Source of the DNA: Folioceros fuciformis
Taxonomy: Eukaryota
Direction of reading: 5' to 3'
Assembly: GCA_049999805.1 (NCBI GenBank)
Contig: JBNGIO010006162.1
Span: 1 to 54,524, forward strand
Length of the DNA stretch: 54,524 nt
Below are positions 1-54,524 of this stretch, piece by piece. The notes beneath the pieces are model-generated. The model was not told where the DNA came from, searched no databases, and was given only the letters and a program-made list of their open reading frames with translations. Position numbers and translations under genes: made by a program. Position 1 is the first letter of the stretch, and each line of letters starts with the position of its first letter.

Positions 1-123
1 TACCTATGGAATACCTATTCGGACAAGGGCTACACATTGATGTTTTTTTCAACCCTATTGCATCATCCATCTACCTACGGAATACCTATTCAGACAGGGG
101 CTACACACTGATATTTTTTTCAA
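1..123. repeat. Two ~71-bp tandem copies of an AT-rich dispersed repeat
   Basis: TACCTAYGGAATACCTATTCRGACARGGGCTACACAYTGAT at 1 and 72; related text TATGGAATACCAATACAGAC near 29954. Confidence 0.6.
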
Positions 124-350
124 TCCAAATTTTCTATGGGAATATACTGTGGCATCTCAAGAATATTCTTGTACTAAATCCAACCACCACATCGAACCTA
201 CCTGTACACCGTATAGGGATTTTTTTTCTCTCAATGTAACTGGCATGTGGACCGAAAGAGACATATCCTTTGTTCTTTATTTCAGTTCATACACAAAGTG
301 TTCTAAAATTCGTTTCGTCCCGATTGATGTAGTATTTTAAGATTCGTCCC

Positions 351-450
351 GATTGACACCGTAGTGAGGGCTCCCAATTGACACAGCGGTTTGGGCTCCT
401 GATTGACACAGCGGTTTGGGCTCCCGATTGACATAGCCATGAGGGCTCGC
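351..450. repeat. 25-bp minisatellite, 4 copies
   Basis: GATTGACACAGCGGTTTGGGCTCCY-like units start at 351, 376, 401 and 426. Confidence 0.85.
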
Positions 451-2419
451 TTACTATTTCGGGTTTAGGTCTAGTCCAGGACGTGCACACCGACACACAT
501 ACAACAGCAACACTTCTGTGCAAATGATAGCTTACGAATTGCAGGGTCAAGAAGCCACAGCTACTCTTACACAATTCACAAAAAGCATGAAGTTCATTAT
601 GCTGGACCAGACATGCAACAAGACAACCTATAGCAACCTAAAACACCTTCCACAAAACATCTACAGACTAGGGTCGCTGTTGCTACAAGATCAGCCTACC
701 AAGAGCAGATACTGGAAATACTGCAGGAATTCACCATCTCTGCAGCACCAACGCCAGTGCCTCTAAGGGGCCTACACCTCGAGACCCTGCACGCCACATG
801 CATCCCTAAACCTTGCGATCCCTACCACGAAAGGCAGCCTCCACATCTACTGCACAATCACGTATGTTTGCTCTCAGCTTGCGCAAATTACTTTCCAGTG
901 ACTCCACCAACCCAAGGCTATTGTGCAAAGCATGCATTGCGTCCGCTACCGCTGTTGCGCGTTGCCTTGGTCTGCCGTGGGTAGCACCTCGCCGTGGACG
1001 CACAAGCGTGTCCTCCTCCTCCTCTCCAAAGGAGCACACCTCACGGTAGGAGAGCTCGTGCCGCCGCTTCCGCACCCTCCTCGTTGGCGAGATGCTGGAC
1101 CAGGAACTTCGATCCGCATCACCAACCGGCTAGCCGTCCTGCCCTGCACCATTGCCTGGAGTCCCCTGGGGACCTCCTTCGCCAATTGCAATGTGTCTCG
1201 CAATACTCGCCTCGACCGCATCCATCTCTATCTGCAAAACACGGCGTTCTTCCCTTCCACAGCTAGGTCTGTCGAGCTTCCTGCTCGATTGCTGCTTGCA
1301 AATAACATTAAGGTACCTCCACCGTTGGGTAGGGATAAAATAAGGGCACAAAATAGAAATCCCGATCAGGACACCTACTTTGTGCTCTACGACCTAAGCA
1401 GACACATCTGTTATGTCCAAAATGTTTGGACAGTATACCACCCTAAAGTTTGTGTGAAAGAGCCTGTGATCTTATCGGTATTCCATATCTAGCCATCTAA
1501 CTGGTTGTTCAAAGTGCACTAAACAAAGCATTGGAGATCCAGAGTCCAATGTATCCCTCCCTTGTACTCGGCAACCATATGCTATCCTGAGAAGTGAAAA
1601 TGCAAAGAAGAACAAGGCTTATCATGTGTTTAATGCTAGCTCTCCATGGGGCAGCTGCACATGCAAGATTTCATCTACAAGGTTTCTTTGTAAGCATCAA
1701 GTGAAGGTTATGATGCTCTTCCAGAAAGTAGTGCCCACAGAAACCCTTGTGGGTATATATGCATCAGTGGCTACTTCACAAGAATCATACAAACAAGCAC
1801 CTCTATTATCTGCTAGGGAAGCTGAACTTTGTGGTAGTGTTCGAAACGAGTTCACAACTGTGCATCGTCCTTTGTTACAAGCTATGGATGCTGGAAAAAA
1901 CGTGATTACCAGAGCTCTTGTCCCCCTCCAAATGAACTTAGCAACTTTGTGGGAAAACATATCAAGTTTAGTGTAGAGGAAACCTGGAACTGAGGCCCAT
2001 GCATTTGCACTAATACAAGGTGTGTTCCGACAGTTAGAGGGTGTGGCTGCAAAAGCTGAGGAGAATAGTCTAATGTAGATTCCATACCTCTTGCCTTAGG
2101 CGAAGCGTCCGACAATAGCTTGAAGAGGNNNNNNNNNNNNNNNNNNNNNNNNNNNNNNNNNNNNNNNNNNNNNNNNNNNNNNNNNNNNNNNNNNNNNNNN
2201 NNNNNNNNNNNNNNNNNNNNNNNNNNNNCAAGGCAAAGGGCCCTACATTTGCTGAACAAGCTAAAGGGAAGGCTGCCTGTAGTGAATCAATTAAGTAGAA
2301 ATGCCAATCCTTGCCAATTGTGCAAAGGTTGGCCACGTTTTTTGTCTTTGCTCAGTCGCTTGCAAACGCCATTGTTGGAATCCATCTTACAACCAGAACT
2401 CCGTTGTTTGGGGTCCAAA

Positions 2420-3060
2420 ACACAATATAGACATATCATTCTGTAATCTCTGCATAGACCTTCAATTGAAGATACTGGGCACAGAATTACATGAATTGTG
2501 CATGCAAAAATCAGCAAAAACCTCCTGCATTCTTGTTCTTGTGCATCCGTTTTTCGATGATATCGCAAGCATTTGGATGCCAAACTCAAGTATAGACATG
2601 TCATTCTATAGCCCGTGCAGAGGGCTTCGATTCAAGATATTGGCCAGGGCATTTTGCAAATAGTGCATGAAGCGATATGGTAAAAACTTTTTGCCGCAAT
2701 CTTGTTGGTATGCATCCGTTTTTCAATGATACGGCAAGCATTTGGATGCCAAACCAAAGTACCGACATATCATTCTATACCCCGTGCACAAGGCTTTGAT
2801 TCAAGATATTGGCGAGGGCATTCTGCAAATAGTGCATGAAGCAAACTGGTAAAAAAATTCTGCTGCAATCTTGTTGTTATGCATCCGTTTTTCAATGATA
2901 CCGCAAGCATTTGGATGCCAAACCAAAGTACAGGCATATCATTCTGTAGCCCATGCAGAGGGCTTTGATTCCAGATATTGGCCAGATCATTCTGCAAATA
3001 GTGCATGAAGCGATCTGGAAGAAATGTTCTGCTACAATCTTGTTGTTATGCATCCGTTTC
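2420..3060. repeat. ~169-bp tandem repeat, 3 copies plus a degenerate partial copy; Cys-rich on the minus strand
   Basis: TGCATCCGTTTTTC..TGATA..GCAAGCATTTGGATGCCAAAC recurs at ~2542, 2711 and 2880, with a partial copy at 3049. Minus-strand ORFs give ASCTICRM...ALCxGYRMICLYxGLASKCLRYH. Confidence 0.85.
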
Positions 3061-4448
3061 CACCCATTGTTGGGGAGTTTGATGGCCATTTCCGGCGAGA
3101 CAAACCCTGAAAGATTTGCCTTCAAATGAGCTGTGAAACTAGACACCAAACATCAGCCAAGAATTTGACGAGAGCAATCTTTCTCCCCAAAGGGTTAAGG
3201 CTGCGTGAAAATGTGGGAAGGCTACGTGAATGCACAACCATACACTACCATTGTGTAGACGTTGCATATTGGAGCACACTGCCATTGTGCACGAAACCTA
3301 CTTTCTATCTCAATCCTTGGGCCCCTTGAGTTCTCAATCCTTGGGCCCCTTGAGTTCGTCGGCTAGAGGCGTGCGCAAGCTGTCACACCCAAGCATTGAA
3401 ATGGATAGTAAGGGTCTTTGATGTTTCAAAACAAAATTAACCCCCTTGGCGTAAGTGTACCCTAGCACAACTTAGGGACGAAGTTTGGCAGACAAGCTGT
3501 TACCGTGCAACTGCAACTTGTGCAGGAATGGTGTGGACATGCGTAGTGGGTGCGAGTGGGCATGACCCCATGACATATGGGATGCCAAAGGCAAAACCAT
3601 TTGCGCCGGCCTCGAGTTATGTGCCTCATTACTTTGTGTGTACCAATAGCTCCTTTGTAAAGGAAAGGGGGGATAATTAAAAAAAAAAAACACTTAAATT
3701 AGAGCTATTTTATTAAAGTTCAATGAGAACATACCCAATCAACCCTATTGCATCACCCATCTACCCATCCTAACATACCCATCCTCTTTCTATTGATAAA
3801 AACATCCATTATTTATAAATATTAATATATTATAACATAACTGCTTATTAAAAAGTAAAATGTGACAAGATCTAATCATTACTCCTAAAACAAAGATGTC
3901 AGACCAACCATCCCCCAATTTTGGGAACGGATTCTCATAGGGGGTAGCTTCCGTGCTTCTCGGGCTGTTTGGTGGTTGTTGTGGGTGTTTTTTTGAACTT
4001 TTTTTCAATCTATAAAAGTATTATTTAATTTTTTTTTTTATGTGAGAATGTGACGAACATACGTAGGAAGCGACGTAGAGCAGGTGCCGAGCTGCATGGC
4101 ATGGGCTTCTCTCCTTTGCCAATTGCAATGCAGACATTTCGGGCTCCGGCCCTGAGGATTCGCAGCAGCTCCGTTTTCACCCGGACAAAGGGAACCTGAA
4201 AATGTGTGAACAGTTGCTGAAACCCTAGGATTTGGTTGAGAAGGGACCGTGAAATCTTAACCAGAATTAGCCGGCCCTTAGGGAGGCGCTGGAGCTCCCA
4301 GAGGTAGCAGAGGCGAGCAGCAGCGGTGATGGCAGCAGCTTGCTAGCCTAGAGCTTTGGCGATCGGAGCTTGCTTGTTTGCAGCACTGACGCGGCGCCCG
4401 GACGGGTCGGTTGAGCGCATTTGTCGTTTCCTTATCGACTCTGTCGGA

Positions 4449-6750
4449 ATGGGGGCTTCGGTGAGCTATGCCGCGGCCCCTCCTCCTCCTCCTCCTCCCT
4501 GCGTCCCGCCCGCTTCCCCGCCGCATGCAGCTCCCCCGCCGCCAGGTCCTGGCCAGGAGCCAGGGAAGCCCGTGGGCCAGAAGACGGATTGGCTCAATCT
4601 TCCCGCTCCTGTCAAGTACGAGGAAATTCAGCGAGAGGCCTTGAGTAAGTGTGCATGCTGCTGCGTGTGACCGGAATGTGAATGGTGTGGGATCTGGATC
4701 CGGTATCTGGTGCTTGGCTGCATGGTAATTGGTGCGGTTGTTGAGGATGGAATGATTTGTTTTTGAGGCTTTGCGTCTTTCCTTGGTGCTGCAGTGACGC
4801 TGAAGCCGGAGCTGTTCGAAGGACTGCGATTCGACTTCACGAAGCCTCTAAATCAGAAGTTTTCCCTGAGTCATAGGTATTATTCTATGCTTTCCTGAAT
4901 GCAGGTTCGTTCTTTAGGAGAAGAGTTGTGTGTGGAAGTGTTGGCGGGAAATGATTTGTCGGAGGAAGTTTGTGTCAAGGGTTTAGGGTTTATCGAAGGT
5001 TTTTGGATTTTGACAACTTTCGGGCGTAAGTCTGGTGGCTGAAAAGTGTTATGATTGCTTGTTTCAGTGTGTTCATGGGGTCAGTGGAGGTGCCTTCACA
5101 GTCTCCTCAGACCATCAAGGTTTCTGCTGCTCACTATGAATTCGGGGCTAATTTGATTGATACAAGGGTAAGACGATATGGTCACTTGGGTTTTCCTTTT
5201 CCCTTGAGGCTTTGCTTGGCTTTGCTTAACGTTAAAGCTGCTTCTGCAGATGATGCTCATCGGAAGAATCCTGACGGATGGGCGAATGAGTGCCAGGGTG
5301 AAGTATGATCTCACAGATAGCCTGTCAATGAAGATCAATGCGCAGGTACCACCCCTAGCTGCCTTGTTGTGATGCTGGACTGTGCTTTATGTGCGTGTAG
5401 GTAATGCGCAGATTTTGGGAACCTCGGCTGTAGCCTGGCGAAATGTACGATTTTGCTGTTCTCTTCACTGAGATGAGTGATTTTGTTGGTGAGGACCTGA
5501 TTTTGTAGGTACTGGCTGGACCGGACAATTTGTAGTACCCTTGTGTACATTCTTACAAAGTGTTGCAATCTGTGCAGCTCACGAATGAAGCCCATTTCTC
5601 TCAAGGCATGTTCCACTTTGATTACAAGGTACGGACAGACCCAGATTGGGGTGCAGCTTCGATGTGCTTTGTGACTGTACAGTGGGTGTGTGACGTGGCA
5701 CCTGAGAGAAGAATGCTGCTCCAATGGTGCATGCAGGGACGAGATTTCCAGTCCCAATTGCAGCTGGGAAATAATGCGTTTTATGGTTTCAACTACATTC
5801 AGGTAGACTCCATTTTCTGAGTTTATAGTCTGCCACCCGTATCCCTAGTACTTGACAAGTACTCACATTGCCGTTGGTGCATGCAGAGTGTGACTCCCAC
5901 TCTTGCCCTTGGAGGTGAAACTTTCTGGCTCGGTCATCAGAGGAAATCTGGCGTGGGATTTGCTGGACGCTACAGTACCGACAAAGTGGTGGGGATCTTG
6001 CCACTCCGACGTTTTGATTTTTGTGGTTTCTGTTGAGCTCTTCGATCGCTCTCGCAGTTTTCCTTGTTTGGAAAGCGGGTAGGCTTTGAGAATTGCTTTG
6101 CACTCACACGGTTTGAGGTGGCAGATCGCAACTGCACAGATTGCTAGTACGGGAATGGTGTCTCTAACTTACGTCCAAAGAGTCTCAGATAAGGTAAAGT
6201 GTGGTCATTTTGTGGTGTTCTGGTGAAGAAGAGCTTATCATGCTTAGTGGATTCCCATGTGGCCTTTGTACACTGGTTAACCTTTGATTGCGCTTGCAGG
6301 TTTCCTTAGCGTCGGATTTCAATTACAACTGGACCTCAAGAGAGGCATCCACCAGTGTCGGATACGACTATTTGCTCCGCCAGGTACGTAACCTTGGTGA
6401 ATGACTGTGGTTCCCACAGCAATGGTTTCTTCACAGCCAGCAATTCAACTAGTTCCTCCAACAGTGATATTTAGCCACAGCCTAAATGTGCGGTGATCAC
6501 TGAGCAGTGTCGCTTAAGAGGGCGGCTGGATACAAATGGCTGCGTGGCAGCGTATCTAGAGGAGAGACTGAACGTTGGAGTGAACTTGCTACTATCTGCT
6601 GAGGTGGGCTCTCCAAGCCTGGAGTAGGGCTTGCCAATCGAATTTCAGCAACTTCTTGGTCGGTTCAAAGCTGACAAGTGGTTCTCGTGGCAGATCGACC
6701 ACTGGAAGAAAGACTACAAGTTTGGATTTGGCATGACAGTAGGGGAGTGA
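4449..6750 (+). CDS. TOM40: Mitochondrial outer-membrane import channel TOM40, 11 exons, 332 aa
   Basis: GT-AG exons 4449-4644, 4795-4876, 5068-5167, 5250-5345, 5578-5628, 5737-5802, 5887-5988, 6125-6193, 6300-6383, 6508-6603, 6694-6750 (999 nt). Motifs [40 protein letters not shown] and the C-terminal [17 protein letters not shown] match plant TOM40. Confidence 0.95.
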
Positions 6751-7804
6751 CTCAAACAACCTTCCAACGGCTTCTTCACAGATTCTGAGTTTGCACAGTC
6801 CATTGCGGTTCAGTCAGCAATCACAAGCATTGAGCTTGTTCACAAGTATCCGGGAGAGCCCGTTTCCGATGGAGGTTTCAGCAGTGGGCCTGTCCAATTT
6901 TTCGCTATTCTTCACCAGCTTGAACAGGCTCTTCTCTCGTCGACTTCACTGACCCAGGGAAAAAAATATCTGGCAGTGAAGAGGTGCGATTCCCGCCGGC
7001 ATTTTTACTCCTGATGGTTCACTTCATCCTTCTGCCATGATTTGTCTCCTGTGCGGCCATTCTCCTGCACATGAGTGTGTGTGAGGTGGAGGCTGCAGCA
7101 GAGAGTTTGAGATGGCCCCCTCCGCCTCCCATGCCTGGGCCAAATGGACATATCCATAAAGGAGAGAGGTGTTCTGAGTCTCACTCAGCCGTTCTTTCTC
7201 CTTTTTTTTGTTATTTTATTAGTGGCTGGAGTCCAGCCAGCTACGGAACTGTCCCGTGTCCAATGAGGTGGTGTCCTTACTTCCTCACTTTCCTCGCTCT
7301 CCTGTTTGTATGTCTGAAAAGATCCCTCATAGCGTGGCTGGATCCAGCTGTCTGAATGCAGGAGAACAATACAACATGCCTGGCGACGCGGTCTCCGTGT
7401 GCTGTGCTGCCTGACATGATCTGAAGACTGTGTACATGAGAACATCATGTGAGCAATATTCTCGTTCTGGGCACGCCGGAAGAATGTCCAAGACGTTTCC
7501 TGCCGTGTTAACTTTCTCGTGGCACGCCGGAAGAAAGCTCAAAGCATTTCCTGCTGTGTTAACTCCTCTTCACTGGGATTCCTGGTCACTTCGTGCATCC
7601 GGCTGTTAAGTTACGACCGACTTGAGACTGTTAAGTTACGCGGCACGAGGAAGGTGAAGACCAGAGGCATGCAAACCTCAAGATAGAGTGAACGTGGGAG
7701 GGAGTTGGAGCTTGAGGAGCGCCAGTGGCGGCTGTGGCTGCCTTTGCTGCTTTTCAAACCTCCACTGCCCTCCTCCCGTGTGCAATTTGCAACTCCCGCC
7801 CGCG

Positions 7805-7873
7805 TCCTTGAGCTTCATCGCATCGGATCCTTGAGCTTCATCGCATCGGATCCTTGAGCTTCATCGCATCGGA
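7805..7873. repeat. Three perfect 23-bp tandem copies just upstream of the aspartate kinase start
   Basis: TCCTTGAGCTTCATCGCATCGGA at 7805, 7828 and 7851. Confidence 0.9.
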
Positions 7874-7906
7874 TCACATCGCGTGTTTTCTGCTTCTGCA
7901 GTGGCC

Positions 7907-9661
7907 ATGGCGGCGGCAGCTGCGATTGCCCGCGGGGTGCAGGCTTTCGGCTGCGGAGCTAGCAGCAGGAATGTGGAAGGGATTGGCCTCAAGGGAAGAA
8001 GTCGTCTTGGCTCACTGCACGCGTTTGCGGGCCGGGAGGGGGAGCGGAGCGCGTTGTTTTCGACATGTCGGTGCGAGGTCTCAGTGCCAAGAGGAAGAAA
8101 TTGCGGTTCAGCGGTTGTGGCGCTCATCAAGACTGGCGCGGTAGCAGAGAGATTGGCCCGGGCGGTAGTGGAGGGATCGCACCAGGAACTTACCACTGTC
8201 ATGAAGTTTGGAGGATCGTCGGTAGCCTGTGCTGAGAGGATGCGAGAGGTTGCTAGTTTGATTCTGAGCTTCCCGGAGGAGAGGCCTGTGATAGTTCTGT
8301 CTGCAATGGGGAAGACGACGAACAAGCTGTTGGAAGCGGGACAGAAGGCGCTGGAGCACGGAGCGACGGGCTTCGCGGATGCGCTTCAAGACATCTCGCG
8401 GTTGCACAGGGAGACTTGCGAGAGTCTGAGAGTGGATGTGGCGGTTGTGAACCCGCTGCTCCACGAGTTGGAGCAGCATTTGACGGGGATCGCGTTGCTG
8501 GGAGAGCTTTCTCCCCGGACGAAGGACAAGCTGGTGTCGTTCGGTGAGAGGATGTCGACCAGGATCTTCGCTGCCTTCTTGAACAGGGAAGGTGTGAGTG
8601 CGAGGCAGTACGATGCGTACCAGATTGGATTTTTGACAACCGACGAGTTCACGAATGCTGATATTTTGGATGGGGCGTATCCTGAGGTGAAGGCCTGTTT
8701 GCGGGAGGATTGGGAGAAGTATCACGCTATCCCTATTGTGACAGGATTTCTTGGATACACTCCGGCTCCGGACACTCCTGAGAAAAAGGCTATCACGACG
8801 TTAGGGAGGGGAGGGAGTGATCTGACTGCTACTGCTATTGGAAAGGCATTAGGGCTGCAGGAGGTTCAGGTGTGGAAGGACGTGGACGGGGTGTTGACTT
8901 GTGATCCCCGGATTCACAGCAGTGCGGTGCCGGTGCCTCACCTGACCTTCGACGAGGCTTCGGAGCTTGCGTATTTCGGTGCTCAGGTGCTGCATCCTCA
9001 GTCCATGAGACCTGCCAGAGAGGCTAATATTCCGGTGAGGGTGAAGAACTCTTACAAGCCGGAGGCTCCTGGCACTCTGATCACCTGCAGCAGGGACATG
9101 AGCAATGCCTTGCTTACTAGTCTCGTGCTGAAGCGCAACGTGACGTTGCTGGACATTGTGAGTACGCGCATGCTCGGGCAGTACGGCTTTCTAGCCCGGG
9201 TTTTCACTGTGTTTGAGGAGCTGGGAATTTCTGTCGACGTGGTGGCCACCAGTGATGTCAGTATCTCTCTCACCCTTGATCCGACCAAGGTGTGGACATG
9301 CGACGATTCTGGTATCAGGGAACAGCTCCGCAGGGTGAGGCAGCAACTGGAGAAGATTGCAACTGTGAAGATTGAGCGGGACCGCTCCATCATCTCTCTC
9401 ATTGGGAATGTGGATCGCTCCTCCTTCATACTGGAGAAGACGTTTTGCGTCCTCAACGCATTGGATGTGAACGTCCAGATGATCTCACAGGGAGCGTCCA
9501 AAGTCAACATTTCTCTCATTGTGAAGAATGCCGAAGCTGAAGCGTGCATCAGGTCACTGCATCGCACGTTCTTCGAGCAGCCTCTCTCGACAGAAAAGAG
9601 GAATCTGGTTCAGTGTGGTGCAGAAGAAGCCTGCTGCGCTCAGGCTGACCTTCCTGCATAG
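7907..9661 (+). CDS. AK: Monofunctional (lysine-sensitive type) aspartate kinase with probable plastid transit peptide; intronless CDS
   Basis: VMKFGGSSV, VLSAMGKTTN, SFGERMS, TTLGRGGSD, WKDVDGVLTCDP, ELAYFGAQVLHP, and two ACT domains (MLGQYGFLA...VDVVATS; SIISLIGN...QMISQGASKVNIS). First ATG is at 7907; N-terminus is Ala/Ser/Arg-rich. Confidence 0.95.
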   Translation: MAAAAAIARGVQAFGCGASSRNVEGIGLKGRSRLGSLHAFAGREGERSALFSTCRCEVSVPRGRNCGSAVVALIKTGAVAERLARAVVEGSHQELTTVMKFGGSSVACAERMREVASLILSFPEERPVIVLSAMGKTTNKLLEAGQKALEHGATGFADALQDISRLHRETCESLRVDVAVVNPLLHELEQHLTGIALLGELSPRTKDKLVSFGERMSTRIFAAFLNREGVSARQYDAYQIGFLTTDEFTNADILDGAYPEVKACLREDWEKYHAIPIVTGFLGYTPAPDTPEKKAITTLGRGGSDLTATAIGKALGLQEVQVWKDVDGVLTCDPRIHSSAVPVPHLTFDEASELAYFGAQVLHPQSMRPAREANIPVRVKNSYKPEAPGTLITCSRDMSNALLTSLVLKRNVTLLDIVSTRMLGQYGFLARVFTVFEELGISVDVVATSDVSISLTLDPTKVWTCDDSGIREQLRRVRQQLEKIATVKIERDRSIISLIGNVDRSSFILEKTFCVLNALDVNVQMISQGASKVNISLIVKNAEAEACIRSLHRTFFEQPLSTEKRNLVQCGAEEACCAQADLPA

Positions 9662-11088
9662 CAGTTTGACAGGGATGTGTGTTGCTGAGGTAAGCCTGAC
9701 CGCCTCATTTTTGTCGTCGCGTCATGAAATCCTCATCCCTGGCAGAGGCCGGCTTGCGTCTCAGTGGTACTCCGATTGTGCCCGGATGTTTCGGAAGACA
9801 AAAGTGTTTGTCTGAGGGATCTGGGATGAAATGTCTGATAGACGACCGTGGAGGCGTTTGCTGGTATCATTTGATGATTTCCGGAGCATTTTGATACCTA
9901 CATTCACGCTGATAATCCTCTCCCTTTATCTTAGACCATTTTGATAACCTACGTCCATAGTGAGAACCCCGCTTTGAGCATCGACTATTTTGTTAGCAGA
10001 GATCTAGCTATGTATTTCAGTTTGAGATAGGTGCGCGACTTGCAGGATTAGACGAAAACTCCCACCAACCCGACTTTCTTACCGGGGCACCCCACCCCAT
10101 TCTATGTGGCCTTCCCGGCGGTAGCCGGTCGCCCCGGCTCCATACTACAACACATGCCCTGTGGGCCGTGAGTTCACGATTCCACATGCTCACCTTCTCA
10201 CAGCACACCGTGAATGTCGGCGGTCGAGGGACATGGTATGGTGTCTCCACGTTCAATTGTCTCATGTTACTTTGATGTCTTATACAAAGACGTGAGTCTC
10301 ATGGGTTTTGTCTTCATGTTCCTGTGCTTCAGAACAACAAGAACATTAACATCGTGAAAATCATCTTACAGTGTTGAAAAACCACCCCTGCCTTCATTCC
10401 CTCATCGTTGCTATGGGTGTGTATAACATACGTATGACATCCTTCTGGTCACAGAGGATCTTCGTCCCGTCCTTGGTATCCTTTTTGAGTATTAAGCGGT
10501 TCTGCATCGTGTCGCGAAGTTGTGAATGTAATCAAGCTGTTGCTTCCACTGTAAAAGGTAGGATCCTTGTTGAGTTGAAATTGGGAAGTATTACTCGCTG
10601 CCTGGGCAGTTCCTGATGGGAGTAGTTGCTGGAACTTGCAAGCAGTTTGAGCTCTTCTTCCCCCCGATATCTGAGGTGAGTAAGCCTTCGGGCCTGTGTG
10701 GAAATGATTTGCCTTCCTTCCTTCTTCGAATGCCTGCATCTGCAGGGCAAATAGTTGGTGTTGGCTCAGATCCCTTTAGTGTTGGGAACTCTGTGGCTGA
10801 GGGCCTCTGGATTGAGCACTGCTGGGATGGAGGAGAGAACCTTGGGAATGGTGGTGTTGTTGTGCCGAACTGTTGGAGTCTGCCGCCTTGTAATGCAAAC
10901 GCTTGATGATGTTCTGGGATAGGGTGTTGGAGAATGCTTGACAAAGTTCACTCGGTTGGTTGCGGGATGCTGGCGTTCAACAGTAGCCCAGTTGGTGCAT
11001 GGGAGCTGGGGACTGGGCTGGGCCTTGACGCAGTATGTCAACATCGATGGGATAGCCGCTGCTGTAGGAAGAGGTCTGATGGCCTGAC

Positions 11089-13457
11089 TTGGGTGTGTGG
11101 AGCGCAGCTGGCCTGGGGTATGCGACTGGGGGAGTGACTACTGGCACCGTCAGCAAGCTGTGTCAACAGGAGCGTCTGGTAGAGGCTGTTGATGCTTTGG
11201 GAGTCCTGGTGCAGACGGAGTGTTGGATTTGTGCAGCTCTGTTTTACAGTCTTTTGAAGAAATGTAAAGTGAAGAAGGATCTTGTTGTGGGTCGACGTGT
11301 GCATGCTTTGACAGTGAGGAAGGGGTGTCGGATACGTTGTTGTGCAACCACATCCTGCGAATGTATGCTTCTCATGGCAGTCTAGAAGAAGCATGGGTGT
11401 ATTCATCGGGGTTGCAGAACCGGATGCCTTCATGTGGTCTTCCATGATTTCTGCTCATGTTAAACAGGGGCAGGACAAGAAGGCCGTAGCGCTGTACCAT
11501 GGGATGCGCAGGTTAAGTGTGAAAGCAGATGGGCATGTGTTTGCGGCAGTCCTTCAGGCTTGTGCACGGGCAGCAGACTTAGAAAATGGGAAGCAGGTGC
11601 TTCTCGACGTTTTGGCCAGTGGGTTTGGGCGTGATTTGTTTGTTTGCAACTGCATGTTAGACATGTATGCGAAGTGTGGCAGCATGGCGGGTGCGCAAAG
11701 GGTCTTGACGGACTTAGTCACAAAGATGTGGTGACGTGGACAGCTCTAATAGCTGGGTATTCTCAGCAAGACCTGGGTCAGGAGGCCATTGATGTATATA
11801 CTGCTATGCGAAAGGAAGGGCTTGCCGCACCCAATTCAGTGACATTTGTGTGCCTCCTGCAGGCATGTGCAAGTGTAGGCACTATGACTTTGGAGAAGGG
11901 GAAGCAGATTCATGCACGGGTTAGAGATCAAGGACTGCAAGCTGATGTGGTTGTGAGTTGCGGCTTGGTAAACATGTATGCCAAGTGTGGCAGCTTGGAA
12001 GACGCTCAAAGAGTGTTTGATGGACTTGGGCAGAAGGATGTGGTGACATGGACAGCCCTCATCGTAGGATACTCGCAGCAGGGTAGGGGTCAGGAAGCTC
12101 TCGAACTTTACAGTGCAATGGAAGACGCTGGCATTGCTGTACCCGATTCTGTGACATTTGTCTCTCTCCTGCAAGCTTGTGCAAGTGTGGGTGTCCCAGC
12201 TTTAGAGAAGGGGAAACAGCTTCATGCACAGATTCGAGAATTAGGATATAATGTTGATGATGTTGTGGGTTGCAGCCTGGTAGACATGTATGCAAAGTGT
12301 GGAAACCTAGGGGATGCCAGGGATGTGTTTCCAGGTCTGGATCAGAAAAACGTGGTTACATGGACCGCCCTGATATCAGGATATGTAAAGTGTGGCAGCT
12401 TGGAAGTTGCTCAGTCATTGTTTGACAGGCTTGGGGAGAAAAATGTTGTGACCTGGAATGCCATGATCAGAGGATATGCCCAGCCGGGAATGGGGCAGGA
12501 AGCGATTCGCCTTTACAGGGCTATGCAGGAAGAAGGCCTTGTTGCATCGGATTCTGTGACATTTGTGTGCCACCTGCAGGCATGTGCAAATGTGGCAGCG
12601 CTGAATCTGGGAAGGCATCTTCATGCACAGATTGAGGAGCAAGGGCTTCACTCTGATAACCTTGTCGCCCTCAGTTTGATAAATATGTATGCAAAGTCTG
12701 GGAGCACCGTCGAAGCACAGCACGTGCTCGAGGCATTGCCTGAAAGAGACGATGTCGCCTGGAATGCTCTAATTGCGGGTCACACCCGTCAGGGAGACAG
12801 TGAGGTGGTCTTTGACTTGTTTCGCAGAATGATAAGGGATGGCATACAGCCGGACAGCATCACATTCCTCAGTGTATTGACAGTCTGCAGTCATGCGGAT
12901 CTAGTGAGCACAGGGCAAGAGTACTTCTCGGTTATGAGCAGAAACTACGGCCTCTTTCCCACGGTGGAGCACTACACGTGCATGGTAGACCTTCTGGGCC
13001 GTGCAGGCCAAGTGGAAGAGTCACTAGCTTTTGTAAGGACAATGCCCATTCTGTTGTAGTTTGGCACACCTTGCTGGGTGCCAGTCGAAAATGGGGCAAC
13101 GTGCAGGTAGGACTTGATGCTTTCAATGAAGCAGTGAAGCTAGACAAGAACGATGTCGTAGCTCATGTGTTGATGTGCAACATATACATCGACACCCAGA
13201 TGTGGGACCAGGCGAAGGAGATACAGGCTAGGAGAGCAGAAATTGGGGCATGGAAGCTGCCAGGCCAGAGCTGGTCGATAGACATGGACGGCTTGGGCCA
13301 TGCTTTTCTGGTGGGGGACAGACAGCATCCCGATACCGACGCCATACATGCGAGGTTGAAAGAGCTGATTCTTCAATTGAAGAATGTAGAGTATGTGCCC
13401 CACATGACAAGGCACGCCATATCCAATAATGAAAGCAAGGTAATTTGTGTGAGCTGA
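11089..13457 (+). pseudogene. Frameshifted PLS-class PPR gene ending in E1-E2 and a WW-like PG box (truncated DYW); paralogue of 13923-17246
   Basis: Homology to the downstream PPR is spread over ORFs 11089, 11342, 11644 and 12978. Deletions are visible at ~11326 (4 nt), ~11393 (1 nt), ~11705 (1 nt) and ~13050 (7 nt). Ends WKLPGQSWSIDMDGLGHAFLVGDRQHP with no HxE...CxxC. Some indels could be assembly errors. Confidence 0.85.
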
Positions 13458-13922
13458 CTCCTAACAAGACACCCAACGACGTACAACAGGGAAGCAAGTC
13501 CGAAAAAGGCCTTCCTGCAGACAGCTAGTAGACTGTCCACGAGCTTCTTCTGAAGAGTACTGACACGAACATTTCTGATGCACCGGATCCCCAGCACGAC
13601 AGGGATCAGGATCCCGTCAGTCTCCACCTGAGTGTGCAAATCTCTCCTCCTCACGCTGTCGTCGGTTTCACAGACCCGACTCGATTCACAGAACAATTAC
13701 TCCCCAACGTCTCCAATCGCCTGCATCGCCCGCTCCAGAACCAGGGCCTCGCGTAAGAGGTTCTAAGATTACAGCACCAGATCACAGTTTCTGACTCTCT
13801 GCACTCCATGGTCCCAGCGAGCTGGGGTTGTCTTGCCTCAACGGCTTTTGTGGAGCTGAGAAGAAGAATTTTCTGGAAGTGTAGGAAAACGGATAGTCCA
13901 TGTAAGTGGGCCGTGCCGGATA

Positions 13923-16900
13923 ATGACGGCCCTTGCCAGGGCTGTAGTATGCGGCCGGGGTCTGAACGATGACGATGTTACCAAGCTGTGTCATCAGGAG
14001 CGTCTGGCAGAGGCTGTTGAGGCTCTAGGAGTGTTTGTGCAAACGGAGAGTTGGATTTCTACAGCTCTGTTTTACAGCGTTTTGAAGAAATGTGTAGGGA
14101 AGAGGGATCTCGTGTTGGGTCGCCTTGTGCATGCTTTGACGGTGTGGAAGGGGTATGGGTCGGATACGTTCTTGTGCAACCATTTCCTGCGGATGTATGC
14201 TGCTCATGGCAGCTTGGAAGAAGCAATGGATGTGTTTACAGGGGTCGCAGGACCCGATGTCTTCATGTGGTCTTCCATGATCTCTGCGCATGTAAAATAC
14301 GGACAGGACACACAGGCCTTGGAGCTGTATCATGGGATGCGCAGGTCAAGTGTGAAGCCAGATGGGTTTGTGTTTGTGGCAGCCCTTAAGGCTTGTGCAA
14401 GGGGAGCAGATTTGGAAAATGGCCAGCGGGTGCATGCTGATGTTTTGGCCAGTGAACTTGAGGGCAATTTGTTTGTCTGTAGCTCTTTGGTTGACATGTA
14501 TGCGAAGTGTGGCAGCTTGGAAGACGCGCGGAGAGTGTTTGATGAAGTTGATGAAAAGGATGTGGTGTTATGGAATGCCATGATAGCAGGGTATTCGCAG
14601 CAGGGCATGGGGCAGGAAGTGCTGGGCCTTTACAATGTTATGCAAGAGGAGGGCACGGCTGCACCGGATGCGGTTACGTTTTCCTGCATCCTGCAGGCAT
14701 GTGCAACAATAGGCGCTCCAGCTTTGGAGCAGGGGAAGCAGCTTCATGCACAGATTGAAGACCATGGATATGACCGTGAGGTTCTTGTAGCCAACAGTTT
14801 GATTAACATGTATGTCAAGTGTGGGATCTTGGACGAAGCTCGAACAGTGTTTGATGGACTCGTTGGAAAAGATGTTGTGACGTGGAATGCCATGCTAGCA
14901 GGGTATGCCCAGCAAGGCATGGGACAGGAGACCCTTGGGCTTTTCAGTGCTATGGAAAAAGAAGTCCGCGTTGCACCAGATTCTGTGACTTTTGTGTGCC
15001 TCCTGCAGGCATGTGCATGTTTAGGCATACCAGGTCTGGAGAAAGGGAAGCAGATTCATGCAAGAATTCACGAACAAGGACTTCAAGGTAATGTGTTTGT
15101 CGCCAGCAGTTTGTTGGACATGTACGCCAAGTGTGGCAGCGTAGAGGATGCTCGGGTTGTGTTTGATGGCCTTGGTGAAAAAAATGTGGTGACGTGGAGT
15201 GCCATGATAGCGGGGTATTCACAGCAGGGCATGGGGCAGGGGGCCCTTCTTCTTTACAGGGCTATGCAAGAAGAAGGCATGGTTGCACCCGATGCTGTGA
15301 CGTTTGTGTCCCTCCTGCAGGCATGTGCAAGTGTGGGCGCCCCAGCTTTGGAGGAGGGGAGGCACCTTCATGCACAAATTAGAGAAGGTGGGTTTGATGC
15401 TGAAGTATCAGTAGCCGGCACCTTGGTTGACATGTATGCAAAGTGTGGCAGCATCGAGGACGCCCAGGCCTTGCTCAAGGGAATATCTGAGAAAGATGTG
15501 GTGACACGGAGCACAAAGGGGAGCGAACTGGACACATTCTTGTGCAATCGTATCCTGCAGATGTGTGCCTCTCATGCCAGGCTGCAAGAAATTATGGATG
15601 TGTTCACCATGGTTGCCAATCCAGATGCCTTCGCGTGGTCTGCCGTAATTTCTGCACATGTTAAGCATGGACTAAATAGGGAGGCCATAGAACTGTACCA
15701 TGAGATGTGCAGGTCAAGTGTACATCCGAATGGGCGTGTGTTTGTGGCAGCCCTTCAGGCTTGTGCAAGTTCAGCAGACTTGAAATCTGGGCAACAGGTG
15801 CATGCTGATTTGTTGTCTTCTGGCGTTGAGCCTGATTTGTTTGTTTGTAGCTGTTTAGTGGACATGTATGCAAAATGCTGTAGCTTGGAAGAAGCTCAAA
15901 ATGTCTTCGACAGGCTTCCTGAGAAGGATTTGGTGACATGGAGTACCATGATAACAGGATATTCCCAGCATGGCATGGGGCAGGAAGCGCTTGGTCTCTA
16001 CAGCTCTATGTTAGAAGATGGCATCAGTGAACTCGATTCTGTGACATTTGTGTGCCTCCTACAGGCCTGTGCATGCGTAGGCGACCAGGGTCTGGACATG
16101 GGGAGGCAGCTTCATGCGCAAATTCGAGAACAAGGGCTTCAAGCTGATGTGTTTGTCGCCAGCAGTTTGATCAATATGTATGGAAAGTGTGGCAGCATCG
16201 AGGATGCTCGGAATGTTTTCGACAGAGCCTCTCAAAAGAATGTGGTGATGTGGAATGCCATGATCGCAGGATATGCCCAGCAGGGCATGGAGCAAGAAAC
16301 CCTTGGTCTTTACAGAGCTATGCAACAAGAGGGCCTCATTACACCCGATTCTGTGACTTTTGTGTGCCTCCTGCTGGCATGTGCAAGTTTGGCGGCCTTG
16401 CATCTGGGAAGGCAGCTACATTCACACATAGAACAACACGGGCTTCAAGCTGATGTTACTCTGGTTCACAGTTTGATAAACATGTATGCAAAGTCTGGAA
16501 GCATGGTTGATGCGCAGCAGGTGTTTGAGTCACAGCCCACAAGAGTCGACAGATCATGGAATGCACTGATAGCAGGTTACACTCATCAAGGAGACAGTTT
16601 TGCAGTCTTCGACTTACTTCACAGAATGAAGAAGGATGGCATACCGCCAACTGGGATCACTTTCCTGAGTGTATTAACTGTGTGCAGTCATGCAGGCCTG
16701 GTGAACAAGGGACTAGACTACTTTTCTACAATGAGCAGCGAGTATGGCATCTCTCCTACGGCAGAGCACTACACTTGTATGGTGGATCTTATGGGTCGGG
16801 CTGGCGAACTGGACGATGCACTAGCCTTGGTGAGGACAATGCCCACCCTACCTGATCCTGCAGTTTGGCACACTCTGTTAGGTGCGTGTCGGAAATGGAA

Positions 16901-17246
16901 CAACGTGCAGGTGGGACGCCATGCTTTCGATGAAGCAATGAAGCTGGACGGACAGGATGCTGCAGCTTATTTGTTGATGTTGAACATCTACACCGCTGCC
17001 CAGATGTGGGAGCAGGTGCAAGAGATCCAGGCTAGGAGGACGGGAAGCGGGGCTCAGAAACAACCAGGACAATGCTGGTGGACAGACATGGACGGAGTCG
17101 TTCACAGTTTTTTGGTGCAGAATAGGAAGATCCCAAAACTGGATATATCTGGAAGACTACTTCAGCTAACTTCCAAAACGCTGGAGATATGGGTATGCGT
17201 AGGACATCGGGACTTGTCATCGCAGGTACTGTACCAAATTCGGTGA
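13923..17246 (+). CDS. PLS-class PPR protein with E1-E2 and a WW-type PG box but no deaminase core (E+-like organellar RNA editing specificity factor)
   Basis: Repeating P/L/S motifs (VVTWNAMIAGYSQQG, SVTFVCLLQACA, LVDMYAKCGSLEDA), then HYTCMVDLMGRAG, VWHTLLGACRKW and KQPGQCWWTDMDGVVHSFLV, followed by divergent sequence. Many L motifs carry a 2-aa extension (GAPALE). True start and transit peptide are uncertain. Confidence 0.9.
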   Translation: MTALARAVVCGRGLNDDDVTKLCHQERLAEAVEALGVFVQTESWISTALFYSVLKKCVGKRDLVLGRLVHALTVWKGYGSDTFLCNHFLRMYAAHGSLEEAMDVFTGVAGPDVFMWSSMISAHVKYGQDTQALELYHGMRRSSVKPDGFVFVAALKACARGADLENGQRVHADVLASELEGNLFVCSSLVDMYAKCGSLEDARRVFDEVDEKDVVLWNAMIAGYSQQGMGQEVLGLYNVMQEEGTAAPDAVTFSCILQACATIGAPALEQGKQLHAQIEDHGYDREVLVANSLINMYVKCGILDEARTVFDGLVGKDVVTWNAMLAGYAQQGMGQETLGLFSAMEKEVRVAPDSVTFVCLLQACACLGIPGLEKGKQIHARIHEQGLQGNVFVASSLLDMYAKCGSVEDARVVFDGLGEKNVVTWSAMIAGYSQQGMGQGALLLYRAMQEEGMVAPDAVTFVSLLQACASVGAPALEEGRHLHAQIREGGFDAEVSVAGTLVDMYAKCGSIEDAQALLKGISEKDVVTRSTKGSELDTFLCNRILQMCASHARLQEIMDVFTMVANPDAFAWSAVISAHVKHGLNREAIELYHEMCRSSVHPNGRVFVAALQACASSADLKSGQQVHADLLSSGVEPDLFVCSCLVDMYAKCCSLEEAQNVFDRLPEKDLVTWSTMITGYSQHGMGQEALGLYSSMLEDGISELDSVTFVCLLQACACVGDQGLDMGRQLHAQIREQGLQADVFVASSLINMYGKCGSIEDARNVFDRASQKNVVMWNAMIAGYAQQGMEQETLGLYRAMQQEGLITPDSVTFVCLLLACASLAALHLGRQLHSHIEQHGLQADVTLVHSLINMYAKSGSMVDAQQVFESQPTRVDRSWNALIAGYTHQGDSFAVFDLLHRMKKDGIPPTGITFLSVLTVCSHAGLVNKGLDYFSTMSSEYGISPTAEHYTCMVDLMGRAGELDDALALVRTMPTLPDPAVWHTLLGACRKWNNVQVGRHAFDEAMKLDGQDAAAYLLMLNIYTAAQMWEQVQEIQARRTGSGAQKQPGQCWWTDMDGVVHSFLVQNRKIPKLDISGRLLQLTSKTLEIWVCVGHRDLSSQVLYQIR

Positions 17247-18286
17247 CATTTGTGTCTCTTATAGCCAACTGGAAGCGTTCTTTTTTCCGCCCAACATCCA
17301 CGTAGCAATCTTGCGGTTCGCCTTACTGGCCAGGGCCATCCATACTGAACATGTGATGCACCAAACAGCAACATCGACCATGGGAAAGGAACTCGCGGTG
17401 TCAACGTGTGTTGCTCACGTTGGTTGAAGAAGTTGGAGGAACTGAAGCTCCAAGCCTAGGTGCTTATGATTTGAAGGTCAGCAGCACTAGAAACCCTTGG
17501 ATCGGGTTTCCTTAACCCGGGTCTTGAGGGTATGCAGCTTGGTGTCAGGCTTGTGCCATCATGCGAAGGGCATCAGCCACAAGTCGGGCCCGGGATGTCA
17601 CACTCCTCAATGTCATATCCGGCAGCCTCTTCTTCTGATTGATCCGCAGGACAGCGCTGTTGCTGAAAAGGTGATGCATGTTGCCCGTATCTCCTGACGA
17701 TACTCACCTGAAAGGAAGACAGCCCAGGTGGTAGGCCGTCAAGGCAAGTGATCATAGGGAGCAGAATCGTAATACTTGCAGTTGAAGGGGAGCAGATTGG
17801 TGCGCATTGCGTCTTCACCGAGACTATGCCAGGCAAAACTCTCTGGCTGCATTTGATCTGTTTGAAGAGATATCGAGCACAGAGTTGAAGCCTGAAACTG
17901 CATCAACAGTCTGAAGTGGCCAACTCCACACTCTGCGACAAGGTGTCCATGCCCACATTCCACATGGTAGAAGAGAGAAGATATGCTTAGCACATCGCTG
18001 AAATCCCAGTTGGCCAGCCCTAAGCCCTAAACGTTGTTTCTGACAAAAAATTGTTCATCCAAATCTGCAACCCGTGTGATCCACACCGATGGGTCCTTGT
18101 CTGCATGGTTCACGCATTGCAGGTGAGGAGTGAAGGCAGCTCTGATAACCTTGAGCTGCTAGCGAGCTGGTATGACCCTGTTTTTTGAGCAGCTGTCATG
18201 TCGCCTACCTTGTAAAGAGGATGAAGCAATTTCACAATCTCATGGATTGAAGGTTTATGTTTAGCACACCTGCAGGGGCCAGTTCG

Positions 18287-19592
18287 ATGGCATTCCAGTC
18301 CAAGCTGCCGTTCGTGCCTCTGGACAAGAATGGCATTACTATGGCACCAGCCAAGGCGACAGCTAGGTGCGCCACTGTTTGTGAAGAAACCTCAGCTGGC
18401 ACATCCGATTCATCTGAAGAGGTCACTCTCTGAGGCCGCCACTAGACGATTTGTAGTACTGACGGTGCTATTCACTCACGTTCAGTATGTGTGGAATCAC
18501 AGGGTGACCCGGTCGGGAGTGTGGTGCGTGTGGATTTGGGAGATGATTCGGAGATTGAGTGGTATCCACGATTTGTCAATAGAGCGGAGGCTGACCTTTG
18601 GCTTCAGGTCTTGGACAAAGAGATGCCTTGGACTCGGCCAACCCTGTTCGTTTATGGTCGACCCTGTATTCAGGTTCTTGCGTGCAATTGTTTCCTTCGC
18701 GTTTTGTTGTGGAGCGCCAGGGTGACGATTACTGGACCGCAGTGTTGTTTGCTTCTGGATTCTTAGCGAGCTGATACGAAGTTACTTTTGCAGCCAAGAG
18801 AATCGTGTTACGTGGCTGATAAAAATCTGCCAAGCTTGAAATACAGCGGGCATCAGCCAGTTGCGTATCACTGGGACGAATTCCCTGTTCTGAAAAGGAT
18901 TCTACGTGCGGTGAGCGTCAAGATTTTGTTATGTCCTGTTGTCCACGAAACGGTTCTGCTCAGGGGTTCCGTGTGTTTCCTGTCAGGTTCAACAGGCTGT
19001 GCCAGACACGGAGTACAACAGTGTTCTTATCAACCGGTATGCAAATGGGTCAGACTACGCTGCCTGGCACAGCGATAACGAGAAACTGTATGGCCCATCT
19101 CCAGTCATTGCGTCGGTCAGCCTCGGTGTTGAAAGGGAGTTTCTTGTGAGAATGAAGAAGGGTTACAAGTTGCGAAAGGAGAAGGAGAGGAATGGGGGCA
19201 ACATGCAGGTCCAAATACCAAGAAGGAAGACGGAATCCAACATATTCCCACGGTCGACGACCAAGCCTTCTGACAAGGGGAGGCGCGGACGTGCAGATAT
19301 GGCGGGACCACGAGATGAACCTGTCCATCGATCACCTGGCCAACACGTGGTGGACCACACCATGGGCATGCCTCATACGACGATGCGGCGGCTAGTGCAC
19401 TCAAGCTGCTCACCACTCACGACTGTACATGGTGCTACACCGAAGGAACAGTATTCGTTCGTCCTGAAGCATGGTTCCCTCCTCGTGATGAAAGGCAACA
19501 TGCAGAGGGATTGGGATCATTCTGTGCCGAAACGTGCAAAATTAGCTGGATTGCGGATCAACCTCACATTCCGCAAGGTTTATGTGCCATAG
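18287..19592 (+). CDS. ALKBH2: AlkB-family 2OG-Fe(II) DNA demethylase ALKBH2, 4 coding exons, ~342 aa
   Basis: Exons 18287-18421, 18503-18673, 18794-18910, 18987-19592. Motifs MPWTRPTLFVYGRPCIQPRESCYV, NRYANGSDYAAWHSD (HxD), IASVSLG, LKHGSLLVMKG, WDHSVPKR and RINLTFR. The first exon is less certain. Confidence 0.9.
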
Positions 19593-19855
19593 CAGATCAC
19601 TACGACTCCACAAGGAATGTTCTGCGGACACATGCCGCGCTTGCTTCTACTCCTTGGCCAACCATAGCATTTCTGAGATTGACACTTTGCAATGCATGTG
19701 TGGCAGCCTCTAACCAAGCTCCTTATAAGTAACAAGACATGAAGGATCTTCCATGGACTTATCTAAGCAAGGCAATAGCCACTATCAAAAAGTAAGGCAC
19801 ACGAGCAAGCCCAGTGGCATCCCACCTCCATGCTTCCATCCATGTACATGTACAC

Positions 19856-20896
19856 CTACGTCCCGCCCAGAAACCTGGATTTGGGCTTGATGGACAGCAG
19901 CGGCATCTTGTCCTCCTCCATCTTCTCAAAGCCCTGCCCAAGCCCCAGCTCCTGGTCATCCACGTTCTTAGCAGGAGGAGGAGGAGGAACCCGGGCAGGC
20001 GAGCTGGTGGACTGCTGATACATCACACCCCCTACAAGCGTGAGTAGCAGGTACACGAGACCCACATTGCTGGCGTGCTTGTCCCAGATCAGCACATTGA
20101 TGATGACGGTCAGGAACTTGTTCACCACCCCGGTGACAGTGAACGCAGTGGCGGAGAGTGCCCTCCTGGCCGCAAATCCAAAGAAGCTGATCGCCAGGCC
20201 GAAGAGACAAGACAAAGCCACGGACAGCACCATCTGAAACCCAGGCTGAGCAGATCCCCGGACGCCCCACATCTCCCCGGTGACTATGGCGAAGATGGGC
20301 GACAGCAGCAGGGACAGCAGGTTGTTGTAGTACACGAAGCCCCAGGTGTTGAGCCCCAGGTTGGACACCATGTGCTTGATGTACACCATTTCGGCGGTAA
20401 TCACCACCAGGTACGCCACAGCCCAGGCATAGGCAGTTACTGTGAATGCAGAGTCGGTGAGGACGTAGCCCACAGCACCCCCCACAATGACAAGCAGCGC
20501 CACGAAAGTTCCTCTCGACGGAAGCGCTTGCTTCCGGAACAGGGTGTCCGCCATGGCCACCAGCAGGGGAGTGGAGGAGCGGAAGACGATGAAGGTGTCC
20601 ACATTCGCGTGCTTCAACAGGTTGGTGTTGGTGAAGATAGCGAGGTAGAAGACGACGGCGGCTGGGAAAAATTGCCTCGCCGTTTCCCACCGGAAGGGGT
20701 CGTGGTGCAGGAAGCCCAGACTCCCCAGACCCAGCACGCCCACCACGCTGCTGAGGTACTGAAGAGCCGTCAGGAAGCTGGGGAAGGGGAAGAAGGTGAT
20801 GGCGTACTTGTTTATCACGGCCAGCAAGCTAGAGCAGAGCGCGTAGCCGACCACCACAGGGACCACAGCGTACCCCTTCCCCTCAACCTGGGTCAT
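19856..20896 (-). CDS. GFT1: Golgi GDP-sugar transporter, GFT1/GONST4-like; intronless
   Basis: GYALCSSLLAVINK, LTALQY, FYLAIFTNTNLLKHANVDTFIVFRS, EMVYIKHMV, YNNLLSL and SATAFTVTGVVNKFLTV. Start taken at MTQVEG (20896); in-frame upstream Mets exist up to 21109. Confidence 0.9.
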   Translation of the reverse strand: MTQVEGKGYAVVPVVVGYALCSSLLAVINKYAITFFPFPSFLTALQYLSSVVGVLGLGSLGFLHHDPFRWETARQFFPAAVVFYLAIFTNTNLLKHANVDTFIVFRSSTPLLVAMADTLFRKQALPSRGTFVALLVIVGGAVGYVLTDSAFTVTAYAWAVAYLVVITAEMVYIKHMVSNLGLNTWGFVYYNNLLSLLLSPIFAIVTGEMWGVRGSAQPGFQMVLSVALSCLFGLAISFFGFAARRALSATAFTVTGVVNKFLTVIINVLIWDKHASNVGLVYLLLTLVGGVMYQQSTSSPARVPPPPPAKNVDDQELGLGQGFEKMEEDKMPLLSIKPKSRFLGGT

Positions 20897-23459
20897 GGCG
20901 TCTGCTCCTCTTCCTCCTGCTCCTGCTCCAGCTACCGCTGCTGCAGCAGGAGCTCTGGACTGATGGGAATCCGAGTCTCCCGTTTCTTGCTCAGCGTCTT
21001 CCCGCATTGTGTTTCTCATTAATGGCCTTGAAGTTGGAGCTGGCGATGTAGGTCGTTGCATAACCCCGCACCCCAGCACGTTCTTCTTGCATCTTGGCTC
21101 TCTCCGCACATGTTGGCCCTCGAGCTGTCAACTGCCGGGCTGCCATGGCCATGGAAAGCGACACTTTTAGCATCCCCGTATTGGCATTCATTTCTCTGCA
21201 TTTCTCCCATTTACTGCAAATCTTTGACTTGAAGTTACAAATGACAACAGTGCCAAAATCTCGGGCGGGCAACAGTTGGCACTCGGCAATCCCCCATTCT
21301 TGCCCGGCCAAGTTTTGCTCGAGGTGGAAATTGGATTTCTTTATTATATCCTGGCACTAGGTTCTTGATCCACAACGGCTGGTGGCATGGGACTGGCTGC
21401 CTCCTCGAATCTATGCATGTCGAGCCGATGCAATGCGTGCTGCATCTTCTTGGATGTTATACGAGCAGCCCTGCTTCGTTTGGGAGTAGAAGGCCATCCC
21501 TCATGTCCCGTCATTCCCCTCTGCCAGGCGGATGCGATTTCCAAGATGAGACGTCTCAGGGCAAGTCGATTAGGCAGTGAGTGTACACAGGGTGGAACTC
21601 GACACCATCTTTGTCCCTTTCAGACTCTTGGAATCCCGTTCTTACGAAAAAGTGAGGTTCGAGTCTACCATGTCTGCTCCCACAGTGGAGCCCCAGCGTT
21701 GCGGAAAATGTCCTGGTTGGATGTCGTCCCCCACTGCGGGAGAACTCGTCGAGGATTAACGTGCCGCGACGCCGCTAACATACCTCTTGATCGGCAGGAT
21801 CTGGCCTCTCATCTCCGCCGTTTGTGGCTTCCAAGCAAATCACGTCAATCTGAATCCACCAGAACATTCTTCTCATACTGCGCATTAGGTGATCGCAAAT
21901 GTCTCCGGATGTTACAACACACGATATGGAGAAACCTTGGCCAATACCGCCTGCCTCGGACTCCATATGACAAGACGAGGTAAGAACAACCTCATCCCGG
22001 TCCTGGTTGCCCTACAGGGACGTACGCTAAACCCTAATCCCAGCCCGCAACAGCAGAGCTCGGAGCGTACTCTCGAAAGACGGGGCCGACGCGAGGCTCA
22101 CAGCTGTGCAGGTACTTTAGAGCTCCCTCTCCCTTCCTTGGTCTGGTCTGCAAAACGAACTCCAGTCTGGATGGGACTTAAGGGCATCAATGTACAGTGC
22201 TTGCCCTCTGCGAAAATCGGAGCCACAGGGTACGGGGGGCATGTTTGTCTGCAGAGTGCAGGAATGGTATACTGTATCCCTGCCGAAGTTACCAGAGGAG
22301 ACCGCCAAGCTGCCAGAGAAGACATCGGTTGCAGTAACATTAACGAGCCACGAGAAGGAGGCGCGACATGAATACGTTGCGTGAGGAGGCAATCTGTGCG
22401 TTGCATGCAGAGCAGCAGAAGAATCTATATTTACGTCAGCCAATGCGTTGGTGCACATCTGCTTCCCTCAAAGATAGCGACACGTTCGTCTACCTCTGCT
22501 CTCCTGTTTTCCCCCTCATCACTATCCGCATCCTACCTTTTGCTGCCAGATCACCGCAGCGCCAAGGCTGCAGTGTGCCAGTAAAGAAAAGGAGCCAATC
22601 TTGTGCTTTGAGGAGCTCATCGTCTGTTTCCAGACAATATTATAATCTGTGTGCCATATATGGTTCAGCTCAATGCGGCGCCAGCGCAGTTTCAATGGAG
22701 AAAATGGTTCAGCTCAATGAGGCGCCTGCACAGTTTTCATTGGAGAGTATGAGGACCGCCGCGTCGTCGAGCATGGATCATTATTTTGGTATTTTTATAC
22801 TTTTTAGAACTCTGAAATTTGGCTCCAAAATCTTCTACGTCTCTTTCAATCGGCTACCGCAACATTCCAGCCCTCGTGTCTTTTACTTCAACTCTGGCCT
22901 CCTATCTTGTTGTCCAGATCTCAGTTCTGCTAATGCATCCCTTGTTTCTTCCTTTCTTATGGCACTTAAACATCCCTTGTTTTTTCCTTTCTTATGGCAC
23001 TTAAAGCGTCCTACACTTGACTCCTTGCTCACCATTCGGAAGCATTTCCAGTGCGCCATGTCTGCAGACTATACACTCTGCTTGATGTTCTTCTCTCCAA
23101 TGGACTATTCGAGAGAAGACCAGAAGAAGAAGCTACTCACCTAGCTTTAAGATAGGAGTTGCAGCAGAAAGTTTGGGTAGCAACTTTGAGGTTTCACAAA
23201 CCTGAAAATGAAAGCTCAAAGTTCCTATCTAGAAGAGAAGAGGCAAGAGTCCTTCGCAAGGATGAGTCTGTTTGTTTGTGTTGGACAAAAGAGACGGGAT
23301 TTTGGGATCTCACTTTGGTAATGTGGAGAGACACGGGCAGTTCAATCACAAGCAAACAACTTCGTGCAAGTTCAAGACCCCTCTCTTCCAAAAGAAGTTG
23401 TTATGAATATATAAGTTGAGGCCTCCGCAAGGAAGGAAGCATGTGCATATAGAAAGCAT

Positions 23460-23469
23460 GAACAAGAAG
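23460..23469 (-). promoter_or_regulatory. CTTC/MYCS-type mycorrhiza cis-element candidate upstream of the RAM1-like gene
   Basis: Plus strand GAACAAGAAG reads CTTCTTGTTC on the minus strand, ~840 bp before the ATG at 24309. Confidence 0.35.
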
Positions 23470-24308
23470 TAACAAAACCAGCACAAGGAGGGGAGAAGGA
23501 GCCCCCCCTAGTTGCCGTCTGGAGGTTTGGCGAGAGTGGACAGACGACGATCGAGCAGTGGACAGGATGTTTTCGGAAAAGGATGTGGAGAAGGCCTGGA
23601 GGTAGGCCCGGTGGCCTGGTAGGCATGAGAATGGAGGAAGCTCTAGCGAGAGACGGTGAACACATATCTATGCACTGTACGTAGTGCACGTGTGCAGGGC
23701 AGCATCTGCTGGAGGTGTGACGACAAATTCAAGCGCCAGGGCCCTCGTCTGGCGGTCCACAAGTGCACCAGGGCCGCAACGGAACCACGGCTGAGGTCCA
23801 CCCCACCCCGTCGCATTCACACTCCAGAATCTCACACCTCGTCGTGTTTCGCCACGTGGACACTAAGCCGGGAACTTGCCCTTTCGCTTGACTTGCCGGT
23901 TTTGCCTTGCCCGGCCGAGCGAGCGACTCGCTCGCCTTCGACTTCCTCCAGCCACTTGCACAATCTTTGTCTGCAAGGCGCATGTCTGGCCTTGATGCTG
24001 GCCGGGAGCGGGTAGGTGACGGATTCTCCTCTTTCTGTGCGTGAGATTTGAGCTTCTGCCGGAAGGAATCGAGCTTGTGAAGGCTACAAGCCTCTCTGAG
24101 GCCTCTTGCCGGGCAGCGCTGCGCTGTGACGCCGGGCCGAATTGAATGCAGCAGCGGCAGGCCACGGTCTATGTCAGGCGGTGTCATGGTGTGGTGTAGG
24201 CGGCAGGAGGAATGCTCACTTCCCTGCTCCACTGTGCCGGACCTCGCCAGGAGCAAGCTGAAAGGCTAGAGCGTGTGAAGAGGAAGCCTCATCCTCTCAG
24301 ACTGGAGA

Positions 24309-27300
24309 ATGCAGGACTCCACGTGCGGGAGCTTAGCCCCTGCGAAGAAGGTCCCGGGAGTGGTGCGCCGGAGCTGCGGCTCGTTTGAGGATGTGCCGGA
24401 CGCTCTGACCTCTAGTAAGGCGGCTTGGAACGGGAGCAGCAGCGGGTCGGACCTGGCGGAATCGGACGTCATGCTGTTGGACGACGGCTTGGAAGGCTCC
24501 AGTCTGTCGCGCTGGATCGAGGAGTTGATTCATGAGCCGGCAGGGGAGCCCGCGGAGCCGGGACCGGTATTGGACATCGAGGGGGAGGAATTCACAGGCA
24601 GCCGTTCTGGATTGAATGCGCCGGAGGCTAGTGCAGGAGGCGTGGATGCTGTTGCAGCGGATTTGATCAATGACATTTCTCCTGAAACAGCATCTTCCTC
24701 ATCTGCTTTGGAGGCGGCGTTTGATGGAGACGTGGCACAGCAGTTCATATCTCCTCGGTCCAGTGATCCGATGCCCATTTTCGGGAGTGCGCACGCAGCT
24801 CTGTCCGACATTCTCAAGAGATTAACGCCTCCGGCTCTGAACATCGGCGAATTTCCGCATGCTTTTCCCGAGAGCACCGAATTTGATGTGCTTGAGGCTG
24901 TCAAATCAGGGCTCGGACGAACAAGATCGGCCTCCAGTGCTCTCTTCTCCACACATGTGCAAGAGGACCAAGTGTCCACTTCGTCGCGGAAGCAAATACG
25001 AATACTAGGTGGCCAGCACAAGCAAGTGGAGCCTAGTCTCAGCTCCTATCCTCCTGACAGGACCCTCACTCAGAGCCGGCCAGTTCCTGAAGGCAGGATG
25101 TCTGCTGCTGCTGCTGCGACGTCGGCAAAACTAGCTGGCACCTCTTTTCTTGGTAGTGGAAGTAGGTCAGCCATCCTATCTTCTCTGTCCCCTCCACGCT
25201 CTCCGACGCTCTTCTTTGCCTCGGATCCCATCATGAGTGGTACACTTCTGTCATCCTATGTGCCACCCTCCATAGACTCCATGGCTGAAACAATTGCAGG
25301 ACCTTTCTCCTCTTCTCCCTCCAATCAGCAATTTCAGTTCAGCTCTGGCGCTTTGGACAACCCCGGAATTAGCTCTAAACTCAAGTGGGGATCAGTCTCT
25401 TCAGGTGAGAATCTGAAGGATTTGTCTTGTGAATTTGAATTCGATGTGGCACTTGCAGGCCATCCAAGTCTAGCTGGCAACAACGCAGGTTTCACCTGCA
25501 GTCCACCTGCTTTCAAGCCCTCAAACTTGAGTCCTACCAGTCTCCCTAACGACGGGAAAGCCACCATTTCGGATCCATATGGATGTCAGGTTATCGCCTC
25601 CGTGGACCCCTTCGAACTATCAGGTCTTAGCAAGGTCAAGGTGAGGCTTTGAAGGACTTGCTCCGGTTAGTCGTGGTGACGTGTTCGTTTCACTTTGTTA
25701 AGTGCTAGAGTCTCTGTTTTCTCTTCCATCCAGGACAAGGCTGAACCACAAGCCCAGAACGGGTTGAGAATCATCCAGCTTCTCCTGGAATGCGCTGAAG
25801 CCGTTTCCAATTCTCAGACCTTACTCGCACAAGGGATTCTTCTACAGCTAAAGACAATGGTCTCTCCCAAGGGGGACTCGATGCAACGTGTTGCTGCCTG
25901 CTTCACTGAAGCTCTGCATTGCCGTCTATCCAACACCGGATATCAGTCTTACGCAGCAATTCGTGCCTGTGGCCTAGCCTCAAGCGAAGAGTTGCGGGCT
26001 GCTTACCAAATTCTGTATCAGGCCTGTCCCTACATCAAATTTGCTCACTTCACCTCTAATCAGGTGATATTCCATGCTAACGTGAAGACTTCACCTTTTG
26101 GTCCATGAGATCGCTGTGATCTGACTGACCTCCCGCTACTAACTGCCGAGACTGTTGTATCATTGAAGGCCATATTGGAGGCATTCGATGGGGAGACGAG
26201 AGTCCACATTCTGGACTTGGACATCCTACAAGGTTATCAATGGTCAGCTCTTATGCAAACACTGGCAGCAAGACCAGGAGGTCCTCCAAGCTTGCGGATC
26301 ACAGGTGTTGGAATTCCGTTAGAGTCTGTGCTACAAATTGGTCAGTGGTGCTCGGCTAGGCCGATTTTTTTCCACGTTGCATGTCCCAAGAGATCAACCC
26401 CTCACCTTGAAGGACTTTCATTTACTTTGCAGGAAAACGACTGTCAGAGCTGGCTGACTGGCTACGCATTCCCTTTGTTTTCCATGCTGTTGGCGAACGG
26501 TTGGAGGACGTTAAGGTGCGGCACTTGAACTGGCGGCTGTTTTGTTTCTTTCCTGTGTACACCACAGGCCCAGATGACAAAGCTTAAAAGTACATGATGA
26601 TCCTAGCTGTGCGGTGTTGATGATGGGTGGGCATCCACTCTCAAGTAAACCATACTCCCTATGTACAGGTATACATGATGCAACGCAGGAGCGGAGAAGC
26701 TTTGGCTGTGAATTCAGTGAATCGTCTGCACCAGCTTCTTGGCGACCAGCGCACGGGCAGTCCGCTGATGGAAATGCTACACATGGTGTACGACCAGTCA
26801 CCAAAAGTTGTGACCTTGGTGGAACAAGAAGCAGCTCACAATGGGCAGGCTTTCTTGAGCCGGTTCTTGGAGGCACTGCATTACTACTCCGCAATTTTTG
26901 ACTCCTTGGATGCAACTCTTCCCAGGGTAATCATGCGAGATGCTTGAATTGAAGAACTTACTTTCAAGTCCGGCTCTCTTTCCCATTTTATAGCTAGCTG
27001 ACATAATTTGAGCTGTGTTGAAATCTCTTTGTTCGCCGTATCTTCCCACAGGCGAACCCGGAGAGAGCAAAAGTGGAGCAGGTTATATTTGCTCGAGAGA
27101 TCACAAATATCATTGCCTGTGAGGGAAATGAGCGCGTGGAGAGACATGAGAAGTTCGAGCGATGGAAAAGAATCATGGAAAGCCTTGGATTCAAGGGTAC
27201 CTCCATGAGTGCCAAGTGCTTTGACCAAGCAAGGGTTCTACTCGGGTTGTACCCCTGCGACGGATATACCTTGGTGGAAGACAATGGCTGTCTGTTGTTG

Positions 27301-27348
27301 GGCTGGCAAGATAGGCCCGTCATTGGAGCATCTGCTTGGCATTGCTGA
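24309..27348 (+). CDS. RAM1: GRAS transcription factor, RAM1-like, 6 exons, ~823 aa
   Basis: Exons 24309-25640, 25734-26063, 26169-26340, 26433-26515, 26669-26926, 27052-27348. [100 protein letters not shown] and [14 protein letters not shown] closely follow legume RAM1 as recalled. N-terminal MQDSTCGS resembles the MINSxCGS start of RAM1. Confidence 0.88.
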
Positions 27349-28461
27349 TGCCGGCTATCTACCAACAGCGTCACGTGATCCTTCGTGAAGCACGATAAAC
27401 TTCGTGAACGAATCAAGTTGCACGCTGGCTAAGTCTAACATTAATGCAGGAAGGCCATTTAGGATGTGCGTCAGTGCTTCTGGGTGTGACCAAGTTCGGG
27501 ACAACCTTGAGTTTTCTACAGTGCAATTCTGCCTGCTTTCCCGCACCTCATGCTGCCCTCCTTCAGGATGCAAGATCAGGGAGAATAGATGAACCAGAGA
27601 CTACACTCATGCTGAAGGTCTCGCCCCAACACCGGACATGCACATATTCGGGAAGTACCAGAGGCAACAAGAAACGACGAGTGCGAAGGGCTCGGTTCGT
27701 ACAGCCCAAGTTTGCCACTCATGACTGGCTTCGGCAAACGTGGAGGTGGATAGGAAGAAGATTGGGGCGACTGACGAACAGTATCTACTTCTACTAAGGA
27801 CAATTGGTGTCAGTTATCGTGACTGTGATACCCGCAAGCCAACTGGGAACAGTCAGCTCTACGTATGCAGATAGACGTACTAAGGCCGAAAGGGAGCTGC
27901 ACTTGGAGTCACTGAATATAAAAAATACTTGGGATGGAAATTAAATACTCGGTAAACTTACACGGAATCGAAAGGCACAGAGGGGTCACTGCCTACGCAT
28001 GTACAGTACTTCATCGTGAAAATGTCAAGGAATCACAGCTGAAGTTGCGATTCCCTAGAAACCATGCACGTGAGGAGGTGTCAGATCACCGCAATCCATT
28101 TGACAATCCTGGGCCGGACGTCGGAGAAGCTCTCTCCCAGTTCAGTCTTGATAGACATAAGCTCGAACGTCGAACCCTCTGAATTTGCACAAATGTAGCG
28201 GCAAGGAAGAAGGCCCAACGGTCTTCATCCGAGCTGAAGCTTGCGAGAGACGTTGACCTGCAAGCGGAAGTCGTGTTCTTTTCATTCCCATTTGTGGCCA
28301 TAACCCTCCTTGCAAAAACCCACGCACCCTCGGAGGTAAGGTTCTCCTTTGACACATGTTGTCCCTTCCCACTGAGAAAGGGAACCCCTGCCAGAATCGG
28401 TTGAGAAGGACACACCAACCTGTATACAAACCAGTTAGTTGATGACGGAGACTACACAAAA

Positions 28462-28547
28462 GGACACAGAACGAAGGCAGTATATGCTCGTTTCAGCCTT
28501 CATGAGAAATTCAGGTGCACATGCAGGAGCCTTCGTCATCACAGTCC
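28462..28547 (-). ncRNA. Degenerate C/D-box snoRNA copy (snR52/SNORD83-type guide), probably non-functional
   Basis: Minus strand: GGAC-T-GTGATGA...CTGCCTTCGTT-CTGT-GTCC. Box C and the 4-bp terminal stem are intact; the guide has one mismatch and box D is mutated (CTGT). Confidence 0.7.
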
Positions 28548-28828
28548 AATACAGTGGGCCAACACCACACCTGCCTGAGGGTCTCATGGGGACCTCAATC
28601 ACCACCTCACTTGAAGGAACAAGACCAAAAGCTGGATCTCCACGAAGTCCTCGTGCCGTAGGTCCACTCACCTGTACTCCGCTTGAATTGAAGCATCACC
28701 ATCAACACTTGCTGACCTGTAACAGGCTCCGAAGAAGACAACATTACTAGTTTATTACCTAGTTGAGAAAAACACAACACCTTGCGAATAGCACTAGTCG
28801 ATAACGAAGACTATATCCAGATCCTTAA

Positions 28829-28913
28829 GGACTCAGAAGGAAGGCAGTGTGAGTTCGTTCAGCCTTCATGAGGAATTCAGCTGCATATGCCGGAACCTTC
28901 ATCATCACGGTCC
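28829..28913 (-). ncRNA. C/D-box snoRNA predicted to guide 2'-O-methylation of the 18S rRNA A equivalent to yeast Am420 (snR52/SNORD83-like)
   Basis: Minus strand: GGAC-C-GTGATGA (box C, 28908-28902), internal CTGA (D'), guide CTGCCTTCCTT, CTGA (box D, 28836-28833), GTCC. The 11-nt guide is complementary to the conserved 18S AAGGAAGGCAG; the D+5 rule points to the first A of GGAAGG. Confidence 0.88.
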
Positions 28914-29096
28914 AACCCGGTGGCCACATGGTACTGGATCGCAAATGCCTGAACGTCTCAAGCGGACCTCCTTCACCAGTCGGAGAGGGGTCGCTAGAGC
29001 ATGATCAAACACAGAACCTTTGTTGCGCAACGCGACTAGTAGGAACACAACCCAGACTCGGCACGACGTTCAAGCAACCTGGACCGCAGCAGCGTC

Positions 29097-29183
29097 TTGA
29101 CTCAGAAGGAAGGCAGTATTAGTTCAAACGATCTTCATCAGAGGATCAGCTGCAGTTTGCAAGAACCTTCTTCATCACAGAAA
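29097..29183 (-). ncRNA. C/D-box snoRNA with the same 18S guide, diverged paralogue
   Basis: Box C GTGATGA 29178-29172, D' CTGA 29149-29146, C' TGATGA 29140-29135, guide CTGCCTTCCTT 29116-29106, box D CTGA 29105-29102. Confidence 0.88.
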
Positions 29184-30199
29184 AGGCTGGCTGCGAACAA
29201 ATACCTATGACAAACTACAACCAAGGTCGTCATCTCCCGCTACAAAACGACTGGGACGGAACCCTAAACCGACAGAGGCTAATCACTCAGTCAGTGACGC
29301 AGAGGCAACACCCCCGGAGCCAAAAGCAACACCCTTCCATCGTATCTGTGTCACGATCACGCCTTCGTGACCTGAAGTAGCAGCACAGTGAACTTCAGCT
29401 CAGCCCCTTCAAGAGGGACACTCCTCCATGAACTGGACCCGCCTGTCCTCAACTTCAGTGACACTGTCCGCACCTTCAGTCATGGTCTCTGCCGGACTGC
29501 ATCCACTGTCGGCAGCTGTAATGACCGATGGCACAGATGTAACCACGAGGGGCTTTGTGCGGGTGACACTACCCACACCAGCAAAGATAGGAAGCTGCAT
29601 GAGGATCACAATCCTATCTAAGAGCCGCAATCTTCTTGCAATCCCCCATATGCCTGCTCCAACGGAAGATGCAGAAGAAAACAATCACTATCCCGTCCAG
29701 TACTCCACAAGTATGAACTCCAATCAGTGTCCCCCTGGATCGAAGCCCGCCTCCTCGACCCGCAGGTCGCACATCTGTTTTCCCTCTGAAATGATTTTTC
29801 CTATGGTTGAAGAAGGGCCGACGTGTATGGAAAGAGCCGCAAGTTCTCCAATGCGTTTGAAAGTCTTTGTTGGGTTAGCCCTAGGCTCCCCATCTTTCTC
29901 CATCTTATTTTTCTAAAATAAATAAAAACATTTCCATAACCACGGATCCCTATTATGGAATACCAATACAGACGTATTGTCATCCATTAGGTTTTTTTTT
30001 AACCGTATGTTTCATGCAAATATTGTACGGTAAAAAGTTCTTTTTCTTCTATATTGTCACTTGAGTGGACCGATCAAGAATTTCTTTGGGTTTGAGCTTT
30101 TTTTTCTTCTCCATTCACAATGTTTCTATGAAGGGCTTGATTGTGGGTAGAGTGAACCATTGTTTTGGTAGATTCAGTATACATGGAGGAAACCGTGGA

Positions 30200-30660
30200 A
30201 GCGTGATGAGCACCGAACTCAGCCTCTGTTAGTAGTGCAAGCAAGAATGTGGATGAGCACCAAACCCAGCTTCTCTTAGTGGTGGATGAGCACCAAACCC
30301 AGCCTCTCTTAGTGGTGCAAGCAAGCTTGTGGATGAGAACCAAACCCAGCCTTTGTTAGTGGTAAAAGCAAGCCTGTAGATGAGAACCAAACCCAGCCTT
30401 TGTTAGTGGTAAAAGCAAGCATGTGGATGAGCACCGAACCCAGCCTCTGTTAGTGGCGCAGCAAGCTTGTAGATGAGCACTCATCCCAGCCTCTATTAGT
30501 GGCGTAGCAAGCTTGTGGATGAGCACTCATCCCAGCCTCTATTAGTGGCGCAGCAAGCTTGTGGATGAGCACTCATCCCAGCCTCTATTAGTGGCGCAAG
30601 CAAGCTTGTGCATGAGCATTGAACCCACTCTTTGTTAGTGGTGCAAGAAAGCCTATGTAC
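30200..30660. repeat. ~42-bp minisatellite, about 11 copies
   Basis: Recurring GTGGATGAGCACYVAWCCCAGCCTCTRTTAGTGGYGCARGCAAGCTT. Confidence 0.9.
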
Positions 30661-30900
30661 GCATTCATGGACTAAGGCCCCAACTCTGAGATTGAAGGGA
30701 ATCCTAAGCAAGCTTGTGTACACATTTGTGGACAGAGGCCCCAACTCTGAGACTGAAGGGAATTGTGAATCCTAAGCAAGCCTGTGTACGCATTTATGGA
30801 CAGAGGCCCCAACTCTGAGACTGAAGGGAATTGCCAAACCTTTTGAGATTGAAGCAAATTGCGAATCCTTTTGAGATTGAAGAGAATTGTGAATCCTTCC
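30661..30900. repeat. ~61-68-bp tandem repeat, 3 copies plus short derivatives
   Basis: GGCCCCAACTCTGAGAYTGAAGGGAA recurs at ~30676, 30737 and 30805. Confidence 0.85.
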
Positions 30901-31185
30901 TACGCGCTGCGCGCATGCCTTTCCATGTTATACAACCCTAAAATCCTTGAACGAGGATGAGCAATTACATACGAAGTCTTCAGCAAGAGCAGACCAATAC
31001 TCATTCCTCCATTGCACTTTCCGTATTACTAAGTAAGGTAGGTACAGAGAGCGCACCTTGACCCTAAACCATCCATCCCTCTTGTCGCACCTTGTTCCTA
31101 AACCATCCATATCCCTCCTGTATGGTAAGAGAAAAAGAAGTCTTCTCCATCATATGATAGCCAAATCGGGATGCCCTGAAAGCCA

Positions 31186-32332
31186 GTGCCAAGACTTTCT
31201 TCCATTGACCCCCTCGACTTCATCCGCAAATTTGTGGATGCAACTTTGACAGAGGATTTGGCGCACATCGAGGTCCTTCGTCAGCTTGGGGACCCACAGG
31301 TGGCCTACGGCATCCTCTCCACCTGCTTTGCGCGATGCCCCGAGTACCTCATCCACGCTGTGTCTCCATTCCCAGATTTTCTTTCCAAATCGAGGGGCTT
31401 CGCCAAGCAGGTATTTGAAGGAATTAGGGGACATAGTTGGCCCGGGTTTATTCGATTGTACTGCAGGTGATTTGGCTCGGAGACAAGCATCCCAACCCAT
31501 TGCTTTGGTCAGCATTGGGCTACTGGCTATGGAGACCTCTATGCCCACTGCTTTTCTTAGTAATTGGGCGCTCTCTATCCTAGCTTTGGTGACTTGCTTC
31601 TCCATGGGAAACTCCGGCGTTTTAGAGGGGTTTGTCACCAGAGTTGAGGAGGGGTCATTCCCCCTCCAGGTTTCCCTGAGGAGGGTTCGAGATCTCACAA
31701 GCCCGATTGGTCATGCCTTCTTTTCCTCCTTTCTTTGTGGGGGTATAAGGAGGCTTCAAGCCACCCTCATGGAAAAGCATTATGGGCAAGCGCTACAAGC
31801 CCTTATGCTAGATTCCTCCTTTGACAAGCAGGCCTGGGCACACCTTCGATCTTGTTCGGGGAAGGGCGTTGGCTTTTAGCTGTTGGCCCACCCATGCATC
31901 CAAGCTTTTCAAATCGCACCAGCTTCTTTCTCTACTGCGATGAGGTTCCGCCTTGGCTTGGTCCAACCGTTGGCCTGGTCTCTCTCTTCTTGTAGCTGTG
32001 GGGTCCCCCTTGACGACTCCGGGAGCTACCTGGCACGTTGCCCTATCGGCAGGCAGTGCATTGCTACCCATAATGTAGTGAGGGAAGTTATGTTTTCTTT
32101 CGCAAAAGAGGGTGGCTTCTTCCCCTACAAGGAGCGCCCATATACCTTGCTCAACAGCATCTCCCTCATTGCAAAACTTTTCCTGACCAACGAGGATCAG
32201 GTTTCTATAGCAAATGTGGTGGTCACATACTCCACTTGGACAACCATTAGCGAGCACGTCGCTATCAACCCCCTGGGTTGGGTGCTAATAGGAAGCGCGA
32301 CAAGGAAGACTTGCAAGTATAGGCTCATATGA
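31186..32332 (+). mobile_element. Decayed, truncated non-LTR retrotransposon 3' portion (post-RT region, CCHC knuckle, restriction-like endonuclease; CRE-like)
   Basis: Frameshifted ORFs give LGDPQVAYGIL, ARRQASQPIALVSIGL (QAxLP..GGLG-like), AHLRSCSGKG, AMRFRLGL, CSCGVPLDDSGSYLARC...HNVVRE, IANVVVT and KTCKY. Contains stops and frameshifts. Confidence 0.7.
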
Positions 32333-33286
32333 ATCATCACCATCATATGAGTTCTCACCATCATATGAGTCCTCACCATCATGAGTCGTCAGCATCATAT
32401 GAGTGGTCATCATCATATGAGTCATGACCATCATATGAGTCATCATCATCATATGAGTCGTCATCATCATATGAGTGGTCATCATCATATGAGTCGTGAC
32501 CATCATATGAGTCATCATCATCATATGAGTCGTCATCATCATATGAGTGGTCATCATCATATGAGTCGTGACCATCATATGAGTCATCATCATCATATGA
32601 GTCGTCGGCATCATATGAGTCGTCGGGATCATATGACCATCATATGAGTCGTTAGCATCATATGAGTCGTTAGCATCATATGAGTCGTCACCATCATATG
32701 AGTCATGAGCATCATATGAATTGTCATCATCATATGAGTCGTCATCTATAGATGATTGTTCATCTACATATGATTCTTCATCTTCATATGTTTCTTTAGC
32801 TTCATCTATATCAACATCTTCAACTTCATCTATATCTCCATAGCCATACACATCATTCTCATCCTCATAGACCTCATACACATTGGTATCCTCCACATAA
32901 GTCTCTCCTGCATTAAAGAACATAAAAAATCCACAACAACGACTAGCATGCTCAACGGGAAAAATGGAATGGACTCCATAAAAACTTAGTGAAAAGAAAA
33001 GCTATGCATACCTCTTTGACTGTTGGGCATTAATAAAGTCTCAGAGCTACTATCACCCGCATTCTCCATTCTTGAATAGTGCACATCTTCATTCAAATGG
33101 GTCTCATCCTCACTCTGCAACATGTACTTATGCTAATGCTCATCCTCATACTCCTCAAAATATGGATAATAATGCAACTCATCATCCTCATAGTCATCAT
33201 CCTCACTAAACTCAAACTCATACTCATCCACATTGTCGTCGTCATCATCACCATTCTTATCTGATCTACAACTTCATCTGTAATCT
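32285..33286 (-). pseudogene. Spliced remnant encoding an extremely Asp/Glu/Tyr-rich protein
   Basis: A GT-AG intron at 33011-32908 joins two acidic exons in frame. In-frame TAG at 33135-33133; frameshifts inside the 18-bp array. Confidence 0.55.
32325..32745. repeat. 18-bp coding-type minisatellite, >20 units; reads (YDxxDS)n on the minus strand
   Basis: CATATGAGTCRTCAYCAT units. Confidence 0.95.
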
Positions 33287-34356
33287 CTACAAAGAGTACA
33301 TGTGGAATGTCCTCTTTCGACCCATGGTATCAAACATTGCTTATGAAAAAGGTGACCACATACATTCACCAAGATGACATTTTGATCTTTCAAAAAGAGT
33401 GTCAAGACAAATAACACAATCTTTCATCCCTTTGCCATAGTGTTTGCTAAATGTCACGTTTGCACCTTATAACCTAATCATTTTCACTAACCTAAAAGCC
33501 TTAAGGACTAATCTATGTAGGTTTCGTCTTAAGTTATACTCACATACGACTTTTCACTAGCTCTCACAATAAATACACAATGAACATAATATACATAACA
33601 CTTTCTTATAAATATTTAAATATCTGTGGTAGACAAATATATATAATATGGATGTATAGTAACTGGACGAAGGTTTAGCACCTAGAGTATGCAAACCTTA
33701 GGAGCTCAAGGGAAAAATTTAGCACTCTCAAATTATTTTATTTTCATAAAAGAAGTGCTTACACTAGATGACAAAAAAGCCCCCTCGATGATGAATAGAG
33801 AGAGTGTAGAATAACTCCTTTATATAGGCTAGTAATGGGTTAATACCTACTACTATAATAAAGAGGTTAACATCTATGTAGTTAGACTACATATAGAAGT
33901 TAATACCTACTACTACCAAGAGACGTTAGTACTATGTTGGTACTATCCTAGTACTTTGCTAATATCGTACTAAAGTCTCTTTATAGTAGTGGGTACTAAT
34001 AGACAATAGCATGCACAATTATTACTTACCTTAGATTGCATTTGTGGTGTGTCTCAAGTAACTATTGTTGTTTAAACTATTTGCGCTCTAGCTTTGTTGG
34101 GTTTGTGATATCCTTTCTTGCCCATTTGTCTTCACAAGCATCACACTATGCATGTTGTCGTTTTTGATGCAAACGAACATCCTTTCCTCCAAGAACGTAA
34201 TCCTAGCTAGCTATTGTTTGAGTTTAGGGTACTTCGTAAACTTTATTTTATTAAGTACAATATAATTATTTTCTATTATAGAAAAAGAGATGGAAAGTCC
34301 CATCTACTCCAAAGATTGGAGAAATAATCCGAGCAGGACCAAAAGTTACTAAGCCT

Positions 34357-34495
34357 GTGAACGAAAAAGTACTAGTCCCTTTGAACATCATTCACATGTG
34401 AANNNNNNNNNNTGTGAACGAAAAAGTACTAGTCCCTTTGAACATCATTCACATGTGAACGAAAAAGTACTAGTCCCTTTGAACATCATTCACAC
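34357..34495. repeat. 41-bp tandem repeat spanning a 10-N gap
   Basis: TGTGAACGAAAAAGTACTAGTCCCTTTGAACATCATTCACA x3; copy number is unresolved because of the gap. Confidence 0.75.
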
Positions 34496-35182
34496 AAACT
34501 ACCCGTTCTCTTAATCATGATATGGAATAACAAAAAATCTACCATAGATGAATTACATCGAGATCATTGTACTTAATTTAACACATAGGGACTAATTCTA
34601 TGTGCCTAATATAATTGTAGATATAGATATAATAGTCATATGTATGTCATTTACATTAACTTAAGTTTTGAGTAAGCTCGATGGCCTGTGCAGGGACCCA
34701 AGTGCGTCCATGGGGACCATGGTTGTGTTTAAGCATCACGTACCGGCCTGGTGTGGCCTGAATATTCATATTCAGACCTCAGGATAATCCGGATTGAAAG
34801 CCAGCCTTCGTAGGAACTTGGGTGCCTCCTAGCTAACATGTGCAGTTTCGTCGCTAGCGGGAACATCAACTGCAACCCAAGCTGCGCAGCCACAGGCCTG
34901 CAGATCTGCAAGCTTACACACCCACAAATTCTACGAGAAGAATTAAATCACAACAACTCGATTACAATTTGATCTACCCGCTCTCATCTGGCTGCTTGCT
35001 TGTTGGCCTTTTCAGAAGGCAAGTCAGAGTATCATCGGTAGCCTGATTCGGGCCCTCCTTCTCCGAAAGCCTTTAGGGCCCTCACAAGGTAGGGGGTCGA
35101 TCCAGTGACTGCGCCTTCATGGAGATCCCAGACCGCAGACCTTAGTTTTCATGGATCTTCTGATCCAGAAAGAATTCTCACA

Positions 35183-38100
35183 CTACTTAATGAGCTCCGA
35201 CATAATTCGGTCACGAAGAAATTCAATCTCCTGAAACACAAGAGTACAATGCAAATGGTTAGGATCGAAGATGTGTGAAGAGCAATCATGGTGAGCCTAG
35301 ACTACACGTGCCTTACATGAGCATTTTCAGCCACCCAATTACGCACAACATCTGCCGACTGTTTCAAATGTTCACAGTTTGCAGTCGTCAGCTTCGACGA
35401 TCGGAAAGCAAGGAGGGATGACTCTGCCACCCACAAAGCATTACTGGAGTCCCGACGAAGCTTCTTCAGGTTGCAGTATCCCACCTGCATCCATTGCATT
35501 TCTCAGATGCCACCCGGCTGTAAAGTAGCGGCAATCAGTGTTTCTGAGCCTTTCCATGCTTACCACACAACCCAGAAAGTTGGACTCAAACGGCATAAAT
35601 GCTTCATGTGAGGCGTGGTGTTCGATGGCAAGTAATGATGTACACCTAGATCCTGAGTCTTCAGTTTCCTCGGAACCATCAGTAACGAAAACCCACTGAC
35701 GCCGATGGAACCCAGACTCATCAACTTGCCCGATGTGCAGGACTACACAAGCTATATCAAATTCTCTGCACGACACAACACAAACATGTTGCATTTTTAA
35801 CTTCAAATGGGTATTCGACTCCAGATTAAAGACTTTCGTACTTTCAGATTTGTTACCTTCCATCAGCAAGTTCTTCAAGGCTACATATCCGAGGGGCCAT
35901 GCGGGGCGAATAATCAAATCTGCAGATCCAGCATCTCAGCTGCTATTGACTTGGCGACAATCAACGCACTGCCCAACACGAGTAAAAAACTCACTGTAAC
36001 TTTCTTGCAGCCTCTTGCGTCAACTCTTGCCAATTTGTCGCCCTGGTTGTTCGTAAGTGGACGAGATTGTCAGCAGATGTGAAGCTCCTGTCCGGCACAG
36101 TTGTCAAGTCTGAGACTCGATATATTGCACCTTCCTTCACGCTCGCAATCTACACATATGAAGTCAGCCAAGTTTCCGAGGTGTGCATGACAGTCAGGCA
36201 GGCAGATTTGAAGGCCTTACCTGATCATCATGTGGGCTCCACAGTGTTACAAATCCTTCCTTGGTATCGAATTCAACAAGGGAGTCCTTTGCAAGAACCC
36301 CAGAAACCCGGACTTGCAAGAACGGACTCACGTCGCGAGACAGCAAATCAGCTTCACACAAAGCTTCCTGAATTTTCGTTTCAGCTGCTTTCTGCATCGC
36401 CATCTGCAATACAATCACATAGCAACGTCATTCAAGCAATTCAGATCCGGCTGCACTATCCACTGGGCAATTGGACCCCGCATTACCTGCCTCCTCAGCT
36501 GAAACTTGTCCAATGACTGCCTCTGAGATTTAGTCAGCGTCGAGAAAATCAGCTCAGGTTCTCCTGCATTTACGATTCTGTCGAAAAGCAGGGCACCTTC
36601 GTCTGCCGGTTCGTTTGCTGAGAACCAGTCATGGCCCTCTTCCAATCTCAGTTTCGTAGCATCAATAATGCTGTTTCGTCTGGGATCAAGCAGCGCCATT
36701 CAGCGCGGTGAGCACCAAAACTGAGAAAAAGTTCAAGTCTTTTCTGCTCCAAGCACTGGAACTTGTTGGGATCAAAAAACTCTTGCAGTCCTGAAACCCA
36801 GGCACCTGGCATCGTGCTGACTTGAGGCCAAGTTCTCGGCTCTTGCACACCGTACAATTGATCTGCCATCCCGAAGCCTAGCATCCCACCAGTTGCAAAA
36901 CAGAGTTACGGGTCCAGACGCTAAACCGAACAGGTTATCAACAGAACAATCCTTCCCTTGTGACAATCCTACCTTTCTTTATACAAGATGGGGTAAACAC
37001 GAGTAACAACAATTACTGTTACAGCAACAGGACCACCGTTGTTCTTCACGCACTTGAGAGCAAGAGGGATTGGTGGAACATAACCTAGCAAGAGGCAGAA
37101 ATCCAGGTCTCACGACAACAGAGCCACTTATTTGATCTCTACAAAGAGGGTCCAATCCACGTGACAGTCTCACCGAAGCCCAGGCGATCTGCCCAATGTG
37201 CTCTGAACGTGCCATTCATATGGATGGCCAACGATGACACTGGAAATGCCTGCAGCACGGAAACATACTATCTGGAATCAAGTGACCTGAGCGTTTTGTA
37301 ACCACGAAACAAGTGCTCTATTGCCTTACCACTAAGGGAGGCGTGCCGTCGGTGTGACCTTGGAACACAGCTCCACAGACCTGAACGGGCATATGGCATT
37401 TGTCAAACGGGTCCTGATTAATGCCCAACACTGGGATGGAAGGAATAGTCTCACCCGCAGTTTCTGGCCAACAAACAGTTTGCCACTTCTAAGCTTCTGA
37501 GAAAGAGGTGCGTCCAGAGTAGCGGTCAAACGGTACCTACAATCAGAAAAAAGTTTTCAGACGGCTGCAAGGTTCACAACCGGTACATGTAGTAGAACAA
37601 TGGTAGACAAAGCAGTTTACCTACCAACCGTCGGTTACTTCCACAGTTGCTCTGCGGTTGCTCGATATCCCGCCAACCACTTGGCCATTTGTGGACGAGA
37701 TACAAAGAACGATAACCTGAGAAGCAGGCGAGTCTCTTTCTGTGATTCTTTTCAGGGCGGATCGATGACCATCCCTATACTCCCGATGGTACCTTAATGA
37801 AAAACAAGTCTGTAAACAGACATAGCATAACAAGAACATATGTGGATGAATCAAACAAGAAGCTAGCTTGTACCGCGTACCTATGCAACAGCTCACTGAA
37901 GACTCTATCACGAGTGAGGTATTTGCCAGCAGCTTGCGTAGGATAGCTTCGTTCATAAGATGCCAACTTCCAGATGATCCACTTATAGTGGTTAGTAACC
38001 CATCTGCAACAAGGAAGACGTCAACAGGTGAACCAAGCTTTTCACCTTTGCCACAGTTTTCACAGCGCCAAAAAAAAGCCTGAGAGAACCAAGAGTCAAC

Positions 38101-40281
38101 GAGGAGTCGAAGGCACTACTCAGAAGTAACATAAGCAGACTCTGCTCCCGCTCGATATAGCATACGCCTGAAATCTTCTGCACCAAAGTATTCCGTCTTG
38201 CCCTCTGCGAAATGTTTTACCCTGAAAGCGGCGGCAGTGCTAGCAGAAATGCCATGTACGTCTTTGTCCCGATGCCTCCCCTGCAAGACCAGAAAACTTG
38301 TATTGTGGCATCTCCAAAACTTTCAGAGGCATCCTCACCGTGATAATACTCACAGAATCTAACCCGGGAGGGCCACCAAAGTACTCCTGCATCCCCCTGC
38401 AAGTTTTGGTGGGTTTTTCGGAAAAGGATGTTACTCGTCGAACTTGCTTCCCTGGAACAGAGTCCCTGCAGAGTGATGTCCCCTGATTGAAACTGCTTTC
38501 TGATTCAGGCTTCAGTTCTGGTTGCGGAACCTCAAAAGCATGCATTTACAAAGAACAGAATTAACCTCAAGTTCAAGCAGGAACGTGGCAAAAGGCACAC
38601 CTCTGGAGACGAGGACTTCTGAAAGCAGTCGTCACCCTTTGCTGAGGAGACACAGGGCTGTTCTGCCTCGGAGCCATAAATCCAGAAGCTCCTTTGCCCT
38701 TCTCCAGACCGGCTTTCTCCCGGCCAGGCACATAGGACTCTCCTCCTTTGTTTTGAAGTACACATTTATTCTTAGATGCACTATCGGTCTCCTTTCCACC
38801 TTCTTGCAATGCCTCCACTTCCTTCTCGGTATTCTTACAAAAGCTTCCACCTGCGTCTGCTCCCCTGGTGTCATACTGTCTTCCCTGTGCTGAACTTTCC
38901 AGCAGCTCTTCTGCCTGCCTAACGGCCGACTCAGAAACCTGATATTTTCGACAGCTGAAAGAGTCGCCACGTCGGGTGGCGGTCTCACTGTCTAGAAGAG
39001 GCGGTATGGGATCTCTTCTTTCCAAAACAGCTTCTGCCCTCCTCACAGCCGAGTCTGGCAGGGCTGCGAAGGGACACGAAATGCCATACTTAGCTGCATT
39101 TGCCGAGGCATCCAAAAGCCCTTCAGCCATTCTGACAGCCGACTCTGAAACCTGGATCCTGTGGGGATTTACGGTTACAGCTTTGCTCTGCATGCAAGGG
39201 GGAGGCTCCGCACTGCATCTCTCTTCCAAGAGAGCCTCAGCTTTTCTCAAGGCTGCAATCGGTACAGCAAATCTCTGCCATGCTGGACCAGAGGAAGCAT
39301 CCACTTCCTCCGCTGCTAACGAAACTGCAGTTTTCGGGACCAAAGTGCCTGCAGATGTGAACCGTCTGACTGCAGGATCGACTGCCCGGATTTCCTTCCT
39401 CGCAGCAATATCAAGAGAACGCATCGTAGCTGAAGCAATATTGGGAGAAGCTGAAATATTAGCAGTCCCTAGCGGCATTCCATCGCCACCTGCGAATAAA
39501 TCCCTTGCTCTACTGACAGAAACTGCATCAAGGACAACTGGCTTCCCAGAGGCAGTTTGAAACAAGGAGGCTGCTCCTGCAAGCTCAAGATCTGCTGCTG
39601 TTGGGTCTGCTGCAAAATCTGAAGTCCCCATTGGCGTTCCATCGTTTTCTACCAGCAAATCCTTTGCTCTGTTAATGGAAAGTGCATCAAGTGCAACTGC
39701 CTTCCCCGAGGCAGTCTGAAACAAAGAAGTTGCTCCTGCAAACTCAAGCCCTGTAACCAAATGCATCACTTAATCTGAAGTCCAATCCTGTTCATGACAT
39801 CCAGCTTCATCAACCAGGGGGCCCTGAGGAAACGACTTACCAGGTTTCACCATATTGCTTGGTCTTCGTTTTCTTGCAGCCAAGGAGGCACATGCATCTT
39901 CAGGACGAACTCTGGCCTCTGCAATTCTATCTATTGTGACGCTGTGAGCAGAGCAGAGGGCTCTCCGCTTGTAACACATACGAAAGCCAGCTTCGAACAC
40001 ACAGGAAAAGCATGCAGCCAAGTTTGTGAAACCCAGAGCACCACACCTGGACACATATCTGAATGATCCGCATTGTCTGTGTTCAGAGCTCTATTCGAAT
40101 CAATGCTGCGAAGGAAATCAGCAAGCGGAGGCAGGAACGGCACTCCAGATTGCTCCACCTGCACCGCCTGGCTGGCGACGGATTCACCTTTGACAAGACT
40201 CCACTTCCCGTCCTCAGGATCTCCTGATCGCACCACAGACCATGTCCGTGCAATCTTTGATTTCCAAATTGCGTCCTGCAT
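35183..40281 (-). CDS. BRCA2: BRCA2 recombination mediator, multi-exon (not all junctions resolved)
   Basis: Plant-type N-terminus RTWSV...GKWSLV...LPPLADFL; BRC repeats LFQTASGKAV and LFQTASGKPV; AFRSPR; EYFGGPP; helical/OB1 motifs WVTNHYKWIIWKLASYER, RYHREY..GHRSALKRITE, VEVTDGWY and LFVGQKLR. Last exon 35230-35183 ends in TAG. Confidence 0.93.
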
Positions 40282-40530
40282 TGGTCCTTCCTAGCCAGCA
40301 ATCGCCTCAGCTTGCAGAATTTTCCTGGTCAGACAATTCGCCTGGCTACTGGAGATCAAGCTCTTTTTCCCGCCCTTTAACATTGAATCAAGCTCGAGTG
40401 AAGTTGAGCACGGAATTGCCGACGTGTTATCCGGACACCTTGAAGGTGTATCTAATTTATTTTACTAGCATCTGAAGATTCCCGGCTTACCCTGTGCGGG
40501 GATGAGATGATCGGGGAGTGCTTGCAAGCT

Positions 40531-40712
40531 GGTGGGTCGTGAACCCCTTAAAAGGTGGTGGATCGTGAAGCCAGTCCGAAAGGTGGTGGAGTGCGAATCT
40601 CATCCAAGTTGGTGGGTCGTGAAGCTCTTCCTATTGGGTGGATAGTGAACCCTCCCTCCCTATGTTGTGGTGGATCCCGGAGTCCGTTCATACGGTGGAT
40701 CATGAAGCCCGT
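40531..40712. repeat. Seven degenerate GGTGGRTCGTGAA units at ~25-32-bp spacing between the divergent BRCA2 and PPR-DYW starts
   Basis: Units start at 40531, 40557, 40585, 40611, 40637, 40669 and 40694. Confidence 0.75.
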
Positions 40713-40877
40713 CCTATGGGCACCGTCCAAAGGGTAGCAAGCTGGGGAGAAAAGCTGTGCAGTATAGCAACTTTTGATTTTCGTGATGGGACTCGATGCA
40801 GAGAGATCTGTCTCCCAACAATCCGGTGAGGTAGGGACACTCAGCAGCGTGCATGGTTGTGCTTAAGGAAGGTTCGC

Positions 40878-43766
40878 ATGGCGATGCAGCAGCCTCCACA
40901 GCTGAAAACAATTTCACACAGTCCGAGCTTGTTGTCAGCCAAACCAAGCTCTGCTCGGGTATTTGGAGGGTTTGTGCTCCACAATAGCTCAGGTGGCGCA
41001 GCCAGGGACTGCAAAAATGGAGGAGTTTCCTTATCAGGCACCAATCCCACTGAAGCATTGACCCAGAGTGAGCGGCAGGAGATCTTGTGGCAGCACTTCT
41101 TCTCAAAGCCCTCGGACTGGTGGGACAACAGAGCGGGTAAGAGAAGCTCCCGCCATCCTGACTTCAGGAGCAAGTCCTCCAAGGAGGCCCTGTGGCTCGA
41201 TAATTACCACAAGCCTGCCTGGGTGGATTCGCAGCTGGCCAGGGGGCTTGGTGTTGCTGAAGAAGGATCAGCAAATAGGGACAGCAACGGTCTGGAGCTG
41301 TCCAGCCGGGATGTGCCGATGAGAGGAAACAATATTGCAGAACAAGATATGTTGATCCGGCGTTGCGAGGAGGCAGAGCTGAGTGAGGCTGTTGACGCTT
41401 TGGAGACCCTGGTGGATAGGGAATGTCACATCGGCCGCGGGATTGTCTTCCGTGTTCTGAAGAGGTGCATGACAAGGAAAGATCTTGATTGCGGAAGGCG
41501 TGTGCATGCACTTGCCCTCAGAAAGGGGTTTGGGTCACATGCCTTCTTGGCCAATCACATTATTTGTATGTATGCTGGACATGGAAAGCTAGAGGACGCA
41601 CTGAAGGCCTTCAGGAATGTGGCTGTGCCTGATGCTTACATGTGGTCTTCCATCATCCTGGCGCATGCTCGGCACGGCCAGCCAATCCAGGCCATCAACT
41701 TCTATCGACAGATGCGAGGTTCAGGTGTTAAGGCAGACGGTCATATCTTCGTAGCAGCTCTGAAGGCATGTGCCTCTGCAGGGGACCTGGATCTGGGCAA
41801 GGAGGTCCATGCCGACATAGAGGCCAGTGCTGCCAAGGCTGATTTCTTTGTTGGCAGCAGCCTGGTGAACATGTACGTAAAATGCGGCAGCTTGGATGAT
41901 GCTCGCAGTGTGTTTGACAGCTTGCCTCGGAGGGACGTGGTGACCTGGACCACCATGATTGCTGGGTATTGCCAGCAGGAGAATGGGCAAGAAGCCTTAG
42001 CCTTGTATGCAAACATGGAACGTGAGGGCATCACTCCGGCGGACAGTTTTATATTTGTTCGGCTTATTCAAGCATGTGCAAATGTAGGAGCCCATCAGCA
42101 GGGAAAGCAACTTCACTTAAAGGTGCGTGATAGAGGTCTCATTGGCGACGTGTTCGTTGGCAGCTCGTTGGTCCACATGTATGCGAAATGTGGTTTATTG
42201 GAAGAAGCCCGGAAAGTGTTTGACAGCTTGCCCAGGAAAGATGTGGTGACATGGACTACCATGATCGCAGCATACAGTCAGAAGGGTCTTGGACAAGAAG
42301 CTCTAGACTTGTATGCAAATATGCAAAAAGAGGGCATTACTCCAGCTGATAGTGTTACATTTTTGTGCCTTCTTCAGGCATGTGCAAGTGTAGGATCCCT
42401 GCAGCAAGGGAAGCAGCTCCATTTGCAGATCCGGGAACGCCGGCTTGAAAATGATGCTGCCATTCCAAGCAGCCTGGTGAATATGTATGCTAAATGCGGG
42501 AGCTTAGAAGATGCCCGCAACGTGTTTGACACCTTGCCTAGAAAGAATGTGGGTACCTGGAATGCCATGATAGCAGGGTATGTCCAAAATGGCCTTGGGC
42601 GGGAAGCTCTATCTCTTTATGCAAGCATGCAGCATGAGGGCATTGCTCTTGGTGATCAGGTGACTTTTGTATGCATGCTTCAAGCATGTGCCAGTGTAGG
42701 AGCGCTGGATCAAGGTAAGCAGATTCACTCACAGATACGTGCTGGAGGTTTTGAAGGTGACACAAGGATTGGCAGCTGCTTGGTGGACATGTACTCAAAG
42801 TGTGGGAGTTTGGCTGACGCCCGTAACGTCTTTGACGAATTGCCTTCAAGGAATTTGGTTACATGGACGGCAATGATTAAGGCCTACGCAGAACATAGTG
42901 ACGGTAACATGGCGATCTGCTGCTTTGAAGACATGCTGCAGCAAGGTGTTCAGCCAGATGAGACCACATTTACGTGTCTCCTTGCTGCATGCGGTCACAT
43001 GGCCATGGTAAAGGAGGGCCAACGTTATTTCAGGATGATGGTCGAGGACCATGGAATCGTGCCCAGTGAATATCATCATAGTTGCATGGCTGATCTTCTT
43101 GGCCGGTCAGGTCAATTGAACGAGGCTGAACACCTGTTGCGAACAACGGCATTGAATGATGTTGTGGGTTGGACAGCTTTGCTGAGTGCTTGTAAAAACC
43201 ACGGTGATGTAGAGCGCGGAGAAAGGTGTTTCGACCATCTTGTGAAGCTAGAACCCGAGAATGCGAGTCCATACGTGATGTTGGGGAACATCTATGCGAA
43301 TGCTGGGAGGTGGGACGATGTAGATAAGACAGAACTCCGAAGAAAGGCAGCTGGTGCTTTGAAAAAGGCTGCAAAGGCCTGTATTGAAGTGAAGTACCAG
43401 GTGCATGAGTTTAAAGTAGGGGAAGAGCGGTCTGACATCTCCCCAACGCTGAGGAGCGTGAATTCGAGATTGAAGGAGGAAGGGGGCCATGTACCCCAAA
43501 CACAGCTGGTGCTGAAGGGAGTGACTGAGCAGGAGAAGGAAGCTGAGCTATGTGGACACGCTGAAAAATTGGCTTTGGCCTACGGTTTGCTAAACACACC
43601 CGAAGGCACACCTTTGGTGGTGACCAAAAACCTTCGCATGTGCCATGACTGCCACAGTAGTACCAAAATCATGTCAAGTCTCGAGAAGCGTGAAATTGTA
43701 GTAAGAGACGGGCATCGTGTACATCGATTTATGAACGGATCCTGTTCATGTGCAGACAGGCACTGA
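40878..43766 (+). CDS. PDF-motif + PLS-PPR + E1-E2 + DYW:KP (DRH-type) protein; candidate U-to-C organellar RNA editing factor
   Basis: About 17 PLS motifs; KKAAKACIEV in place of the PG box; CGHAEKLA; NLRMCHDCH; ends CSCADRH. N-terminal WWDNRAGKRSSRHPDFRSK...LW...PAWV. First in-frame ATG is at 40878. Confidence 0.93.
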   Translation: MAMQQPPQLKTISHSPSLLSAKPSSARVFGGFVLHNSSGGAARDCKNGGVSLSGTNPTEALTQSERQEILWQHFFSKPSDWWDNRAGKRSSRHPDFRSKSSKEALWLDNYHKPAWVDSQLARGLGVAEEGSANRDSNGLELSSRDVPMRGNNIAEQDMLIRRCEEAELSEAVDALETLVDRECHIGRGIVFRVLKRCMTRKDLDCGRRVHALALRKGFGSHAFLANHIICMYAGHGKLEDALKAFRNVAVPDAYMWSSIILAHARHGQPIQAINFYRQMRGSGVKADGHIFVAALKACASAGDLDLGKEVHADIEASAAKADFFVGSSLVNMYVKCGSLDDARSVFDSLPRRDVVTWTTMIAGYCQQENGQEALALYANMEREGITPADSFIFVRLIQACANVGAHQQGKQLHLKVRDRGLIGDVFVGSSLVHMYAKCGLLEEARKVFDSLPRKDVVTWTTMIAAYSQKGLGQEALDLYANMQKEGITPADSVTFLCLLQACASVGSLQQGKQLHLQIRERRLENDAAIPSSLVNMYAKCGSLEDARNVFDTLPRKNVGTWNAMIAGYVQNGLGREALSLYASMQHEGIALGDQVTFVCMLQACASVGALDQGKQIHSQIRAGGFEGDTRIGSCLVDMYSKCGSLADARNVFDELPSRNLVTWTAMIKAYAEHSDGNMAICCFEDMLQQGVQPDETTFTCLLAACGHMAMVKEGQRYFRMMVEDHGIVPSEYHHSCMADLLGRSGQLNEAEHLLRTTALNDVVGWTALLSACKNHGDVERGERCFDHLVKLEPENASPYVMLGNIYANAGRWDDVDKTELRRKAAGALKKAAKACIEVKYQVHEFKVGEERSDISPTLRSVNSRLKEEGGHVPQTQLVLKGVTEQEKEAELCGHAEKLALAYGLLNTPEGTPLVVTKNLRMCHDCHSSTKIMSSLEKREIVVRDGHRVHRFMNGSCSCADRH

Positions 43767-44634
43767 TATTCCCTTGCCTTATCCTATTGGCGAACAACTC
43801 ATCATATAGATCCACTTCAAAACCATTTAAGTCTAACTCCCCAGCTAGCAACTTTCTGCCTAACAAAGAAAGAGTACGAAGCAATGGCTGCAATTCCAGG
43901 GCCCTGTGATGATGGAACCACTGAATCCGCGTGAAGAGACAGCAATCTACTACTGCACGAGAAAGCAGATATGAATCAAAAGCTCAGAAGAAATTCGCTG
44001 GCCCAGTTTCCGCAGCGTGCAATATCAATTAGCAGGTAGCCAGTAAACATAGAAGTCAATTGGGAAAAACTTGCAATCATTAAATGCCACAAAGTGCACA
44101 ATGACGCAGGGGCAGTTCACCTGGCAAGGGAGTACGATTGGTGGCGTGATTGTACTTGCTCCTTACTCTTCCGGACTCCAGCCCTTCAATGTAGCGTGCT
44201 TCTCACAACTGAAAATTACACTCTGGTAAGGGACCACCTTAGGACAAACCTGTTGTGCAGACGGTCAGTCACTCTTAGAGACACGGAGCTCACCTCGGTT
44301 TTCTTGCAGATGGCCTGATGCTTCCCAGCACCCACGCTGGCTCCACAGCTACTGATATGGGCAGTGAGGACTGGAGCTGTGGAAGCCCATCGTTTGCGCC
44401 ATGGAAGACGTGGTAGGGCAAGGGCAGGGGAAATAAATTTTGCCAGAAGAAACCACAAAAAAACCGTGTCTTGCATCCTTGTTCTCGGAAGTGCAAGTTG
44501 GGATTCACAGCTACATGACGCAATGGCGAACTGGATCAAAGGGAATCGCTTCAGTCGCAAAGGCAAAAACAAGCTGGCCATGCTGCTGCAGCACTAATCA
44601 CGCCAACCGAGATACCTCCACTCCCCCAAAGCTG

Positions 44635-47103
44635 TCAATTCCGATCTCTACATGAGCAAGACCCCTCTACAAATCGATGCACACAATGTGCATCTCTCAC
44701 AATGATCTCTCGCTTCTCAAGGCGTGACATAACCTTGGTGCTGCTGTGACAATCAGTGCACATGCGGAGATTTTTCGTGACCAGCAAAGTTGAGCCATCT
44801 GGCGTGTTCAGCAGACCATACGCCAAAGCCAGTTTCTCCGCATGCCCACACAGAGCATCCTCCTTGTCTTGCTCAGACAAGGCCTTCAGCACCAACCGCG
44901 TTTGTGGAACGTGGCCTCCTTCATCCTTCAACCTCATGTTCACTGTTTTCAGCTTTGGTGAGATGTCGGACCTCTCATCCCCGACTGTGAACTCATGCAC
45001 CTCATTCTTAACTTCAATGCATGCCTTTGCAGCCTTCTTCAAAGCACCGGTTGATTTTCTTAGATTTTCAATCCTATCCACATCATCCCACCTACCTAAA
45101 TTCGCATAGATATTCCCCAGCATTACGTATGGGCTTGCACTTTCAGGTTCTAAGTTCACAATACGTTCAAAACATCGTTTCCCACGCTCTATATCACTAT
45201 GTGTTTGGCAAGCACTGAGCAAAGACGTCCACCCCACAATATCATTTGCAGATCTGGTTCGCAAAAAATGTTCAGCCTCGTCCAGTTGGCCGGATCGGGC
45301 AAGAAGATCAACCATGCAACCATGGTGATAAGCAGTGGGAACTATCTTGTGGTCCTCCACCATCCTTGCGAAATAATGCTGGCCCTCATGCACCAGACCT
45401 GCGTGACTGCATGCCACAAGAAGGCAGGTAAAGGTTGTCTCGTCTGGCTGAACACCCTGAAGTACCATGTCCTCAAAACACCGGATTGCACTGTGTCCAT
45501 CACTGTGTTCAGCATATCCATTCAGGAGGGCATTCCATGTCACCGCATCCCTCCTGGGCAAGCTGGCAAACACATCTTTAGCCTGCGTTAGCCAGCCACA
45601 TTTTGCATACATGTCAACCAAAGAGCTGCCGATGAACAAATCACCCTCAAGACCTGCGGCACGTATCCGTGAGTGAAGCTGCTGCCCCTGCTCTATTGCT
45701 CCTACACTGGCACATGCTTGAAGAATGGCCACAAAAGTCAAATTATTAGCCACAGTGATGCCTTCCTGTTGCATCATACCATACAAGGCCAGGGCTTCCC
45801 GTCCTAGCCCATGTTGAGAGTACCCAGCAATCATAGCATTCCAGGTCACCACATCCTTTCTGGGAAAATTGTCAAACGCATGTCGAGCATCGTCAAAGCT
45901 CCCACACTTAGCATACATGTTCACGAGGCTGTTCACGATCAATCCATCACCTTCGAAGCCCCTTTCACGAATCTGCGAGTGAAGCTTCTTCCCCTGCTGT
46001 AGGGCTCCTACACTTGCACATGCCTGAAGAAGGCACACAAACGTGACACGATCACCTACATTCAAGCCCTCCTGTTCCATACTTGCGTACAAAGCGAGAG
46101 CTTCTCGCCCGAGCCCCTGCTTACTATAACCGGCGATCATGGCAGTCCAGGTCACCACATTTCTCTTGGTCAAGCTGTCAAACACCCTCCGAGCATCATC
46201 CAAGCTGCCACATTTCGCATACATATTCACCAGGCTGCTCCCTACGAAAATGTCACCCTTCACAGCACTCGCCCTAACATGAGCATGGACCTCCTTTCCC
46301 GACGCCAGGTCCTCTGAAAAAGCACACGCCGTGAGAGCAGCCACGAAGATATGGCTATCTGCCTCTACACCTGAACCCCGCATCTGTCGATAGAACTCCA
46401 TGGCCTTCCCCGGCTGCCCGTGCCTGGCATGTGCCAGAATTATGGAAGACCACATGTGCACACTCGGCATGGCCACTTTCCTGAATGCCCGAGCTGCGTC
46501 ATCCAACTTCCCATGCCACGCATACATCCCAATAATGTGATTAGCCAGAAAGGCATTGGAACCGTGCCCGCTCACGAGGGCGAGATAGTGCACCCGCCTG
46601 CCATAGGAAAGATCTCTGTGCACCATGCATCTCTTCAAAACACGGTAAAAGAGAGTGCGGCCCACACGACATCCCCGCTCCACCAGAAGGCCCAAAGCGT
46701 CAACCGCCTCACCCAGCTCTGCTTCTTCGCATTGCTTGCTCAGAGCCTCAACCATTGGACTCTCATGTGCATCATCTGCTCCTGCGCCGTAGGCCCCGGC
46801 CAACTGCGAGTCCAACCAGGCGGGCTTCTGATGCTGGTCGATCCACAGTGGCTCCTTAGAGGTCTTGTGCCTGAAGTCGGGATGATTGGAGCTTTTCTTG
46901 CCCGCCCTGTTGTCCCACCAGTCAGAGGGATTCGAGACGAGGTCGTTCCGCAGGAGCTCCTGCCGCTCTTTCTGCGTCATTCCTTGAGGGACAGGAGTCC
47001 CGACTCGAGGAGCACACATTCCTGAGCTCTCTGGACCGCCGTTGCGGTTGCCAAGAACGCATTCCGCGGTCCTCCAGACACAGGTTGGCTTGGGCGACAA
47101 CAT
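44635..47103 (-). CDS. PDF-motif + PLS-PPR + E1-E2 + DYW:KP (DRN-ending) protein; inverted paralogue of 40878-43766
   Basis: About 14 PLS motifs; KKAAKACIEV, CGHAEKLA, NLRMCTDCH; ends CSCRDRN. Carries WWDNRAGKKSSNHPDFRHK. First in-frame ATG is at 47103; the open frame extends to 47376. Confidence 0.92.
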   Translation of the reverse strand: MLSPKPTCVWRTAECVLGNRNGGPESSGMCAPRVGTPVPQGMTQKERQELLRNDLVSNPSDWWDNRAGKKSSNHPDFRHKTSKEPLWIDQHQKPAWLDSQLAGAYGAGADDAHESPMVEALSKQCEEAELGEAVDALGLLVERGCRVGRTLFYRVLKRCMVHRDLSYGRRVHYLALVSGHGSNAFLANHIIGMYAWHGKLDDAARAFRKVAMPSVHMWSSIILAHARHGQPGKAMEFYRQMRGSGVEADSHIFVAALTACAFSEDLASGKEVHAHVRASAVKGDIFVGSSLVNMYAKCGSLDDARRVFDSLTKRNVVTWTAMIAGYSKQGLGREALALYASMEQEGLNVGDRVTFVCLLQACASVGALQQGKKLHSQIRERGFEGDGLIVNSLVNMYAKCGSFDDARHAFDNFPRKDVVTWNAMIAGYSQHGLGREALALYGMMQQEGITVANNLTFVAILQACASVGAIEQGQQLHSRIRAAGLEGDLFIGSSLVDMYAKCGWLTQAKDVFASLPRRDAVTWNALLNGYAEHSDGHSAIRCFEDMVLQGVQPDETTFTCLLVACSHAGLVHEGQHYFARMVEDHKIVPTAYHHGCMVDLLARSGQLDEAEHFLRTRSANDIVGWTSLLSACQTHSDIERGKRCFERIVNLEPESASPYVMLGNIYANLGRWDDVDRIENLRKSTGALKKAAKACIEVKNEVHEFTVGDERSDISPKLKTVNMRLKDEGGHVPQTRLVLKALSEQDKEDALCGHAEKLALAYGLLNTPDGSTLLVTKNLRMCTDCHSSTKVMSRLEKREIIVRDAHCVHRFVEGSCSCRDRN

Positions 47104-47546
47104 GCCGGAGGTCAGGCAGAGCGCATCCCAAAACGCCAAATTCAAGTGCGGTGGCAAGGAGATGTTGTGGTGTGTTTCTGCAATTCTGCACAGGGAATGA
47201 GGCCCTCCCTCATGGAACTCCTCTAACGGTGGATATAAGCCATATAGCTCAGGGAACTTACGTGTACCTCCAGTCCCTATAGAACTTGGACATCTCGTAA
47301 CTGAAGAGTATAAAAGGGTCGGTTGGCTATTTATGCCACACTCTCCTCTCAGGGGGAGTGCTGTATGGATTATCAAGACATATAGCCGATGTAATTTTTT
47401 TGAAACACATAGGTTGGCACTGGATGCCGACCTTCCCCAAAGAAAACTTTTGAAATGGGATATCTGCTGGCTTTATCCTGAACCCTGCATGTTTGGATGA
47501 AACCCCACAACCGTTCCCCATCACCGTCCTCGGCTGCCAGTAAAGG

Positions 47547-47728
47547 AAGGAATTCCACGTTGCTAACCTAGTAAAGGAATTCCACGTTGCTAACCTAGTA
47601 AAGGAATTCCACGTTTCCACGAGATGGAATGGTTAGCTGAACTATGAAATGGAATGGTTAGCTGAACTATNNNNNNNNNNTAGCTGAACTATGAAATGGA
47701 ATGGTTAGCTGAACTATGAAATGGAATT
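47547..47728. repeat. Short tandem repeats (27-bp and 25-bp units) spanning a 10-N gap
   Basis: AAGGAATTCCACGTTGCTAACCTAGTA repeats, then ATGGAATGGTTAGCTGAACTATGAA repeats. Confidence 0.75.
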
Positions 47729-47899
47729 GCGAGGGATTTTTTTTTCTTACGATGAAACATTCAGATCATATTGGCACTAGCCTTGTTAAGGAGATTACAA
47801 GTATTGCGTCTAGGGACCTTTAGGCTACCACTACACACTTAGAGCAAGGACTTGTGGAGGGGACTCTACCCAATATGGTTCATTAATTACCTTCCCAAA

Positions 47900-48460
47900 G
47901 GGCATTTGTGAATCCAAGTATGTCACATTCTGACCGCAAAAAGCCAGCATGCTTCCAATCCTTTCGCTTGAACCTAAGAGGAGAGGTTATTTGGAGATTT
48001 TCTACCGCTATTACCACTTGTTCCTAGACGCGCCACAATACAACCTTGATAATCAACGAGGCCCTCCACCCATAAACAACTGCAGTCCAATTGCTCCAAA
48101 GGCAAAGGATGCATGATCTCCAAACCAAACCCCACCATTGGTTCGGCATTAATGGATTACCCGAGGTTTGATCTAGATCGAAGAGGGCGGATTGTTCAAT
48201 GAGCATAGGATTGACCAAAGCAAAGAGCCTTTGCATCCAACCCTCCACCTCTCATCAAACTTCTCGAGCAAACTTGAATTGGAAGAGCATATGTTGGCTT
48301 TTGTGGGGAGCCCCACTGTTGCATAATCTGCATGCTTCCTCCTCCGCCAGTACTAACAACCTATCCCAACGGTCTACATTAGATAGACAAGCCTGAAAAA
48401 GGCACCAAACCGTAGTTCTGATCTTAGGGCGGATTTCGACGATCAAGCAAAGGAGGTAGA
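47900..48460 (-). mobile_element. Decayed L1-like LINE 3' fragment (zf-RVT region)
   Basis: KIRTTVWCLFQACL...ACRLCNSGAPHKSQHMLFQFKFAREV* resembles CxxC...HxLFxC.xA..VW and is followed by a Trp-rich WGLVW..ILCLW segment. Boundaries are approximate. Confidence 0.55.
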
Positions 48461-48691
48461 GGGTTGCTTTCTAACACTGTATGGAAAGGCTCCACCTTAG
48501 AGACATTGGTTGACGTTGTTTGACTTTCTGCAAGTGGACCAAGCAAAGATAAATGACCGTTGTTTGAAAGTTAAAGAAGGATCAAGAGCTCCTCTGTTGG
48601 CCGCCTGATTGCTTTGGCCATCAAAAGATATCAAGTCACAAGGTTAGTTGTCTATTCTCCACCGAGAGGAACCAACACTGGGTAAGATTGT

Positions 48692-48777
48692 GAAGGAATT
48701 CCATGTTGTTGAACTATGAAATGGAATGGTGAAGGAATTCCACAGAGGTGAACTATGAAATGGAATGGTGAAGGAAT
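48692..48777. repeat. Second block of the GAAGGAATTCCA / GAACTATGAAATGGAATGGT repeat, cut by the copia LTR
   Basis: Same words as 47547-47728; ends at GGAAT immediately before the LTR's TG. Confidence 0.75.
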
Positions 48778-49072
48778 TGACAAGTGCGAGCGTTCACGGA
48801 AGCTGGTAAGCGTATGAATAAACGAATGAATGAGACGTCGTTGTCTTGGACACCCAAGAGTCGTGTCCTGACGGTTAGGGTTTTTGCTAACCTACGACCT
48901 GTACAGCTAGCATATACTGTCACTCCCACTCATGTCTAGAGTTAGGATGTGTATAAATTGTCATATTTATATATAATTAAATGCTGAATGCTATGAAACG
49001 TAAAATCTAACAAGAAACCTGATAACCCGCCAAGAAACTCGTCAGCCCAAAGCGGGTATCGGCATCATGTCA
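48778..49072 (-). repeat. 3' LTR, 295 bp
   Basis: Near-identical to 54322-54524; TGACA/TGTCA termini; purine-rich AGCTGGGAACGTGAAGAT precedes it on the minus strand. Confidence 0.92.
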
Positions 49073-52000
49073 ATCTTCACGTTCCCAGCTTACTCTTCGA
49101 TTCGCAGCTGTGCTCCACTTCAAAGGATTACCGGCTGACCTTAGGCCCATGGCAGCTGCATGTTCGTAATGCTTGATGCGTCCCAAAGCCTTTGTCAGGA
49201 TGTCTGCAGTCATGACTTCTGTAGGGCAGTAGGAAATCCTTACCAGACCTTGAGCTACAGTCTCACGAATGTAATGATGTTCGATTCCAATGTGTTTGGT
49301 CCTTGCGTGAAAGCGAGGGTTCATTGTTAACGCAATTGCACTCTGATTATCGCACAACAGGTCTATCAGCAGCTCCTGTGGTATGCCGAGCTCCCTTAGT
49401 GCTCCCACTGACCAAGTGATTTCCTTGCACGCTTCCGTTAAACTCTTGTATTCCGCTTCCGTAGATGATAGTGCAATTGTAGATTGCTTTTTACTACTCC
49501 AAGAAATTGCACCACCAGCTAAGATTGTCACATAGCTACTAATGCTCTTGCGGCTGTCTGGGTCTCCACCCCAGTTAGCGTCACTATAGACTGTTAAATG
49601 CAGAACCTTCTTTGCCTTTGAGCTATACAAAATTCCCCAATCTGTTGTTCCAGAAATGTACCTATAGACCCTTGTCATCAGGTCCTCATGAGTTCTGTTG
49701 GGGTTTGAAACAAACCGTGAAGTCAGTCCGGAGGTAAAGGCAAGATCAGGCCTGCTTCCTATCATCAAATGCATCAGGCTTCCATTCTTTAAAGGATACA
49801 ATTCAACATATTGAGCGTCCTCTTCAGGTATATCTCCAACTTGCTGTGTATACTTGACATTTTGCTCTACTGGAGTCGCAACAGGCTTGCAGCCAATCAT
49901 GCCATATCTTTCTAAAATTTCCAAGGCATATTTACGTTGGTGCAGGAAAATAGTTCCCGCACCACGATTTCTATGTAGTTGCATGCCCAGGCAGTAGGCA
50001 AGTGCACCAGCTTCTGTAGTCTTCAAAGCTCTTCTCAAGTGCTCCTTTAATTCAAATATCATGCGTAGAGAGTTGTTGAGGATGATTATATCATCCACAT
50101 AAATGGCAAGTGCCAAGAAATCTTTACTTTCTCCTTTTACGTAGACATTGCTGTCAGCATGTAAGCCTTCATATCCAAGATCTGTCAAGTATGTGTGAAT
50201 TCTTTCATACCATGCTCGGGGGCTTTGTTTAAGCCCATACAAAGTCTTCTGGAGCTTACATACTGGACGAGGCACATTTGGAGGCACTGCGACTCTGGCT
50301 GGAACTTGCATGAAAATCTCCTCGTGCAGGTTCCCATACAAAAATGCTATAGTTACGTCTAGCTGCTCCAGCTCAAGATTATTCACTGCAGCTAGTGCTA
50401 CAAACATGCGCAGGGTATTCAGCTTCACTACAAGACTGAACGTATCATCGTAGTCCACTCCAGGTATTTGCGAATACCCTTTTGCAACCAACCTTGCCTT
50501 GTAACGCCCAATGCTCCCATCTGCCTTCAGCCTTATCTTAAAAACCCACTTGCTGCCAACTTGTTTCCTATCTGCAGGAAGGCTGACTATTGTCCAAGTG
50601 TGGTTTTCATATAGAGATGCCAACTCTGATTGAATGGCCTTGTACCAATGCTCAGCATCAGGACAGCTGAGGGCTGCTTCATAGGTTGGAGGTTCATACA
50701 GCACAGCGTTGGCGGCTAAACAGTAAGTCAGATGTGACTTGGGATACCAGAAATCCTCTGACGCATACCGTGCTGGTGGTCTACGCGACCTCTGTGACTG
50801 CCGAGGCTCAGGAGTAGCATGTTGAGCCGTCCTTCTGTGCTGTCCATCTGGTGAGGCGGACGGGATCACTGTCTCTGTCTCCTCAAAACTCAACGACCCA
50901 GCTGAAGGTGTAGCTTGTAAATTTCGGCTACTAATCGTGCGTCCAGGTGTCCGCATCGGTGTCTGGAGAGTCGGTGACTGTGGTCCCGGGGGTATTGCTG
51001 GTGCCACTGGTGGTACAGGCACGATAGGCGCGGCAGGAAGAGGAACTCGGAGTTCTCCGACCATCATCTCCGCCTCCTCTTCTGTGGAGCCATCGTCGGA
51101 GCTTGAAGGATCCAGCAACGGTGCTCCCACTGGCTGTTGAGACTCCACGCCTTCGACAAACACCACATCCCGTGAATGGGTAACTACCCTCGTTCTTCTG
51201 TTCAGGACCTTATACCCCTTGATTCCTTCAGTGAACCCAATAAAAATACAGTGAGTTGACTTGGGTTCAAACTTCTTGCGCAGGTCCTTGTGGATGTGAG
51301 TATACACCGACGAGCCAAACACACGAAGATGCGAAAGATTGGGCTTCCTGCCTGTCCACAATTCGTAAGGAGTCTTTCCCTTAACTGATTTATGTGCTAT
51401 CCTGTTCTGAATGTAGGTAGCATAACTTACTGCCTCTGCCCAGTATGCTATTGGCAAGTTTGCATAATGAAGCATACTGGAAGCGAATGTCTCCAAAGAC
51501 TGATTTTTATTCTCAGAAACCCCATTTTGCTGTGGGGTATGGGCATTCGTCAATTGCCTACCTATGCCATGCTGTATGCAAAATGCATAAAATTCCTGGG
51601 AGACATACTCTCCGCCATTATAAGACCGCAGGTTTTTCAGACGACGGCCAGTTTGGGTCTCAGCCCATGTCTTGTACTCTTTGAAGCATGCAAGAGTATC
51701 TGATTTCTGCTTCAGAAAATACACTACGCAAAAGCGTGTGTAGTCGTCAGTAAAAATGGTAAAATACTCCTTCCCTCCAAGAGAAACCGGGAGTTTTCCA
51801 CATACATCACTGTGGACTAGCCCTAAGATCTCCGTTGCTCGTGTTGCTTGACCCACAGGGAAAGACGTACGCTTGTGTTTACCTAGTACACAAGCTTCGC
51901 ATACTCCAAATTTCTGCAGATTATCAAGATTGATACCTTCCACCAGCTTATCCTTGTACATAGTCACAAGCTTCTGAAAATTGATATGACCCAGGCGAAG

Positions 52001-53407
52001 ATGCCATAGGTACGTAAGAGAGGGCTTGGAATAGTGTGTGAAGTCCGCAACGGAGAGTGCCTTTTCTTCCTTCATGTCGAGATGATAAAGATCGTCCTTC
52101 TGCAGGTGCCCAGTGGCCAAGAGGGTGCCATCCTTCGACTCAACGAGACACTTGCCGTCTCCAAAACACACATAACAGCCCGACTGATCCATCTTCCGAA
52201 CTGAAACTAGGTTCTTTGCCAGTCCGGGTACGTAAAGCACATCTGAAATTTCTATGTGCTTATTGGGTTTCAAATCAAGTTGAATGGTTCCCTGACCAGC
52301 AATTTCATACTGGGAATTGTCTCCTAAGCACACAAATTTGGCAGGTGTGCTTTCCTTCAACTCTGTAAAATATGTAGCATGGGGGGTCATATGCTGCGAG
52401 GCTCCGCTGTCTATATACCAAGTGTGTTCAGGATGGCTGGCAAAGCAAGTGACCACATTGCAATGATGGAAGTTGTGATCTCGAGATGAGTTCACTGTGG
52501 TGTCATGAATGACACTTGTAAAGAATGCCTTGCTGTATTTTTGCATGGTCACTGCTAGATGCCCTGAAGGTCCACCTTCTCCAGCCAGTCTCTTGCAGCA
52601 GACTTCCCAGGTATGATTTGTCATGCCGCAATGCCCACATGGGGGCTTGCCTCTGCCACCACCAAAGCTAAGAGGCCTAGAGTCACGGCCTCAGCCCCTG
52701 CCAAATGGACGTCCTCGTCCACGACCTCTTCCAAGTTTGCCCGTCCAAAGAGCCTTGTCTCCTCCTAGAGAAAGAGAGGTATTTGCTATTTTCCTTCTTG
52801 ACTCTTCTGTTAACATTGCTGCTATCACTCGATTAACTGTGATGGATGGTACATCCTGCAGGCCTTGTATCACACTAGACCAAGTTTCTGGCAGTGTAGT
52901 AAGAAGAATTACTGCAAGGAGCTCCTCCTCCAATGCGAAACCTGCAGAAACCAACTTGGCTCGCGAATTGCGAAACTCAAGTACATGTTTATCCACAGAA
53001 TCTGTTTCTTTCATCTTGAGGCCCATGAACTGTTTTAACACAAAAGTTTGCAGCATGAGGTCCCTCGAGTCGTACAAGTCTTTTACTTGTCTCCACCAGG
53101 CAGCAGCAGTTTCTTCAGCTCCCTGAAACACGCCAGTGTGGGTGCTCTTGACACTAAAGTGAAGAAGTGTCCGAGCTTGCTGGTCATTCTCCACCCAGCG
53201 GGCCAACTCTTCTGGTGTAGCAGCAGCACCAGGTTTGGGTGTAGGCACGGGAGGTGTGCCTACACCATGGACATGTGCCCATAATTTTCTAGATTTCAGT
53301 ATTTCTTGCATACTCTTCTGCCATACATGATAATTTTCACCATCAAACTTGTCTTCCTTGGGTATTTTTATGGCAGGAACTTGTGAAATGGTCTGCTGAT
53401 GACCCAT
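49070..53407 (-). pseudogene. Copia gag-pol polyprotein interrupted by one in-frame TGA
   Basis: Gag KFDGENYHVW...ILLTTLPETW; TGA at 52693-52691, then the same frame continues CGHCGMTNHTWEVC, WYIDSGAS, LWHLRLGH, LVHSDVCG, TPQQNG, YKARLVAKG, LYGLKQSPRAW, YVDD and RTKHI. Confidence 0.93.
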
Positions 53408-54309
53408 TCTGTAGAGTACCCCTTAGGGATTAAATGGAAACCAGGTTGCCTCCAGAGATTCTGGTTTTCCAGGTTCTTTGGAGATATACAGGGTCACCTT
53501 CAATGCATAGGAGGCTGATAGCGAATGTCCAGCACAAATGTTCTGTAAAATGTGTGAAACAAACTCCTTGATGATGTACAAAGGTTGATAAACTAGTGAT
53601 TTATTGAACAAGTTGGTAACATGATGATGTAAATGAGAAAATGCTTCAGCTGCTGATACTGGTAGAAGCAAGCACAAGGTTTCCTGACTAGGAGGGAGCA
53701 TAATCGTGCTCAAAGAAGATCAGAGACATCAAAGTTGCTCCAGTCATAACCATCAAGTGCAGGATACCCTTGTACAACATGTGTAGCCATTAGTTCACAA
53801 ATTATGCAGATTTTGATCCAAACCTGCTGCCAGCGCGTGGGGGCGAGGGAACGTAAATACGTTTCCTCCTGCTCAATTCTCCACACATTTAGCTCTTGAA
53901 GTCTTCTGGCTCTTCTTGCTAAGCGTTCTCATTTCCTCAGGTCAGGCATGGGTGCTAACCCTTGTGTGGTGGTGTGGACATTATCCAGAACCAAAGTCCA
54001 AGAATCATCTGTAACACCAGCACAGCAGAGCCACACCGCTCAACTCAGAGAAAAGAGGTGCCAGGCACCACCGTCACCAGAAAATTGTGACCATGGCGCC
54101 AAGCCAGAAAAAAAANNNNNNNNNNNNNNNNNNNNNNNNNNNNNNNNNNNNNNNNNNNNNNNNNNNNNNNNNNNNNNNNNNNNNNNNNNNNNNNNNNNNN
54201 NNNNNNNNNNNNNNNCCAAGAAATTCATGGTAAAATCAGGAAATTTCAGGCGCCATGATGGAGGCGCTGACACAAGATGTTCATATTAGAAATCGGGAAG
54301 ATTCCCGCG

Positions 54310-54321
54310 GCTCTGATACCA
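54310..54321 (-). promoter_or_regulatory. Primer binding site for initiator tRNA-Met
   Basis: TGGTATCAGAGC directly adjacent to the 5' LTR. Confidence 0.95.
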
Positions 54322-54524
54322 TGACAAGTGCGAGCGTTCACGAAAGCTGGTAAGCGTATGAATAAACGAATGAATGAGACGTCGCTGTCTTGGACACCCA
54401 AGAGTCATGTCCTGACGGTTAGGGTTTTTGCTAACCTACGACCTGTACAGCTAGCATATACTGTCACTCCCACTCATGTCTAGAGTTAGGATGTGTATAA
54501 ATTGTCATATTTATATATAATTAA
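54322..54524 (-). repeat. 5' LTR (partial)
   Basis: Matches 48778-48980 with 3 substitutions. Confidence 0.95.

Follow-up and report, generated by a model that had tools for sequence, protein, structure and literature searches.

Two convergent PPR genes carrying a PDF motif

The window, which is the whole stretch of 54,524 nucleotides of Folioceros fuciformis analysed here (contig JBNGIO010006162.1), contains two convergent genes that combine a PDF motif with PPR repeats, E motifs and a DYW:KP domain. Gene 1 (40878–43766, forward strand) is an intronless ORF of 962 amino acids, with an in-frame stop 18 codons 5' of its ATG, in which a leader, the PDF motif, a linker, the PPR array, the E motifs and a DYW:KP domain of the DRH type follow one another. 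The initial annotation had placed the motif at 41088–41237 (residues 71–120), between leader and PPR array in one ORF with an intact DRH domain, and the 962-residue ORF and its Pfam matches confirm this arrangement.

All parts of gene 1 lie on the forward strand. Of the 61 residues of the leader (40878–41060, residues 1–61), 2 are acidic, 5 are basic and 26 are S, T, A or G, a transit-peptide-like composition. It is followed by the PDF motif (41061–41243, residues 62–122), where HPDF occupies residues 94–97 inside a conserved block of about 55–60 residues, and by a linker that is not conserved, about 36 residues long (41244–41351, residues 123–158). The PLS-type PPR array (41352–43199, approximately residues 159–774, with approximate boundaries) is recognised by the Pfam families PPR, PPR_1, PPR_2 and PPR_3. 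The E motif region (43200–43364, approximately residues 775–829) corresponds to Pfam PF20431 E_motif at residues 775–830 (51.8 bits). The last 133 residues form the DYW:KP domain (43365–43763), with a KKAAKA box, HAE at positions 65–67 of the domain, Lys at 88, CxxC (CHDC) at 93–96 and the terminal DRH; Pfam DYW_deaminase matches residues 870–960 with 118 bits.

Gene 2 (44635–47103, reverse strand) encodes 822 amino acids in the same PDF-PPR-E-DYW:KP order, shows 52–62% identity to gene 1 and ends in DRN. Its last 133 residues hold HAE at 65–67, Lys88 and CTDC at 93–96, and Pfam identified PPR families, E_motif (53.3 bits) and DYW_deaminase (114 bits). The PDF motif of gene 2 (46798–46980, reverse strand, residues 42–102) was recovered with the gene 1 motif by tblastn at an E-value of 3.5e-27. 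This second copy is absent from the initial annotation. Searches of all six frames by tblastn and regular expression found exactly two copies in the window, those of genes 1 and 2; the PG/WW-type PPR ORFs at 11806–13059 and 13923–17246 have no motif, as had been stated for the WW-type PPRs of the window.

Contigs of sequencing run X1, presumed to derive from RNA, lie between about 40522 and about 47180; no RNA run is on file as containing the locus. One is identical to the window and unbroken across 40522–42269, at gene 1, and another joins 44121–44208 to 44294–46035 with zero mismatches, skipping the 85 nucleotides at 44209–44293. Since the skipped stretch, read on the minus strand, begins with GT and ends with AG, it is likely a 3'-UTR intron of gene 2. 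The unbroken cover and the GT..AG skip suggest transcription. The motif region of gene 2 is also covered by contigs of three other organisms with approximately 92–94% identity, in which the sole length change listed is a 3-nucleotide deletion at 46986. A scan of the intergenic stretch for promoters and terminators of bacterial type, with models unsuited to a eukaryotic locus, returned nothing.

Identity, fold and conservation of the motif

To compare the motif with that of the OSB proteins, we used a profile made exclusively from OSB sequences (201 motif copies from 78 SSB-domain proteins), from which the window and all PPR-borne copies were excluded. This profile matched the gene 1 motif with 67.5 bits (E = 3.4e-14) and the gene 2 motif with 63.2 bits (E = 7.3e-13), both calculated for Z = 1.84e9 sequences. 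As a sequence match, that of gene 1 is far above chance, and it bears out the initial reading of the stretch as the OSB PDF motif. We therefore regard the stretch in genes 1 and 2 as, almost certainly, a true OSB-type PDF motif.

A second profile, built from three PPR-borne copies, detected 945 representative proteins among the 1.84e9 sequences with E ≤ 1e-3; for 351 of them E was at most 1e-10. An OSB-type OB domain is present in 78 of the best 150 of these 945 matches. These 78 proteins carry 1–6 motif copies each (at least two in 71 proteins and one in 7), and in 77 of them all copies are C-terminal to the OB domain. Pfam SSB (PF00436) scored above cut-off in five of the ten matches examined (P0026, P0044, P0012, P0139 and P0011), and P0044 groups with Atlas clusters whose automatic names are 'protein OSB1, mitochondrial-like' and 'protein OSB2, chloroplastic-like'. 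Proteins P0002–P0008 consist almost entirely of PDF motifs, with 6–13 tandem copies, and some of them have no detectable OB fold.

The motif, about 50 residues long, is the same in the OSB proteins and the window proteins and has identical invariant positions in both, among them WWDNR, PDF, LW and P.W; twelve invariant columns (P, W, D, R, K, P, D, F, W, P, W and L) are common to the OSB-type and PPR-type copies. The PPR-borne copies mostly group among themselves and show KP.WVD in place of the NP.WV.SQL of the OSB copies. The architectures differ: in OSB proteins an SSB-like OB fold precedes a C-terminal PDF motif, whereas in the window proteins the motif lies N-terminally, ahead of the PPR repeats, and Pfam reports PPR, E and DYW families and no SSB/OB domain. 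The window proteins are therefore carriers of the OSB motif and not OSB proteins. In OSB-like genomic loci, moreover, each motif is split over two exons, while the window motif is intronless. A metagenome scan gave eight loci, of which L001, L002, L004, L005 and, more weakly, L003 resemble intron-split OSB-like genes; PPR similarity was absent from all eight.

Other searches with the motif were less productive. Pfam gave no match for the gene 1 motif (77 residues) and one sub-threshold match, to DUF7167, for that of gene 2. Word-index protein searches returned P0001 as the sole true match (one of 29 candidates, then one of two), the ESM Atlas gave no usable match, and the PDB sequence search found nothing significant, its best row being the N-terminus of CP29 at E = 0.07. 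Since the PDF motif has no Pfam model, surveys of PPR domain architecture based on Pfam would miss it.

The AlphaFold2 model of the gene 1 motif (pLDDT 83.2, pTM 0.70) contains a helix at 9–22, strands at 27–29 and 42–44 and a helix at 61–67, and pLDDT falls below 50 immediately past the motif, in the linker. As modelled, the PDF motif is a compact, independently folding helix/strand mini-domain. Foldseek found no match to this model in the PDB at E ≤ 0.001, and in a VIA-align comparison with 48,161 chains the highest Z was 3.2, with no chain at Z ≥ 5. The absence of a structural match is not evidence of a new fold; since the model resembles no solved structure, the fold adds no independent hint of nucleic-acid binding.

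The comparison of the two genes revealed that the motif has been conserved between diverging flanks. In the motif 42 of 61 residues are identical, with dN of 0.185 and dN/dS of 0.31, and the start of the PPR array shows a dN of 0.216. The leader has 12 identical residues among 40 aligned (dN 0.60), and the linker could be aligned over 17 codons with two gaps, 3 of them identical (dN about 1.0). These substitution rates show the motif under purifying selection approximately equal to that on the PPR start, with the flanks drifting.

Class and distribution of PDF-bearing PPR proteins

By their sequence, genes 1 and 2 belong among the DYW:KP proteins to the DRH subgroup, which is of hornwort type. 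Gene 1 has in common with the hornwort PPR-DYW:KP proteins of this subgroup the PLS array, the E motifs, the 133-residue DYW domain with HAE, Lys88 and CxxC, and the DRH end, and the C-terminal 203 residues are 61–73% identical to many DRH/GRP proteins. DRH and GRP are described as hornwort DYW:KP C-terminal subgroups (Gerke 2020 and Gutmann 2020, as cited in PMC9478123), and Lys88 as a conserved active-site lysine of the 132–133-residue DYW domain (PMC11845758). The terminal triplet of gene 2, DRN, differs from that of the subgroup. In both window genes the box reads KKAAKACIEV, with A in place of the P of 'KP', whereas the closest relatives have KKPAKACIEV and PG-type proteins PGxSWIE. Designer KP proteins are reported to perform U-to-C editing in bacteria and human cells (PMC9478123), and by analogy with them U-to-C editing by genes 1 and 2 is predicted at the level of the class. 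The designer editors have no PDF motif and still edit U to C, which counts against a need for it.

Among 33 other KP-type proteins, retrieved via their C-termini, three carry the motif and 30 do not, so that the class can do without the motif. None of 32 PG-type proteins has it, a count that is confounded because seed plants make up most of the named rows of the PG set. The motif also occurs, in one to three copies, in PPR proteins that have no DYW domain, and P0001, with three, has an E motif only; tandem arrangements of two or three copies occur in the PPR proteins P0001, P0063, P0111 and P0113. Some PPR proteins thus show one to three tandem copies, in agreement with the numbers stated for OSBs in reviews. 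The PDF motif is accordingly neither universal in DYW:KP proteins nor exclusive to them. The specific coupling of the motif to DYW:KP proposed in the initial annotation finds no support in these numbers.

Within the KP proteins the motif has persisted in the DRH as well as in the GRP subgroup. Proteins without it include P0151, P0154, P0157, P0163 and P0175, which have long, complete-looking leaders. A non-PPR leader of at least 60 residues was seen by eye in approximately 11 KP proteins, of which three carry the motif and one a relic; a count based on the first PPR landmark, imprecise owing to the repeats, gave 17 proteins with room for a motif and 16 too short for one. The relic, a degenerate motif in the KP protein P0161, suggests that the module may be gained and lost as a unit.

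Possible functions of the motif

In reviews the PDF motif is a stretch of about 50 residues that is marked by a conserved Pro-Asp-Phe signature and follows the SSB-like domain of OSBs on its C-terminal side; reviews and papers call it sufficient for, or responsible for, the ssDNA binding of AtOSB1. In the passages covered, ssDNA binding is the only function reported for the motif. One review states that AtOSB1 and AtOSB2 prefer ssDNA over dsDNA or RNA, so that RNA binding by the PDF motif cannot be assumed. The literature searched contained no link between PDF and PPR or DYW proteins, and the terms 'OSB' and 'single-stranded' do not occur in the text of PMC13386178. Within the literature searched, this agrees with the initial annotation, which knew of no functional study of such a fusion. 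The same annotation suggested a three-part machine that might tether editing to nucleoids, unfold RNA or act on ssDNA, all of them hypotheses. The fusion of the PDF motif with a PPR editing factor is real; both parts are known and the combination is apparently undescribed.

PPR arrays and the RNA they bind run in parallel: the N-terminal repeats contact the 5' nucleotides, and the DYW domain comes to lie at the base to be edited. We think it somewhat more probable than its opposite that the window motif has both the PDF identity and a role as an accessory, non-sequence-specific anchor on single-stranded nucleic acid. The motif would have been shifted from its C-terminal position in OSBs to the N-terminal end of PPR editing factors of the PLS class and would be retained on the mature protein after import. 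There it may grip single-stranded nucleic acid, independently of sequence, on the 5' side of the PPR footprint, which would increase affinity, lengthen the dwell time or prevent the upstream RNA from closing. The ssDNA preference of AtOSB1 and AtOSB2 makes an RNA role not the default expectation, and the 30 KP-type proteins without the motif also count against the anchor.

The accessory anchor would be a helper built into the editing factor itself, in hornworts, the editosomes of which are described as 'primarily PPR and ORRM' (PMC13386178). The anchor shares with MORF/RIP helpers and with the RRM-PPR and RRM-DYW fusions treated there (of the latter, one is mentioned in hornworts and one in angiosperms) the concept of a second, non-PPR module that possibly aids RNA binding. 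The PDF motif differs from the MORF, RIP and RRM modules in fold and family, and its helper role is hypothetical.

The reported preference of OSB1 and OSB2 for ssDNA over RNA favours a reading in which the motif leaves the RNA substrate untouched and binds organellar ssDNA, be it the non-template strand of transcription bubbles, R-loops or replication intermediates; the editing factor would thereby accumulate at the nucleoid, and editing would become co-transcriptional. OSB1 is reported to limit R-loops genetically at mitochondrial repeats, and the flexible, non-conserved linker would let the motif reach away from the RNA. A lone PDF motif may nevertheless bind weakly, because 71 of the 78 OSBs sampled have at least two copies, and most KP editors manage without one; we consider such a nucleoid tether rather unlikely. 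It is unlikely, too, that the motif docks a subset of hornwort-type editing factors on the ssDNA of active nucleoids, for instance at transcription bubbles or R-loops, and physically couples U-to-C, perhaps also C-to-U, editing to transcription, with action of the DYW:KP domain on ssDNA as the extreme version. Taken by itself, the idea that the motif brings the DYW:KP domain to single-stranded organellar DNA, which would be changed instead of or besides RNA, is scarcely credible: its sole support is the origin of the motif in ssDNA-binding proteins, while PPR arrays read RNA, DYW:KP activity has been demonstrated on RNA, the sequence gives no sign of DNA catalysis and most family members do without the motif.

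A different proposal is that the motif recruits OSBs, other PDF proteins or ORRM, or dimerises the editing factors. AtOSB2 is a tetramer according to a review, the nearly all-PDF proteins described above exist, and the conserved Trp/Phe-rich positions could form an interface; set against the reported ssDNA binding, this seems improbable. The patchy occurrence among KP proteins, with three carriers among 33 and the P0161 relic, could also mean that a PPR gene captured the motif once and that it spread by duplication as a passenger, functionless or removed with the presequence. In the tree a single clade takes in 16 of the 23 PPR-borne copies, as one capture would predict, but its support is only 0.60. 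The selection on the motif, which matches that on the PPR start between two drifting flanks, the retention of every invariant OSB position, the persistence in both KP subgroups and the tandem copies in four PPR proteins argue against a passenger and make it very improbable.

If the PDF motif is a single-strand grip, it would represent a naturally occurring accessory by which PPR editing factors adjust their affinity or location, in a lineage that is said to have no MORF helpers, and an obvious part to try on the synthetic U-to-C editors now under engineering. It would also be a portable domain not limited to OSBs, and its study would bear on DNA binding by the OSB proteins, for which our PDB searches found no solved structure.

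Two convergent genes with a PDF motif

Gene 1 occupies 40878..43766 on the forward strand and encodes 962 amino acids, with an in-frame stop 18 codons 5' of its ATG. The motif string quoted in the initial annotation was recovered at 41088-41237 (+), as residues 71-120, and, as that annotation held, it shares one ORF with a PPR array and an intact DYW domain. According to Pfam, PPR repeats fill most of the sequence, with an E motif (775-830) and a DYW deaminase domain (870-960) behind them; the last 133 residues contain HAE (65-67), Lys 88, CHDC (93-96) and a terminal DRH. The PDF domain is real, and a single reading frame joins it to the PPR array and the DYW domain. According to the accessible text of PMC11845758, Lys88 is essential for U-to-C activity, and that of PMC9478123 divides hornwort DYW:KP proteins into DRH and GRP subgroups; the gene 1 protein is of the DRH kind.

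The convergent neighbour, gene 2 (44635..47103, -), encodes 822 amino acids ending in DRN and is a paralogue with 52-62% identity and the same architecture. Six-frame tblastn and a regex scan detected exactly two PDF copies in the 54.5-kb window, so that the single copy first described has to be complemented by a second one in gene 2 (46798-46980, -), which had been missed. The claim that the PG/WW-type PPRs of the window lack the motif was borne out, as the six-frame scan was negative for both ORFs of this type (11806-13059 and 13923-17246, both +). The latter, of 1107 aa, resembles a head-to-tail fusion of two PPR genes, with an N-terminal-like segment beginning anew around residue 520; its reading frame closes shortly behind a PGQCWW box and includes no DYW domain, so this copy may have decayed or undergone a frameshift.

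A 397-aa ORF (38573-39766, -) lies immediately upstream of gene 1. It contains F.TASGK...L units in repeated form, matches PF00634, the Pfam BRCA2 repeat, in two stretches (24.6 bits, cut-off 20.3) and probably represents one exon of a BRCA2-like gene. About 2 kb from the start of gene 2 lies an intact-looking Ty1/copia-type retrotransposon polyprotein ORF of 1184 aa (49070-52624, -; Pfam gag_pre-integrs, rve, RVT_2). An aspartate-kinase-like ORF with AA_kinase and two ACT domains (7907-9661, +) and a triose-phosphate-transporter-family ORF (19856-21061, -) look like ordinary nuclear genes.

Transcription of the locus is suggested by transcript-like contigs of the sequencing run X1, which match the window at 100%. 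One is unbroken over 40522-42269, a span that takes in upstream sequence, the start codon, the motif and the initial PPRs. In another, 44208 is followed directly by 44294 and 85 nt are omitted (44209-44293, -); the omitted stretch has GT..AG borders on the minus strand, lies 3' of the gene 2 stop codon and is likely an intron of a spliced 3' UTR. Since this skip resembles splicing, it suggests that the X1 contigs derive from RNA, which the run record gives only as a guess. X1 contigs tile the whole gap of about 870 nt between the two stop codons. Contigs of three other organisms, at about 92-94% identity, span the gene 2 motif region, where the sole length change listed is a 3-nt deletion at 46986.

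Identity, selection and predicted fold of the motif

Pfam has no model for the PDF motif. A profile from three PPR-borne copies was searched against 1.84 billion representative proteins and gave 945 matches at E <= 1e-3, 351 at E <= 1e-10 and 40 at E <= 1e-30. Among the best 150 of the 945, an iterated local profile detected an OSB-type OB fold in 78, and in 77 of these every motif copy is C-terminal to it. The copy number in the 78 proteins is one in 7, two in 40, three in 19, four in 7, five in 2, six in 2 and 13 in 1. Pfam SSB (PF00436) was above cut-off in 5 of 10 submitted matches, one of which, P0044, adjoins Atlas clusters automatically named 'protein OSB1, mitochondrial-like' and 'protein OSB2, chloroplastic-like'. 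This layout is the OSB architecture described in the accessible text of reviews: a transit peptide, an OB-like domain and one to several 50-residue PDF motifs, which are responsible for ssDNA binding and, in AtOSB1, sufficient for it.

An OSB-only profile of the kind proposed in the initial annotation, built from 201 motif copies of the 78 OB-fold proteins, upheld the OSB-type assignment made there, scoring 67.5 bits (E 3.4e-14) against gene 1 and 63.2 bits (E 7.3e-13) against gene 2, both at Z 1.84e9. In an 18-sequence alignment that includes motif copies of both the OSB and the PPR type, 12 columns never vary (P, W, D, R, K, P, D, F, W, P, W, L). Because of these scores and columns the PDF identification is secure; the window proteins themselves, having no OB fold according to Pfam, are not OSB proteins. 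The second motif half (41180-41240, +; ALWL..(K/R)PAW(V/L)D..L) also resembles the N-terminal segment of the chlorophyll a/b-binding protein CP29 (PDB 8bd3_R, 9hd7_R), a likeness that is not significant (E 0.07-0.09) and is probably due to chance.

The motif is under purifying selection and has a confidently predicted fold. Between the two paralogues, 42 of 61 aligned residues are identical in the motif (dN 0.185, dN/dS 0.31) and 112 of 162 in the PPR start (dN 0.216, dN/dS 0.22), against 12 of 40 in the leader (dN 0.60, dN/dS 0.32) and 3 of 17 in the linker (dN about 1.0, dN/dS not computable). An island as conserved as the PPR start, with flanks drifting on both sides, argues for selection acting on the motif itself, and the variable linker tethers the PDF domain to the first PPR repeat. 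AlphaFold2, run on 77 residues with the 18-sequence alignment, returned a model (pLDDT 83.2, pTM 0.70) with helices at 9-22 and 61-67 and short strands at 27-29 and 42-44, its confidence falling sharply directly after the motif. Neither Foldseek against the PDB nor VIA-align against 48,161 chains (top Z 3.2) gave a convincing match, so the fold search offers no functional hint; this does not prove a new fold.

Distribution and possible origin of the fusion

Ten PPR proteins with one to three N-terminal motif copies were found among the best 150 of the 945 matches (P0001, P0063, P0076, P0093, P0110, P0111, P0113, P0118, P0142 and P0150, the PPR call of P0142 resting on BLAST only), and in three short records (P0104, P0144, P0148) the motif runs into a PPR-like start. 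None of the ten has a detectable DYW domain; P0001 combines three motif copies with a PPR array and, beyond these, has just an E motif, and some of the others may be incomplete records. A search free of N-terminal bias, with a query limited to the last 203 residues of the gene 1 protein, found 68 proteins: 33 KP-type (HAEK site), 32 PG-type (HSE[KR] site) and 3 unclassed. A specific coupling to DYW:KP, as suggested at the outset, was not supported as stated: the motif is present in only 3 of the 33 KP-type proteins, P0152 (DRH), P0160 (GRP) and P0168 (GRP). It is present in 0 of the 32 PG-type ones, a comparison confounded because the named PG-type rows are mostly seed plants. The motif is missing from several KP proteins with long leaders and from three named fern KP proteins (P0184, P0190, P0204). 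Given these counts it is a minority accessory within DYW:KP, occurring in both hornwort subgroups and also on PPR proteins that have no deaminase domain. The KP-type P0161 retains a degenerate trace (DPSQWWYNRS..., residues about 19-37; 5 bits with the OSB-only profile), an apparent decay of the motif within the family.

Of the 23 PPR-borne copies in a tree computed from 416 near-complete motif copies, 16 group together in a single pure clade that contains the two window copies and has a support of only 0.60, a pattern compatible with a single capture followed by spread within the PPR family. At two OSB-like metagenome loci each motif is split in two halves just after WWDNR (370-459 and 817-915 in L001; 1530-1601 and 1942-2040 in L002), which suggests that an intron lies within it. 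The PPR-borne motif of the window, by contrast, is uninterrupted, a difference that would agree with capture by way of a processed transcript or with loss of the intron.

Other architectures were also seen. P0002-P0008 carry 6-13 tandem PDF copies each, with no detectable OB fold in P0003-P0006 and P0008, and with 12 copies before the OB domain and one after it in P0002; the accessible text of the literature searched describes no OSB architecture of this kind. In P0040 (1526 aa), a kinesin motor domain (Pfam Kinesin, 290 bits) comes after three PDF copies; the local OB profile matches this protein too, and gene prediction may have run together an OSB gene and an adjacent kinesin gene.

The PDF-PPR-DYW fusion is apparently undescribed, although its component kinds are already known. 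The accessible article text searched has no co-mention of the PDF motif or domain with DYW; the one text found to join PDF motif or OSB with PPR is a replication review in which PPR is a passing mention, and the string WWDNR occurs only in an unrelated paper. The accessible main text of a 2026 survey of 182 OSB genes does not mention PPR, pentatricopeptide, fusion or Anthoceros, and that of a 2026 survey of editing-factor domain fusions (PMC13386178) does not mention OSB or single-stranded.

Possible role of the PDF domain

A PPR tract and the RNA it binds run parallel, so that the N-terminal repeats contact the 5' nucleotides, and for this reason an N-terminal PDF domain would sit 5' of the PPR footprint. 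We favour the reading that it would serve there as an accessory element that grips single-stranded nucleic acid regardless of sequence. The main rival is that the domain would tether the protein to nucleoid ssDNA; in its favour, the accessible literature reports that OSB1 and OSB2 prefer ssDNA over RNA and links OSB1 genetically to R-loops. Less likely, in our view, are a module for protein interaction, a passenger devoid of function, and a role in directing the editing of DNA.

An essential role of the motif is argued against because most KP proteins do not carry it and because, according to the accessible text on designer KP editors, these function without it. An accessory grip agrees with the editosomes of this lineage, which the accessible text of PMC13386178 describes as PPR plus ORRM, and would raise the affinity of the protein or keep the upstream RNA accessible.
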